Positions 1 through 64,000 of a stretch of 64,000 bases of DNA are shown here, one piece after another. The stretch is from Mobula hypostoma. Lineage: Eukaryota. Location of the stretch: assembly GCF_963921235.1 (NCBI RefSeq), contig NC_086108.1, positions 17,174,001 through 17,238,000 of the forward strand, in the 5' to 3' direction. Position 1 is the stretch's first letter; every line of letters begins with the position of its first letter. The notes beneath the pieces were generated by a model, which was given only the letters and a program-made list of their open reading frames with translations, had not been told where the DNA came from and did not search any database. A program made the position numbers and the translations under genes.

Positions 1-162
1 CCCTGCCAGTGTCCCCTTCCAATCAAATTTGGCTAGCTCCTCTCTTGTGCCTCCGTAGTTTCTTTTACTCCACCGTCATTCTGATACATCTGATCTTAGC
101 TGCTTCTTTTCAAACTGCAGGGTGATCTATCATAGTATGATAGATATTACACTTTGGGAGAT

Positions 163-610
163 CAAATGTAAAAGGCCAGTCCACTATTAATGGCAATACC
201 CTTCATGGTAGTGATGTACAGAGGGATTATGGGGTCCAAGTCCATAGCTCCCTGAAAATGGCTGCACCAATTAATTAGGAGATAAAGTAGACGTATGGTA
301 TGTTTGCCTTTATTAGTCAAAGCATTGGATTCAAGAGTCATAACGTTATGTTGCAGCTTTATGAAACTCTGGTTAGGCTGCAATTGGAGGTTAGGCTGCA
401 TTCAATTCTTGTCACTCCATTGCAGGAAGGAAGTGGAGGCTTGAAGAGGGTGCAAGACCTTTACCGGAATGCTGCCTGGATTAGAGAATAAGGAGAGGTT
501 GGACAAATTTGAATTGGTTTCTCTTTAGTAGCTGAGAAGAGACCTGATAAAAGCTTGCAGGATTATGAGAAACATCTTTTTCCCGAGTTGAAATGTGTAA
601 TACTAGAGAG
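163..610 (+). mobile_element. Degraded CR1-type LINE, 3' RT fragment
   Basis: Similar by eye to CR1 3' sequence at 24100-24700 (gcctttattagtcaaagcattg..., aagagggtgcaagacctttacc...). Confidence 0.65.
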
Positions 611-2749
611 CCATTATTTTTTCTTTATTTCTAAAAGCTTCCCTTCACTGAGGTTAATCGATGGTCCCATTGTTTCCTGGCACACCTTTACAGCTCTGTC
701 TGATCTGGGATATTACCTTTGCTCTTTTCCAATCCTATGGTATCTTTCCTGCACCTCAGAAAGAATGGAAGATTCTAGTGAGCTCTTGTACAATCTCCAC
801 CTCCAGTTCCTTTGGACTGTATTACATTTGGTCTTGGTGATATACTTACTTCAAGCATAGCCATCCCTTCCTCCTTTTCAATTTTCATTTTCTCAATTAT
901 TTCTGTACCACCACTGCCAGTGAGAGTTTGGCAGTATCTCACCATGAAGTTGGTACTAAGCATTCATTAATGTTTTAGCCTTGCACTCTGTTTCTGTACA
1001 TCCTTCTTCATTAGTCCCCATCCCATCTTAATCCTTACTAACATCTACTGAGTATTTATAAAACTTCGTTCTATTTATGCAGTCAATGACCCTTTTCAAT
1101 TAGGCTTTGTACTCACATTTTTTTACCAGTCTACTTTCCCAGTTAACTTTAGTTGAATTATTCACTGAACATACATAATTTACTCTTGTTTTATTATACT
1201 CCCATCATTCTTTTGCAATTAGTGAGCTGTGGCCTTGGTTTCCCTGTCTTTCTCCTGTGGAAATATATCTAGTTGGTATCTGATACATCTCCTGTTCTAA
1301 AAGTCCTTGACTTTACAGTACACTAGTCAGATCCTCTCACATCCCATTATAGTTATTCCTCCTTCAATTCTGCAGTTCTGCTCTAGATTTTTTCCCTGCC
1401 CTCTCCATTATCAACCGAAGCTTTACAAATTCTTTCAAGTTCAAGGTCAGTGAAGAAAATGTGGTTGATGTGGACTTTCAAAATTATTTTGATCAGCCTC
1501 ATATGGGCATATAAATTTAAACACTGAACCCCTTAAGACAGCTCTTTCATTCAATATAAGATTGTGATTGATCTGATTGTCAATTCAGCCCCACATTGCT
1601 GATCCTCCCACATCCTCTCAAGACTCTGCAGGATTTTATGTTTCTAAACCAGCACCTATCACACCTAATTTTTTATATTTGATATCCCACCCATTCCAGA
1701 GAGCCTTCTCTGAATGAATTCCATGGAATAAGAGGCAATAGCAGGACTGATACAAAAACACAGTAAAGTGGCAGGAAATTGAGAATCAATAGATAGCTTC
1801 TATTCACACCCAAGATAAATGTACACAGTAGCTCAGAGATTTTTTTTACCAGGAGCACTGCCTTCTGAAAGGCAGATTTTAGTGCAGCAACAGAGGAATT
1901 GTAGCAAATTGTCAAGTGGATAGCAATGGACTTCCAAGAGGTTAGAGATAAACAATGGTAAATGTACCAGCTAAAAATATGAATCAACCACTTTGGAACA
2001 ATAAAGCGCAGCAACATAAAGTGTACAGCTCCAAAGAGGGGGGAAGAAGAAGAAGGAGAGATTGGGGGGAGAGAAAGAGAGAAAGAGGAAAAAGGAAAAA
2101 AAATGGATTGTTTTCGACACTGCTCTCTGGGAAAGGTGTGAAGGCTTTAGAAAATGCAGAAGACATTTACTTGAATGATTCCAGAAACAAAGAAACATTA
2201 TTAGGTGGATAGACTGAAGAAGCTGAGTTGTTCTTCTTGGAACAGAGGAAGTTGTGAGATGTTAAAATCATTAAGGGCTCCAAAAAATGATGCGGAAAAA
2301 TTACGAGTAATTTTTAAATTGTGGAAGATTGGAAAGTGCTGGTGTTGACAGGGATTTGGATATGCTTAAACACATTTCACTAAAAGATAGTATTCAGGCT
2401 CAGAATGCAATTAGGGAGGCAGATGGTAAGTCATGATGACAGGATTTGAATACAAGAGCTATCTCACCCCAATTACTTCTGGACCTTTGAGGCCACACCT
2501 GTAATACTGTGAACAGATCTGGTCTCTCTTTCTAAGAATGTTCTTACAATGAAGGTATTTACCTGATTTGATTTCTACGATGGTTGGCTTATTGTATGAG
2601 CAGTAATTAAGCAGATTTGCGCCTGAACTCTGGAGCTTAGAGAATAAGGTTAACTCATTGAAACAAGGAATTCTCATGAAACTTGGGTAGATGTAGGGAC
2701 AGCTGGGCTGTCTACAGTCAGCAATTAGAATCTCAAAATAAGCTAATAG

Positions 2750-2791
2750 CCAGAAAAGAAAACACAGGAGTATTATCATGCATCATTTATT
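2750..2791 (-). terminator. Probable STX6 polyadenylation signal with downstream GU/U-rich element
   Basis: AATAAA on the minus strand at 2786-2791, followed ~20 nt later by CCTGTGTTTTCTTTTCTG; implies a ~3.4 kb 3' UTR. Other AATAAA at 5276-5281 and 3095-3100. Confidence 0.55.
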
Positions 2792-2844
2792 TGTAAATCA
2801 CATCATCGTTTATATGAAAAAAGACACACAGTAATCTTGTAAAG

Positions 2845-3235
2845 ATTTGCATTTATATAGCACCTTTCACCAACTTCAAAACAATCCAAACACTTTATGG
2901 TCAATTAGATACTTTTCAACTGCAATTGCTGTAATGTAGGAAGTATGACATGCAATGTGTGCACACCAAGATCCCAAACAGTAATCTAACATTAACCAGA
3001 GAACTGGGTTTCCCAATGCACATGAAAGAATAAAACTGGCCAAACTACCATGGTTCATTTCTGCCCTGTTCTTTAGGATAGCGCAGTGGGATCTTTTATT
3101 TTCTATCCATCCAAAAGAACCAATAAGACCTCAGTTGGACGTTTCATCTGAAAGGTGGTGGCTTGTGGAAAGCATAGCCCTCCCCAGGTACTGCACTGGT
3201 TTCAGGGCTCTGGATTGGAATTCAAATACATGGCC
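2845..3235 (-). mobile_element. Deu-domain SINE (SacSINE1/AmnSINE1-like), decayed, inside the putative STX6 3' UTR
   Basis: Minus strand contains CCAGTGCAGTAC...CTTTCAGATGAAACGTCCAACTGAGG...AAAAGATCCCAC...TTCCTACATTACAGCA...GAAAGGTGCTATATAAATGCAAA, matching my recollection of the DeuSINE body and tail. Confidence 0.6.
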
Positions 3236-6205
3236 TTGCCAGTAAGCAACACCTGACACTAATGAGGCAGAGAAGGCCAATTTGACAAATTAGTCAAACC
3301 CCAGTGCACGATGTTGATTTGAGAATTGTTAGTAGACCCCCCAAGAAAAGCATCTGGTTGAGGGTAAGTATTGATCAGACCTAAAGCACACACATTAGAA
3401 TGGCTGATGGCAATCTGCTGTCAAATTCCTTTCATGCAAAGTGCTGTGGGGTGTGCAGATGTTGCCACCCCATTGTCAAAATGAGCAACCACAACTCCAA
3501 CAGGTGTTAGGATTTTATGGAAGTTGGGTGTTAGTGGTCAGTGCTTCACTTCTCTGAAGCTTTCATCAATGCCTGAACTATGAGATTCTGCAAGATAACA
3601 TCAAGCCACAAGTACAATAGTCTGATATAAACTTTTGACCCAAAGACATCTGGAACATTTTAACATCACACTGGCCAGTTTAGAACAACAAAATAGTTAT
3701 GATTTAAATATTTCTGTTATCACATAACCACCTTAAAGTCTTTCTTTTAAAATCATCTGAGTATATCTCATGCTGGTACTGTATTGAAAAAATTAAAATA
3801 TTTAATTTGGTTCTTGGTTTTACAAAAATAATTAACAGCAGGAGCCTGTTAGGCCCTTGAGTCAATTCCAGTGTTCAATTAGACAACAGTTATTGAGCAT
3901 TTCTTTACCATCCACCCACATTATGTCACAGCTCTTTACCAATACCAGTTATGGTGTTTTCAACCACCTCAAACTGTTGAGGCCAAGGTGTGTCTCTAGT
4001 CTTCTTCAACAGTGACCTTAAATGAACAATTCAGCAATGAAAATGTCTGGTCAGTGGTGTGAAGTACTGAAATCCAAAATGGATTTGTAGCTATGCCATG
4101 TGTACAAGCATTTCCAGCCAGTGTCCTCCTATTAAATCCTTCAACTATTTAACTAATTATAACCCCCCTTCAGATTCTTTATCTTCTAGTCACCCTCCAA
4201 TTTCAAATATTGCCCTTTTTACTGTGGCCACCCAGCTTGTGATTATGTGTGCAGGGTGAGCCCAATCCCACTGGGTTTACAGACAAAACCAGGTATATTC
4301 ACACCTGCTGTACTGCAGTTGGCAACCTGTCTGGCTCTCTTTCCCACAAAGTATCAGGGCTCAAGCAAACGTCAGCTGTTCTAACACCAACACTGCCTAA
4401 CCTGCAGCAGTTCAGCTATGCACAGGAGGGGGAGTGCTGTTCAGACTTTTGGTACAAATTATTTTGAGAGAGAGAAAGGGAAGCCTATGGACCTAACTGG
4501 TTCTGATAAGTTTTTTTTATGTGCCATTTACTGGCAGTGTAACTGTTACCTTTGGCTCTCTCCTATGGGAAGAAAGGAGACTCTAAAACTGTGTGACAGC
4601 CAAAAGACACCAGCTTTGTTTGGAGTAAAGACTGCAGAGTAGTCAGTGCTAATCGAAGGTATGATGTGTATGTGCCACGGAGATAAACATAGTATGAACA
4701 ACTTGATGGTGACAACCTCAGAGCATCTAGTTTACTTTGAACTATTTTCTTCTGTAATTTAAAGAAGTGGACTGGGAAATAACGGGGGACTATATGGTCT
4801 GTTTGAACTTGCAGGAAAGATGGTTTTATGGCAGGGTGAGGAAGGACAACAAAAACAGTTGGTTGAGTTACCAACTAATTGAAAATTAATACTGTATTTA
4901 CTTGAATTTCTCTGAGTACAGAATACTCCACCTGGGGACGACTTCACACCTTCCACCTCAATCCCCATACTCTAGCCCCTCACTTCATTCCATCTATCAT
5001 GTTAAAAAAAATCGTGTACTATGGGAATTCTGTTGCTGTTCAAATGTATGGGGGTGGTAGAGTACATTTGAACACAATCACATGCCAATGCAGAGAAATG
5101 CTACAATGCACAGAAACCTGAGGACAAGAAGTAAATTTAATACCACCTGTGAATAGCATTTTCCAAGCCCAAGGCGGTTTCACATTTGTGAACTCATTAC
5201 CCAGCCTGTTAAGACAAGCAGAGGTGGGTCAGCCACAACAGAAACATTGAGATTGTTGCAGACAGTTCCAGATTCTTTATTTCTGATACACGGGGCTAAT
5301 GGACTGCACTATACTAGTGCAACACCTCAAAGGCTACCTGTGACTCCATCACACATTTTGTTCCTGCGTAACACCTGAGTAACAATTTCCCAAGAGGAAT
5401 AATTAATGCTAGGAGATTCTGCATTGTGAATTCTCACTGAATATCTGGACATGGTCATTCATGATCTAAACCTAATCACAGATTCCTCTCTCCTCTGTTG
5501 AAAGGCGGTGGGGTTGCGGAAATCAGAGATAGCAGTGATCATAGCTTTCAGTTGATGAATAACTGCTGTTGTCTGCACAAGTTGTTTAATTATTGAAAGC
5601 ACCGCAGCCTAGCACAATTCTGGCCATACCTCTGATCTGCACATAGTACAGCAAATAGCAGGAGTTTGATCTTAATTTTACTACTTCTGTGACCAATTAC
5701 AATTACGTAGCTGACTCTGCATAAACCAATACTTAAAACTGGGGTCTTGTGGTCTGCTTGGCCAGCAGTGTACCCAACAGCCTTCTCTATACACTCAAAC
5801 CATCAAGGGCACTACTTCTAGGAGAAATATGAACTTACTCGGAAGCCAGAGGCCCTAAAACCCGCTTCCCAAATCCATGGAAAACAATATTCTTCTATCC
5901 TGTGGGGAAAAGCGCTGGGTGCAACCCTATACTTCCAATGTTCACATGACCTTGGGTAAATCCCTCAGCATTTTTGTGAATGAACAATTTAATTCGAGAC
6001 ATTCAGCTGTGACCCTGCAGGTAAAAAAATATAACAGTGATTGCTAGGAAGATGGATGGGGGGCACAAACTTTTCATACTCAGCAACCAAAGGCCCAGGG
6101 CCTGGCCAACCTAGACAGTAGCACCAGAGAGCGGCAGGTTCTTCTTCTGTCCTCCCTCTTACCACTGCTTCCCCCTCTATTCACTCCTTGCACAAACAGT
6201 TCAGG

Positions 6206-6282
6206 TTAGAGAGCAAATAACAGTATCAGCACCACAACCAAGATGATTAGTAGAACGATGATTCCACACCATTGCCGTCGAT
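6206..6282 (-). CDS. STX6: STX6 exon 8, coding part (transmembrane anchor)
   Basis: Strong polypyrimidine tract + cctacag|[45 protein letters not shown]. Confidence 0.95.
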
Positions 6283-9200
6283 CTGTAGGATGAAACAAAA
6301 AGAAAAGATGAATAAAAATCTATTTTCCTTTTCCTTGTTGACTAGGAGGGAAGTTGGTCTGGTTTATTGGTACAAAAAATGCATCATACAGAAGTCTTTT
6401 CTCAGTTGGTTTTGATTGTATGGTGAGTGATCTTCCAAACTCTTTCCTAACACTATCCCCCACCACCCTCATTAACCTAGGGTTGTCATTTGGCTCATTC
6501 CAAACAAAGCCAAGCACGGAAGGAAGTGTTTGGTCACAATGCTCCAGCTCTCACACTGAGAAGACTGGAAAATAGCCAATATTGTTCCTTTGTTTAAGAA
6601 AGGGCAACAAGAGCAAACCAGGAAATTACAGGTCAGAAACCCTCACTTCAGTGGTAAGGAAATTACTGGAGAGGATCCGTAGAGACAGGACTTAGTCTCA
6701 TTTGGAAAGGGATAGACTTACGAGGGATAATCAGCATGGCTTTGAGTGAGAGAGAGGTTATGTCTCAGTAATCTGAGATATTTTGAGGAGGTGACCAAGA
6801 TGATGGATGAAAATAGGGCAATGAAATTGTCTTCAGTGAGCATTTTACAAAATCTGTCATGGCAGGCTGGACCAGAAGAGTGAGTACATAGGATCCACAG
6901 TGAGTTGGTACATTGGATCCAAAATTAGCTTGGTCATTGAAGACTGTGGGAAATGGTGCAGGAGTGTTTTTCTAACCAGAGATCTATACAGGTTTCCCCC
7001 GCCATCCGAAGATAGAGCGTTCCTATGAAATGGTTCGTAAGCCGGAATGTCATAAAGTGAAGAAGCAATTACCACTTATTTAGATGGGAAAAATTTGTGA
7101 GCGTTCGCAGACCCAAAAAATAACCCACCAAATCATGCCAAAAAACACATAAAACCTAAAATAACAGTAACATATAGTAAAAGCAGGAATGATATGATAA
7201 ATACACAGCCTACATAAAGTAGAAATACTTTTCTACAATCATTGCTGCACTGTTCTCCGTAGCGAAAATCTCACGGAAGCACTCTAGGCAGAAACACTCT
7301 CTCCAGTAACATTTAAGCTATGAAGCTGCCAAATCATACCAAATAACACATAAAAATACACAAACTATATAAAGTAGAAATAATGTATGTACAGTGTAGT
7401 ATCACTTACCAGAATCAAGAAGTCAGTGCTGAGCACACTGATGATGGTGTGTTAGGCTGAGTCGTCAGAGGTTGGGGTGCTGCAGTGGTCCCCAACCTCT
7501 GGGTAGTGAACCGATACCGATCCGCGGAGAATGCAGCGGTAGCCAGGATGCACCCAGCACATCTTTAAGAAAAAAGCCGAAATAAACAAGCTAATTAATT
7601 AGGTGCCGTCCGGCATGTAAATGTCGGCCCAGATCAGAGACGATGCAATTGGCAATCGCCTCTGATCTGGGCCAACATTTACGTGCCGGGCAGCACCTAA
7701 TTAACTAGCACGTTTATTTCGGCTTTTTTTCTTAAAGATGTGCTGGGTGTGTCACCGCTGCAATGTATCGGTCCGCGGCCCGGGGGTTGGGGTGGTGGGA
7801 CACTGGGGTGTCATCTCATCATCGTCTGTTTCCATCAAGGCAGGCAGGTCATCGTCTTCTATGTCTGCCTGCCTCGATGTCAAAAGTCGAGGTTCGTCGT
7901 CTGCTGTGACTGATGTGGAAGGCTTGAAAAACGACAGTATGCTTGACTGCTTAGCCTTGCGCATTTTTCTATCATACAGTTCTTTGTAAGCACTCAAACC
8001 ATCCTGCAAATATGCCCTAAACCGACGTACCCTTTCAAAATTAAAGCTGTACTTTTCTGCAATAATTGCAACGAAAATCTCATGTAGTTGCTTCACGTTC
8101 AGTTCCTGGCGACTTCACTTTCAGTCCATTCGCTACTGCTTTCAGTTTTGATTGTTATCCTTTCCTCTTCTAATTGCATCAGCTCTTCATCTATCAGTTC
8201 TTGGTCATGGGATGCCAAAATCTCTTCAACATCATCTTCATCAACTTCCACAAGCCTAACTCACTTTGTCCTTACTTCGTTCACCACGATCCAAACGCTT
8301 AATTATGTCTAGTATTACGCTAAGTGTAACACCCTTATGAGCTCGTTTAGGCTTTTTCGATACCGTAGCACTCATCTTGCTAATGGTTGATCACAGGCAT
8401 GTGTTTAAGCAATGCTGGCTAGAATGTAGTTCTGGGGGAGGAACTTGGCTGCTTTTTTCGTAACAGTGAAAACACCTTCTGTTAGTGAAAACAGGTAACT
8501 AATGTAGGTCTTTCGTAACAGCGAGGTTTCGTAAAGCGAACGTTTGAAAAGCAGGGGACACCTGTAATAATTAGTGTTCCACAGGATCAGTTGCTTGTAA
8601 TACAATAAATGATCTGGATGAAAATGCAGCTGGCCAGATCAGTAAGCTTGTAGATGACCTGAAAACTGATGGACTTGTAGGAACCGAGGTTGTCACAAGA
8701 TACAGCAGAACATAGATCAGTTGGAAACTAGGGCAGAGAAATGACAGCGAGTGTTGGAACTTAAATTCAAATGCAAGTATAGAGTAAATGGCAGGGCCCT
8801 TAGGAGCACTGATGTACTTGGGGTGCAGGTCCATTACACCCTGAAAGTAGCAACACCACGGGCTAGGAGTTGTACAGCATGCGTTCCTTTATCAGTTGTG
8901 TCATTGAGTATGAAAGTTGGGAATACATATCGCAGCTGTATAATTTTTTGGTTAGCTGAAGGTTCTGGGTGCCACACAAGATGGACATGAAGGCTTTGGA
9001 GAGGATGCAAACGAGGTTTACCAGAATATTGCCCTGATTGGATATATTAGTAATAAGGAGATTGGACAAACTTGGACTGTTATGTCCAAGTTTGGAAGGT
9101 GACGGGTAACCTGACAAAGAACATAGAATGATGACAAGCATTGATAAGGTAGATAAGAGTCTTTTTTCAGGGTAGAGATGTCAAATGTTTTGAGAGACAG

Positions 9201-12200
9201 ATTTAAAGTGAGAGAGGGAAAGTTTAAAGATTTACGAAGTAAATTTTACACTGAGAGCAGTAGATGCGCGGAATTCACCGTTGGGAAGGTGATAGAAGTA
9301 GACACAATAGCAACAGTCACGACAGACACATGAACATGAAGGGAATAGAGGGTATGGGCCATATGCTGGCAGATGGGATTAGTTTGATTGGCATCATGGA
9401 CATGGTTGGTTCAAGGGTCTGTTACTTTGCTGTGATGTTCTACGTATCTCCTTGTGAGCTTCCATCATTGTAACTTTATCTTCCAATCTTGTTTAAACAG
9501 AACTTCAAATGTGTCTTTTAGTTGTTATAACCAGGCAAGTAGTCAGATTAAATGAAGATCCATCTTATCCACAGTAATAGATACATTTTGCCCAAGTGAA
9601 AGACAAGTCCAAAGTTTGTGCATTGCTGTCTAACATGGAAGGACATCTGCAATGAAGGAGATACTACCACTGGGATTAGACTGTAGGCTGAGGCACGGAC
9701 AAAAAAAAACTCCATTTCAGACGGAAAAAGGTGCTCCGATGCTAATATTTATCTCTCAACAAGCACCTTAAAATAACTTGCTCGATATTCACACATTGTT
9801 GTTGGTAAGATCTAATTGCCTGAGTTGGCTACTGTATTTCCTAGTGTATTTCTAGAACGGTTTTTGCACGAGGCCAATTCAAGATAATGAAAGGCACTGA
9901 TTTGTAACCTGTCAAGGCAGAATCAACAGTGATGTAAAACTGACTACTACTTCTTGGGTAGTTACATGAGGATGAGAGGAGATGCAAGGAGTGAACAGAA
10001 AAAAAAGAACACAACAAAGCAAAGGTAAGTGAGGCAAACACTTTGCACTGTACTTTTAAATAAACCAACAAGAATACTGTACTCCTCCTAAGTACTGATA
10101 CATTGACGCCTATTCTATGAGAGAACAAGGCTGAGAAAGTAAACAGTGCCATGGTGACAATAATCTTCCACTCAGCAGACTACACGGCGCAGTCACCGGT
10201 TAGTTTGTCCTGTAGCGATGCTCATACAGCAGGTATTAGTTACATCCAAAAAAAACCATTACACACTTTTTCCATGTATACAAGAAAACCTACAGATGCT
10301 GGAAATCCATAGCAACACACACAAAATGCTGACAAACTCAACAGGCCAGGTAGCATCTATGGAAAAAAGTAAATAGTCAACAATTTGGACCAAGACCCTT
10401 CTCAGCCTGAAATATCAGCTGTTTACATTTTCTCAACATTCAAATACAACCAGGCTTATAGTTACTTCAAGTGTGCCTGCACCATCTGGCTTGAAACAGG
10501 CACCATAAAAAAGCCTGGTTCATTTGCTCATGGGAACTAGAGAGAGGTGTCAGGAAAGTCACTCCCAGAGGGGTTATGTACCTTAGTTATTTCCTAAGCA
10601 ACTTCTGGTAGGAATTACCTTCCTTTCAGGGTTATATGGAGCTTGCCTGGGTGTACAACTATCCATGCCAGAATACCTGGGACACTCACTGTTAGACTCA
10701 TCACTTTGTCAGGATCCAAGAACGTTGCCTTGGCATAACTCTAGCTGATGCTTGACCCACCACATGAATGCACCTATCACACAATGAAGCTCATACACAG
10801 GAAGGCAGGGCTGAAAGCAGGAAGCAGCCCATCTTAATTAAAGGGATTCTTAATTACTTTTGGGTCTACTGGAGCCAGATTTGGAAGAATTTTTTTAGGC
10901 ACAGCAGAATCTGAATCTGTGAGAAATGAAAAAAATTGACTGACATTAGTGAAGATCTCTATGTACCAGCATTACATGATTGTTATGCCTCTGACCTAGA
11001 CAACACCACACTGTAGGAAGGGTCTTGTCCTGAAATGTTGGCTATTAACTCTTTTCCATAGTTGCTGCCTTGTCTGCTGAGTTCCTCCAGCACTTTTGTG
11101 TGTGTTGACCACACCGCAGGAGTTTGAAGACAACTGTGTGCAGAAGTAAAGATCTTTGAGCACCATTCCTGGACTGCTCCATCTGTGGACATCAAAAATT
11201 CCTGCATCTTGTGGTCTCAGGGATTTTCCAGGCAGTGGAGATATTGATGCTAAAACTTGCAGCATGAGCACTTTCAAGTAAACTTGCTACCCAAGGGGAA
11301 GGAAATTCATATCCTGCAGTGGGCAGCAATGACCACCAATCTGCTGAAATTGATGATTCATTCTGTGCATAGGTGGCACTCAGGGTTACATGTGTGAACC
11401 GTAATCATTCATCAGCAGGGATGGCTCTAAACTAACCGTTTAGACAATAGCCTATCATCACTGATCCTGTGATCAATACTGTGCACCCAGGAAGCACAGG
11501 ACAGTGTGATCAAATTCTGCTAAAACCTCATTTTCAAGTTGAGGATGACACCACCGTAGCAGGCCTGACCTCAAAACAATAATGAGAGAGAACATAGGAT
11601 GGAAACAGAGAGCAAGCTGGCTTGGTGTCAAGACAAGCTTTCTCTCAATATCAGCACAACGAAGGAGCTGCTAATCTACTTCAGGAAACAGAACAGAGTA
11701 CATGCCCCTGTCTGTATCAATGGTGCTGAAGTGGAATTAGGTGACAGCTTCAAATTCTTTGGTGTAAACATCGGCAACAACTTATCCTGGACCAACCATG
11801 TAGGCCCAATAAAGTACACCAATGCTTCAACCTACTCTTAGCCTTAAGGAAATTTGGCATGCCCCCAATGACTTTCACCAAATTTTATAGAAAGCATCCT
11901 ACCTGATTCATCCTGCTTGGTATTGCAACTGCTGTACCCAGGATTGCAAGAAATTCCAGAGAGTTGAATGGGGATGCATTCATATCACAAAAAACAGCTT
12001 TTGTTCCATTGACTCTGTCTACATTCTCACCGTCTCACAAAAGCAGAATCAGAATCAGGTTTATTATCACCGGCATGTGTCGTGAAATTTGTTAACTTAG
12101 CAGCAGCAGTTCAATGCAATACATGACCATATAGAAAGAAAACAATAAAATAAGTAAATCAACTAAGTATATATATGTATAGTAAGTAGATTAAAATAGT

Positions 12201-15200
12201 GCAAAAACAGAAATAATATACATTTTTTAAAAAAGTGAGGTAGTGTTCATGGTTCAATATCCATTTAGAAATCCGATGGCAGAGGGGAAGAAGCTGTTCC
12301 TGTGTGCCTTCAGGATTCCTTACCCCCTTCCTGACAGATAACAATATGAAGAGGGCATGCCCTGGGTTAAGAATGGACATTGCCTTTCTGAGGCACCACT
12401 CCTTGAAGATGTCTTGGACACTATTGAGGCTGGTACCCAACATGGAGATGACTAATTTTACAACTTGTTTCAAATACACAAATTGTCTCTTCACTCTTGA
12501 AAAAGCCCTCCACAAGTTATACCTGTGTAAAACCCCCTAACTTCGTCATTCTCTATTCTCCCCCTTCCCATCATCCAAAAGTTTGAAAACATGTACCACC
12601 AGGCCCATGGACAGCTTCTATTCCACTGTCACACAAATCCCTTGTACACTAAAGATGAACTCTTGATCTTTCAGTCTACCTTGTCATGGTGTTTGTAGTT
12701 TATTTGTAACACTACATTTTTAAATCCGTTTTGTTTTCCATGTATAGTACCTTGAGGTATGTATGGAATAATCCTGTTATCTCAGTACACGAGACAAAAA
12801 TAAACCAATTACAAGAAAATCCACAGGTGCTTGTGGAATCTCAGTTACACATTCTCTATAAGCGATCAAGTCTATAACATTGCTACACTGTATGTTGCCT
12901 TTGAGAATGCCCTCCCTCATCACCATTCAGGGCCCCAGACAGTCCTTCTAGGTGAGGCGACACTTCACCTGTGAGTGGGCTGGGGTGATATACTGCGTCC
13001 GGTGCTCCCGATGTGGCCTTCTATATATTGGCGAGACCCAACACAGACTGGGAGACCGTTTTGCTGAACACCTACGCTCTGTCCGCCAGAGAAAGCAGGA
13101 TCATCCCGTTCCCATTCTGATATGTCTACCCACGGCCTCCTCTACTGTCAAGATGAAGCCACCCTCAGGTTGGAGGAACAACACCTTATATTCCGTCTGG
13201 GTAGCCTCCAACCTGATGGCATGAACATCGACTTCTCTAACTTCCATTAATGCCCCACCTCCCTATCGTACCCCATCTGTTATTTATTTATTATTATTAA
13301 TTTTTTCTCTCTCTCTCTCCTTTTTCTCCCTCTGTCCCTCTCACTATACTCCTTGTCCATCTTCTGAGCTTCCCCCCTCCCCCTTTCTTTCTCCCTAGGC
13401 CTCCTGTCCCACGATCCTCTCATATCCCCCTTGCCAATCAACTTTCCAGCTCTTAGCTCCATCCCTTCCCCCTCCTGTCTTCTCCTATCATTTCGGATCT
13501 CCCCTCCCCCTCCCACTTTCAAATCTCTTACCATCTCTTCTTTCAGTTAGTCCTGATGAAGGGTCTCGGCCCGAAACGTCGACTGCGCTTCTTCCTATGG
13601 ATGCTGTCTGGCCTGCGGCGTTCACCAGCAATTTTTATGTGTGTTGCTTGAAATTCCAGCATCTGCAGATTTCCTGATGTTTACGTTATTTGAGTTACTG
13701 TCTCTTTCCTGTGAATTTGAACCAGTTTGGCCATTCTCCTTTGATCTCTCTCATTAAGAAGATGTTTCCACCCACATAACTGCCATTCACTGTATACATT
13801 TTGTTTTTCACACTATTCTCTGTAAACTCTAGATACGTTGTGGATGCAGGTCAATGGGACTAGCAGAATAATGTTTCGGCACAGACTAGAAGGGCCGAAT
13901 GGCCTGTTTTCTGTGCTGTAGTGTACTATGGTTCTATGGCTGTGCTTGAAAATCCCAGGAGATCAGCAGCTTCTGAGATACTCAAAGCTCCCTGTCTGGC
14001 ACCAACAATCATTTCTCAGTCAAAGTCACTAAGATCACATTTCTACCCCATTCTGATGTTTGGTCTGAACATGTTTGCATGGTTTTCTGCATTGAGTGGC
14101 TGCCATGTGATTTGTTGATTACGTAACAAGCAGGTGTACAGATGAACCCAATAAAGCGGTCGCTAAGTGTAAGTAATGCAACTATATCGCTCAGTGTTTG
14201 TTATAAGTGTCTGAAGCTACAAGCCTGTGTTTTCATAGACTACTGGTACGATGTGCCGTTAATGTACCACTTTCTGCATGTTTCTCAAGGATTTAATAAT
14301 GAATGAGTCAGTGACCAGGCAGGAAACCAACGACTCACATCCTGGTGTCATTTCCTGCCAAGATCCCCTTCACACTTCCTGTTCCATTCTGCAACTTCCT
14401 GCTGCAAATCAAAACCCCTTGTCATATTTGGGTATTTCTAACCAGTTTCCTCCTAAGAGATAAACCGATACAGTATAGTACTCCACTATCAGAAGCCTGA
14501 GCAGTCCCAATAAACTTAAAAATCATCTTTATGAGTTTGCTTCTAGGACACTGATTTAAATGTAACAATTCATGAATGCACCCAGATCATGAGCCCTACA
14601 TAAATTAAAGGAGCTATTTTAGTTGGAGGAGATTGCTTGTCTTGTTCAGCAATAAACAACACTCATGCTAGGATTTTATTTCTGTTTTCTCTTGCCTTTT
14701 CCTGAAGGTACAAACTCCCTAATGAGGAATAGGGTAAAACAACTCCTGTGAAGAGAAATTTAGCATTTTAGATTCTGCTTCATCAGAAATTTAAAATTGA
14801 GAAAATGTGTGTGTTTTAAGTTGGGAAGAGAGCAAGGGTGAAAAGAACATCTGTGATAGCATGAGGACCAATCAGAGCCATCTCCAAAAGGGAAATGGAA
14901 GTCTGTAAATTACAGTTGATCTGTCTGGAGGGACTGTGAAGAGGATGATGAATGGTAGGATCAGAGAGTCAAAAAAAAAACCAACATAACTAGGAGTCAC
15001 TGGGCTAGCAGTGGATTTTAGTTGCTAACTTACCCTTTCAATTGGAGACAGATGTCTGAACCTGTGAGATGCAGATTACAACAGATGTTGGAAATCCAAG
15101 TAAATGTAAATTTTGTAAATACTCAGTAGGTCACATAATATCTATGCAGAGAAAAAAATGATGGATAATCCTATACCAGAACTGGCCAATTCTGCTACAA

Positions 15201-18200
15201 AAAAAGTAAAGCTGGTTATCTGAAATTGCTCAATTTCTTTCTTGGATTTCTAGACCAGACCTTATTTGAGTCTGTATTAATGCTACTTTCTGGTTGCCAG
15301 TTTCTCTCCTGCCCTCACTTTCACATGGTCCAAATCTGACTCTTCCCTTCCTTAATGTCTGTCTCCAATTGAGAGGAGAGGTTAGCAACTACAAGACCAA
15401 TGACTTCCAGTTATCTTGATTACACCGCCTCCCAGGACACCATCCTCGTCATTCAAATTCCTTTGTTATGGTCAGTTGTTCTGATAATCATACTTTCCAT
15501 GCTTGTGCTTATCAGATGCCATCCTCTCATAACTGACAGAGATCTCAATCACACCTTCTCTGTGACACACATTTCTGTCCTCACACCTTCTCTCTACGGC
15601 CAGAAAAAAGACAGGGCTCTCTTCAGCCACTAACCTCTGCATTTAGTGGCTCATCCTTTAATTACTGTTCCCTCAATGACTGTCCACAACCAAACACATC
15701 ACTCCTTCCTCTCCCTTGCCAGCACTTGTAAAACATTGTTTCTTCCACAACCTTTCAGTTCACTATTACATCTCCACCAACTACTCACCCTTTCACAGGC
15801 ATAGGAAACCTTTCCTTTTCACCATCCAGGGACTCAAAAATAGCTCTTCCAAGTGAAGCAACTATTCAGTTGCACTTCAAATTTAGCGTATTGTATTCAA
15901 TTGTTATGATGAGTCTCCCCTGCATTGGAGAATCCAAATGGATTGGGTGACTGCTTTGCTGAACATCTCCATGCAGTCCACAGGGATGACCCCGAGTTTC
16001 CAGTCACCATTTTAAATCTCCCTCACACTGTGGCCTCAACAAAGTCGAAAGCAGGTGCAAAGAACAGCATGTCATCTTCCTTCTTGGCATGCAGCACCCC
16101 GCCAGACTCAATATTGAAATCAACACTTTCTGATAAGCAGCCCTTTCAGTTTGTGTCAGAACCAACCAGCTCTCACGCAAATGCATCCATTTGTAATGCA
16201 TATCTCCACAGATGCAGACTGTTCTGCTTAGTGTTCCCAGCATTCTCCTTTATTTCAGACTTGCAGCATTTTGTTCTGAATAATTTGGACACTTAGACAT
16301 TTTCAATCTCTCATTGCTGCAGTCGGAAGTTCCCACCTGCTTGAAAAGGGCAACAATCATACCAGTGCCGAAGAAGAGCTGGGTGAACTGCTGTAATGAC
16401 TATCATCCAGTAGCACTCACATCTATGGTGATGAAATGCTTTAAGAGGTTGGTCATGGTTAGAATCAACTCCTGTCTCAGTAAGGATCTGACCCACTGCA
16501 ATTTGCCTATCACCACAATAGGTCTATGGCACATGTGATCATAATGGCTCTCCATGCGGTCTTGGATCACCTGGATAATACAAATATCTATATCAGATGC
16601 AGTTTATTGACTACAGTTTAGTGTTTAACACAATCATTCCTACAGTTCTGATCGAAAAGCTCTAGAACCTGGGCCTCTGAACCTCCCTCTGCAATTGGGT
16701 GCTTGGCTTCCTAACCGGAAGACCAAAATCTGTGTGGATGGCAAATAACATCTCCACCTCACCAATATTATCACTGGCGCACCTCAGGGGTATGTGCTTA
16801 GCTCACTACTCTACTCCCTCTATACCCATGACTGTATGGCTAGGCATAGCTCAAATGCCATTTATAAATTTGCTGATGATACCATTGTTGGTAGAATCTC
16901 AGATGGTGACAAGAAGGCATACAGGAGCGAGATATACCAGCTCCTGTATGCCCTCAACATAGTTGTGTTGTAGCAATAACCTTGCACTCAACGTAGCAGA
17001 CCAAAGAGCTGATTGTGGACTTCAGAAAGGGCAAGATGAGGGAACACAAACCAATCCTCATAGAGGGATCAGAAGTGGAGAGAGTGAGCAATTTCAAGTT
17101 CCTGGGTGTCAATATCTCTAAGGACCTAACATATTGATGCAGCTATAAAGAAGGCAAGGCGGCAGCACTCGGAGTTTGAAGAGATTTGGTTGACACTTAA
17201 AACACACATAAACTTCTACAGGTGTAAAATGGAGAGCATTCTGACTGGCCGCATCACCGTCTGGTATGAGGGGCTACTACACAGGACTGAAGTAAGTTGC
17301 AGAAAGTTGTAAACTTAGGCAGCTCCTTCATGGGTACTAATTTCCGGAGTATCCAAAACATCTTCAAGGAGTGGTGCTTCAGGAAGGTGGGATGCATCAT
17401 TAAGGACCCCCACCACCCAGGACATGCCCTCTTCTCATTGTTATCTGTCAAGAAGGGGGTACAGAAGCCTGAAGGCACACACTCAGTGATTCAGGAACAA
17501 CTTCCTCCCCTCTGCCATCCGATTTCTGAATGGACATTGAAACCATGAACACTACCTCACTACCTTTTTTTTTTATTTCTGCTTTTGCACCACTTATCTT
17601 AACTTAACTATTTAATATATTTAATTTACTTACTGTAATTCTGGTTTCTTTTCTATAGCGGAGATCTTAATACCTGTTTATCTCCAGCTTTGGACCGTTC
17701 GGCTCCTTTACGGACTTTACCTAATAAATCTGCAAATTTGATTAATTTTTTCCTTTCTGATTCTGGGTCGACGGACATTTGGCGTTTTCTGCATCCTCAG
17801 GAAAAAGATTTTTCCTTCTTTTCACATGTTCATCATTCCTATTCAAGAATTGATTATTTTTTCATTGATTCTCGTCTCATTCCTTCAGTGATTAAATGTG
17901 ATTATGATTCTATAACCATTTCGGATCATGCTCCACTTAAGCTTTCTATTAAAATTATGGCTAATATACCAAACAATAGACAATGGCATTTTAATTCGCT
18001 GTTGCTTCAGGACTCGGACTTTGTTAATTTTATGAATGAACAGATTGAGCTTTTTTTTACAATTAACCATACAGAAGATATTTCGGTTAACACTCTTTGG
18101 GACACTTTTAAAGCCTATATTCGGGGTCAGATTATTTCGTATTCCGTTGCTTTGAGGAAGAAACAGAAGCAGGAGGAGATGGCAATTGTGGACAAGATTA

Positions 18201-21200
18201 AAGAAATTGATAAGAAATATGTTATGGCTCCTTCTGAGGAGCTATACAAACAAAGAACTGAACTTCAAATGGAACACAGTTTACTACTCTCGTCCTCGAT
18301 TGTAAACCAATTAAAGAAAACAAGAAGTGATTTTTATGTTCACAGTGATAAAATTGGCAAGCTGCTGGCTAATCAATTGAAATCTAATTATGTTAAATCT
18401 CAAATCAATCAGATTTATAACCAAAATGATCGATTGATATTGGATCATGTGGGGATTAATCAAACCTTTTGTGATTTTTATTCTTCTTTATATCAATCAG
18501 AGTCTCCTCGAGATTCTAAATATATGAATGATTTTTTAGATAAGTTAGACTTCCCTCAGATTTCACAGGATATGTCTTCTTTATTAGATACTTCCATTAC
18601 AATGGATGAGATTAAGAATGTTATTTTTTCTATGAATCTGGGGAAAGCTCCTGGCCCTGATGGGTTTACCGTTGAATTTTATAAATGTTTTGCTTCTTTA
18701 TTGATTCCTTGGCTCTATAAGGTTTTTGAGGCTTCTTTGAAACTTGGTAAACTTCCGGAATCTTTTAATAGAGCATCAATTTCTTTAATACTAAAGAAGG
18801 ATAAAGACCCTGCTCAATGTGCATCTTATAGACCAATATCTTTATTAAATGTTGATTCTAAAGTTTTTTCTAAATTATTAGCAAATAGACTAGAAAAAGT
18901 ACTTCCTTCTATTATTTCGGAAGACCAAACGGGTTTTATTAAAGGTCGTTACTCTTTTTATAATATTCGTACATTGTTAAATATCGTTTATACTCCCTCA
19001 CAAAATGTTCCTGAGTGTGTTATTTCTTTAGATGCCGAGAAAGCTTTTGATAGAGTAGAATGGCCTTATTTATTTAAGGTGCTTGAAATGTTTAATTTTA
19101 GCTTGAAATTTATATCCTGGATTTAACTGTTATATCACTCCCCTGTAGCCTCGGTTCGTACTAACTCTTTAAACTTACCTTTTTTTCCTCTCTTTCGTGG
19201 TACTCGACAAGGCTGTCCTCTTAGTCCCCTATTATTTGATATTGCATTAGAACCTCTTGCAATTGCTATTCGAGAATCTTCAAATATTACTGGGATAACT
19301 CGGGGATTAAAGTCCCATAAATTATCACTCTATGCTGATGATTTACTTTTATATATTTCTAATCCTGAGAGATCCATTCCTGCTGTTTTAGAGTTATTAG
19401 CACAATTTGGTCTTTTCTCAGGTTATAAATTAAATCTTAGTAAGAGTGAACTTTTTCCGATTAATAAACATCTTCCCTTATATTATAAATTTCCATTTAA
19501 ATTGATTAATAATTACTTTTCATATCTTGGGATTAAAATTACTTGTAAACATAAAGATTTATTTAAGACTAACTTTTTACCATTAATAGACCATATTACT
19601 CAACTTTCATCTAAATGGTTTCCCTTATATTTAACTTTGATTGGTCGTATTAATGCAGTTAAGATGTTTTTTTTGCCAAAATTTTTATATGTGTTTCAGG
19701 CATTACCAATTTTCATTCCTAAATCTTTTTTTGATAAAGTTGACTCTAAAATTTCTTCATTTATTTGGCAGAATAAGAATCCGAGACTGGGTAAAATACA
19801 TTTACAGAAAGCTAAGAGAGATGGAGGTTTAGCATTACCTAACTTTAGATTTTATTATTGGGCTATTAATATTCGACATATGAAATTTTGGTTACTTGAC
19901 CGGGACATATTATCTATTCCTAAATGGGTAGCATTGGAATTACAATCTGTTCAGGGTTATACACTTGGTTCTATTTTAGGTTCCTCTCTTCCTTTTGATT
20001 CGAAACGCCTTAAGCAGGTCTCTAACCCGATAGTTAAATATGCTTTGCGTATTTGGTTTCAATTCAGAAAATTTTTTGATCTTAATCAATTCGGGTTAGC
20101 GATTCCTATTTTAGGTAACATATTTTTTCCTCCCTCTTTTACGGATCGCGCTTTTCAAACTTGGAAGCCCTCTTCTCATTGTTATCTGTCAAGAAGGGGG
20201 TACAGAAGCCTGAAGGCACACACTCAGTGATTCAGGAACAACTTCCTCCCCTCTGCCATCCGATTTCTGAATGGACATTGAAACCATGAACACTACCTCA
20301 CTACCTTTTTTTTTATTTCTGCTTTTGCACCACTTATCTTAACTTAACTATTTAATATATTTAATTTACTTACTGTAATCCTGGTTTCTTTTCTATACTT
20401 AACTATTGCATTGTACTGCTACCACAAAATTAACAAATTTCCCAAAATATGCCAGTGTATTAAGCTTGATTCTGGAAATCAGTTCCAGCATGTTGTCAAT
20501 GCATTTTTATTCATCACTCTCTACTGCTTGTTCTACACTCTTTCAGACAGATCGACCACAATTTACAAGTACTTCCCTCAACCAATAGCACCAAAAGCAA
20601 TTATCACAGACTATTGTGACCTTCATACTACTAGCCATTCCTTCTGCTCTCTCCACCCTCCTCCTCTTTAGCGTGCTTATTTCCTCATTTTCCCATTATG
20701 ATGAAGGGCCATCGATCGCTGAATCTCTGTTTGAACTATTCATGCCACCCTATTTATATACAGATATTGTTCTATAACCATTATTTCTTCTAAACTTGAC
20801 TTTTTAACCACCTTTCGTGTTGGGCCATCTCATTTGGTACTTAACTATTCTTGTTCCCCCCCCCCGATTCCCAACCTAATGTCACAAGTAACAGCAATGG
20901 AGGAAAAATTAGCAAGAGCATTTCACTGGGGCAGTAACACAAAACTAGACATTGGGACATACAAGGTGCTACTAGGGCAAATGTCCAGAAGTTCAATCAG
21001 TATCGGCTTCCTGTCGAAGGGACTCAGCCCGAAGTGTTGTCAGTACTTTTTTTCCCATAGATGCTGTCTGGCCTGCTGAGTTCCTCCAGCATTTTGTGTG
21101 TGTTGCTTAGTTAAGCAGTTACAGGTGTCCCCTGCTTTCCGAACTTTCGCTTTACGCCACTTCGCTTTTACAAAAGACCTACATTAGTACCTGTTTTCGC

Positions 21201-24200
21201 TAACCGAGAGGATTTTCACTTTTACGAAAAAAGATGCCAGCTTTAAATTTGTGTTTACCCCAAGAAAGACTACCATGACCATGAAGCCTTGCGCGGGCAG
21301 GTGTGTGCACATGCGTGTACGTGCAGATTTTTTTCTATAAATCGGTTTTGGCTCAATCTTCCCGATTCTGCTAAGTGAAACTACACCGTACATACATTAT
21401 TTCTACTTTATATAGGCTGTGTATTTATCATCATTCCTGCTTTTACTATATGTTAGTGTTATTTTAGATTTTATGTGCAATAGCGTGGTATGATTTGGTT
21501 CGTTATTTTTTGGGTCTGGGAATGCTCAAAAATTTTTCCCATATAAATTAATGGTAATTCCTTCTTCACTTTACGCCATTTTGGCTTACGATTTCATAGG
21601 AACTCTCTACCTTCGGAGGGTTTAAACTAGATTTGCAGGGGGATGGGAACCAGAGTGCCAGAGCAGATAGTGGAGCGGGGTGAAAATAAATGATGTTAAA
21701 AGTTCACGCAAAGTCACAAATAGAAGGGTTGTGTGTGGTGGTAATAATCTTCTGAGGTGTGTCTATTTCAATGCAGGAGTATTGTGAGGAAGGCTGACGA
21801 GCTGAGAGTGTGGATTGACACATGGAATTACGACATTATAGCCATTAGTGAAGCTCGGCTACAGGAGGGGCAGGACTGGCAGCTTAATATTCCAGGGTTT
21901 TGATGTTTCAACATGATAGAGGCAGAGGAATGAAGGGTGGCATTGCTAGTCAGGAAAAATGCTACAGCAGTGCTCAGGCAGGACAGATTAGAGGGCTTGT
22001 CTACTGAGGCCATATAGGTGGAGCTGAGATGTATTATAGACCACCCAATAGTCAGTGAGAACTGGAGGAGCAAATCTGCAGAGAGATGGCAGGAAGCATA
22101 AAGTTGTGATAGTAGGGGATTTTAATTTTCCACATATTGATTGGGATTCCCATATTGTTAAAAGTCTAGATGGGTTAGAGTTTGTAAAACGTGTTCAGGA
22201 ATGTTTTCTAAATCAATATATAGAGGTACCAACCGGAAAGGATGCAATATTAGATCTCCTATTAGGAAACGAGTTAGGACAGGTGACGGAAGTGTGTGTA
22301 GGGGAACACTTTAGTTCCAGTGATCATAACACCATTAGTTTCAACTTGATCATGGACAAGGATAGATCTGGTCCTCGGGTTGAGGTTCTAAACTGGAAAA
22401 AGGCCAAATTTGAAGAAATGAGAAAGGATCTAAAAAGCGTGGATTGGGATAGGTTGCTCTCTGGCAAAGATGTGATTGGTAAGTGGGAGGCCTTCAAAGG
22501 AGAAATTTTGAGAGTGCAGAGTTTGTATGTTCCTGTCAGGATTACAGGCAAAGTGAATCAGAATAAGGAGCCTTCGTTTTCAAGGGATATTGGAACTCTG
22601 AAAAGAAGAAAAGAGAGATGTATGACATGTATAGGAAACAGGGAGCAAATAAGGTGCTTGAGGAGTATAAAAAGTGCAAAAAAATACTTAAGAAAGAAAT
22701 CAGGAGGACTAAAAGAAGACAAGAGGTTGCATTGGCAGTCAAGGTGAAGGATAATCCAAAGAGCTTCTACAGGTATATTAAGAAAATAAAGGGGAAGCCT
22801 TTTAGGACCGAGATGAGGAAAAACTTCTTCACACAGAGAGTGGTGAATCTGTGGAATTCTCTGCCACAGGAAACAGTTGAGGCCAGTTCATTGGCTATAT
22901 TTAAGAGGGAATTAAATAAGGCCCTTGTGGCTAAAGGGATCGGGGGTATGGAGAGAAGGCAGGTATAGGGTTCTGAGTTGGATGATCAGCCATGATCGTA
23001 ATGAATGGCGGTGCAGGCTCGAAGGGCCGAAAGGCCTACTTCTGCACCTATTTTCTATCTTTCTATCTAAGAGCAAAAGGATAGTAAGGGATAAAATTGG
23101 TCCTCTTGAAGATCAGACTGATCGGCTATGTATGGAACCAAAAGAAATGGGGAAGATCTTAAATGGTTTTTTTGCGTCTGTATTTACTAAGGAAACTGGC
23201 ATGGAGTCAATGGAAATAAAGCAAACAAGTAGTGAGGTCATGGAACCTATACAGATTGAAGAGGAGGAGGTGCTTGCCATCTTGAGGCAAATCAGAGTAG
23301 GTAAATCCCCAGGACCTGACAGGGTATTCCCTCAGACCTTGAAGGAGACTAGTGTTGAAATTGCAGGGGCCCTGGCAGATGTATTTAAAATGTCAGTATC
23401 TACGGGTGAGGTGCCAGAGGATTGGAGGATAGTTCATGTTGTTCCGTTGTTTAAAAAAGGCTCTAAAAGTAATCCGGGAAATTATAGGCCAGTAAGTTTG
23501 ACGTCGGTAGTAGGTAAATTATTGGAAGGAGTACTAAGAGATAGGCCCTACAAGTATTTGGATAGACAGGGATTTATTAGGGAGAGTCAACATGGCTTTG
23601 TACGTGGTAGGTCATGCTTAACAAATCTATTAGAGTATTTCAAGGAGGTTACCAAGAAAGTGGATGAAGGGAAGGCAGCGGATGTTGTCTACATGGACTT
23701 CAGTAAGGCCTTTGACAAGGTCCTGCATGGGAGGTTAGTTCGGAAGATTCAGTCGCTAGGTATACATGGAGAGGTAGTAAATTGGATTACACATTGGAAG
23801 AAGCCAGAGAGTGGTAATGGAGGATTGCTTCTCTGAATGGAGGCCTGTGACTAGTGGTGTGCCACAGGGATCAGTGCTGGGTCCATTGTTATTTGTCATC
23901 TATATCAATGATCTGGATGATAATGTGGTAAGTTGGATCTGTAAATTTGCTGATGATACAAACATTGGAGGTGTAGTGGACAGTGAGGAAGGTTTTCAAA
24001 GCTTACAGAGGGATTTGGACCAGCTGGAAAAATGGGCTGAAAAATGGCAGATGGAGTTTAATACAGACAAGTGTGAGGTATTGCACTTTGGAAGGACAAA
24101 CCAAAGTAGAATGTACAAGGTAAATGGTAGGGCACTGAGGAGTGCAGTAGGATCTTGGAATACAGATACAAAATTCCCTAAAAGTGGCGTCACAGGTAGA

Positions 24201-27200
24201 TAGGGTCGTAAAGAGAGCTTTCGGTACATTGGCCTTTATAAATCAAAGTATTGAGTATAAGAAACACACATAAAAGTTGCTGGTGAACGCAGCAGGCCAG
24301 GCAGCATCTCTAGGAAGAGGTACAGTTGACGTTTCCGGCCGAGACCCTTCGTCAGGACCAACTGGAGTGTTATGTGTGTTGCTTGAAATTCCAGCATCTG
24401 CAGATTTCCTCGTGTACTGAGTGTAAGAGTTGGAATGTTATGGTGAGGTTGTATAAGGCATTGGTGGAGCCGATTTGGAGTATTGTGTGCAGTTTTGGTC
24501 ACCAAATTACAGGAAGGATATTAATAAGGTTGAAAGAATGCAGAGAAGTTTTACAAGGATGTTGCCAGGACTTGAAAAAGTGAGTTACAGAGAAAGATTG
24601 AATAGGTTAGGACTTTATTCCCTGGAGCATAGAAGAATGAGGGGAGATTTGATAGAGGTATATAAAATTATGATTGGTATAGATAGAGTGAATGCAAGCA
24701 GGCTTTTTCCACTGAGGCAGGGAGAGAAAAAAACCAGAGGACATGGGTTAAGGGTGAAGGGGGAAAAGTTTAAAGGGAACATTAGAGGGGGCTTCTTCAC
24801 ACAGAGAGTGGTGGGAGTGTGGAATGAGCTGCCAGATAAAGCGGTAAATGCTTTTAACATTTAAGAAAAACTTGGACAGGTACATGGATGAGAGGTGTAT
24901 GGAAGGATATGGTGCAGGTGCAGGTCAGTGGGACTAGGCAGAAAAATGGTTCGGCACAGCCAAGAAGAGCCAAAAGGCCTGTTTCTGTGCTGTAATGTTC
25001 TGTGGTTCTAACTAAATACAATTTTAAAGTGCTAAACAAAGTGTGAAATGGCCTTCCATGTACAGTGACACTTTCTATCTGAAATAATAACTCTGATACT
25101 GAGCAACACACATCAAAGTTGCAAGTGAACGCAGCAGGCCAGGCAGCATCTCTAGGAAGAGGTGACCAGCAACTTTGATGTGTGTTGCTTGAATTTCCAG
25201 CATCTGCAGAATTCCTGTTGTCTGATACTGAGCAGCATTTTTTTTTCAGATTTATAGAATTAACAATATTTCTGTCACATGATTATCAGCGTTTGTTGTT
25301 GTATTGATTGATGAAATATCTGTAAGTTTTAATTCTTTTCACAGTAAACAAGTTTACTTAGATGTGATTAGTCAGGAACTTCCGACATATTAAATAATTC
25401 CACTCTCAGTTTCTCTTCAAGAGAAGAAAAACCTAGGGAAGGCAAACATTCCTGAGTTATTCTCTTAGGCTTTGGTTCAAAGAGAATTAGATTCAAAGAG
25501 CTTAATTAGATTCATGCATTTTGGTCTAAGAAAGCTTAACTCCTCAAACTTACCACTGGTCATGTGGGACACTTTGGCCAGCTTCTTCATTACATTATCC
25601 ATCCGTGACTGTGTGCTATCCAACTCATAGGAGAACTCGTCAAGCATACTGTGGGAGATTAGAGCGTACAGTGAAACCTTAAACTGAGGAGTGGGGTCCA
25701 ATTTTACCCTCCACACACACTAAATAATTTATAGAACTTGTTACTGACTCCACTTTATATGAGATTTTCCACTTCTCCCTCAGTTACAATGCCTTGCCAT
25801 GATTGTTCTAAAAACAAAGCTACTTAGACTTCATCCTTAGTAATAGCCCCACCAGTATACACCTTCCTTACCTTTACCTCCAAATACATGCAGAAAATAG
25901 CCATTCTCCTTCACCAACAAATATCTCACCTCCTTATAAATGCATAGCATTCCAACACCTACAAATAAACCCTATCATATCCACATCCCCTCAAAACATA
26001 CATGAAGACAGAAACACCTTCGCTCTCAAGTATGAGATAAAATAAGTTGCCCCATGGCTCCCCCTGCACACTCTTGTTCTTCACAAATATATAAAACTCT
26101 CGCTGTCAATTTCATCAGTATATACAGTGGATTCCACTTAATTGGGCCATCAGTTAATCAGGGCAGCTGCATGTTTGAGACAACTCTGAAAGAACAAAAA
26201 CTAATCAAAAAGATAGAGGGGATCCTCTTCATTTATTTGGGCTACCATGCTGCTTAATTGGAATGAGAGACCGCTGCTGAACAGTTTCTAACTAGCATCA
26301 GTCACATACACTAGTGCAGCCGTTAGACATTACACCCCTGCTTCGAGCAAACAGTTTTTAAACAGCATCAGTTGCTGTTATGTTGTCCTTTTGTACCAAT
26401 GGACGCTGATTCAAAAAGCAGTGATTTTTGATCATTTTGATTTTTAAAAAGTTCAGATCCTTGCCAAGATGCCTCAAAAATATTTGACACCAGCTGAAAA
26501 AATTACCCTGCTGGACCAAATTAAAAGCCATCTACCTAACACCACTAATCGTCAGCCAGCAGAGATAACTGGAGTGTTGAAATCTACAATTGCACACTTA
26601 ATACATCAGCAAGATAAATTTGCGAGAAGAATGGGCATTATGCAAGGGACAACAGGGAACTTCCCAACAACGAAAGTGTAAAGGTAAGGACCCAGATGTT
26701 GAAGAGGCCCTCAATCAATGGTTTTCTATCATAACTGGACAAGGTGTGCGTATCAGTAAATTAATGTTAAAAAATAAGTCAGTGAAGGTAGCTAAGAAGC
26801 TGGGTCACAAAGATTTTAAAGCAACAAATGGTTGGTTGTCTCAATGGAAATGTTGGCACCACATTAAATTCAAGAGAGCACATGGTGAGAAAGATAGTGC
26901 TGATGCTGTAAATGGAGAAACACGGAAATCTACAAAATTTCCTGACTTGCTTCAAAAATTTTGTGTAGATACCTACAATGCTGATGAAACAGGACTTTTT
27001 TATTCTGCCATGCTGGATGGTTCCCTTGGCTACAAATATGCAACACTATCAGGTTCCAAGAGAGCAAAGGATCGCATAATGGATCGATTATATGCACTAG
27101 ATGTCCATGTCAATTTTGTTTACTTACAGTCAATCAAAAGAACACATCAGCATTTGACCCTCTGATACTCAAGCCAGGGAGAGCAAGCTGTTGCCCATGC

Positions 27201-30200
27201 AGCAGGCATCATCTCTTCAAGCAGCTGATGAATCGAAACGAATGGCAGAGACTGACAGTTTGGCACCAGTGGTTCCGCAGGTGTTGCCAGTCAGCATTGA
27301 ACTCAACATAGGACAGCCTTAGGAATTCCAGCTCCAGACTTCTTCCTCAGGGTTTACTTCCACAGTCTTTCCCATGAGTCTGTATAGCTGCAAGCAGCGG
27401 AGTTTTCCTTCTAGATGAGCTGTCAACCATGCCTGACGAGCCCCATCTGCCCAAAGTGACTGGTTTTCCACCTGTCTGTAGAAATGGTTCCACTGGGCTT
27501 AGTAGCTAGGCCACACACAAAGGGAGGAGCTAGTCTTGGCTGACAGAGACTATTAGGGATGTACACCATTGGTAACATTTAATAGGAAGTGGGCGCTTAT
27601 CACTACTACCACTCCCCAGCTATGACAACCTTAAGGAACAGCATACCTCTGTCAATAACTTTTAGAAACTAATATACAATTTTATAGTACTGTTGTAGTA
27701 TTGGTTCTATCTTTTCTGTATTTCGTTTAGATACATCATTTGTTACCCAGTTAAATGACAGTTCGTCTTTTATATACATTTAACTGTTTCCCAGAAACTT
27801 CGGCTAGTTGGGACAGCTGCTTAATTGGAACAAAATGTACTTTTCCTGATGTGTCGCACTTTACCAGAATACACCGTATTATTGATTCTATGTATTTTAA
27901 AAATTATAATCCAGTTCTCAGACTACAGCACACACGTTATTCAGCTACGATGCTATTCCTGCTTGTCTGTCATCCAAATGAATGACATCATCCCCAAAGC
28001 TAAAAAACAGAGCAGTGAAAAAGCAGGAAATCTCCATTGAACATTAGCAATTGTTTTATTGAGCTTGGGAAAATAGCTCAGGAAGAGAACAACCCCCATT
28101 CTGTTCAACAGTTCGATGCTAAAGCCAGTGTCACTAACTCCCTTTCACCTTCTCTCCTAGTCCTATGTTTGCAAAATCATTAACTAGCTATTAACTTCTT
28201 TTATTCGTAGTACTTCTGTCAACCTCCATAAGAACAGAACAATGACATTCAGCCCCTTGTTTCCACCACCATGCAATCAAATCATGAGTCTCTTGTATCA
28301 CAGCTCCATCCATACATCTTGGTCTGATTTGCTGTCAAATAAAAATGAATCAAAGGTTTGAAATTCCCAATTTATCCCTTGCATCAACAGCTTTTGGAAA
28401 AGCACAAGCATCAAACTCATTATCTTTGTGCAAAGATCATCTCCTTCAGTTGTCAGAACCCTCGTCATCTGCGTCCAAAACTTCAGGGTTGACGACAGTC
28501 AACCTGCTGTTCTTACCAAGTGCTGAATAACAATAGGGTGAGGTTAGGTGGTGGAATCTGTCAAATCTAGCTATAGTGGACACTCTGCTAAAGGCTGTTG
28601 CAGCTTCTAGAACTACAACACACCAGTGAAAATTAAGGACATGGAAAACAAAGGATTGAACAGCAAAGCTTACTTCCATAAACCCAAAGGACATAGGAGC
28701 AAAATTAGGCCATGTTCCTCTTCCATTATTCTTCTCAATCCTGTTCTCCTACCTTCTCCACAAAACCTTAAACAACGCCTTTACTAATCAACAACCTATC
28801 AACCTCCACTTCAAATCTACCAGTGACTTAGCCTCCCCAGCCATCTGTGGCAATAAACTCCACAGATTCACCAACCACTGGCTAAAGGATTTCCTCCTCA
28901 ACTCTGTCCTTGTATTCTGAGGCTGTGCCTTTAGTCCTAGACTCCTCCACTACAGGAAACATCCTCTCCACATTTACTCTATCTAGGCCTTCCAATATTT
29001 GAAAGGTTTCAATGAGATTCCCCTTCATTCTTTTAAACTCCAGCGAGTATAGGCCCAGAGCCATCAAACGCAACTCATACGTTAATCCTTTCATTCCAGG
29101 GATCATTCTCATGAACCTCCTCTGGACTCTCTCCAATGCCAGCACTTTCTTTCACGGATAAGGGACCCACAACTGCTCACAATACCCCAAGTGAAGTGTA
29201 ACCAATGACTTATAAAGCCTCAGTACTACATCCTTTTATATGCTAGTCTTCTTGAAATGAATGCTAACATTGCATTTGCCTTCCTTACCCACCAACTCAA
29301 TCTGCAAGTTAACCTTAGGGAATCCTGCACGAGGACTCCCGAGCCCCTTGCAGTTCTGATTTCTGAATTTGCACCTGTTTAGAAAATAGTCTATGCCTTT
29401 ATTCCTTCTACCAAACTGCATGACCATATACTTCCCTTCATTTCACTTCACTGTATTCCACCTCACACTTTGCCCATTCTCCTAATCTAAGTCCTTCTGC
29501 AGACTCACTTCCTCCCCAACACTACTTGCCCCTGCACCTACCTTTGTACTGTCTGCAACCCTGGCCAGAAAGCAATCACTTCCATCATCTACATCACTGA
29601 CATATAATATCAAAAGTAGTGGTCCTAACACTGACCCCTGAGGTACATCACTAGTCACTAGCAGTCAACCAGAAAAGGTCCCCTTTATTCCCAATCTTTG
29701 CCTTCTGCCAGTCAGCCAATCTTCTATCCGTGCTAGTATCTTTCCTGTAACATCATGGGCTCTTATCTTATTAAGCAGCCTCATGTGTGACGCCTTGTTA
29801 AAGGCCTTCTGAAAATCCATATGAACAACATCCATTGTCTCTCCTTTGTTTACCCTGTCTGCTATTTCCTCAAAAAACTCCAACAGATTTGTTAGGCAAG
29901 ATCACCTCTCAAGGAAACCATGCTGACTTTGGCCTATTTCATCATATTCCTTCAAGTACCCCAAAACCTCATCCTTAATAATGGACTCCAACATCTTCCC
30001 AACCACTGAAGTGTGGCTAACTTCAGGTCACTATAATTTCCTGTCTTTTGCCCCCTTCCCTTTTTAAAGAGAGCAGGGACATTTGCAATTGTCCGGTCCT
30101 CCGGAACCATTCTAGAATCTTGAGATTCTTGAAAAATCATTACTAATGCCTCCATAATCTCCTCAACTACTTCTTTCAGAACCCTGAGGTGTAGTCCATC

Positions 30201-33200
30201 TTGTCCAAGTGACTTATCTACTTTCAGATCTTTCAGCATCCCAAGTACCTTCTCCCTAGTAATAGCAACAACATTCACTTCCGCCCCCTGACTTTCTTGC
30301 ATTTCTAACATACTGCTGGGTGTCTTCCACTGTGAAGACTGATGCAAATACTTACTAATTTTGACTGCTATATCTTTGTTCCCCATTACTACCTCTCCAG
30401 TATCATTTTCCAGCAGTTTGATATCCACTCTTAACTCCCTTTTATGCTTTATATATCTGAAAAATACTGGTATCTTTTATAGTATTGGCTAGCTCACCTT
30501 CATATTTCATCTTTTCTCTCCTTATTGCTTTTTAACTTTGGGGCCAAACAGAGCAATGACTGCACAACAGGACAAAAGTGAAACTTAAGGAAAGCATACA
30601 TCTGAAGTAACACTCACACTGCTTGCTCATCCAATTCATGGCCGATCTTCTGCGACATGTTCTTCAAAACTCCGATGCTGCCTGAAACCAGCTCCAGCTG
30701 ATCATCCTGCTGCTCCACGATCAACTATGTGGGACGAATGGCATAAAAATAGGCTAACAAAAACCCAAAGTCCCTTGGTCCTCCGCTCCTTAAATAAACA
30801 CCAACACAGGACTGGTAGATTTCTATAACTGAGGATGGTGAGTTCTTTGTGTTCTCCATAAACTCTTCTTCCTTTATCTGCACAAAGATACCTCACTTGA
30901 CCTTAGCTATTTTCTAGTAGATGATAGTTTTTTTGCTCTCTAGTGTTCCTCCCTTCTTTGCTCAACTTGTTTTCCTCTTTTTGCTGGATGTGGTTCCTTG
31001 AGTCTTTGTTTTCACTGTGACACTGGATGCAAAAGGTCGCTGTCATTGATAGACTTCACAGCCTAGCTTTGTGCCTTGCTTGTACCTACAAGCTTGTACA
31101 CTGCAGGACACAGCGAAAGCAGGAACCCAAGCTGATGTCAATCACAATTCCCGTTTCTTCCTGTCCAGTTTAACAATGTGTTTCCTAATTTCAATCACAC
31201 TCAGCCCAGCCTTGGATCAGATCTGTAATCTGGTGAAGGACAGGGTAATCCTATCAACTGGTTGTGCCTCCTTCTCTCCCTACACAAGACTTTCTGAGAC
31301 GGTGTCATGTCTGAAGTCTGGGCCTCATTCTCCCATCATAGCCACATGCTAAAAGATATTCTACACTTCCATTTCCCCACCCACTGCAATCAACTTGCAG
31401 CAACTGTGCTGTCAGTTTGCTTGGTTACCTGCTGTTGCATGTTTTGGTCCTCAATGAACTGAGAATTCACTGCTTGCAGTTCTTGATCAAGTCGGCTGTA
31501 TTTGTCTGAAGTGAAGCTTGGTCTCTGGCTTCCCCTAGCGCTTAGCAGTGCCTGCACAAACATCAAAGAGCCAGAGCTATTCTCCACACAGCAAATCCCA
31601 CATATACCAGGATAAAAGAACTTGTGTTAACATAGAAAATTCCAAAGCTGTACATAAGAAATCAAGCAAATAAGTTTCTAAGAAAACATGGTAATAACCA
31701 GATCAGTCGTTTTAAAGGCAAAATTGTAAGAATTAGGCCACTTTGCCCTTGGGGTCTGCTTCATGACTCAAATTATTCCAAATTGTCCTGTGATTAGGCT
31801 TGGGCTAAATTGGAGCTGCTGGATGGCACAGCTCATAGGTCTAATGTATCTCAAAAATAAAATAATCACATCAGAGAAATCCACTGAGAGATTATGTCGT
31901 GTTTACCTTGACGTTATCCAAAGGGCCATAAGAAATCTCAGCTGTGGTGCCCATTACGCACAAGGTTTCTGAATCAATAATAAACAAGCGTCAATAAAAG
32001 CCACACACCTGTCGGTTTCTCTGTTCCACTAATGCTTGCATCGAAGAACTGGACATGTGATCTTTCATTTCCTGTAAGTACAACAGATTCGGGTAACTAC
32101 ATATCTCACCAGATAGGAGTGTTAACCAAGGTACTGACTGTGCTTCTTTTAACCATCTATTTTGTTCCACTACTGCATATATTAGTGTAACTGAGTAGAA
32201 ATAAATTTGCATTTCAAACTCTGGACTAACCCAAACACAACTAATGTTCTAAAAATCATGAAGGAAGGAAAGGTAGAGGTAGGTTAAATACATAGCAAAG
32301 CTCCTTCTCCAATCCTTCAGCAACTCTGTTAGATTCTGGTGTTTAATCCAAGGTTCTCTCAAGAGGCACAAAACCTGATGGCAGCAGCGAGAAAAGGGCA
32401 TGGCCTGGGTGGGGAGGATCTTTGATGATGGATGCTGCTTTTCTATGACAACATTTCATGTAGATATGCTTAATGTTGGGAGGGCTTTACCCATGATGTA
32501 CAGGGCCCAATCCACTACCTTTTGCAGGATTTTCCACTCAAGGCATTGGTGTTCCCATACCAAGCCATAATGCAGCCAAGTCAGCACTCCTTCCACTACA
32601 CATCTACAGAAGGTTTTTGATGACATGATAAATCTCTGCAGACTCCTGAGGAAATAGAGGCACTGTCGTGCTTTTTTTGCAGTTATATTTATATGGCGGG
32701 TCCAGTTAACCAGTGGGAAAGCACTTACTCACTTAATACAGAACAAAGAAACTTCCAGGGCTTTTCAGAATTATACCTTGTATAGCCACTAGATGCATAT
32801 TAAACTGTTAGAACTACTTAAATATAAGCAGATAATTGTTAAACTGCGAGGAAAATAACAATCAAACAGTCGGATCCAACGGCTTCCAACATGCTTTTTG
32901 CATTTCCCACACTAGACACTGGTACTGGGTTCCACATGACCAACAGGATTCTAATGCTCCCTCAAACACCCCAAGCCAAGGTGGTCAGTCAAATTGTTTA
33001 GTTGATGTGCAGGCTGCCTAAATGGCCTCAGATTACGGAGCTACAAACACAGTGTAGAAAATATATACTTGTAAAATAACACATGAAAACCACATCTGCA
33101 GGAATTATCTCTCCATGATTTGTTCTGCATCTTCTTCCCATAAGGTATCAGCAATAAGAAGAATATGAATAACAAAACACATCAGTATTCTAAGATCTTT

Positions 33201-36200
33201 TATAGTTAATACCTTTGACTTTGATTACCATTTATCGTTTCCTCATGGAAATGCTGGAATAAGCCAGAGGGCACTTTACAGTCCAATGTACTTATGGGAA
33301 AGATTGCAGAGGGAGCTTTGCTGTGTACTAAACCTGGCCTTCCCTTCCCTAAAGATTTTTTGGTATGACTATAACAGGGAAATGACACTTTGTTCCCTCC
33401 TGAAAGAGTATTAGGACATCAGTTGAGTTTTCAATTACAATCTGACAGCAGGACATTGACTTTAAACTGTTTGAGACTTGAAACCATTTTCTGGATTATC
33501 CATTCATCTTCCACACCGGCAAACAATATAACTAATACCTTGCACCAAAGTAACTCCAGACACAAATACAGTTTTAGCAATGGCATTAGTCACAAAAGAG
33601 GACAATAGCGTATTTTGTTCTCCCTCTCCTCATAATCTTCCATGTTATTCTCTCAAGTCCCACTGCGTCCTTGCCCAACAACAGGAGACACTGATTCTCA
33701 ACTTCCCATACACTACCACAACTCACATGAAGCACTCACTTTCACATGCATCAAGGCTTACCTTTACGATTTGTTTTGTACTGGTAATGAACGCTTTCCT
33801 TTTACTCAATTCTGCTGGATCGAGGTTAAACTTGCGAGGGTTTGTCTCCACGATGCGTAATGTGCAGTTGAGGCAAACTAACTGATGCATGTATGGTAGG
33901 TGTGAACTCAACAAACAAATTATATTGTCTTTAACATAATGAATTATGTGCTTTGCAGAAACATAATCAAATCCAGTTAAAAATTACTCAGATTGTAGCA
34001 TTTTTTTTTAGCTTTAATTGCCTTTATATACTCTGGGGAAAAAAAATGCCCTTGCCATGGAACATTTCAAAATCCCATCTTTTGCTCTCACTCTTTCCCA
34101 CATCACCCCAACTTAGGACACAAATATTACTCACTTTAAAATATACTTTACATCTGTAGGCAATAGGGTAAATTCCACAACCTCCTTTTGATGCCATCCC
34201 AACATTACTGTTGTTATAAAGATGCCAAGTTCTGCTCTGTTTCCACATATACTTTCACCTAACAATTGATTCTTGTGTTTCGTAACTTGGCTGAATCTAA
34301 TTCCCTTCTCAAACGATGATGGATTATTGTAGTCTAAAAGCAAGAACCACAGAAAATGAAATCCTGAAATAAAAACAGAAAATACTGCTAAGTTACTATT
34401 CAACTTTTATTTTCTGTTTCAATTTCTGATTTCCTGCTTTTGCAATTTAGTTTCAGCTCTTGGTCGCCATCCTGTCACAACCATTCGTGTACTCAACAAT
34501 CCTCTTTCTTCTCTGCAACTTAATTTCCATTTTTTCAGTTCTGAAAATGTTCAGTTCAATTCTCTGGTTTCTCTCTCCATCAACACCACTTGACCTAGTT
34601 TCCAGCATTTTCTACTTCTATTAAAATATTACAACTTGATTTAACAATACTGTCACCAAATTCAATTTGCTACTAAGCACAACTACTTTAACATTTACTT
34701 TGGGAAATTATTCCAGTTACTCAAATATTAGCCATTGGAAATTCCATTAAGGGGGAACTTACTTTCAGTATTAATGTTGGTTGTAAGTTGGACAGTGAAT
34801 TTCACCTCCAGTTTTAATCATTGCAGGATAACACGTAGCTGGCTTACTGTAGCTCTGTTCACTAAATTTCAGAACAGACGTGGTGACATCTACGTGGAAA
34901 AGATTTAGGCACATACAGTGGTGCTAGGAAGTTTGTGAACGCTGTAGAATTTTCTTTATTTCTTCATAAATATGACCTAAAATGTGATCAGATCTTCACA
35001 CAAGTCCTAAAACAAGACAGAACATAGAACAGTACAGCACAGTACAAGCCCTTCAACCCACAATGTTGTGCTGACCCTTAAACCCTGCCTCCCATATAAC
35101 CCCCCCCACCTTAAATTCCTCCATATACCTGTCCAGTAGTCTCTTAAATTTGAACCACTCTGAGTAAAAAACCTTCCTCTAATATCCCCCTTGAACTTCC
35201 CACCCCTTACCTTAAAGCTTTGTCCTCTTGTATTGAGCAGTGATGCCCTGGGGAAGAGGCGCTGGCTGTCCACTCCATCTATTCCTCTTAATATCTTGTC
35301 TATCCTCAATCATGTCTCCTCTCATCCTCCTTCTCTCCGAAGAGTAAAGCCCTAGCTCCCTTAATCTCTGATCACAATGCATACTCTCTAAACCAGGCAG
35401 CATCCTGGTAAATCTCCTCTGTACCCTTTCCAATGCTTCTACATCCTTCCTATAGTGAGGCGACCAGAACTAGACACAGTACTCCAAGTGTGGCCTAACC
35501 AGAGTTTTATAGAGCTGCATCATTATCCCGCGACTCTTAAACGCTATCCCTCGACTTATGAAAGCTAACACCCCATAAGCTTTCTTAACTACCCTATCTA
35601 CCTGGAGGCAACTTTCAGGGATCTATGGACATGTACGCCCAGATCCCTCTGCTCCTCCACACTATCAAATATCCTGCCATTTACTTTGTACTCTGCTTTG
35701 GAGTTTGTCCTTCGAAAGTGTACCACCTCACACTTCTGCAGGTTGAACTCCATCTGCCACAACTCAGCCCCTTCTGCATCCTATCAATGTCTCTCTGCAA
35801 TCTTCGACAATCCTCTACACTCTCCACAACACCACCAACCTTTGTGTCATCTGCAAACTTGCCAACCCACCCTTCTACCCCCACGTCCAGGTCGTTAATA
35901 AAAATCACGAAAAGTAGAGGTCCCAGAACAGATCCTTGTGGGACACCACTAGTCACAATCCTCCAATCTGAATGTACTCCCTCCACCACCACCCTCCGCC
36001 TTCTGCAGGCAAGCCAATTCTGAATCCACCTGGCCAAACTTCCCTGGATCCCATGCCTTCTGACTTCCTGAATAACCCTACCATGTGGAACCTTGTCAAA
36101 TGCCTTACTAAAATCCATGTAGATCACATCCACTGCACTATCCTCATCTATATGTCTGGTCACCACCTCAAAGAACTCTATCAGGCTTGTTAGACACGAT

Positions 36201-39200
36201 CCGCCCTTCACAAAGCCATGCTGACTGTCCCTGATCAGACCATGATTCTCTAAATGCCCAGAGATCCTATCTCTAAGAATCTTTTCCAACAGCTTTCCCA
36301 TCACAGACGTAAGGCACATTGGTCTATAATTACCCTGACTATCCCTACTACCCTTTTTGAACAAGGGGGCAACATTCGCCTCCCTCCAATCCTCCGGTAC
36401 CATTCCCGTGGACAACGAGGACATAAAGATCTTAGCCAGAGGCTCGCAATCTCTTCCCTTGCCTCGTGGAGCAGCAGGGGAATATTTCGTCAGGCCCCAG
36501 GGACTTACCCGTCCTAATGTATTTTAACAACTCCAACACCTCCTCTCCCTTAATAGCAACATGCTCCAGAACATTAACCTCACTCATATTGTCCTCACCT
36601 TCATCAAGTTCCCTCTCATTGATGAATACCGAAGAGAAGTATTCATTGAGGACCTCGCTCACTTCCACAGCCTCCAACCTTTGTCTCTAATCAGTCCTAT
36701 CTTCACTCCTGTCATCCTTTTGTCCTTCACATAATTGAAGAATGCCTTGGGGTTTTTCTTTACCCTACTCACCAAGGCCTTTTCATACCCCCTTCTTGCT
36801 GTCCTCAGCCCCTTCTCAAGCTCCTTTCTTCCTACCCTATATTCCTCAATAGACCCATCTGATCCTTGCTTCCTAAACCTCATGTATGCTGCCTTCTTCC
36901 ACCTGACTAGATTTTCCACCTCACTTGTCACCCATGGTTCCTTCACCCTACCATTCTTTATCTTCCTCACCGGGACAAATTTATCCCTAACATCCTGCAA
37001 GAGATCCCTGAACATCGACCACATGTCCATTGTACATTTCCCTGCAAAAAAATCATCCCAATTCACACCTGCAACTTCTAGCCTTATAGCCTCATAATTT
37101 GTCCTTCCTCAATTAAAAATTTTCCTGTCCTCTCTGATTCTATCCTTTTCCATGATAATGCTAAAGGCCAGGGAGCGGTGGTCACTGTCCCCCAGATGCT
37201 CACCCACTGAGAGATCTGTGACCTGACCTGGTTTGTTACCTAATATTGCATTTCCCCTAGTCGGCCTGTCAACATACTGTGACAGGAATTTGTCCTGGAC
37301 ACACTTAACAAACTCTGCCCTGTCTAAACCATTGGAACTGATCAGGTGCCAATCGGTATTAGGGAAGTTAAAGTCACCCATGATAACAACACTGTTATTT
37401 TTGCACCTTTCCAAAATCTGCTTCCCATGCTACCAGGGGGCCTATAGAATACCCCCAACAGAGTAACTGCTCCCTTCCTATTCCTGACTTCTACCCATAC
37501 TGACTCAAAAGAGGATCCTGCTACATTACCTACCCTTTCTGTAGCTGTAATAGTATCCCTGACCAGTAATTCCACCCCTCCTCCCCTCCCCCCCATCCCT
37601 TTTAAAACACTGAAATCCAGGAATATTGAGAATCCATTCCTGCCCTGGTGCCAGCCAATTCTCTGTAATGGCCACTACATCATAATTCCATGTATGTATC
37701 CAAGCTCTCAGTTCATCACCTTTGTTCCTGATGCTTCTTGCACTTTAGCCCTTCTACCTTACTACCTTTACACCCTTTATTCTGCTTCTCTTTCCTCAAA
37801 GCCTCTTTATATGTTAGATCTGGCTTTACTCCATGCACTTCTTCCACTGCTCTATTGCTCTGGGTCCCATCCCCCTTGCAAATTAGTTTAAACCCTCCTG
37901 AACCATGCTAGCAAACCTGCCTGCAAGGATATTGCTCCCCCTTGATAAAGAGAATCAAATTAAATTAAAAATTATACTTGCTCATTTATTTATTTATTGA
38001 GAAAAATTATCCAATATTACATGTATTTGTTGGAAAAAGTAAGCGAACCTCTGAAGTAATGCCTTCTACAAAATCTATTTGGAGTCAGCTGTTTCAATCA
38101 ATAAAATGAGATTGGAGGTGTGGGTTGTAGAGCTGCCCTGCCCTATTAAAGAGACACACAAAGTCAGGCTATTGACAGAGCCTGCTCTTCTCAAGAAATA
38201 TCTGTTTATGTGCACCATGCCTCGATCAAAACAACTTTCAGAGGATGTTAATAGAATTGTACATTTATAGCTGGAAAAAGCTACAAGAGCATTTTGAAAG
38301 ACCTGAATGTTCATCAGCCCACAGCAAGAGAAATTGTCTACAAATGGAGGAAACTCAGTACAGTTGCTACTCTCCCTAGGAGTGGGCATCCTACAAAGAT
38401 CACACCAAGAGCACAATGTACAATACTGAAGTAGGTGAGAAGGAACCGAAAGGTAACAGCAAAAGACCTGCAAAATTCTTGAGAACTTACTAAAGTATCT
38501 GTTTGTGCATCCACTATAAGAAAAACACATAACAAGACTAGTGTTCATGGAAGGACACCACAGAGGAAACCACTGCTCTTGGCAAAAAAACACTGCTGCA
38601 CTTCTGAAGTTTGCAAAAGACCACCTGGATGTTCTATAATGCTTCTGGGACAATATTCTGTGGACAGATGAAACAGAAGTTGAACTTTTGGCAGAAATGC
38701 TCATTGCTACGTTTGGAGAAAAAAAGGCACTGCACACAAACACCAACACCATAACCTCATCCCAACTGTGAAACATGGTGGAAGGAGCAACATGGTTTGG
38801 GCTACTTTGCTGCCTCAGGGCTTGGACAGCTTGCAATCATCGAGGGGACAATGAATTCAAAATTGTATCAAGATATTTTACAGGAGAATGTCAGAGTAGC
38901 AGTCCGTCACCTGAAGCGTAATAGAAGTTGGATAATGCAACAAGACAATAATCCAAAAGACAACAGTAAATAAACAACAGAATGGTTTAAGAAGAAGAAA
39001 ATTTATAATTTGGAAGGCCAAATCAAAGTCCTGACCTTAATCCTATAGAAACGTTGTGGAAGGACCTGAAACAAGAACTTCATGCAAAAAAGCCCACCAT
39101 CATCCCAGAGTTGAAGCAGTTTTGTAATGAAGAATGGCCTACAATTCCTCCAAGCCGATGTGCATGACTGATCAACAGTTACTGGAAGCGTTTGGTTGAA

Positions 39201-42200
39201 GTTATTGCTGAACAACGGGATCACACCAGTTACTGAAAGCAAAAGCTCACATACTTTTTTCAACACATACATGTAATATTGGGTCATTTTTCTCAATAAC
39301 TAAATGAACAAGTATAATGTTTTGTGTTATTTATTTAATTGGCTTCTCTTTATCTAGTTTTCCGACTTATGTGAAGACCTAATCACATTTTAGGTCATAC
39401 TTAGCAGAAGTAGAGAAAATTATACAGGGTTCACAAACTTTCTAGCACTATGGTATACTACAATACTGTGCTTAAGCCATTTGCATAGTACTATAGTAAT
39501 TTTTCGTATTGCACTGTACTGCTGCAGCGACAAAAAACAAATTTTATGGCATATGTGAATGATGAAAAACCTGATTCTGATATGGATCTCTATTGTGGAC
39601 TGAGTGGGAAGGGGGCAGGCAGATGGAAATCATGTTTGGGAGAAGGGGAAGGGAGTGGGGAACACCAGAAAGATATTCTGTAATGATCAATAAAACAATT
39701 GTATGGAATCAAATGACCTTGCCTGGTGTTTCAAACTTGGGTGTATCTGCACTCTCTGCCACCTGTCCCACATCCCATCCATGGCACTCCACCCTCACCA
39801 TTCCCAACATCCTTTGCTCCCACCAGATTTTAAACTCAATCTCCACTCTACATTTATAAAGTCTTAAGTTCCCTAGCTATAAAATATATATGTCAGACTT
39901 TTGCACAATACAAATACTGTGAAGATCTATGAAAATGTTCACAGTGTTGGAAAAATTAATTTATACTATAATTGGCTGAGGTTAGTTTGCTTTGGGAAAG
40001 AGACAAATGAGATGCTTTCTTATTTGTTCATGAGATGCAAAGGTGCTGCCAGCATAGCATTTACTGTCCATCCCAATCTGCCTCTGAAATGAGAAAATAG
40101 TTCAGAGATGGGCCTGGGGTAAGAATAAACCAGATTATTCTTTTTCTTTCAATAGCAATCTAGTTATCAGACTTTTTTTTCCGTCCGCCTGCTGCGAAGG
40201 GACTTATGCCAATTCAGTAACTTGAATGATAATAGCCTTACTTAAACTTAAGTTATTTAACAATATAGGACACCCAGGTGGCATCAACAGTAAGGGCTGT
40301 GCAGAATGCTTAACAACGAGAGGACATACAGTACAGTACAAGTCTTAGGCACATACAGCTGGGATGCCTAGGACATTTGCATAGTAGTGCAATGTGGAGT
40401 GGAGCGTGAGTTTATAAATCTGCCGGGAGCAAAAAGTGTTGGGAATGGTGAGGGTGGAGTGTGTGGGAGGGGTGTGGGACAGGTGGCAGGGAAGGAGTGC
40501 AGACACATCCACCCCTGAAACACCAGGCAAGGTCATTTGATTCTAAACAATTGGTTTATTGATCATTACAGAATGTCCCTCTGGTGCTTCCCACCCCCTT
40601 TCCCTTTTCCCAACTATGATGCCCTCAATCACCTGCCCCCCCCCCACCTCCCACGACCAATAGAGACGCACATCAGAGTCAGGGTCATTATTGAATCGAA
40701 TTGACTGTATTTCTTACATCTTTCACATACATGAGTAAAAATCTTTACATTATGTCTCCATCTAAATGTGTAATGTGCAATCATAGTAATTTATAATAAA
40801 TTTCTATTTTCAATTGTTCTCAGTCAATGTAACATGGTCCAGGCTTTTATGCTATGGTACCGTTTCCCGGATGGTAGCAGCTGGAATAGATTGTGATTGG
40901 GGTGACTCGGGTCCCCAGTGACCCTACACACCTTTTTACATACCTGTCTTTGTAAATGTCCTGAATCATGGGAAGTTCAAAACTACAAATGCACTGGGCT
41001 GCCCGCACCACTCTCTGCAAAATTCTGTGATTAAGGGAGTAACAGTTCCCATACCAGGCAGTGATGCAGCTCTCAATTGTGCTCCTGTAGAAAGTTCTTA
41101 GGAATTGGGGGCCCATGCCGAACTTCCTCAACCGTCTGAGGGGAAAGAGGTGCTGTTGTGCCTTTTTCACCACACAGCTGGTGTGTACAGACCACATGAG
41201 GTCCTCGGTGATGTGGATGCTGAGGTTAGAGCTGTTTACCCTCTCACCCCCATCTCCATTCCTCCTGTAATCCACAACCAGCTCCTTTGTTTTGTGACAT
41301 TGAGGGAGAGGTTGTTTTCTTGACACCACTGTTTCAGAGAGATGACTTCTTCCCTGTAGGCCACCTCGTTATTGTTTGAGATTAGGCTGATCAATGTAGT
41401 GTCGTCTCTTCTTAATTAGCAGATTAAAACTGTCATGGGTATACAGGGAATAAAGGAGGGGACTTATTAGCATTTACTTGTATATGTCATGAATTTTTTT
41501 TTTGCAGCTGTACTGTGCAATGCATAAAATTAGCACCGTATTGTGCAAAAGTCTTCAGCACCCTAGCTATATAATTTTTGTACAGTATTGTAGTTTTGAG
41601 GTAAATGGTGGAACTAGTGCACAATCTAGGAAAAAAAATTAACTCAGAGCTTGGTTACCTTCCTTATCCAAAGAGAAACTCCTGGCACATATGAAATATT
41701 CTTGGATTTGCATTTGATGCAATGTCATCTACAGGTTAATAACTGAGAAGAGGAATTCACTGAAATGGCAATTTTTTTTCCCAGCTGAATGGAAACCACA
41801 AAGCAATAAATTTGAGATGTTTCAATGAATTATAAACTATAGTGAAAATCTTGCTACCTGAAATCATTTGCATTTCTGTGGCAAGTTACATCAGCAGCCT
41901 TTGAAGAGGCTTTGACAGGCAACAACTCCATGGACCTTAGGGCAGGGGTTCCCAACCTGGGGTCTATGGTAGAAACACATGGATTTGACACAAACACTCT
42001 TACTGGTCATTAGCGGATTTAGTTAATTAATCAAAACTGACAGAATGATGTTATAAGTGACTAAAGGGAATATCAAAAACAGTGCACCTGCAGTTAAAGG
42101 ATATTAATGGTCTCGTCAAGATCCTCCAAGTCCCACTCAATACTACGAAGACTGTTCCTCAGCTCATTGGTTGTCCAGTCACACTCTTCCTTGCTGGCTG

Positions 42201-42901
42201 AAGAGGGATCAGTAAGGAGTTCAGTCCATCGTTGGTACAGTCCTTGGGACGTATTCACTGCTTTTTGTACCTCACTGCAAGGATACATTAGTAAACTGAT
42301 ACGTTTTGGCACCTATCAAACAGTAAAGTCTACATAAGGGGAGAGGAGTCCATGGGAGAGGGAGATAGGGCATTTGAGGGGAGGGAGGATTTCGGGGAAA
42401 CTTAGGTGGAGAGTTGAGTACACTGGTAGGGAAAAGACTGTCAGGAGAAGGAGACTGGCTAGGAAGAAACTATTTGGGGAGGGTGGGGAAGTTGGGAGAG
42501 CTGTTGGGAATGAGGGCACTTTCGGAGTGGACTAGGGGAGAAGGGGGTGCTAGGGCGTCACGGGGGTGGGTTGATCACGGGGGAATGGATAATAGGGGAG
42601 GGGATCACAGGCGGGGTGCGGTGGGGGAGGGTATCAGCGACAATCACGGTGTGAGGGTGTGGATCGCGGTGTTGGACGGGTAGGAGATTACCGATGAAGG
42701 ATATCACGAAGGGAGCGATGGTGTGAGGAAACGGATTGTTGCGGGAGAAGGAAGGTTGGGGTTGTTGTGGGTAGGGACGTGGTTAGGGATGAGGGATGAA
42801 GGAAGGGTGCTGGGGTCTTTGAGGCCGGTTCGAGCTCCATCCGCTTCAGCAGACGGCGTTGCTAACCCTTTCACAACGAAGAAGGGATCTTCCAACGACA
42901 T
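6206..42901 (-). CDS. STX6: Syntaxin-6, spliced CDS join(42867-42901,42105-42274,33762-33856,32009-32071,31429-31551,30618-30724,25554-25648,6206-6282); 765 nt, 254 aa
   Basis: Exons translate to [19 protein letters not shown]...[18 protein letters not shown]...[92 protein letters not shown]. This is the syntaxin-6 N-terminal helical domain, Qc-SNARE motif and C-terminal TM anchor. Exon phases join in frame. Adjacency to IER5 favours STX6 over paralog STX10. Confidence 0.95.
6989..8564 (-). mobile_element. Tigger/pogo-type DNA transposon, internally deleted, retaining transposase C-terminal remnant
   Basis: TA TSDs 6987-6988 and 8565-8566; imperfect TIRs CAGGTTTCCCCCGC / CAGGTGTCCCCTGC; minus-strand ORF 7752-8096 with [23 protein letters not shown], typical of a Tigger C-terminus. 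Confidence 0.8.
7483..7794. repeat. Palindromic MITE-like insert (hAT/Charlie-like end CAGTGGTCCCCAACC) nested in the Tigger element
   Basis: Near-perfect inverted arms 7551-7645 / 7655-7749; looser outer complementarity. Confidence 0.8.
10282..10430 (-). mobile_element. Penelope 3'-tail fragment
   Basis: cagatgctggaaatcc...caacacacacaaaatgctg...caggccagg...agcatctatgga, same family as 13590-13675. Confidence 0.65.
11510..12810 (+). mobile_element. Rex1/Babar-like LINE 3' fragment, with a nested minus-strand Rex1-like 3' end (12044-12470)
   Basis: ORF 11599-11841: [22 protein letters not shown]...INGAEVE...FKFFGVNI...LSW; nested copy begins with a (CAGAAT)n tail. Confidence 0.7.
12906..13682 (+). 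mobile_element. Penelope-like element, 5'-truncated (GIY-YIG endonuclease + 3' tail)
   Basis: ORF 12952-13224: [30 protein letters not shown] (GIY-YIG); pyrimidine-rich tail; hammerhead motif. Confidence 0.88.
13549..13584 (+). ncRNA. Minimal type-I hammerhead ribozyme motif in Penelope 3' tail
   Basis: AGTC-CTGATGA-A-GGGT(CTCG)GCCC-GAAA-C-GTC|GACT: conserved core, stems I and II, loopless palindromic stem III (ACGT). Confidence 0.7.
13685..14171. mobile_element. Non-autonomous Tc1-like element fragment (contains a short CR1 tail at ~13840-13937)
   Basis: Ends caggtgtac...aataaagcggtcgctaagtg-TA, resembling a Tc1-type TIR; family recognised by eye only. Confidence 0.4.
15330..16275 (+). mobile_element. 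Highly degraded Penelope-like element
   Basis: [20 protein letters not shown] remnants; tail ttcccagcattc...tttcagacttgcagcat. Confidence 0.6.
16290..17657 (+). mobile_element. Rex1/Babar-like LINE (RT to 3' UTR); 3' end resumes at 20167-20470
   Basis: [16 protein letters not shown]...[25 protein letters not shown] remnant; [16 protein letters not shown]. Confidence 0.85.
17658..20166 (+). mobile_element. L1-clade LINE ORF2 fragment (end of APE endonuclease, RT), truncated at both ends
   Basis: [68 protein letters not shown]; one reading frame with a single nonsense codon at 19124-19126. Confidence 0.93.
21122..21620 (+). mobile_element. Short internally deleted copy of the same Tigger family as 6989-8564, opposite orientation, distal TIR missing
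   Basis: TA|CAGGTGTCCCCTGCTTT; body is the reverse complement of parts of 7010-7230 and 8450-8564; stops at cttcggaggg where CR1 begins. Confidence 0.8.
22784..23067 (+). mobile_element. 3' end of a second CR1 family nested in the CR1 above
   Basis: [22 protein letters not shown]; (TTTCTATC)n tail; TAAGA duplicated at 22779-22783 and 23068-23072; host frame [17 protein letters not shown] is restored on removal. Confidence 0.85.
24263..24413. mobile_element. Short inverted Penelope-tail insertion in CR1
   Basis: TSD GTATTGAGTATAAGA (24248-24262) / GTACTGAGTGTAAGA (24414-24428); left part antisense, right part sense. Confidence 0.8.
25106..25220. mobile_element. Short inverted Penelope-tail insertion
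   Basis: Perfect 14-bp TSD TCTGATACTGAGCA (25092-25105, 25221-25234); antisense then sense segments. Confidence 0.85.
25554..25648 (-). CDS. STX6: STX6 exon 7 (SNARE motif, C-terminal half)
   Basis: cccacag|TATG; 95 nt ([31 protein letters not shown]); G|GTAAGT. Confidence 0.95.
26125..27876 (+). mobile_element. Tigger/pogo transposon, decayed (CENP-B HTH + first DDE Asp), with an unrelated internal insertion ~27160-27640
   Basis: TA-flanked imperfect TIRs CAGTGGATTCC..TAATTGGG; ORFs 26469-26681 and 26620-27165: [33 protein letters not shown]. Confidence 0.85.
28690..30535 (-). mobile_element. CR1 LINE RT to 3' end, degraded
   Basis: [35 protein letters not shown] remnants. Confidence 0.85.
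30618..30724 (-). CDS. STX6: STX6 exon 6 (SNARE motif, N-terminal half)
   Basis: cacatag|TTGATC; 107 nt ([36 protein letters not shown]); GT|GTGAGT. Not captured in frame by the ORF track; read manually. Confidence 0.95.
31429..31551 (-). CDS. STX6: STX6 exon 5
   Basis: gtgcag|GCACTG; 123 nt (ALLSARG...[26 protein letters not shown]); CAG|GTAACC. Confidence 0.93.
32009..32071 (-). CDS. STX6: STX6 exon 4
   Basis: ttacag|GAAATG; 63 nt ([21 protein letters not shown]); CAG|GTGTGT. Confidence 0.93.
32340..32705 (-). mobile_element. Rex1-like LINE 3' fragment
   Basis: gggcatggcctgggt...ctttgatgatggatgctgctttt, similar to 51340-51400. Confidence 0.6.
33762..33856 (-). CDS. STX6: STX6 exon 3
   Basis: Acceptor cacattac|GCATCGTG (AC end); 95 nt ([32 protein letters not shown]); donor AAG|GTAAGC. 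Confidence 0.95.
34916..39453 (+). mobile_element. Tc1 transposon with long (~210 bp) TIRs and a dead DD34E transposase (38217-39236); left TIR split by a CR1 insertion
   Basis: TA|CAGTGGTGCTAGGAAGTTTGTGAAC ... [59 protein letters not shown] motifs with stops and frameshifts. Confidence 0.9.
35018..37943 (-). mobile_element. CR1 LINE (ORF2 endonuclease + RT + tail) nested in the Tc1 left TIR
   Basis: ORFs 35681-36424 ([31 protein letters not shown]) and 37109-37414 (MGDFNFP, DSDH); TIR sequence resumes at gataaagag 37944. Confidence 0.93.
39590..40665. repeat. Inverted pair of a ~270-bp unclassified repeat (39590-39852 and 40390-40665)
   Basis: aatcaaatgaccttgcctggtgtttca...cactccaccctcaccattcccaaca versus its reverse complement at 40430-40545. 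Confidence 0.8.
40690..41460 (-). mobile_element. Rex1/Babar-like LINE 3' fragment
   Basis: [47 protein letters not shown]. Confidence 0.85.
42105..42274 (-). CDS. STX6: STX6 exon 2
   Basis: Acceptor ttgcag|TGAGGTA; 170 nt ([16 protein letters not shown]...EDLDETI); donor ATTA|ATATCCTTT (U12-type). Confidence 0.95.
42867..42901 (-). CDS. STX6: STX6 coding exon 1 ([12 protein letters not shown])
   Basis: ATG at 42901; 35 nt; donor AAAGG|GTTAGC. Confidence 0.95.
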
Positions 42902-43070
42902 GTCGACGACTGATGGCTGGGCTCCGCCTCTCCCACGGCCGATCTCCGCTCAGTACTTGCCCGTCAGCACCATCTTGCCACCTCCGGCCGCCAACAAGCA
43001 CTACCGGGTCAGAGGGTGCGCGTTGCCCTGGTTACGAGGGGAAGCGCCCTCTGATTGGCCTGCCGCAGTC
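42902..43070 (-). promoter_or_regulatory. STX6 CpG-rich 5' UTR/core promoter with NF-Y CCAAT box and RFX X-box
   Basis: CpG-dense; GGCCAATCAG on the minus strand at 43051-43060; GTAACCAGGGCAAC (GTNRCC-N2-RGYAAC) at 43022-43035; CAAGATGG (YY1-like core) near 42970. Confidence 0.7.
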
Positions 43071-44782
43071 CTTTTCCAACCTCACTCCTTCCGAGGCTCT
43101 GCTCTCCATTCCGTCCACACTAATCCTAAACTCACCATCAAACCCGCAGATAAGGGAGGTGCTGTCCTGATCCCTACCTAGCGGAGGCCCAACGTCAACT
43201 CTCTTCCCTCTCGAACAGGACTCCACTAAGGAACAGCAGGTCATCGTCGCCCACACCATCGCCAACCTTATTGACTCTGGGGATCTCCCATCCATCGCCA
43301 ACAACCTCATAGTTCCCGCAGACTGCACCTCCTGTTTCTACCTCCTACCCAAGATCCATAAACCCGCTTGTCCAGGTAGAACCATTGTTTCAGCTTGTTC
43401 CTGCCCCACTGAACTCATATCGGCTTACCTCGACTCTGTTTTATCCCCCTTCGTTCTGACCCTCCCTAGCTGTGACACCTCACACGCTCTTGATCTTTTC
43501 AACGATTTCAAGTTCCCGGGCCCCCATCATCTCATTTTTACTATGGATGTCCAGTCCCTAATCACCTCCATCCCCCTGTAGGAAGGCCTCAAAGCTCTCC
43601 GTTTTTTTTCCCTGGACACCAGACCGAACCAGTTCCCCTCCAGTTCCACTCTCCTTCACCTAGCGGAATTTGTCCTCACTCTCAATAATTTCTCCGTTGG
43701 GTTCTCCCATTTCCTTCTAACAAAAGATGTAGCCATGGGCACTCACATGGGTCCCTGCTATGCCTGTTGGTTCGTTGGCTACGTGGAACAGTCTGTGTCC
43801 CAAGCCTGCACAGGTGATCGTCCTGTACTTTTCATGCGCTACATTGGTGCTGTTTCCTGCATCCGTGCTGAACTCGTCGACTTCATCCACTTTGCCTTCA
43901 ACTTACACTCTGCCCTCAAATTTACCTGGTCTATTTCTGACACCTCCCGCCCCTTTCTCGATCTTACTGTCCCTATCTCCGGAGACAGCGTATCCATTGA
44001 TGTCTACTGCAAACCCATGGACTCTCACAGCTACCTAGACTACACTTCATCCCACCCTACTACGCCATCCCCTTTTCTCAATTCCTCCGTCTCCGCCGCA
44101 TCTGCTCTCCGGATGAGGCTTTTCATTCTGGAACGAAGGATATGTCTTCCTTTTTCAAAGAAAGGGGCTTCCCTTCCTCCATCGTCCACGCTGCCCTCAA
44201 CCGTATCTCATCCATTTCACGCATGTCTGCTCTTACCCCATCATCCCGCCACCCTACCAGGGATGGGGTTCCTCTTGTCCTCACCGCCTCCGCGTCCAGC
44301 ACATAATTCTCCGAAACTTCCGCCACCTCTAACAGGCTCCCACCACCAAGCACATATTTCCCTCCCCCCTCACTTTGTGCTTTCGGCAAAGATCGTTCCC
44401 TATGCGACTCCCTCGTCCATTCGTCCCTCCCCACTGATTTTCCTCTTGTTACCCTTGCAAGCGGAACAAGTGCCCCTACACCTCCTCCTTCACTACCATC
44501 CAGGGCCCTAAACAGTCCTTCCAGGCAAGGCGACACTTGACTGTTAGCGGATTTGACTCTGTGGCCGGTGTTCCCGGTGTGGCCTCCTGTACATCAGTGA
44601 GACCCGACATAGATTGGGAGACCGCTTCGTCGAGCATCTACGCTCCGTTCGCCAGAACAAGCGAGATCACCCAGTGGTCACCCATTTTAATTCCACTTCT
44701 CATTCCCATTCCGGTATGTCCATCCATGGCCTTCTCCACTGTCGTGATGAGGCCACACTTAGGCACAACACATTATATTCCG

Positions 44783-45390
44783 GTATCTCCCAGTGGCCAC
44801 ACATTTTAATTCCACATCCCATTCCCATTCTGACATGTCTATCCACGGCCTCCTCTACTGTAGAGATGAAGCCACACTCAGGTTGGAGGAACAACACCTT
44901 ATATTCTGTCTGGGTAGCCTCCAACCTGATGGCATGAACATTGACTTCTCTAACTTCCGCTAGGCCCCACCTCCCCCTCGTACCCCAGCTGTTACTCCTT
45001 TTTATGCACACATTCTTTCTCTCACTCTCCTTTTTCTCCGTCTGTCCCTCTGAATATACCTCTTGCCCATCCTCTGGGTCACACCCCCCTTGTCTTTCTT
45101 CCCGGACCTCCTGTCCCATGAACCTCTCGTATCCGCTTTTGCCTATCACCTGTCCAGCTCTCGGCTCTATCCCTCCCCCTCCTGTCTTCTCCTATCATTT
45201 TGCATCTCCCCCTCCCCCTCCAGCTTTCAAATCCCTTACTCACTCTTCCTTCAGTTAGTCCTGACGAAGGGTCTCGGCCTGAAACGTCGACTGCGCCTCT
45301 TCCTATAGATGCTGCTTGGCCTGCTGCGTTCACCAGCAACTTTGATGTATGTTGCTTGAATTTCCAGCATCTGCAGAATTCCTGTTGTTT
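44783..45390 (+). mobile_element. Younger 5'-truncated Penelope copy nested in the older one
   Basis: 13-bp TSD ACATTATATTCCG at 44770-44782 and 45391-45403. Confidence 0.85.
45257..45292 (+). ncRNA. Minimal type-I hammerhead ribozyme motif in Penelope 3' tail
   Basis: AGTC-CTGACGA-A-GGGT(CTCG)GCCT-GAAACGTC|GACT. Confidence 0.68.
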
Positions 45391-46446
45391 ACATTATATT
45401 CCGTCTGGGTAGCCTCCAACCTGATGGCATGAATATCGATTTCTCGAACTTCCGGTAATGCTCCCCGCCCCCCCCCCCACCTCATCTCACTAATCAACCT
45501 CCCAGCTCTTTATTTCATCCCTCCTCCTCTTCCAGGTTTCACCTATCACCTGATGGTTCTCTCTCCCTCTTAAATCTACTCAGCTTCCTTTTTCTTCAGT
45601 CTTGCCGAAGGCTTTCGGCCCGAAACGTCGGCTGTACTTTTTTCTCCATAGGTGCTGCCTGGCCTGCTGAGTTCCTCCAGTATCTGGTGTGTGTTGCTCG
45701 GATTTCCAGCATCTGCAGATTTTCTCTTGATTGCAGACCTATTCCTCTGTCATTAACAAGCCTTTTCCCTCTCCATGACCCTGTGATCAACACCATAACG
45801 GCGTGTCTTTGTGGGGGGTTCTTCAAATCATTCAACAGAAGCGGATTGAATATATAATTCCTCCTTGTCCTGCTAATGTTGGTACAATTTTTCAAAGAAC
45901 CCAAACAAATTTCTGTATCTCTATCCTCCCAACTTTTACCAATCAGCTATTCCCCCATATAAAACATAGAACAGTACAGCACCTTTTGTCCTCCATCTTT
46001 TGCTGAACTAATTAATTAAACACCTACGTAAATGAAAACACTTCTTTCGTGGTGTATTCTCTGCACATTCACGGGCCAGTCTAGGCACTATTTAAATACC
46101 TCCATCTTATCTGCCTCCACTAATGTCCTTGACGGTGCCAGGTATCCACCACTCAGTGTGTAAAAAAAACACTTGTCACCACACATCTCCTTTAAACTTA
46201 CTGCGTGTCCTCTAGTATTATACATTTTCACCCATTTCAAATATTTTTTCTCACTAATATTAAAAGCATTAAAAATGAGATTAAAAACATATGGTTGTAA
46301 ATCTTTTAATGTTTAAGGTTTTGAAATCCAGAGTAGGGATAGAATCTTTTCATTCAGAAACTGATTGTGCTTTCAGGGTAATTACAATGAGTAAACAGAG
46401 GAGGCAGGTACTCTTGCTATGGACAGTGATTGCATTCGTGTGTATT

Positions 46447-46465
46447 TGTGTGTGTGTGTGTGTGT
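46447..46465. repeat. (TG)n microsatellite
   Basis: tgtgtgtgtgtgtgtgtgt. Confidence 0.9.
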
Positions 46466-46482
46466 AGAACAACATCTAATTA

Positions 46483-46803
46483 TAAGGGGTGATTGACATG
46501 TTCGTGACCTAAGGTAGAAGGAGTCAATTTTAGAAAACCTAGCACATTTATTTTTCAACATAGTCCCCTCCTACATTTACACACTTAGTCCAGCGGTTGT
46601 GGAGCATACGGATCTTGGACCTCCAGAAAGTGGTCCACAGCAGGGTGATTGATAAGTTCGTGGCCTAATATAGAAGGAGATGAGTTATACAGCTCTCGTT
46701 ACATGCACATTCAGGTCAACTCTTTCAGTGATTATGCAGAAAGGTTGAAGTTAATAATCCATCTCCTTCTACCTTAGGCCACGAACTTATCAATCACCCC
46801 TCG
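46483..46803. mobile_element. Mariner-type MITE
   Basis: TA-flanked ~40-bp TIRs AGGGGTGATTGAYAWGTTCGTGRCCTAAGGTAGAAGGA; third TIR-like copy internally at ~46642-46680. Confidence 0.85.
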
Positions 46804-46844
46804 TACAAAAACTACTGCCCGCTAGCAGTGACCTCGATTGACTC

Positions 46845-47910
46845 CTGTAGAATACAGCACAGGAACAGGCCCTTTGGCCTAAAATATTATGCTGAAATAA
46901 ATAAATTAGTAATCAAGTGCCCAACTAAACTAATACCTTCTGCCTACACAACATCCATGTCTTTCCACTTCCTGTCTATTTGTGTGCCTATCTAAGAGCT
47001 TCTTGGACATCTCTTAATGATTTAGCCTTCTCTCCACCCCAGGCAGCACATTCCAGGCACCCACCACTCTCTGTGTAAACACAAACTTGTCCCATACATA
47101 TCTCATTTGAACTTAACTCCTCTCATCTTAAATGCATGACCTCTGGTATTAGCCATTTCAACCCAGGGAAAAGATAGAGGCTTTCAACTGCATCTCTGCC
47201 TCCCATAATTTTTTAAGTCTTTTTCCAATCTCTCCTCAGCCTCTGGTGCTCCAGATAAAACAACCCATGTTTGTCTAACCTCTCATTATAGTACCTGCCC
47301 TCTAATCCTGCCAGCATCCTCATAAACCTCTTCATAAACCTTGACATCCTTCCAATAATGAGGCAAAAAGCTGAATGCAAAACTCCAGATGAGGTCTAGC
47401 TAGAGGTTTATAAAGCTGCATCACAAGTTCTGACTAACTCAGTTCATTGAATATGCCATATCACTTGTTTACCACTCCATCAATTTGTGTAGTCATTCTC
47501 AGGGAGCTCTGGACTGAGAACCTAAGATCCCTCTGCACATTAACTCTGTTAAGGGTCTTGCTTTTAACAATGTCCTGTCCCTTTACATTTGTTCCCCTAA
47601 ATGCAACACTTCTCATTCCGTCAGATTAAACTCCATCTGCCATTTCTCCACCTACATCTGCAACTGATCTATAACCCGTTGTATTCTTTCCCAGCTTCTG
47701 TGCTATCCATGATCCACCAGTCTTGTATTGTCTGCAAACTTACTAACCCATCCATTTAAGTTTTCATCCAGGTAATTTATCTATATCACAAACAGCGGAG
47801 GTTCCTGTGGAACACCATTAGTCACAGACCTCCAGCTGGATAAGTCACATCATCTATACCCATCAACAAAGAGCAAGCCAATTCTGAACCCAAATGGCCA
47901 AGTCATTGCC
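46845..47910 (-). mobile_element. Degraded CR1 LINE 3' region
   Basis: agaatacagcacaggaacaggccc tail; tctgcaaactt (KFAD) and ggaacaccattagtcac (VTxGVP) remnants. Confidence 0.7.
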
Positions 47911-48117
47911 CCACATAAAGCCAAGCTGTCTGTCCTTAATTAGGTGGCGATTTTCCAAATATCATTAATCCCATCAAGTTCAAATTCAGTTTATTGTAAT
48001 CCAACTGTGCACACACATACTGCCAAACAACATTCCTCCGGACCAAGGTGCACAATACACACACACAAAATGCATAAAGTAATATTACCACAAATAAATT
48101 AACAAATAAGAAGTGCA

Positions 48118-48688
48118 AACAACAGGAATTCTGCAGATGCTGGAAATTCAAACACACATCAAAGTTGCTGGTGAACGCAGCAGGCCAGGCAGCATCCGTA
48201 GGAAGAGGTGCAGTCGACGTTTCAGGCCGAGACCCTTCGTCAGGACTAACTGAAGGAAGAGTGAGTAAGGGATTTGAAAGTTGGAGGGGGAGGGGGAGAT
48301 CCAAAATGACAGGAGAAGACAGGAGGGGGAGGGATGGAGCCGAGAGCTGGACAGGTGATAGGCAAAAGGGGATACGAGAGGATCATGGGACAGGAGGTCT
48401 GGGAAGAAAGACAAGGGGGGGGGGACCCAGAGGATGGGCAAGAGGTATATTCAGAGGGACAGAGGGAGAAAAAGGAGAGTGAGAGAAAGAATGTGTGCAT
48501 AAAAATAAGTAACAGATGGGGTACGAGGGGGAGGTGGGGCCTTAGCGGAAGTTAGAGAAGTCGATGTTCATGCCATCAGGTTGGAGGCTACCCAGACGGA
48601 ACATAAGGTGTTGTTCCTCCAATCTGAGTGTGGCTTCATCTTTACAGTAGAGGAGGCCGTGGATAGACATGTCAGAATGGGAATGGAT
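48118..48688 (-). mobile_element. Young 5'-truncated Penelope copy
   Basis: Perfect 14-bp TSD AAATAAGAAGTGCA (48104-48117, 48689-48702); nearly identical to the reverse complement of 44820-45390. Confidence 0.9.
48212..48247 (-). ncRNA. Minimal type-I hammerhead ribozyme motif in Penelope 3' tail
   Basis: Reverse complement reads AGTCCTGACGAAGGGTCTCGGCCTGAAACGTCGACT. Confidence 0.68.
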
Positions 48689-51016
48689 AAATAAGAAGTG
48701 CACTTATGATACGAGTTAAGAAGTAAACAGTAAAACACTACTGGCACTTCATACATGATGAAACCTGGGCAATGGCAGAGAGTTCAGTAGTCTTACTGAC
48801 AAGACAGTATACAGAGAGGAGGTATAACAGTACAAGTACAACAACTTCAGCTTCAACATGGACAAGACCAAAGAATTGATTGTGGATTTTGGAAAGATGC
48901 AGGCTGGCCACTTTTCACTGCACATACACAGAAGAAGCTGTTTTCCATACTAACAGTTGTTATCCTAACGCTACGGTACCTCCTGTCTGATGGTAGGGGG
49001 TCAAAAAGATTATGGGACAGGTGTGAGGAATCACTGACAGAGCCAAGGGCCCTGTGTACGCGGTGTTCTGGATAAATATCTGTGTTGGGTGGATGATTCT
49101 CTGAGCAGTCCTCATGATCCTTTGTAGGAACTTGTGGTCAGATGCCTTGTAATTCCTGTACCAGACAGTGATACAGCTGGTCAGGACACTCTCAGTGGTG
49201 CTCCTGTAAAAATTGTTTAGAATGGGGCAGGGGAGGGAGCCTTGCTCACCTCCAACTCCTCAAGAAGTGGAGATGCATCTGTGCTTTCTTGACCAAAGAA
49301 GTGGCGTTGAGGACCAGGTGATAATGTTCGTTATGTGCACTGTCAGAAACTTGGTGCTCCTAACTCTTTCCATGGAGGAACCATGCATGTGCAGGGAGAA
49401 GTGGTCAGCCTGCATCTTCCTGAAATTCACAATCATCGCTTTGATCTTGTCCATGTTGAAACTCAAGTTGTTGTACTCACAGCATTCTACCAGCCACTCT
49501 ACCTCCTCTCTGTACACTGCCTCATCGTCATTGTTGATAAGGCCAACCACTACAGTGTCATTAGTGAACCTGATGATTTGGTTTGAACTGGATCTATTAC
49601 TACAGTTGTGTGTCAGCAGCATGAACAGCAGTGCTGGTGCAGGAGTCGTTGGTGCTCAGCATGATGGAAATAGAGATGTTTCCGCTAATATGTACTGACA
49701 GTATCCTGTCAAGAAGTCCAAGATCCAGTTACAGAGAGTGATGTTAAGACCTAACAAGGTCAGTTTATCCAGCAGCTTCTGAGAAATTATCGTATTAAAT
49801 GCTAAGCTAAAGTCAATACAGAGCATCCTGGCTATGAGGCACTATTTTCCAGATGGGACAAGACAGAGTGGAGTGCAGAGGCTATGGCATCATCAGTGGA
49901 CCAATTAGAGTGATAGGACATCTAGAAAGGACCCAATGTAGCAGAGAGATGGGGTTTAATACGATCCATAACCAATCGCTCAAAGCATTTCATTATTGTT
50001 GAGGGTAATGCCACTGGGCAATAGTTGTTGAAATAGGTTACTGTCACCCTCTTGGACACCGGGACGATGGTGGCCACCTTGAAACCTGAGAGGACAGTGG
50101 GCTATTCCAGACAGATGTTGAAGGTATCTGTTAGAACCTCTGTTAACATTGCTGCACAGTACCTCAGCAACAGACCAGGGTATGTTATCAGACCCTGCAG
50201 CTTTACCTGGCTAGGGTTTTCCTCACATCAGATGTGGCCAGAGTTTCTGCTGTTTGGGGGAAAGGAGGCCTTCCTCACTGGCACATCATTCTGCCCATCA
50301 GACCGAGTGTAAAAGACGTTCAGACTATCAGGAAGAAAGGCGCATTGTCCATAAGACCATAAGATACAGGAGCAGAAGTAGGCATCCAGCCCATTGAGTC
50401 TGCTCCACCATTCAATCATGGGCTGATCCAATTTTTCCAGTCATCCCCACTCCCCTACCTTCACCCCATACCCTTTGATGCCCTGGCTAATCAAGAACCT
50501 ATCTATCTCTGCCTTAAATAAATCCAATGACTTGGTCCCCACAGCTGCTCGTGGTAACAAATTCCACTGATTTACCACCCTCTAACTAAAGTAATTTCTC
50601 TGCATCTCAGTTCTAAATGGATGTCCTTCATTATCATTGATGCACAGGGTGGACGTGGTCCATTATGGTCTGAATTCCTTACCACATTATGCTTCATATC
50701 TCTGGTGTCCCAAAAATGGCTGTATATTCTCTGTGAATAATCTCGTTTTGTCTTCCTGATGATGCAGATCCTGCTGACCTCAGAGCCGTCTTATCCCCCA
50801 ATCAAAGGTAGCATTCCAATCTCTCAGCCGTGCCTGTATCTCTGCTGTCAGCCATGACTTCTAACTTACCCTCACAGAGATGTGTTTAATAATGACAATG
50901 TCTTCAATGCTTTTCTCCACATGGCCAGTCACAGATCTTGCATATTCATTGTTGTCAATGTGATGGTCCTAATAATTCTCTTCAGTTGCTTCCCTACCAC
51001 TGACATGAGACTCAGC

Positions 51017-51490
51017 AGAATCAGAATCAGATTCAGAATCAGGTTTGTTATCACCGGCATGTGTTGTGAAATTTGTTAACTTAGCAGCAGCAGCTCAATG
51101 CAATACATAATGCAGAAGAACAAAGAATAATAATAAATAAATAAACCAATTACAGCATACGTATATTGAATAGATTAGAAATCACGCAAAAAACAGAATA
51201 TATGTTCAAAAGGTGAGGTAGTGTTCATGGGTTCAATGTCCATTTAGGAATTGGATAGCAGAGTGGAAGAAGCTGTTCCTGAATCACTGAGTATGTGCCT
51301 TCAGGCTTCTGTACCTGATGGTAACAGTGAGACAAGGGCATGCCCTGGGTGCTGGAGGTCCTTAATAATGGACGCAGCCTTTCTGAGACACTGCTTCTTG
51401 AAGGTGTCCTGGGTACTTTGTAGGCGAGTATCCAAGATGGAGCCAACCAAATTTACAACTCCCTGCAGCTTCTTTTGGTCCTGTGCACCA
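51017..51490 (-). mobile_element. Rex1-like 3' end
   Basis: (CAGAAT)n tail; [23 protein letters not shown]; same family as 12044-12470. Confidence 0.8.
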
Positions 51491-53100
51491 GTCCCCAGTG
51501 TTATCCCCGTTTCTTTTCTAAACAATAGAACAGCATTAGCTACTCACCAGTCCTCTGGGACCTCACCTGTGGCTAGAGTAGAGATGAAGATATCGGTCAA
51601 GACCCCAGCAACCTCATCCTCTACCTCTCTCAATAATTTGAAGTGTATCCCATATACCCTGAGGATTCATCTACCTTGTGACCCTACATAACTCTTTCTT
51701 TATCCCAAAATGCTCTTATAAATTAGTATGCCCCACACTGATTTCTCTCTCCTCCATGTCCTTTTCTTCAGTAATTGCTGATGGTAGGACCTCATTTACA
51801 TCTTCTGCCTCCAAACGTATGTTTGACATTTATCCCTGAGTGGTCCTATCTACTCCCTAGTAGATGCTTGCTCTTGATGTATGTATAGAATGCCTTGAGG
51901 TTCTCTTTAATCCTACTTACCAAGGACTTTTCACTTTCCCAATTTCCCACTTGAGCTCTTTCCTGCCTTCTTTATAATCCTCAAGGGCTATGTTGATTTT
52001 AGCTTCCTAAACCTTACACACACCTGAAATAGTTTTGGATTGTCTCAAAGTTAAAAAAGATAAATGTCTTGATAAACCTGGGAACTTAGCTCCCCTTGTA
52101 AAGTCAGAAGTAATAAACTTGTGTTATCCTTGATTCAGATTTGAATTTTAAATCCCACCAGAGCAGCATTTCTATATTTAAGAAATACTGCAAATGTATG
52201 TTTATTTCTGTCACATAATGATGCAAAACAACTAATTCATGTCTTTATACCAAACAGACTAGATTACAGTACTGCTATGAACTTGTTACTGGTCTTTCAT
52301 TGATCACTTCAATTTATTCAGAACACCGCTGGTAGGCGTTTATCCAAAACCAGTGTGAGGGGACATTCTTGCTACTTCCATTCTTGCTACTCTGCATTGG
52401 CTTCCTGTATCTTTTAGAATTGATTTTAAAGTTCTCTTACTTGTTTTTGAAGCTTGTAAAGGTCTGCGAGCAGAGTACATCACAGAATCATAAACACAAG
52501 AAATTCTGCAGATGCTTAAAACACACAAACTGCTGGAGAAATTCAGCAGGAACTCAGAAGGGAGAGGGGATCCTGTTGTATAATCCCAACTGAGTGACTA
52601 GACCTTTCTTATTTTTGAATTTTACCCACATAGACACAGCAGATAAGCCCTCCATTACATCCCCTCTGCGTGCAGCTGTGAAATTGTAGCTGATTGATAG
52701 TACAACTCGCCTCCCCTTCAATGTTTTACCTTCTTCTCTATCTTTCCTAAAACATGGAAACCCTGGAATATTAAGTACCATTCCTGTCTCTCTGTCTCTG
52801 TTATGGTCACAACATAAGGCCGGTTCCATATACTGATTCATGCTTCAAGTTCATCACCCTGACCCGTAATATTCCTATCATTAACGTACACATCCTTCGA
52901 CTTTTAAACATTTCCAGTTTTCTCCATTACCCTGCCCCTGCCTATGATATGAACGTTCTTCTCAATCTCCCCACTTTCTGACGTGTTGCTGTGGTTCCCA
53001 TCCCCGACAAGGTAGTTTAAACCTTCTCCAGTAATAGTAGCGTTCCCCTCCAGTTAAAGTGCATCCTGTCCCAGAAGAGGTTCCAATGATACGATAATTT
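51490..53100 (-). mobile_element. Mosaic of decayed CR1 fragments (51490-52020, 52555-53100), with an L2-like piece (52360-52470, + strand) and a Penelope tail (52490-52555)
   Basis: LNIPGFPCFRKDRE (CR1 endonuclease); ctgcattggcttcctgta...agaattgattttaaagttctc (LHWLPV..RIDFKVL, L2-like). Confidence 0.6.
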
Positions 53101-55424
53101 CAACCCTGCACCATAGGTAAACCTCAGCCATAGGCTTTCCCAGTTAAAAATGAAATTCCTAACGTGTACATTACGATTTAGGATGGCAAAAAAAATAATA
53201 TTCGGCTGCCGTTGCATATGCGTCAGTGAATAAAGATACTCGCTTCCATTTCCCAAATGCGTTCTGGCACTCCTGCATTGTAAATAATGGAAAGTTACGC
53301 CTTTCAACACGAATCATGACGTAGGGACTACAGAAACCAGCCTCTGGCCTCACATCGTGTTTGTCATTTCGTTAATATTGTCAGGTGATGTGGTGCCAGA
53401 CAGGATACGCCCAGTTTAGTTTCAATGGATTATACACCTTGATGCACCCCTTGATTAATACGCCCCTCTTCCCTGCACACTTCTACCTCCCCCCGCACAC
53501 ACACAAGCAAATCGAAATAAATTGAATAGGTAAACAACAAACAACATAGGTATTGCTTTTTGCCAGAGTTAAAACGGTTGTAGACAGGAATATTAAGACG
53601 ATCTTCAGCTGTCCAGGACTTTTTTTAAAACAGTGATGCAAGTTAAAAGTTGGTTGACTTCGGCGGCGCCAAGTTTGTAAATTTGTTTTGCGGTAAACTA
53701 TCCGGAATGAAAAGTACTGCGGCAAAAATTTCAAATCTGATCTCCTGTGTTATCCCGCTCGTTCACGTACCATGAAATTTTGAGCCCAAGTGTTATACTT
53801 CGATCAACCTTTTAAAAACTACAATAAATAATTTTATTTTTAATTAATTAAAAATGTTGAATAGGCCCCTCCTCTTCCTTAGCACATGACTGACCGAAAC
53901 TGACAATAAACATTACATCAGCGGAAATTCCTTATCAAAACACTACTCTTAAAGGGGGGCATCGTGGGTAGAGGAGAAGGGTACACACACACACGCACAA
54001 GTAAGATTTTTGTTTAGTAGACGGTGTAAAGACCTAACTCGAAAGTAGCTCCTTTATTTTAGAAAGTTAGGAACACGATGCTCCAGACGCCACTGTCCAT
54101 AGCCTCGTGTGTCTGCAGGAACAGGAACCACTCAGTTAGGCCTTCAAACTATCCGCTAGTATCATATCTGATTGCACGTGCAACTTATTTTCCCTCGAAT
54201 TCCTTTATCTTTCGTTATAAAAATAAGTTAATTCAGATTTAAGATTAACTAATTCCTTTGACAATAGCTCACCAAATTACATTGAGAACCCTTCTACCCA
54301 CAATGCTGTGCCATACAGTAATTAATTTACAGAGGTGAAGCCCCTCTGCCTTTCACTCCATTTTCTGCATATTCATATGCCTATCTCAAAGCCTCTTAAA
54401 CACCTTTATCATCTGTGTACACCTCCCCCCTCCAGCAACACATTGCTGTATGTAAACATAAACAAAATAAACTTGCACCACACATCATCTCTGAACTTTC
54501 TCTTTTCACCTTAATATGCATGTCCTCTGGTATGATACACTTCAATCCTAGGAAAAAGATACTGGCTTCTGGTAGTCTTATAAAGTCCCCCACAGCTTCT
54601 GCTGCTCCAGGGAAAACAAACCCAGTTTTTTCAGCCTTTCCTTATAGCACACGCCCTCTAATCCAGGCAGCATTCTGGACATGATTACATGATCCCTCTC
54701 ACAATCTCAATGCATTTAAAAAAGTTTTACAACAAAATGAAGTGAATTTTAAGTAAGCTCGCCGTTGCAATGTTGGAAACACAATAGCTAATTTCTACAC
54801 AGCAAGATCCCAGAAGGTAAGATGATGACAATGGCATTTGCCGAAGCATAAATATTTGCTGGGACACTGGATCAACTTCTAAAAATGTAAAATGCCTCAT
54901 TCAACTCATAGTAACCTGGCTTCCAACTCTTTCTCACTACACTTCACGGACCATGTGGTGACAATCAATGGAACATCTTGACTACAGCTTTCCTTATCAC
55001 CTTTCAAATTTGTGCCTGATTTTCATTCCAATCCGCTTTCTATATGGATCCACCTAGGATGTGTCCTTGACTCCTGCCTAGTGTTTATCGACCCTGCTGA
55101 TCCTTGGTAGCATCATTTGAATTCACACTGTGGGTTCCACTGATGATCCCATTCCATCAGCAGGGCAATCAAGAAGGTCATTTGAACTGTCCAGTCCTTG
55201 CCAGTCAAGTCCACTCCCCTTCTATTCTCCCCTCAGCTCCTACACTCCTTTTAGAAAGCTCAGATTGAAACTTTCTTTAACATCTTTATGGGTGAAACCA
55301 CAATACTTTTTACATCCCTGTGTACCTTTTGCCTGTCATTTTAAATCTATGTCCCCTGATCTATGAATGACCAAGTGTTAGGGCAGTTTCTCTGTATTTT
55401 TTGAACCCATCATGATTTTATAAT

Positions 55425-55740
55425 GTGCCCACCAGAGGACACAACCTCAGAATAAATAGATGCACATTTAGAACAGAGATGAGGAGGAATTTCTTTAGCC
55501 AGAGAGTGGTGAGTCTGTGGAATTCATTGTCACAAGCAGCAGTGGAGGCCAAGTCATTGGATGTATTTAAGGTGGAGGCTGATAGATTCTTGATTCGTCA
55601 GGGCATGGAAGGCTACAGGGAGAAGGCAGGTGATTGGTGCGGAGGGGGAAATGGATCAGCCAGGATGAAATGGCAGAGTAGACTCGATGGGCCAAATGTC
55701 ATAATTCTGCTCCTATGTCTTATGGTTATGGTCTTATGAT
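55425..55740 (+). mobile_element. CR1 LINE 3' end
   Basis: TRGHNLRI...FRTEMRRNFFSQRVVSLWNSL; (CTTATGGT)n-like tail. Confidence 0.85.
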
Positions 55741-57239
55741 TTTGTACATTTCTATGAAATCTTATGTCTCTATTTTGGGGAGAAATATCCTCAGACAACA
55801 CATTTGACCCAAGAAATCCTCCAACTATTCTCTTTAAATCTTTTTGCACCTTCCCACTCATGATTCCTCCATTACCTGTGTTTCATCACCTGTATTTCTG
55901 AAACTCATTTTCAGACGAAGAGTAGTTTCATTCAAATAATATCAAATTGGCTATTTTCTTTGCCATATTTCACAGCCATCTCACTACTTTGGAATTGTCT
56001 TGGATTCTGAGTTGAACTTCCGGTTCAGACGATCCATATTCCCAGGTAGAACTGCACCCACCTCCATCGCAACAACTCTCCCATCCCTGTCTTAGTTCAT
56101 TTTATGTTGAAACGCTTAACAATATTTCTTATTTCAATCAGTAAACAATTTGCAGGAAGGATGCAGTGGGCCATGCAGCATCTGTGGGAGGAAAGAAATC
56201 TTTACGTTCGAAACCCTGCAAAAGGTCAGAGAGTGGAGAGGCAAGATAGCCAGTGAGATGAGGAGTGGCACGAAAGAATCCAAGGCGATTGGTGGGGTGG
56301 ACTGAGGAGGGCTGTAAGATAACAGACAGGTATTACCAAGTAGGGGAGGTGATTGGGTGGAGTTGGGAGACTGTAGTGGGTGAATGATGGATTGAGGTAG
56401 ACAGAGAGAAGAATTAGTTTAAAAAACAAGCAAGGTGGGAGTGTGAAGACGCTAGAGGGAGATAACAAGGATACAAAGCACCACCAGTACTGGATTCCAA
56501 TAAGTAAAGGAGGTGAGACGGAGAACCATTAGCAACACACACATAATTCATCAAGTCAGACGGCATCAACAGTCTGAGACCTTTCATCAGGAGGGTTGTA
56601 ATCAGATGGGAGGGGGGTGGTGGGAGGAAAGGAGGAAAGGATAGAAAACCTGTGTGTGAAGTAGGTGGATATAGCCAGTAAGGGAAAGGAGACGAAGCTG
56701 GGTGAAGGAGTGGCTGAGTGAAAGGGGATAAAAAATGGGGGGACAAGAGGATCAGAAATGAGGGAACAACAGAAAGAAGGGGAAAAAAGAAAAATGGGGT
56801 GGGGTATCTAAAATTGGAAATCTCAATTATTGTGCATTTGGGATGTAACTTATTTGGCTGTTGCTCCAGATTATAGCATCTGCAGTTTCACATGACTAAA
56901 TGATGGTTTACTGGATAAAAAATTATAGGTCTGTGCTCTTCTTCACTTCTTATGTTGTCTTAATATCTGCTTTAAAACACAAATTAAAGCTTTATATTCT
57001 ACGAATTGTTGCAATTGAGTATCTCAGATGCTCACCAATTATAGAAGAGCTGGAGTTTGCTAAGTGATGTACTACCTCTCTCTCAGAGAGCTGACACAGC
57101 CTTGGGAGAGGCAAAGGGAATCAATGAATTCCAAATGGCGAGCTTCCATTTCCTGTTAGTGGATACTTTGGCAGATGGGGGGGGGGGTGTCCTTTGACTG
57201 TTAGGAAACCAGGATTGTGGGACTGAGATATAAATAAAA

Positions 57240-57500
57240 TGGGAAGCAACTGTGGTGCTCTACAAATCTATCTTCTCAGCTCGCTACTCTACTCCCTGAA
57301 TCTGACAAGGCCAGATTCTACTGTAATTCCATCTACGAGTTTGCAGATGATACCACAGTAGTGGGTTATAGTGATGAGTTAGAGTACAGAAAGGAAGTAG
57401 AGAGTCTAGTGGCATGGTGCCATGACAACTTTCCTCTCAATATCAGCAGAGTGAAAAAGCTGGTCATTGACTTCAGCAAGGGGCAGGTACACATGCATTT
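57240..57500 (+). mobile_element. Rex1-like RT fragment
   Basis: gagtttgcagatgataccacagtagtggg (FADDTTVVG), WCHDN remnants. Confidence 0.65.
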
Positions 57501-57859
57501 GAGGATTTGGTCACTTTGATAGAAGTTCCTGGGTCTCAAATTCTTTTACAGTGGTAAAGATATTACCTCAATGCAAACAAGGAGAGTCAGAATCTGTACT
57601 GATTTTTACAGGGTTTGAGTCTATAATTGAAAGTGAGAAGCCACAAAGAAAGATACCCAGTTTGAAATTGAAATTAAACACACAATTATTTTTGGACATT
57701 GTAGCAAACTGAATAATGTCTGTTCCCATAATGGAGACAAACAAACGAAAAAGGGAGGTAATCGCCTTTCTTCTCTTCGGGATTCATTGTATTTTAAGGT
57801 GTGCACCTGAAATTCAGTACAATATGCTGAGGAAAATGTAGATCATGCCGCTTTAAGAG

Positions 57860-58020
57860 CGGTTTGGTGACGGCTCTTATTCAAATAAAGCTGAGGTGGG
57901 CCTGGACGCCTATTGGCTGAGATGTGTTGGTCTGCGTTTTCTTTGGAACGCCTGTGGCGATGGTGATTGGACAGTGTTGAGTCGGCTGGGCGGTATAAAG
58001 TACTGCTATTTTTAAACGGT
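57860..58020 (+). promoter_or_regulatory. IER5 core promoter
   Basis: TATAAA 57994-57999 preceded directly by GC box GGGCGG 57988-57993; inverted CCAAT (ATTGG) at 57912-57916 and 57966-57970; CRE half-site TGACG 57868-57872; MEF2-consensus CTATTTTTAA 58006-58015. Confidence 0.75.
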
Positions 58021-58192
58021 TACTATTATCCCGAAGCGGCGTGGTGGTTTTGTGTGGCTGGGAGATAGAGCTCGCAAGCTCCTTGCTGGTACCAGTTAGT
58101 CGGGGGAAAATCCCTCATCCAACTGCACGTAGCTTCCCACTGGGTGGTTTGTCTGCTTCCTTGGCAAATCCCCGTTCGATTCCCGGGAGTGA

Positions 58193-58966
<774 letters not shown>

Positions 58967-59514
58967 AAGCTTCGCCCTTTGGGACAGTAGAGATGGAGAC
59001 CAGGACTTTGTCGGCTTTGACTGGTTCTCATTTCTGGAGCATGTGCCACGACTGGGGAGGTTTGGTTCGTATCATCCTGCACCTCTCAAAAGGCGCCCTC
59101 AGCATCACGTGGAGAGCAGCTTCATTCACCACCTCTCAATGAGGAAATGGCGAGGATAGGTGGCCTCTGACAGGCGTGTTCAGTCTCGGGTGGAGGACAT
59201 TTCTTCGAGTTGGGAGTTCCTGTGGATTTTGTTTCTGGTTTAATAGTGCGACCTGGGTAAATGTTGAAAAGGTAGCAAGAGTATTTCAAAGTTTTTCAGT
59301 ATATCGAAACCAGATACAACTTGCTGATTAAGTTGCCTTTTTCCCGTCTGTTCTGCGCCCTTTCGCAGATATTAATATGCATTGCATTCGTACTGAGCAG
59401 TTTAGATTGCTGTGCGGGTTATTTAACGTCTTTGTTTTATAAAGACATCAAATGTGTTCGATTATCCGTTTTTGTAATACTGTTTTCATTGTATTAATGG
59501 TATAATTTACACGA

Positions 59515-59560
59515 ATTAAAAGTTATTTTAATTTAATCTTGGTCTTTTGGCTTGTTTTTA
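59515..59560 (+). terminator. Probable IER5 polyadenylation signal
   Basis: ATTAAA 59515-59520 followed by U/GU-rich TCTTGGTCTTTTGGCTTGTTTTT; AU-rich UTR with ATTTA at 59421. Confidence 0.6.
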
Positions 59561-60779
59561 CGCGCTGGACCTCGATGGGTTAACTCCGCTGCCGTTGTGC
59601 CGGTTGGGGGAGGGGCGTTTCCTTTGTGGCTATTGTTGGGAGGAATGCATTGGGCTCTTTTAAAGAGACAGTGCTGCTTTTGTCTGTGCTAAGTAGGGTA
59701 AAGTTCACCCAGTTCCAACCGCAACTGTATTTTAAACACAGCCACCCGCCCAGAGTTGGCGTGTTTGGCTCTTGAGTGACTTTTCTATGGAGGTTTAAGT
59801 GTAACCACTTACTTCCTTCATTTTGTACTCTCCAACCCCGCCCCCACCAAAAGTTGGCCGACTTTTCCATTCCGTCAGTGTCGAGTTGAAACTATATCCT
59901 GCCTAAGTGATCAGGAGCAGGGCGGTCCAACATATTTCCCGCCACCACCCCTCTCCAAGAAAAAGCTGCTAGTTTACTTTAATCTTTGCTGTTTAGCCTC
60001 GAGTTGTGCGGGGGTGGGGTGTGTGGGGGGAGAACTGAAGTAAGAGGGCAGTGCTTGGTGGCTGAGCGGATGCCGAGAAGAGCAAGAGCAAGCAAGCAGG
60101 GGGTTTTCGCTGGTGCCTGATGCTTGTGTAATGCATTCCAGGTGAAAGCCGGGCACTCAGTTGAATTTGTTTCTCTTGCCTTCTCCCCCTCAGATCACTG
60201 GCTTCGTGATATGTGTGTTTGCTGGCTCTGGGCTTGAAGTCGCTGGAGTTCAGAAGAATGAGGGGATCTCACAAATCTATTGAAAGGCCTAGATAAAGTG
60301 GATGTGGAGAGGATGTTTCCTATAGTGGGGGAGCCTCAGACCCGTGTAGAATTTCACTAAGTTGCCCCTTTTCTGTAAGTGAAAATCCTGACTTTTATGA
60401 TGGCTACCTTTTTAGTTCTGATCCTTGGTTTGTTGGTTAGTGATAATTTTCCTGCTGGATCAATTGTAAATGCTGGCTTGTTTAAATGGAGTTTGCAGCA
60501 GTAGGACTAGTTAACCACCATACATGCTCCAGTGGCTTTGGGTATTTTAAAGTTTATGGGGGGGGGTCTTTGCCCTGCAAATAATGTGGCTATAGTTTTT
60601 TACACATTGGGGAAATTGTAGATAATTTTGATTCTGTTCTAAATACAGTGTAAGGTGATTACATGATTTTGAAAACATCTTTTCTAAGGGTAAAAAAAAA
60701 TTCAAAATCAGTAGTTTGTGTGGAACCAAGAAAAATACAAGGAACAAATTGTAAAAGGGAAATGACCAGGCTGATTAAA

Positions 60780-62655
60780 TTTTGATCTTCCAAACGTGGC
60801 CTAACCAAGCTTTGTACAGCTACAAATGGCTTTCCACCTCAATCCCAATGCAGGTTTTGACCTGAAATGTTGACAATACCTTTCTCTATTGTTCTCTCAG
60901 TACAGCCCTATTCTGAAGCTGTCTTCTGTTCCTAAACTCCCTACCATAGGAAACACCACCACATTCACTCTATTGAGGCCTTCAACATTTGATGGCTTTT
61001 AATGAGATCTCCCCTTATTATTCTAAATTCCAGAGAGTACATGCCCAAAGCCATCATCACTCCTCATCTAATAACTCTCTCAAATGTCAGCACATCCTTC
61101 ATGAACTAACGGGCCCAAAATACACTCAATACTCCAAGTGAGGCATCAACAGTGCCTTGTAAAGTCTATTATATCCTTGCTGTTATATTTTAGTCCCCTC
61201 GAAAAGAATGCTAGCATTGCATTTACTTGCTCACCAATGACTCAACCTGTAAATTAACTTTTGGGAAATCTTGCACAAGGTCTCGCAAGTCATTTTGCAC
61301 TTAAGATTTTTGAATTTTCTCCCCATTTAGGAAATAGTCTATACTTTTATTCTACTAAGTTGTATGACCATACATCCCTACACTGTATTCCATCTTTGCC
61401 CTTTCTCCTAATCCAAGTCCTTCTGCATCCTTCCTGCTTCAACACTATTTGCCCCTCCACCCACCCATCTTTGTATTGTTCACAAACTTTGCTACAAAGC
61501 CATTCTGTCATCCAAATCATTGATATAAAACATAAAAAGTGGTCCCAGCACTGACTCTGCTAGTTCACCAGCAGACAATCAGAAAAGGCTCCCTTTATTC
61601 ACATTTGTCTCCTGCCAATCAGTGCTCTATTATTTAGAAGCTTGTGTGGCACCTTGTCAAAGCCCCGAAAATCAAAGCAGCCATCTACCAATTCTACTTA
61701 GTCTATCGTGCTTATTTTCTCAAAGAATTCTATCAGATTTGTTGGGCAAGATTTTCTCAAGATAGCCATGCTGAACTTGGCCTATTTTATTATGTACCTC
61801 CAAGTACCCTGAAACCACATCCTTAACAATCGACTCCAACATCTTCTCAACCACTGAGGTCAGGCTAAATGGCCTACAATTTTCTTCCTTCTGTGTCTCA
61901 GTGTAATGACATTTGCAGTTTTCTAGAACCATGCCAGGATCTAGTACTTGAAAGATCAATACTAATGCCTCCACAATTTCTTCAGGTACTTACTTCAGAG
62001 CTCTGGGGGTTCATCTGGTCCAGGTGATTTGTTTCTCTTTACACCTGCTTTTCAAGCACCTCCTCCCTAGTAATAGCAATTGCAAGCACTCTGCCCCCTG
62101 ACATACTCAAACTTCTGGCATACACTCTCCAACACTGGTGTCTTCCACAGTGGTACAAAATACTTATTCAGTTTGACTGTCATTACTATCCAAAACTATT
62201 ATCTCTCCAGTGTCATTTTTGCAGTCTTAATATCTGCTCTCACTACTTTTATTCTTAATATCTGAAACAAAACTTTTGGTATTCCCTTGCTATTGTTGGC
62301 TAGCTTACCTTCATATTTCAACTCCCACCCCCATTATGGCTTTTTTAGTTGGTTTTCATGTTTCCAATATTCTAACTTCCCTCCAAATTTTGCTCTATTA
62401 TATTCCATCTTCTGCTTGCATGTTGGCTTTAACTTGTCAGCCTATGTTATCTTGCCTTTGGAATACTATGTTGGGATGTATGTATCCTGCAGCCTTTGAA
62501 TTTCTCCCAGAAATTCCAGCCTTTGCTGCTCTGCCATCATCCCTGCTAGTGTCCCCTTCCAATCAACTTTGGCTGGTCTCAATAATTCCCTTGCTCCACT
62601 GTAATACTGATACATCTGACTACTTTAGCTTCTCCCTCTCAAATTGCAGGATGAC
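60780..62655 (-). mobile_element. Degraded CR1 LINE
   Basis: NCRPFSLTSVVEKMLESIVKD...QHG remnant (ORF 61720-61974); similar to 28690-30535. Confidence 0.75.
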
Positions 62656-63060
62656 CACAGCCCATATTTCCAACTGATTATCCTCCTGAATCCAAGATTC
62701 CACCATTTTGTTTTTGTATTGTCAAATGTGTTCAGGGCTTGGTGTTTCGAAGATGTAAATCAGCCTTTGGGTTGGTGAGCCTGAAAGTTGAGTTAAGTGT
62801 AAATTGTTCAGAAGAGCAAGAGTTGGAGGCTGTCCATTTAGGAGTTAAGTATGCCTTTTTTTTGTAATAAAACCTGGGCAGAATCTGCCCTGGCTTAGAG
62901 TTGATTATTTGAACAGACAGAAATGAGGCTAAGTGGATGTGAATGAGCTGGAGTAATTCAATGAAATAACATGTTTCTGCTTTGAGGGGAGCTGCGTTTC
63001 CTCACTTTTCAGCAAACTGGGGTTTAATCCTGACCTCTGGTGAAAGGGTATCTAGATTAG

Positions 63061-63880
63061 GGCAGCAGAGTGGTATAGCTGTTAGACCTGCTGCCTCACT
63101 TCTACAATAAACTTGAAGGTTCAAAGTAAGTTTACTCTCCAAGTATGTATATGTCACTAAATACTACCCTGAGATTCATTTTCTTGCAGGTATTCATGGT
63201 GGAACAGAGTGCAATGAATTAATAGAAAAACCACACAGACTGAGAAATTGTGCAAATGCAGAATTAAATAATAATAAATAAATAACACAATGTGAGTTGT
63301 AAAATCTTTAAAAGTTAGTCAAGAGGTTCTGTTCAATGATTGACTCAGTTTTGTGTTAAGTGAATATGTCCATGCTGATTCAGGAGCCTGACAATTGAAG
63401 GGTAGGACATAACTTCTTGAACCTGGTGGTGTGTACCTAAGGCTCCTGTACCTCCTTCCCGATGGCTGCAGTGAGAAGAAAGCTAGTTGGGACAGTAGGG
63501 GTTCTTGGATGGATGCTACTTTATTGTGGATGTGCTCAATGGCGGGGATGGTTTTCTGTGATTAACTTGGCTGTATCGGCCACTGTTTTTCTGTTTTTGG
63601 GCATTGGTGTTTCTATTCCAACCAATCAAGATACTGACCTTGGCACTATCTGGAGTTCACATGTAACTGAACTTACCCCAGGATTTGCATCCAATCAGTT
63701 AACAGGCTTGGCAACTTGGAGCTACAGGGTGTATGTGGGTGGCAGGAGAACAAATGGTGGTTTGTGGGAGCTTGCATCATCTTCTGGTGAGCTCATGGGT
63801 TTCTGATAGATGCTCTGGTTTCTTTCCCACATGCCAGAGATGTGGAAATTAATTGCACACTGTAAATAGTCTCCCAGTGT
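63061..63880. mobile_element. Probable tRNA-derived V-SINE/HE1-like SINE (+), split by a minus-strand Rex1-like 3' fragment (~63115-63660)
   Basis: Head ggcagcagagtggtatagctgttaga...tgctgcctcac; core-like gggtttctg...tgctctggtttctttcccacatgccagagatgtg at 63797-63845. Confidence 0.5.
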
Positions 63881-64000
63881 GCTGGTGAGCCTAATTTCGG
63901 GGGGGGGGGGGAGTGTGGTGAGGTGTGAGAGCAGATGATGGCAATGTAGAATTTGTGTAAATCAGGTTCCCAACTTATTTCATGCCATGGACCCCTATTA

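Follow-up and report, generated by a model that had tools for sequence, protein, structure and literature searches.

A probable minimal hammerhead ribozyme in the pLTR of a Neptune-type Penelope-like element that is very abundant in a cartilaginous fish

The DNA analysed here, a 64-kb stretch referred to below as the window, contains at 13549–13584 a short motif that reads as a hammerhead ribozyme and that recurs, in various states of decay, at several other positions. The locus raises the question of what carries this motif, whether its scattered copies spread as small ribozyme RNAs of their own, and what the motif does in the parent element. We conclude that it very probably is a minimal hammerhead ribozyme (min-HHR) in the pLTR of a Penelope-like element (PLE), Neptune-type and endonuclease-positive, that is very abundant in a cartilaginous fish.

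The hammerhead motif and its copies in the window

The letters of the copy at 13549–13584 (+), AGTC CTGATGA A GGGT CTCG GCCC GAA ACGT C GACT, form a stem I of AGUC/GACU plus a U·G pair, a stem II of GGGU/GCCC, the core segments CUGAUGA and GAA, a bulged A and an ACGU palindrome; C13580 is H17 (C17), the base immediately 5′ of the predicted cut. The initial annotation had described a type-I hammerhead core with a stem I of 4–5 bp and a loopless palindromic ACGU, and this description is confirmed by the sequence and by a strict structural descriptor that requires the core, at least 3 bp in stem II and at least 4 bp in stem I. Four of the copies in the window are as follows.

13549–13584, + strand: minimal type-I hammerhead motif, intact (sequence reading, ungapped scan, strict descriptor, covariance model)
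45257–45292, + strand: minimal hammerhead motif, intact core, G10.1·U11.1 (scan, descriptor, covariance model)
48212–48247, − strand: minimal hammerhead motif, intact core, G10.1·U11.1 (scan, descriptor, covariance model)
45598–45633, + strand: motif with a broken core (C3U, A6C), stems and ACGU retained (scan, covariance model)

The 64-kb window was scanned without gaps with the 13549 copy, and 30 Markov-shuffled windows served as the control. Two mismatches each separate this copy from those at 45257–45292 (+) and 48212–48247 (−), four from 24324–24359 (−), six from 45598–45633 (+), 11 from 21007–21042 (+) and 12 from 11008–11043 (+); the best match in the shuffled windows had 13–16 mismatches, and never fewer than 13. 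A copy at about 10385 (−) was recovered by BLAST (10283–10405, 74%, E 1e-12) and as a weak covariance-model match (10371–10411, E 0.59). All eight motifs proposed at the outset were thus found by scan or BLAST, and the three that had been called intact are exactly the three that the strict descriptor accepted in the window (13549, 45257 and 48212), each with a palindromic helix III; the 30 shuffles contained no palindromic match. Two descriptions held in part: the copy given as 45597–45634 is present, but its true coordinates are 45598–45633, and the copy at 24324, which had been classed as damaged, is damaged in its stems at the inner pairs (C2.1/A1.1 and G10.1/G11.1) but not in its core, where every base is kept.

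The full core (C3 U4 G5 A6 N7 G8 A9, G12 A13 A14 A15.1, U16.1 H17) is present at 13549, 45257, 48212 and 24324, all of which also have an unpaired A between A9 and position 10.1; the remaining four copies (45598, 21007, 11008 and ~10385) are decayed, with a broken core. The 10.1/11.1 pair is G-C in 13549, G·U in 45257 and 48212, and G/G in 24324. Two further relics of the family were absent from the initial annotation, one at 25102–25164 (−) that starts 3′ of the ribozyme and one at ~56530–56900 (−) that holds only the 5′ half of the motif. The comparison with Rfam that had been suggested as a check does not recognise the motif: no hammerhead family matched at E ≤ 5 on the window or at E ≤ 10 on 13500–13640.

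The carrier element and its relatives

The motif sits about 300 nt 3′ of the stop codon of an ORF ending in GIY-YIG, on the sense strand, in all three of the long intact copies. No full-length element is present in the 64-kb window, hence there is no 5′ pLTR to inspect. The insertions and relics of the family, with ends numbered from the cut site where signed, are listed here.

12911–13689, + strand: 5′-truncated Penelope-like insertion carrying the 13549 motif; GIY-YIG end, pyrimidine-rich UTR, motif, long tail
43098–44782, + strand: older-subfamily Penelope-like ORF in decay, with RT, linker and GIY-YIG, split by a younger insertion
44783–45390, + strand: young 5′-truncated insertion nested in the older element; 13-bp TSD (44770–44782 / 45391–45403)
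45404–45735, + strand: 3′ end of the older element (ORF end, UTR, tail)
48118–48688, − strand: young 5′-truncated insertion, 95% identical to 44819–45393; 14-bp TSD
24263–24413, − strand: short insertion; inverted tail arm (+57 to +101), then direct piece (−39 to +70) with the motif at 24324–24359
25102–25220, − strand: short insertion without ribozyme; inverted tail arm (+44 to +101), then direct piece
21007–21108, + strand: short old-subfamily relic (−29 to +70), motif decayed (scan, alignment of ends)
11008–11107, + strand: short old-subfamily relic (−22 to +67), motif decayed (scan, alignment of ends)
10283–10411, − strand: short old-subfamily relic (−27 to +105), motif decayed (BLAST, covariance model)
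56530–56900, − strand: end of an old related element, with ORF end and pyrimidine UTR and, of the motif, the 5′ half (~56572–56590) but no 3′ half (by eye; weak alignment)

The GIY-YIG end of the insertion at 12911–13689, which has no clear TSD, spans 12913–13229 with a frameshift or deletion near 13105 and matches PF01541 at E 2e-4 (21.9 bits, slightly below the cut-off of 22.6). The short insertion at 24263–24413 (−) sits within a CR1-like relic and has a 15-bp TSD with two mismatches; that at 25102–25220 (−) has a TSD of 17 bp with one mismatch (14 exact bases), and its direct piece begins about +6 to +8 past the cut site. At 44770–45403 a young copy lies inside the EN-coding end of an older element of like kind, which places two motifs 341 nt apart on the same strand. 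A very old GIY-YIG-like end followed by tail-like sequence, with no recognisable motif, was seen by eye at 15800–16260 (+).

A profile of 20 proteins matches 43098–44942 in order, the RT at E 1.6e-139; the 43098–44782 relic itself, which contains stops and frameshifts, has no Pfam match. Its RT part is matched at E ≤ 1e-20 by 88 longer proteins, of which the closest two are from a shark, Chiloscyllium punctatum (63% and 59%) and the others are mostly unnamed, some of them from corals, molluscs and turtles. Each of three full-length relatives examined contains both PF00078 (RVT_1) and PF01541 (GIY-YIG). The linker that joins RT to EN reads CxxxxCxTC in aligned full-length relatives, and the window relic retains only CxxxxC. 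Since a CX2-5CxxC linker is given as a mark of Neptune and Nematis (PMC8557442), we call the element Neptune-type, an assignment made by motifs, namely the linker of its relatives, and not by a tree. Together with the features described for such motifs in PMC4209133, the GIY-YIG ORF upstream upholds the link to Penelope that had been proposed for the minimal type-I hammerhead.

Conservation was examined in the best 80 of 514 metagenome-contig loci encoding related proteins (254 kb); the window RT is about 50% identical to these distant marine proteins. The strict descriptor gave eight matches in the 80 loci, all of them on the sense strand, palindromic and with the bulged A, and no palindromic match in 15 shuffles; five sit 110–214 nt beyond the point where the ORF ends, and the other three are upstream of the ORF match. 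The letters of the helix III palindrome change while the palindrome is kept: ACGU occurs five times, and AGCU, ACGCGU and AAAUUU once each.

L062:2436–2482, L076:3261–3303 and L079:1875: relatives with the other helix III palindromes (AGCU, ACGCGU, AAAUUU)

A clear motif within 700 nt was seen in only eight of 23 hand-picked loci with an ORF end, three of the 23 having less than 130 nt of flank, and the motif pattern gave nothing in viral contigs. In an alignment of seven window copies with seven relatives, 86.9% of the cells were paired, compared with 66.9 ± 2.6 in shuffles, and two-sided changes occurred in eight of the 11 stem pairs. When the 80 loci were searched with a covariance model built from these 14 sequences, 23 matches came up, of which 16 were new; six lie on the opposite strand, as expected for inverted pLTRs. 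Among the 16 held-out matches, the inner stem-I cells were paired in 42/45 cases and those of stem II in 60/63, the outer two stem-I pairs were not kept (3/30 cells), and G5, G8, A9, A13 and A14 were invariant (16/16); the pairing counts are biased towards structure, as hits were chosen by a pairing descriptor or model, and seven of the 16 held-out matches are near-identical. The covariation that had been proposed as a check is therefore present across distant relatives as two-sided stem changes, but absent among the intact window copies. Within the window family, excess conservation of the motif is not significant: two of its 36 columns vary among the three long copies, compared with 77/438 upstream (a count that pools ORF and UTR) and 19/101 downstream (p ~0.065 each).

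Besides this family, the window contains one recognised host gene, an open frame of the immediate-early-response (IER) family at 58193–58966 (+; PF05760, E 1e-57). A LINE ORF2 relic, L1-like by eye and with RVT_1 matches, lies at 17639–20230 (+) as open frames of 495 and 367 aa with one stop between them. CR1-like LINE relics (endonuclease, RVT_1) and a Tc5/Tigger-type transposase relic were seen at 22052–24864 (+), 35681–37674 (−) and 26602–27165 (+).

Spread, cleavage and role of the motif

The 3′ ends of the copies fall into two classes about 35 nt apart, at +67 to +70 relative to the cut site in four copies and at +102 to +105 in five. Clear TSDs of 13–17 bp flank four of the nine copies (chance fractions 0 to 0.01), the search having returned nothing significant for the other five. 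Two short copies (24263 and 25102) begin with an inverted tail arm that starts at the far tail end, and opposite-strand joints linking the two end sites (48115/48117 to 48151) were seen in DNA-run contigs, 18 and 27 of them. Four of the nine copies extend into the GIY-YIG ORF, each from a different point, and five are short (~60–145 nt), with 5′ ends at −39, −29, −27, −22 and +8; none measures between ~145 and 570 nt. The short-copy 5′ ends thus bunch at the ribozyme (−39 to +8), in a sample of nine copies that is too few for a test. Tandem Repeats Finder gave seven short rows on the window, none containing the motif, and no copy lies in a tandem array; the only close motif pair (45257/45598) is the nested insertion, with one core broken. 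ARAGORN found no tRNA gene in the window. An optional tail of 30–40 bp, inverted pLTR pieces and short TSDs are described for PLEs (PMC3846280, PMC8557442). The truncation, the TSDs, the inverted tails and the lack of tandem arrays and tRNA genes argue for truncated PLE insertions and against retrozymes, and the scattered copies are, to judge from these marks, ordinary truncated insertions of a very abundant PLE. The insertions at 24263–24428 (−) and 25102–25237 (−), 800 bp apart, share a layout, with an inverted tail and then a direct piece that terminates at the short site; CTCAGTA occurs in the 5′ TSD copy of each.

Contigs from a DNA run and from two runs presumed to be RNA were aligned to a 601-base copy of the family. 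This copy was matched by 168,176 contigs of the DNA run, which bears out the earlier inference of a very high-copy ribozyme family, and by 13,618 and 8,020 contigs of the presumed RNA runs, matches that do not establish transcription of the motif as a unit; in a raw-read run of another organism, 0 reads matched. Summed DNA depth amounts to 7.8–9.9 M over the motif, with 5.7–6.5 M where the ORF ends and ~3.5 M for the tail; on crossing the motif's 5′ edge it drops from 9.9 M to 5.4 M. Individual depths were 4–18 among the eight X1 contigs listed. These data point to a copy number of the order of 10^5 or more, the summed depth itself not being a copy number, and an order of 10^5 copies fits the 9–10 relics found per 64 kb. 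The ORF-end depth, about two-thirds of that of the motif, implies that long copies are common, so the view that the family is mostly tail-only fits the many short copies of the window (5/9) but is overstated genome-wide. Loose contig ends pile up at both motif edges (569 at 48247 and 490 at 48211), which suggests that other subfamilies keep the motif but have different flanks. None of the 40 variants listed, beyond which there are 59 further rows, falls within the motif (p ~0.07), and this is given no weight as evidence. A joint that steps back 35 nt over the motif alone (48213–48247) was seen in two contigs in X1 and one in X8; it resembles a tandem duplication of the motif and could provide a local dimer.

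In the folding model, 47-nt fragments form a closed hairpin by pairing of GA(C/U)G with CGUC at a probability of ~0.85, and the open form at only 0.001–0.02. A double-hammerhead dimer is assigned −18.1 kcal/mol, compared with −24.0 for two monomers and −32.3 for the best dimer, in energy models that leave out the tertiary core; fold z-scores were −0.7 to +1.0 for seven stretches of 109–149 nt around the copies. Min-HHRs are reported to be inactive as monomers and weak as dimers (PMC4209133), and the HHR of an anole element to cut only with the element's protein (PMC11167929); the folding result, which favours inactive forms, agrees with this published behaviour. Several candidate arrangements were rejected. 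For a natural double hammerhead made of the 45257 core and the cut site at 45629 (341 nt 3′), 13 standard pairs can be drawn, and its probability is ~2e-14. The closed GA(C/U)G:CGUC hairpin does not behave as a conserved off-switch, N7 being C or U in only nine of the 16 held-out relatives. Immediately 5′ of stem I, at 13520–13546, 45230–45256 and 48248–48275 (−), lie a branch-like CTCAC/CTTAC, a pyrimidine tract and CAG. This arrangement resembles the intron end that has been reported at helix I of the Penelope HHR of Drosophila virilis (PMC4209133); a pLTR intron ending at stem I found no support, no GT..AG joint being present among the 15 of 145 joints listed.

The short copies might be read as a separate non-autonomous family, SINE- or retrozyme-like, whose short ribozyme RNAs are mobilised in trans by a Penelope RT. 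Their bunched 5′ ends and the empty interval between ~145 and 570 nt speak for such a family, as do the fall in summed depth at the 5′ edge of the motif and a 2026 preprint that derives animal retrozymes from PLE pLTRs (bioRxiv 10.64898/2026.07.22.740005). The depth drop, however, is confounded, as other subfamilies have a different UTR, and the ORF-end depth stands at about two-thirds of that over the motif. The fixed 5′ head by which SINEs are recognised is also missing, the copies having five different 5′ ends and no common end or upstream leader. Furthermore, the short copies come from both subfamilies and have the TSDs and inverted tails of ordinary PLE insertions. A family of this kind is accordingly improbable, and the SINE- or retrozyme-like propagation put forward in the initial annotation finds no support in a window without tandem arrays or a tRNA gene, in which four of nine copies reach the ORF, four of nine have TSDs and two have inverted tails.

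A rival to cleavage, which bears on function only and is compatible with the min-HHR/PLE identity, holds that the motif is a structural signal (for protein binding, RT positioning or as part of a promoter/splice region) with no in vivo cleavage in this lineage. Eight of the nine window copies span the scissile bond, the ninth beginning a few bases past the cut site, so the RNA template of these eight was either uncut at that point or re-ligated; no loose-end pile lies at the cut (48215/48216) among the 18 rows listed, beyond which there are 1,612 more. The folding preference for inactive forms points the same way, as do the reports for the anole element that HHR mutants insert normally in vitro and that no RNA-seq ends fall at the cut (PMC11167929). 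Against this stand the catalytic-core bases, which are almost invariant in the 16 held-out relatives, and the cleavage of the anole HHR once protein is added, which C3G or G8C abolishes (PMC11167929). We consider an in vivo role without cleavage possible but doubtful. That an amplified repeat merely happens to hold CUGANGA...GAAAC is far less credible: the missing Rfam match, the unremarkable fold z-scores and the non-independence of copies from one genome are what can be said for chance, but in distant relatives the core, the bulged A and the palindrome persist at the corresponding site even though the stem sequences have been exchanged. To the extent that descriptor and held-out results can decide it, chance is largely refuted and has a very small probability.

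For the parent element we predict weak, assisted cleavage as the rather more probable function, a mainly structural role of the motif being an appreciably less likely one; the motif copies of the window are decaying passengers. In the model that we favour, the GIY-YIG endonuclease of the element would nick AT-rich DNA, and the RT would begin from either of two internal positions, ~70 or 104 nt beyond the cut, leaving the ~35-nt tail optional. Early RT stops would be usual, yielding 5′-truncated copies, sometimes with an inverted arm and a duplication of 13–17 bp. In an active parent the motif most likely self-cleaves weakly after GUC, either through a double hammerhead formed by two pLTRs or helped by the element's protein, and this cleavage would trim a multimeric transcript; insertion would not require it, and the window copies would decay neutrally as passengers. 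We also put forward, as a tentative and on balance unlikely extension, that the 5′ ends of the short insertions are non-random: RT from +70 or +104 would run off a defined RNA end at the ribozyme, namely a site just 5′ of stem I where transcription starts or a splice acceptor lies, with the cut of the ribozyme as that end in a minority of cases. If run-off of this kind is true, the copies, probably in the hundreds of thousands, would make the genome a fossil record from which the occurrence and frequency of in vivo cutting by a Penelope hammerhead could be read.

Comparison with known systems

Min-HHRs in metazoan PLE pLTRs, including those of the fish elements Xena, Poseidon and Neptune, were described by Cervera and De la Pena in 2014 (PMC4209133), and according to PMC6155905, which repeats the point, every PLE examined has motifs of this kind. 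The window motif shares with the min-HHRs of PMC4209133 the type-I topology, a helix I of 4–5 bp, the extra nucleotide that separates position 9 from 10.1, G10.1-C11.1, the loopless palindrome at 15.2–16.2, the place in the pLTR and the occurrence mostly as single, dispersed copies of truncated elements. It differs from the Schistosoma min-HHR, whose helix II is 7–8 bp, in having a helix II of 4 bp. The family is apparently far above the 4,000–9,000 copies given there for coelacanth and Xenopus, and much more uniform. Its host is a cartilaginous fish, a group for which no mention was met in PMC4209133; two supplementary files of that paper contain no shark or skate names, and its file 1 may list some.

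PAc, the Poseidon element of Anolis carolinensis (Frangieh et al. 2024, PMC11167929), whose RT starts at two internal sites, resembles the window family in its HHR within the pLTR, in two classes of 3′ ends 30–40 nt apart downstream and in AT-rich flanks. Unlike PAc, the window family is Neptune-type by its motifs, and it has no common start codon at the start of stem II, where ATG occurs in 13549 and ACG in 45257, 48212 and 24324. With the animal non-LTR retrozymes the window copies share a type-I hammerhead, the link to PLE pLTRs and the form of small non-coding pieces (PMC7229834, bioRxiv 10.64898/2026.07.22.740005). Retrozymes, however, are tandem repeats of 150–450 bp in which two or more consecutive units have a hammerhead, and those of PMC7229834 have canonical hammerheads and circular RNA, whereas the window motif is minimal, its copies are not in tandem and their truncation points vary.

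No study on min-HHRs of sharks or rays was found in a literature search whose coverage leaves most subscription journals outside; a preprint on shark and ray genome size contains no PLE terms, and a count of hammerhead retrozymes in a chondrichthyan is already given in one preprint. The kind of motif is thus known since 2014, fish Neptune elements included, and what is added is a very abundant family of a cartilaginous fish that carries it. As the role of the hammerhead in EN+ Penelope elements is described as unclear in PMC8557442, so abundant a family is a good place to ask what that role is.
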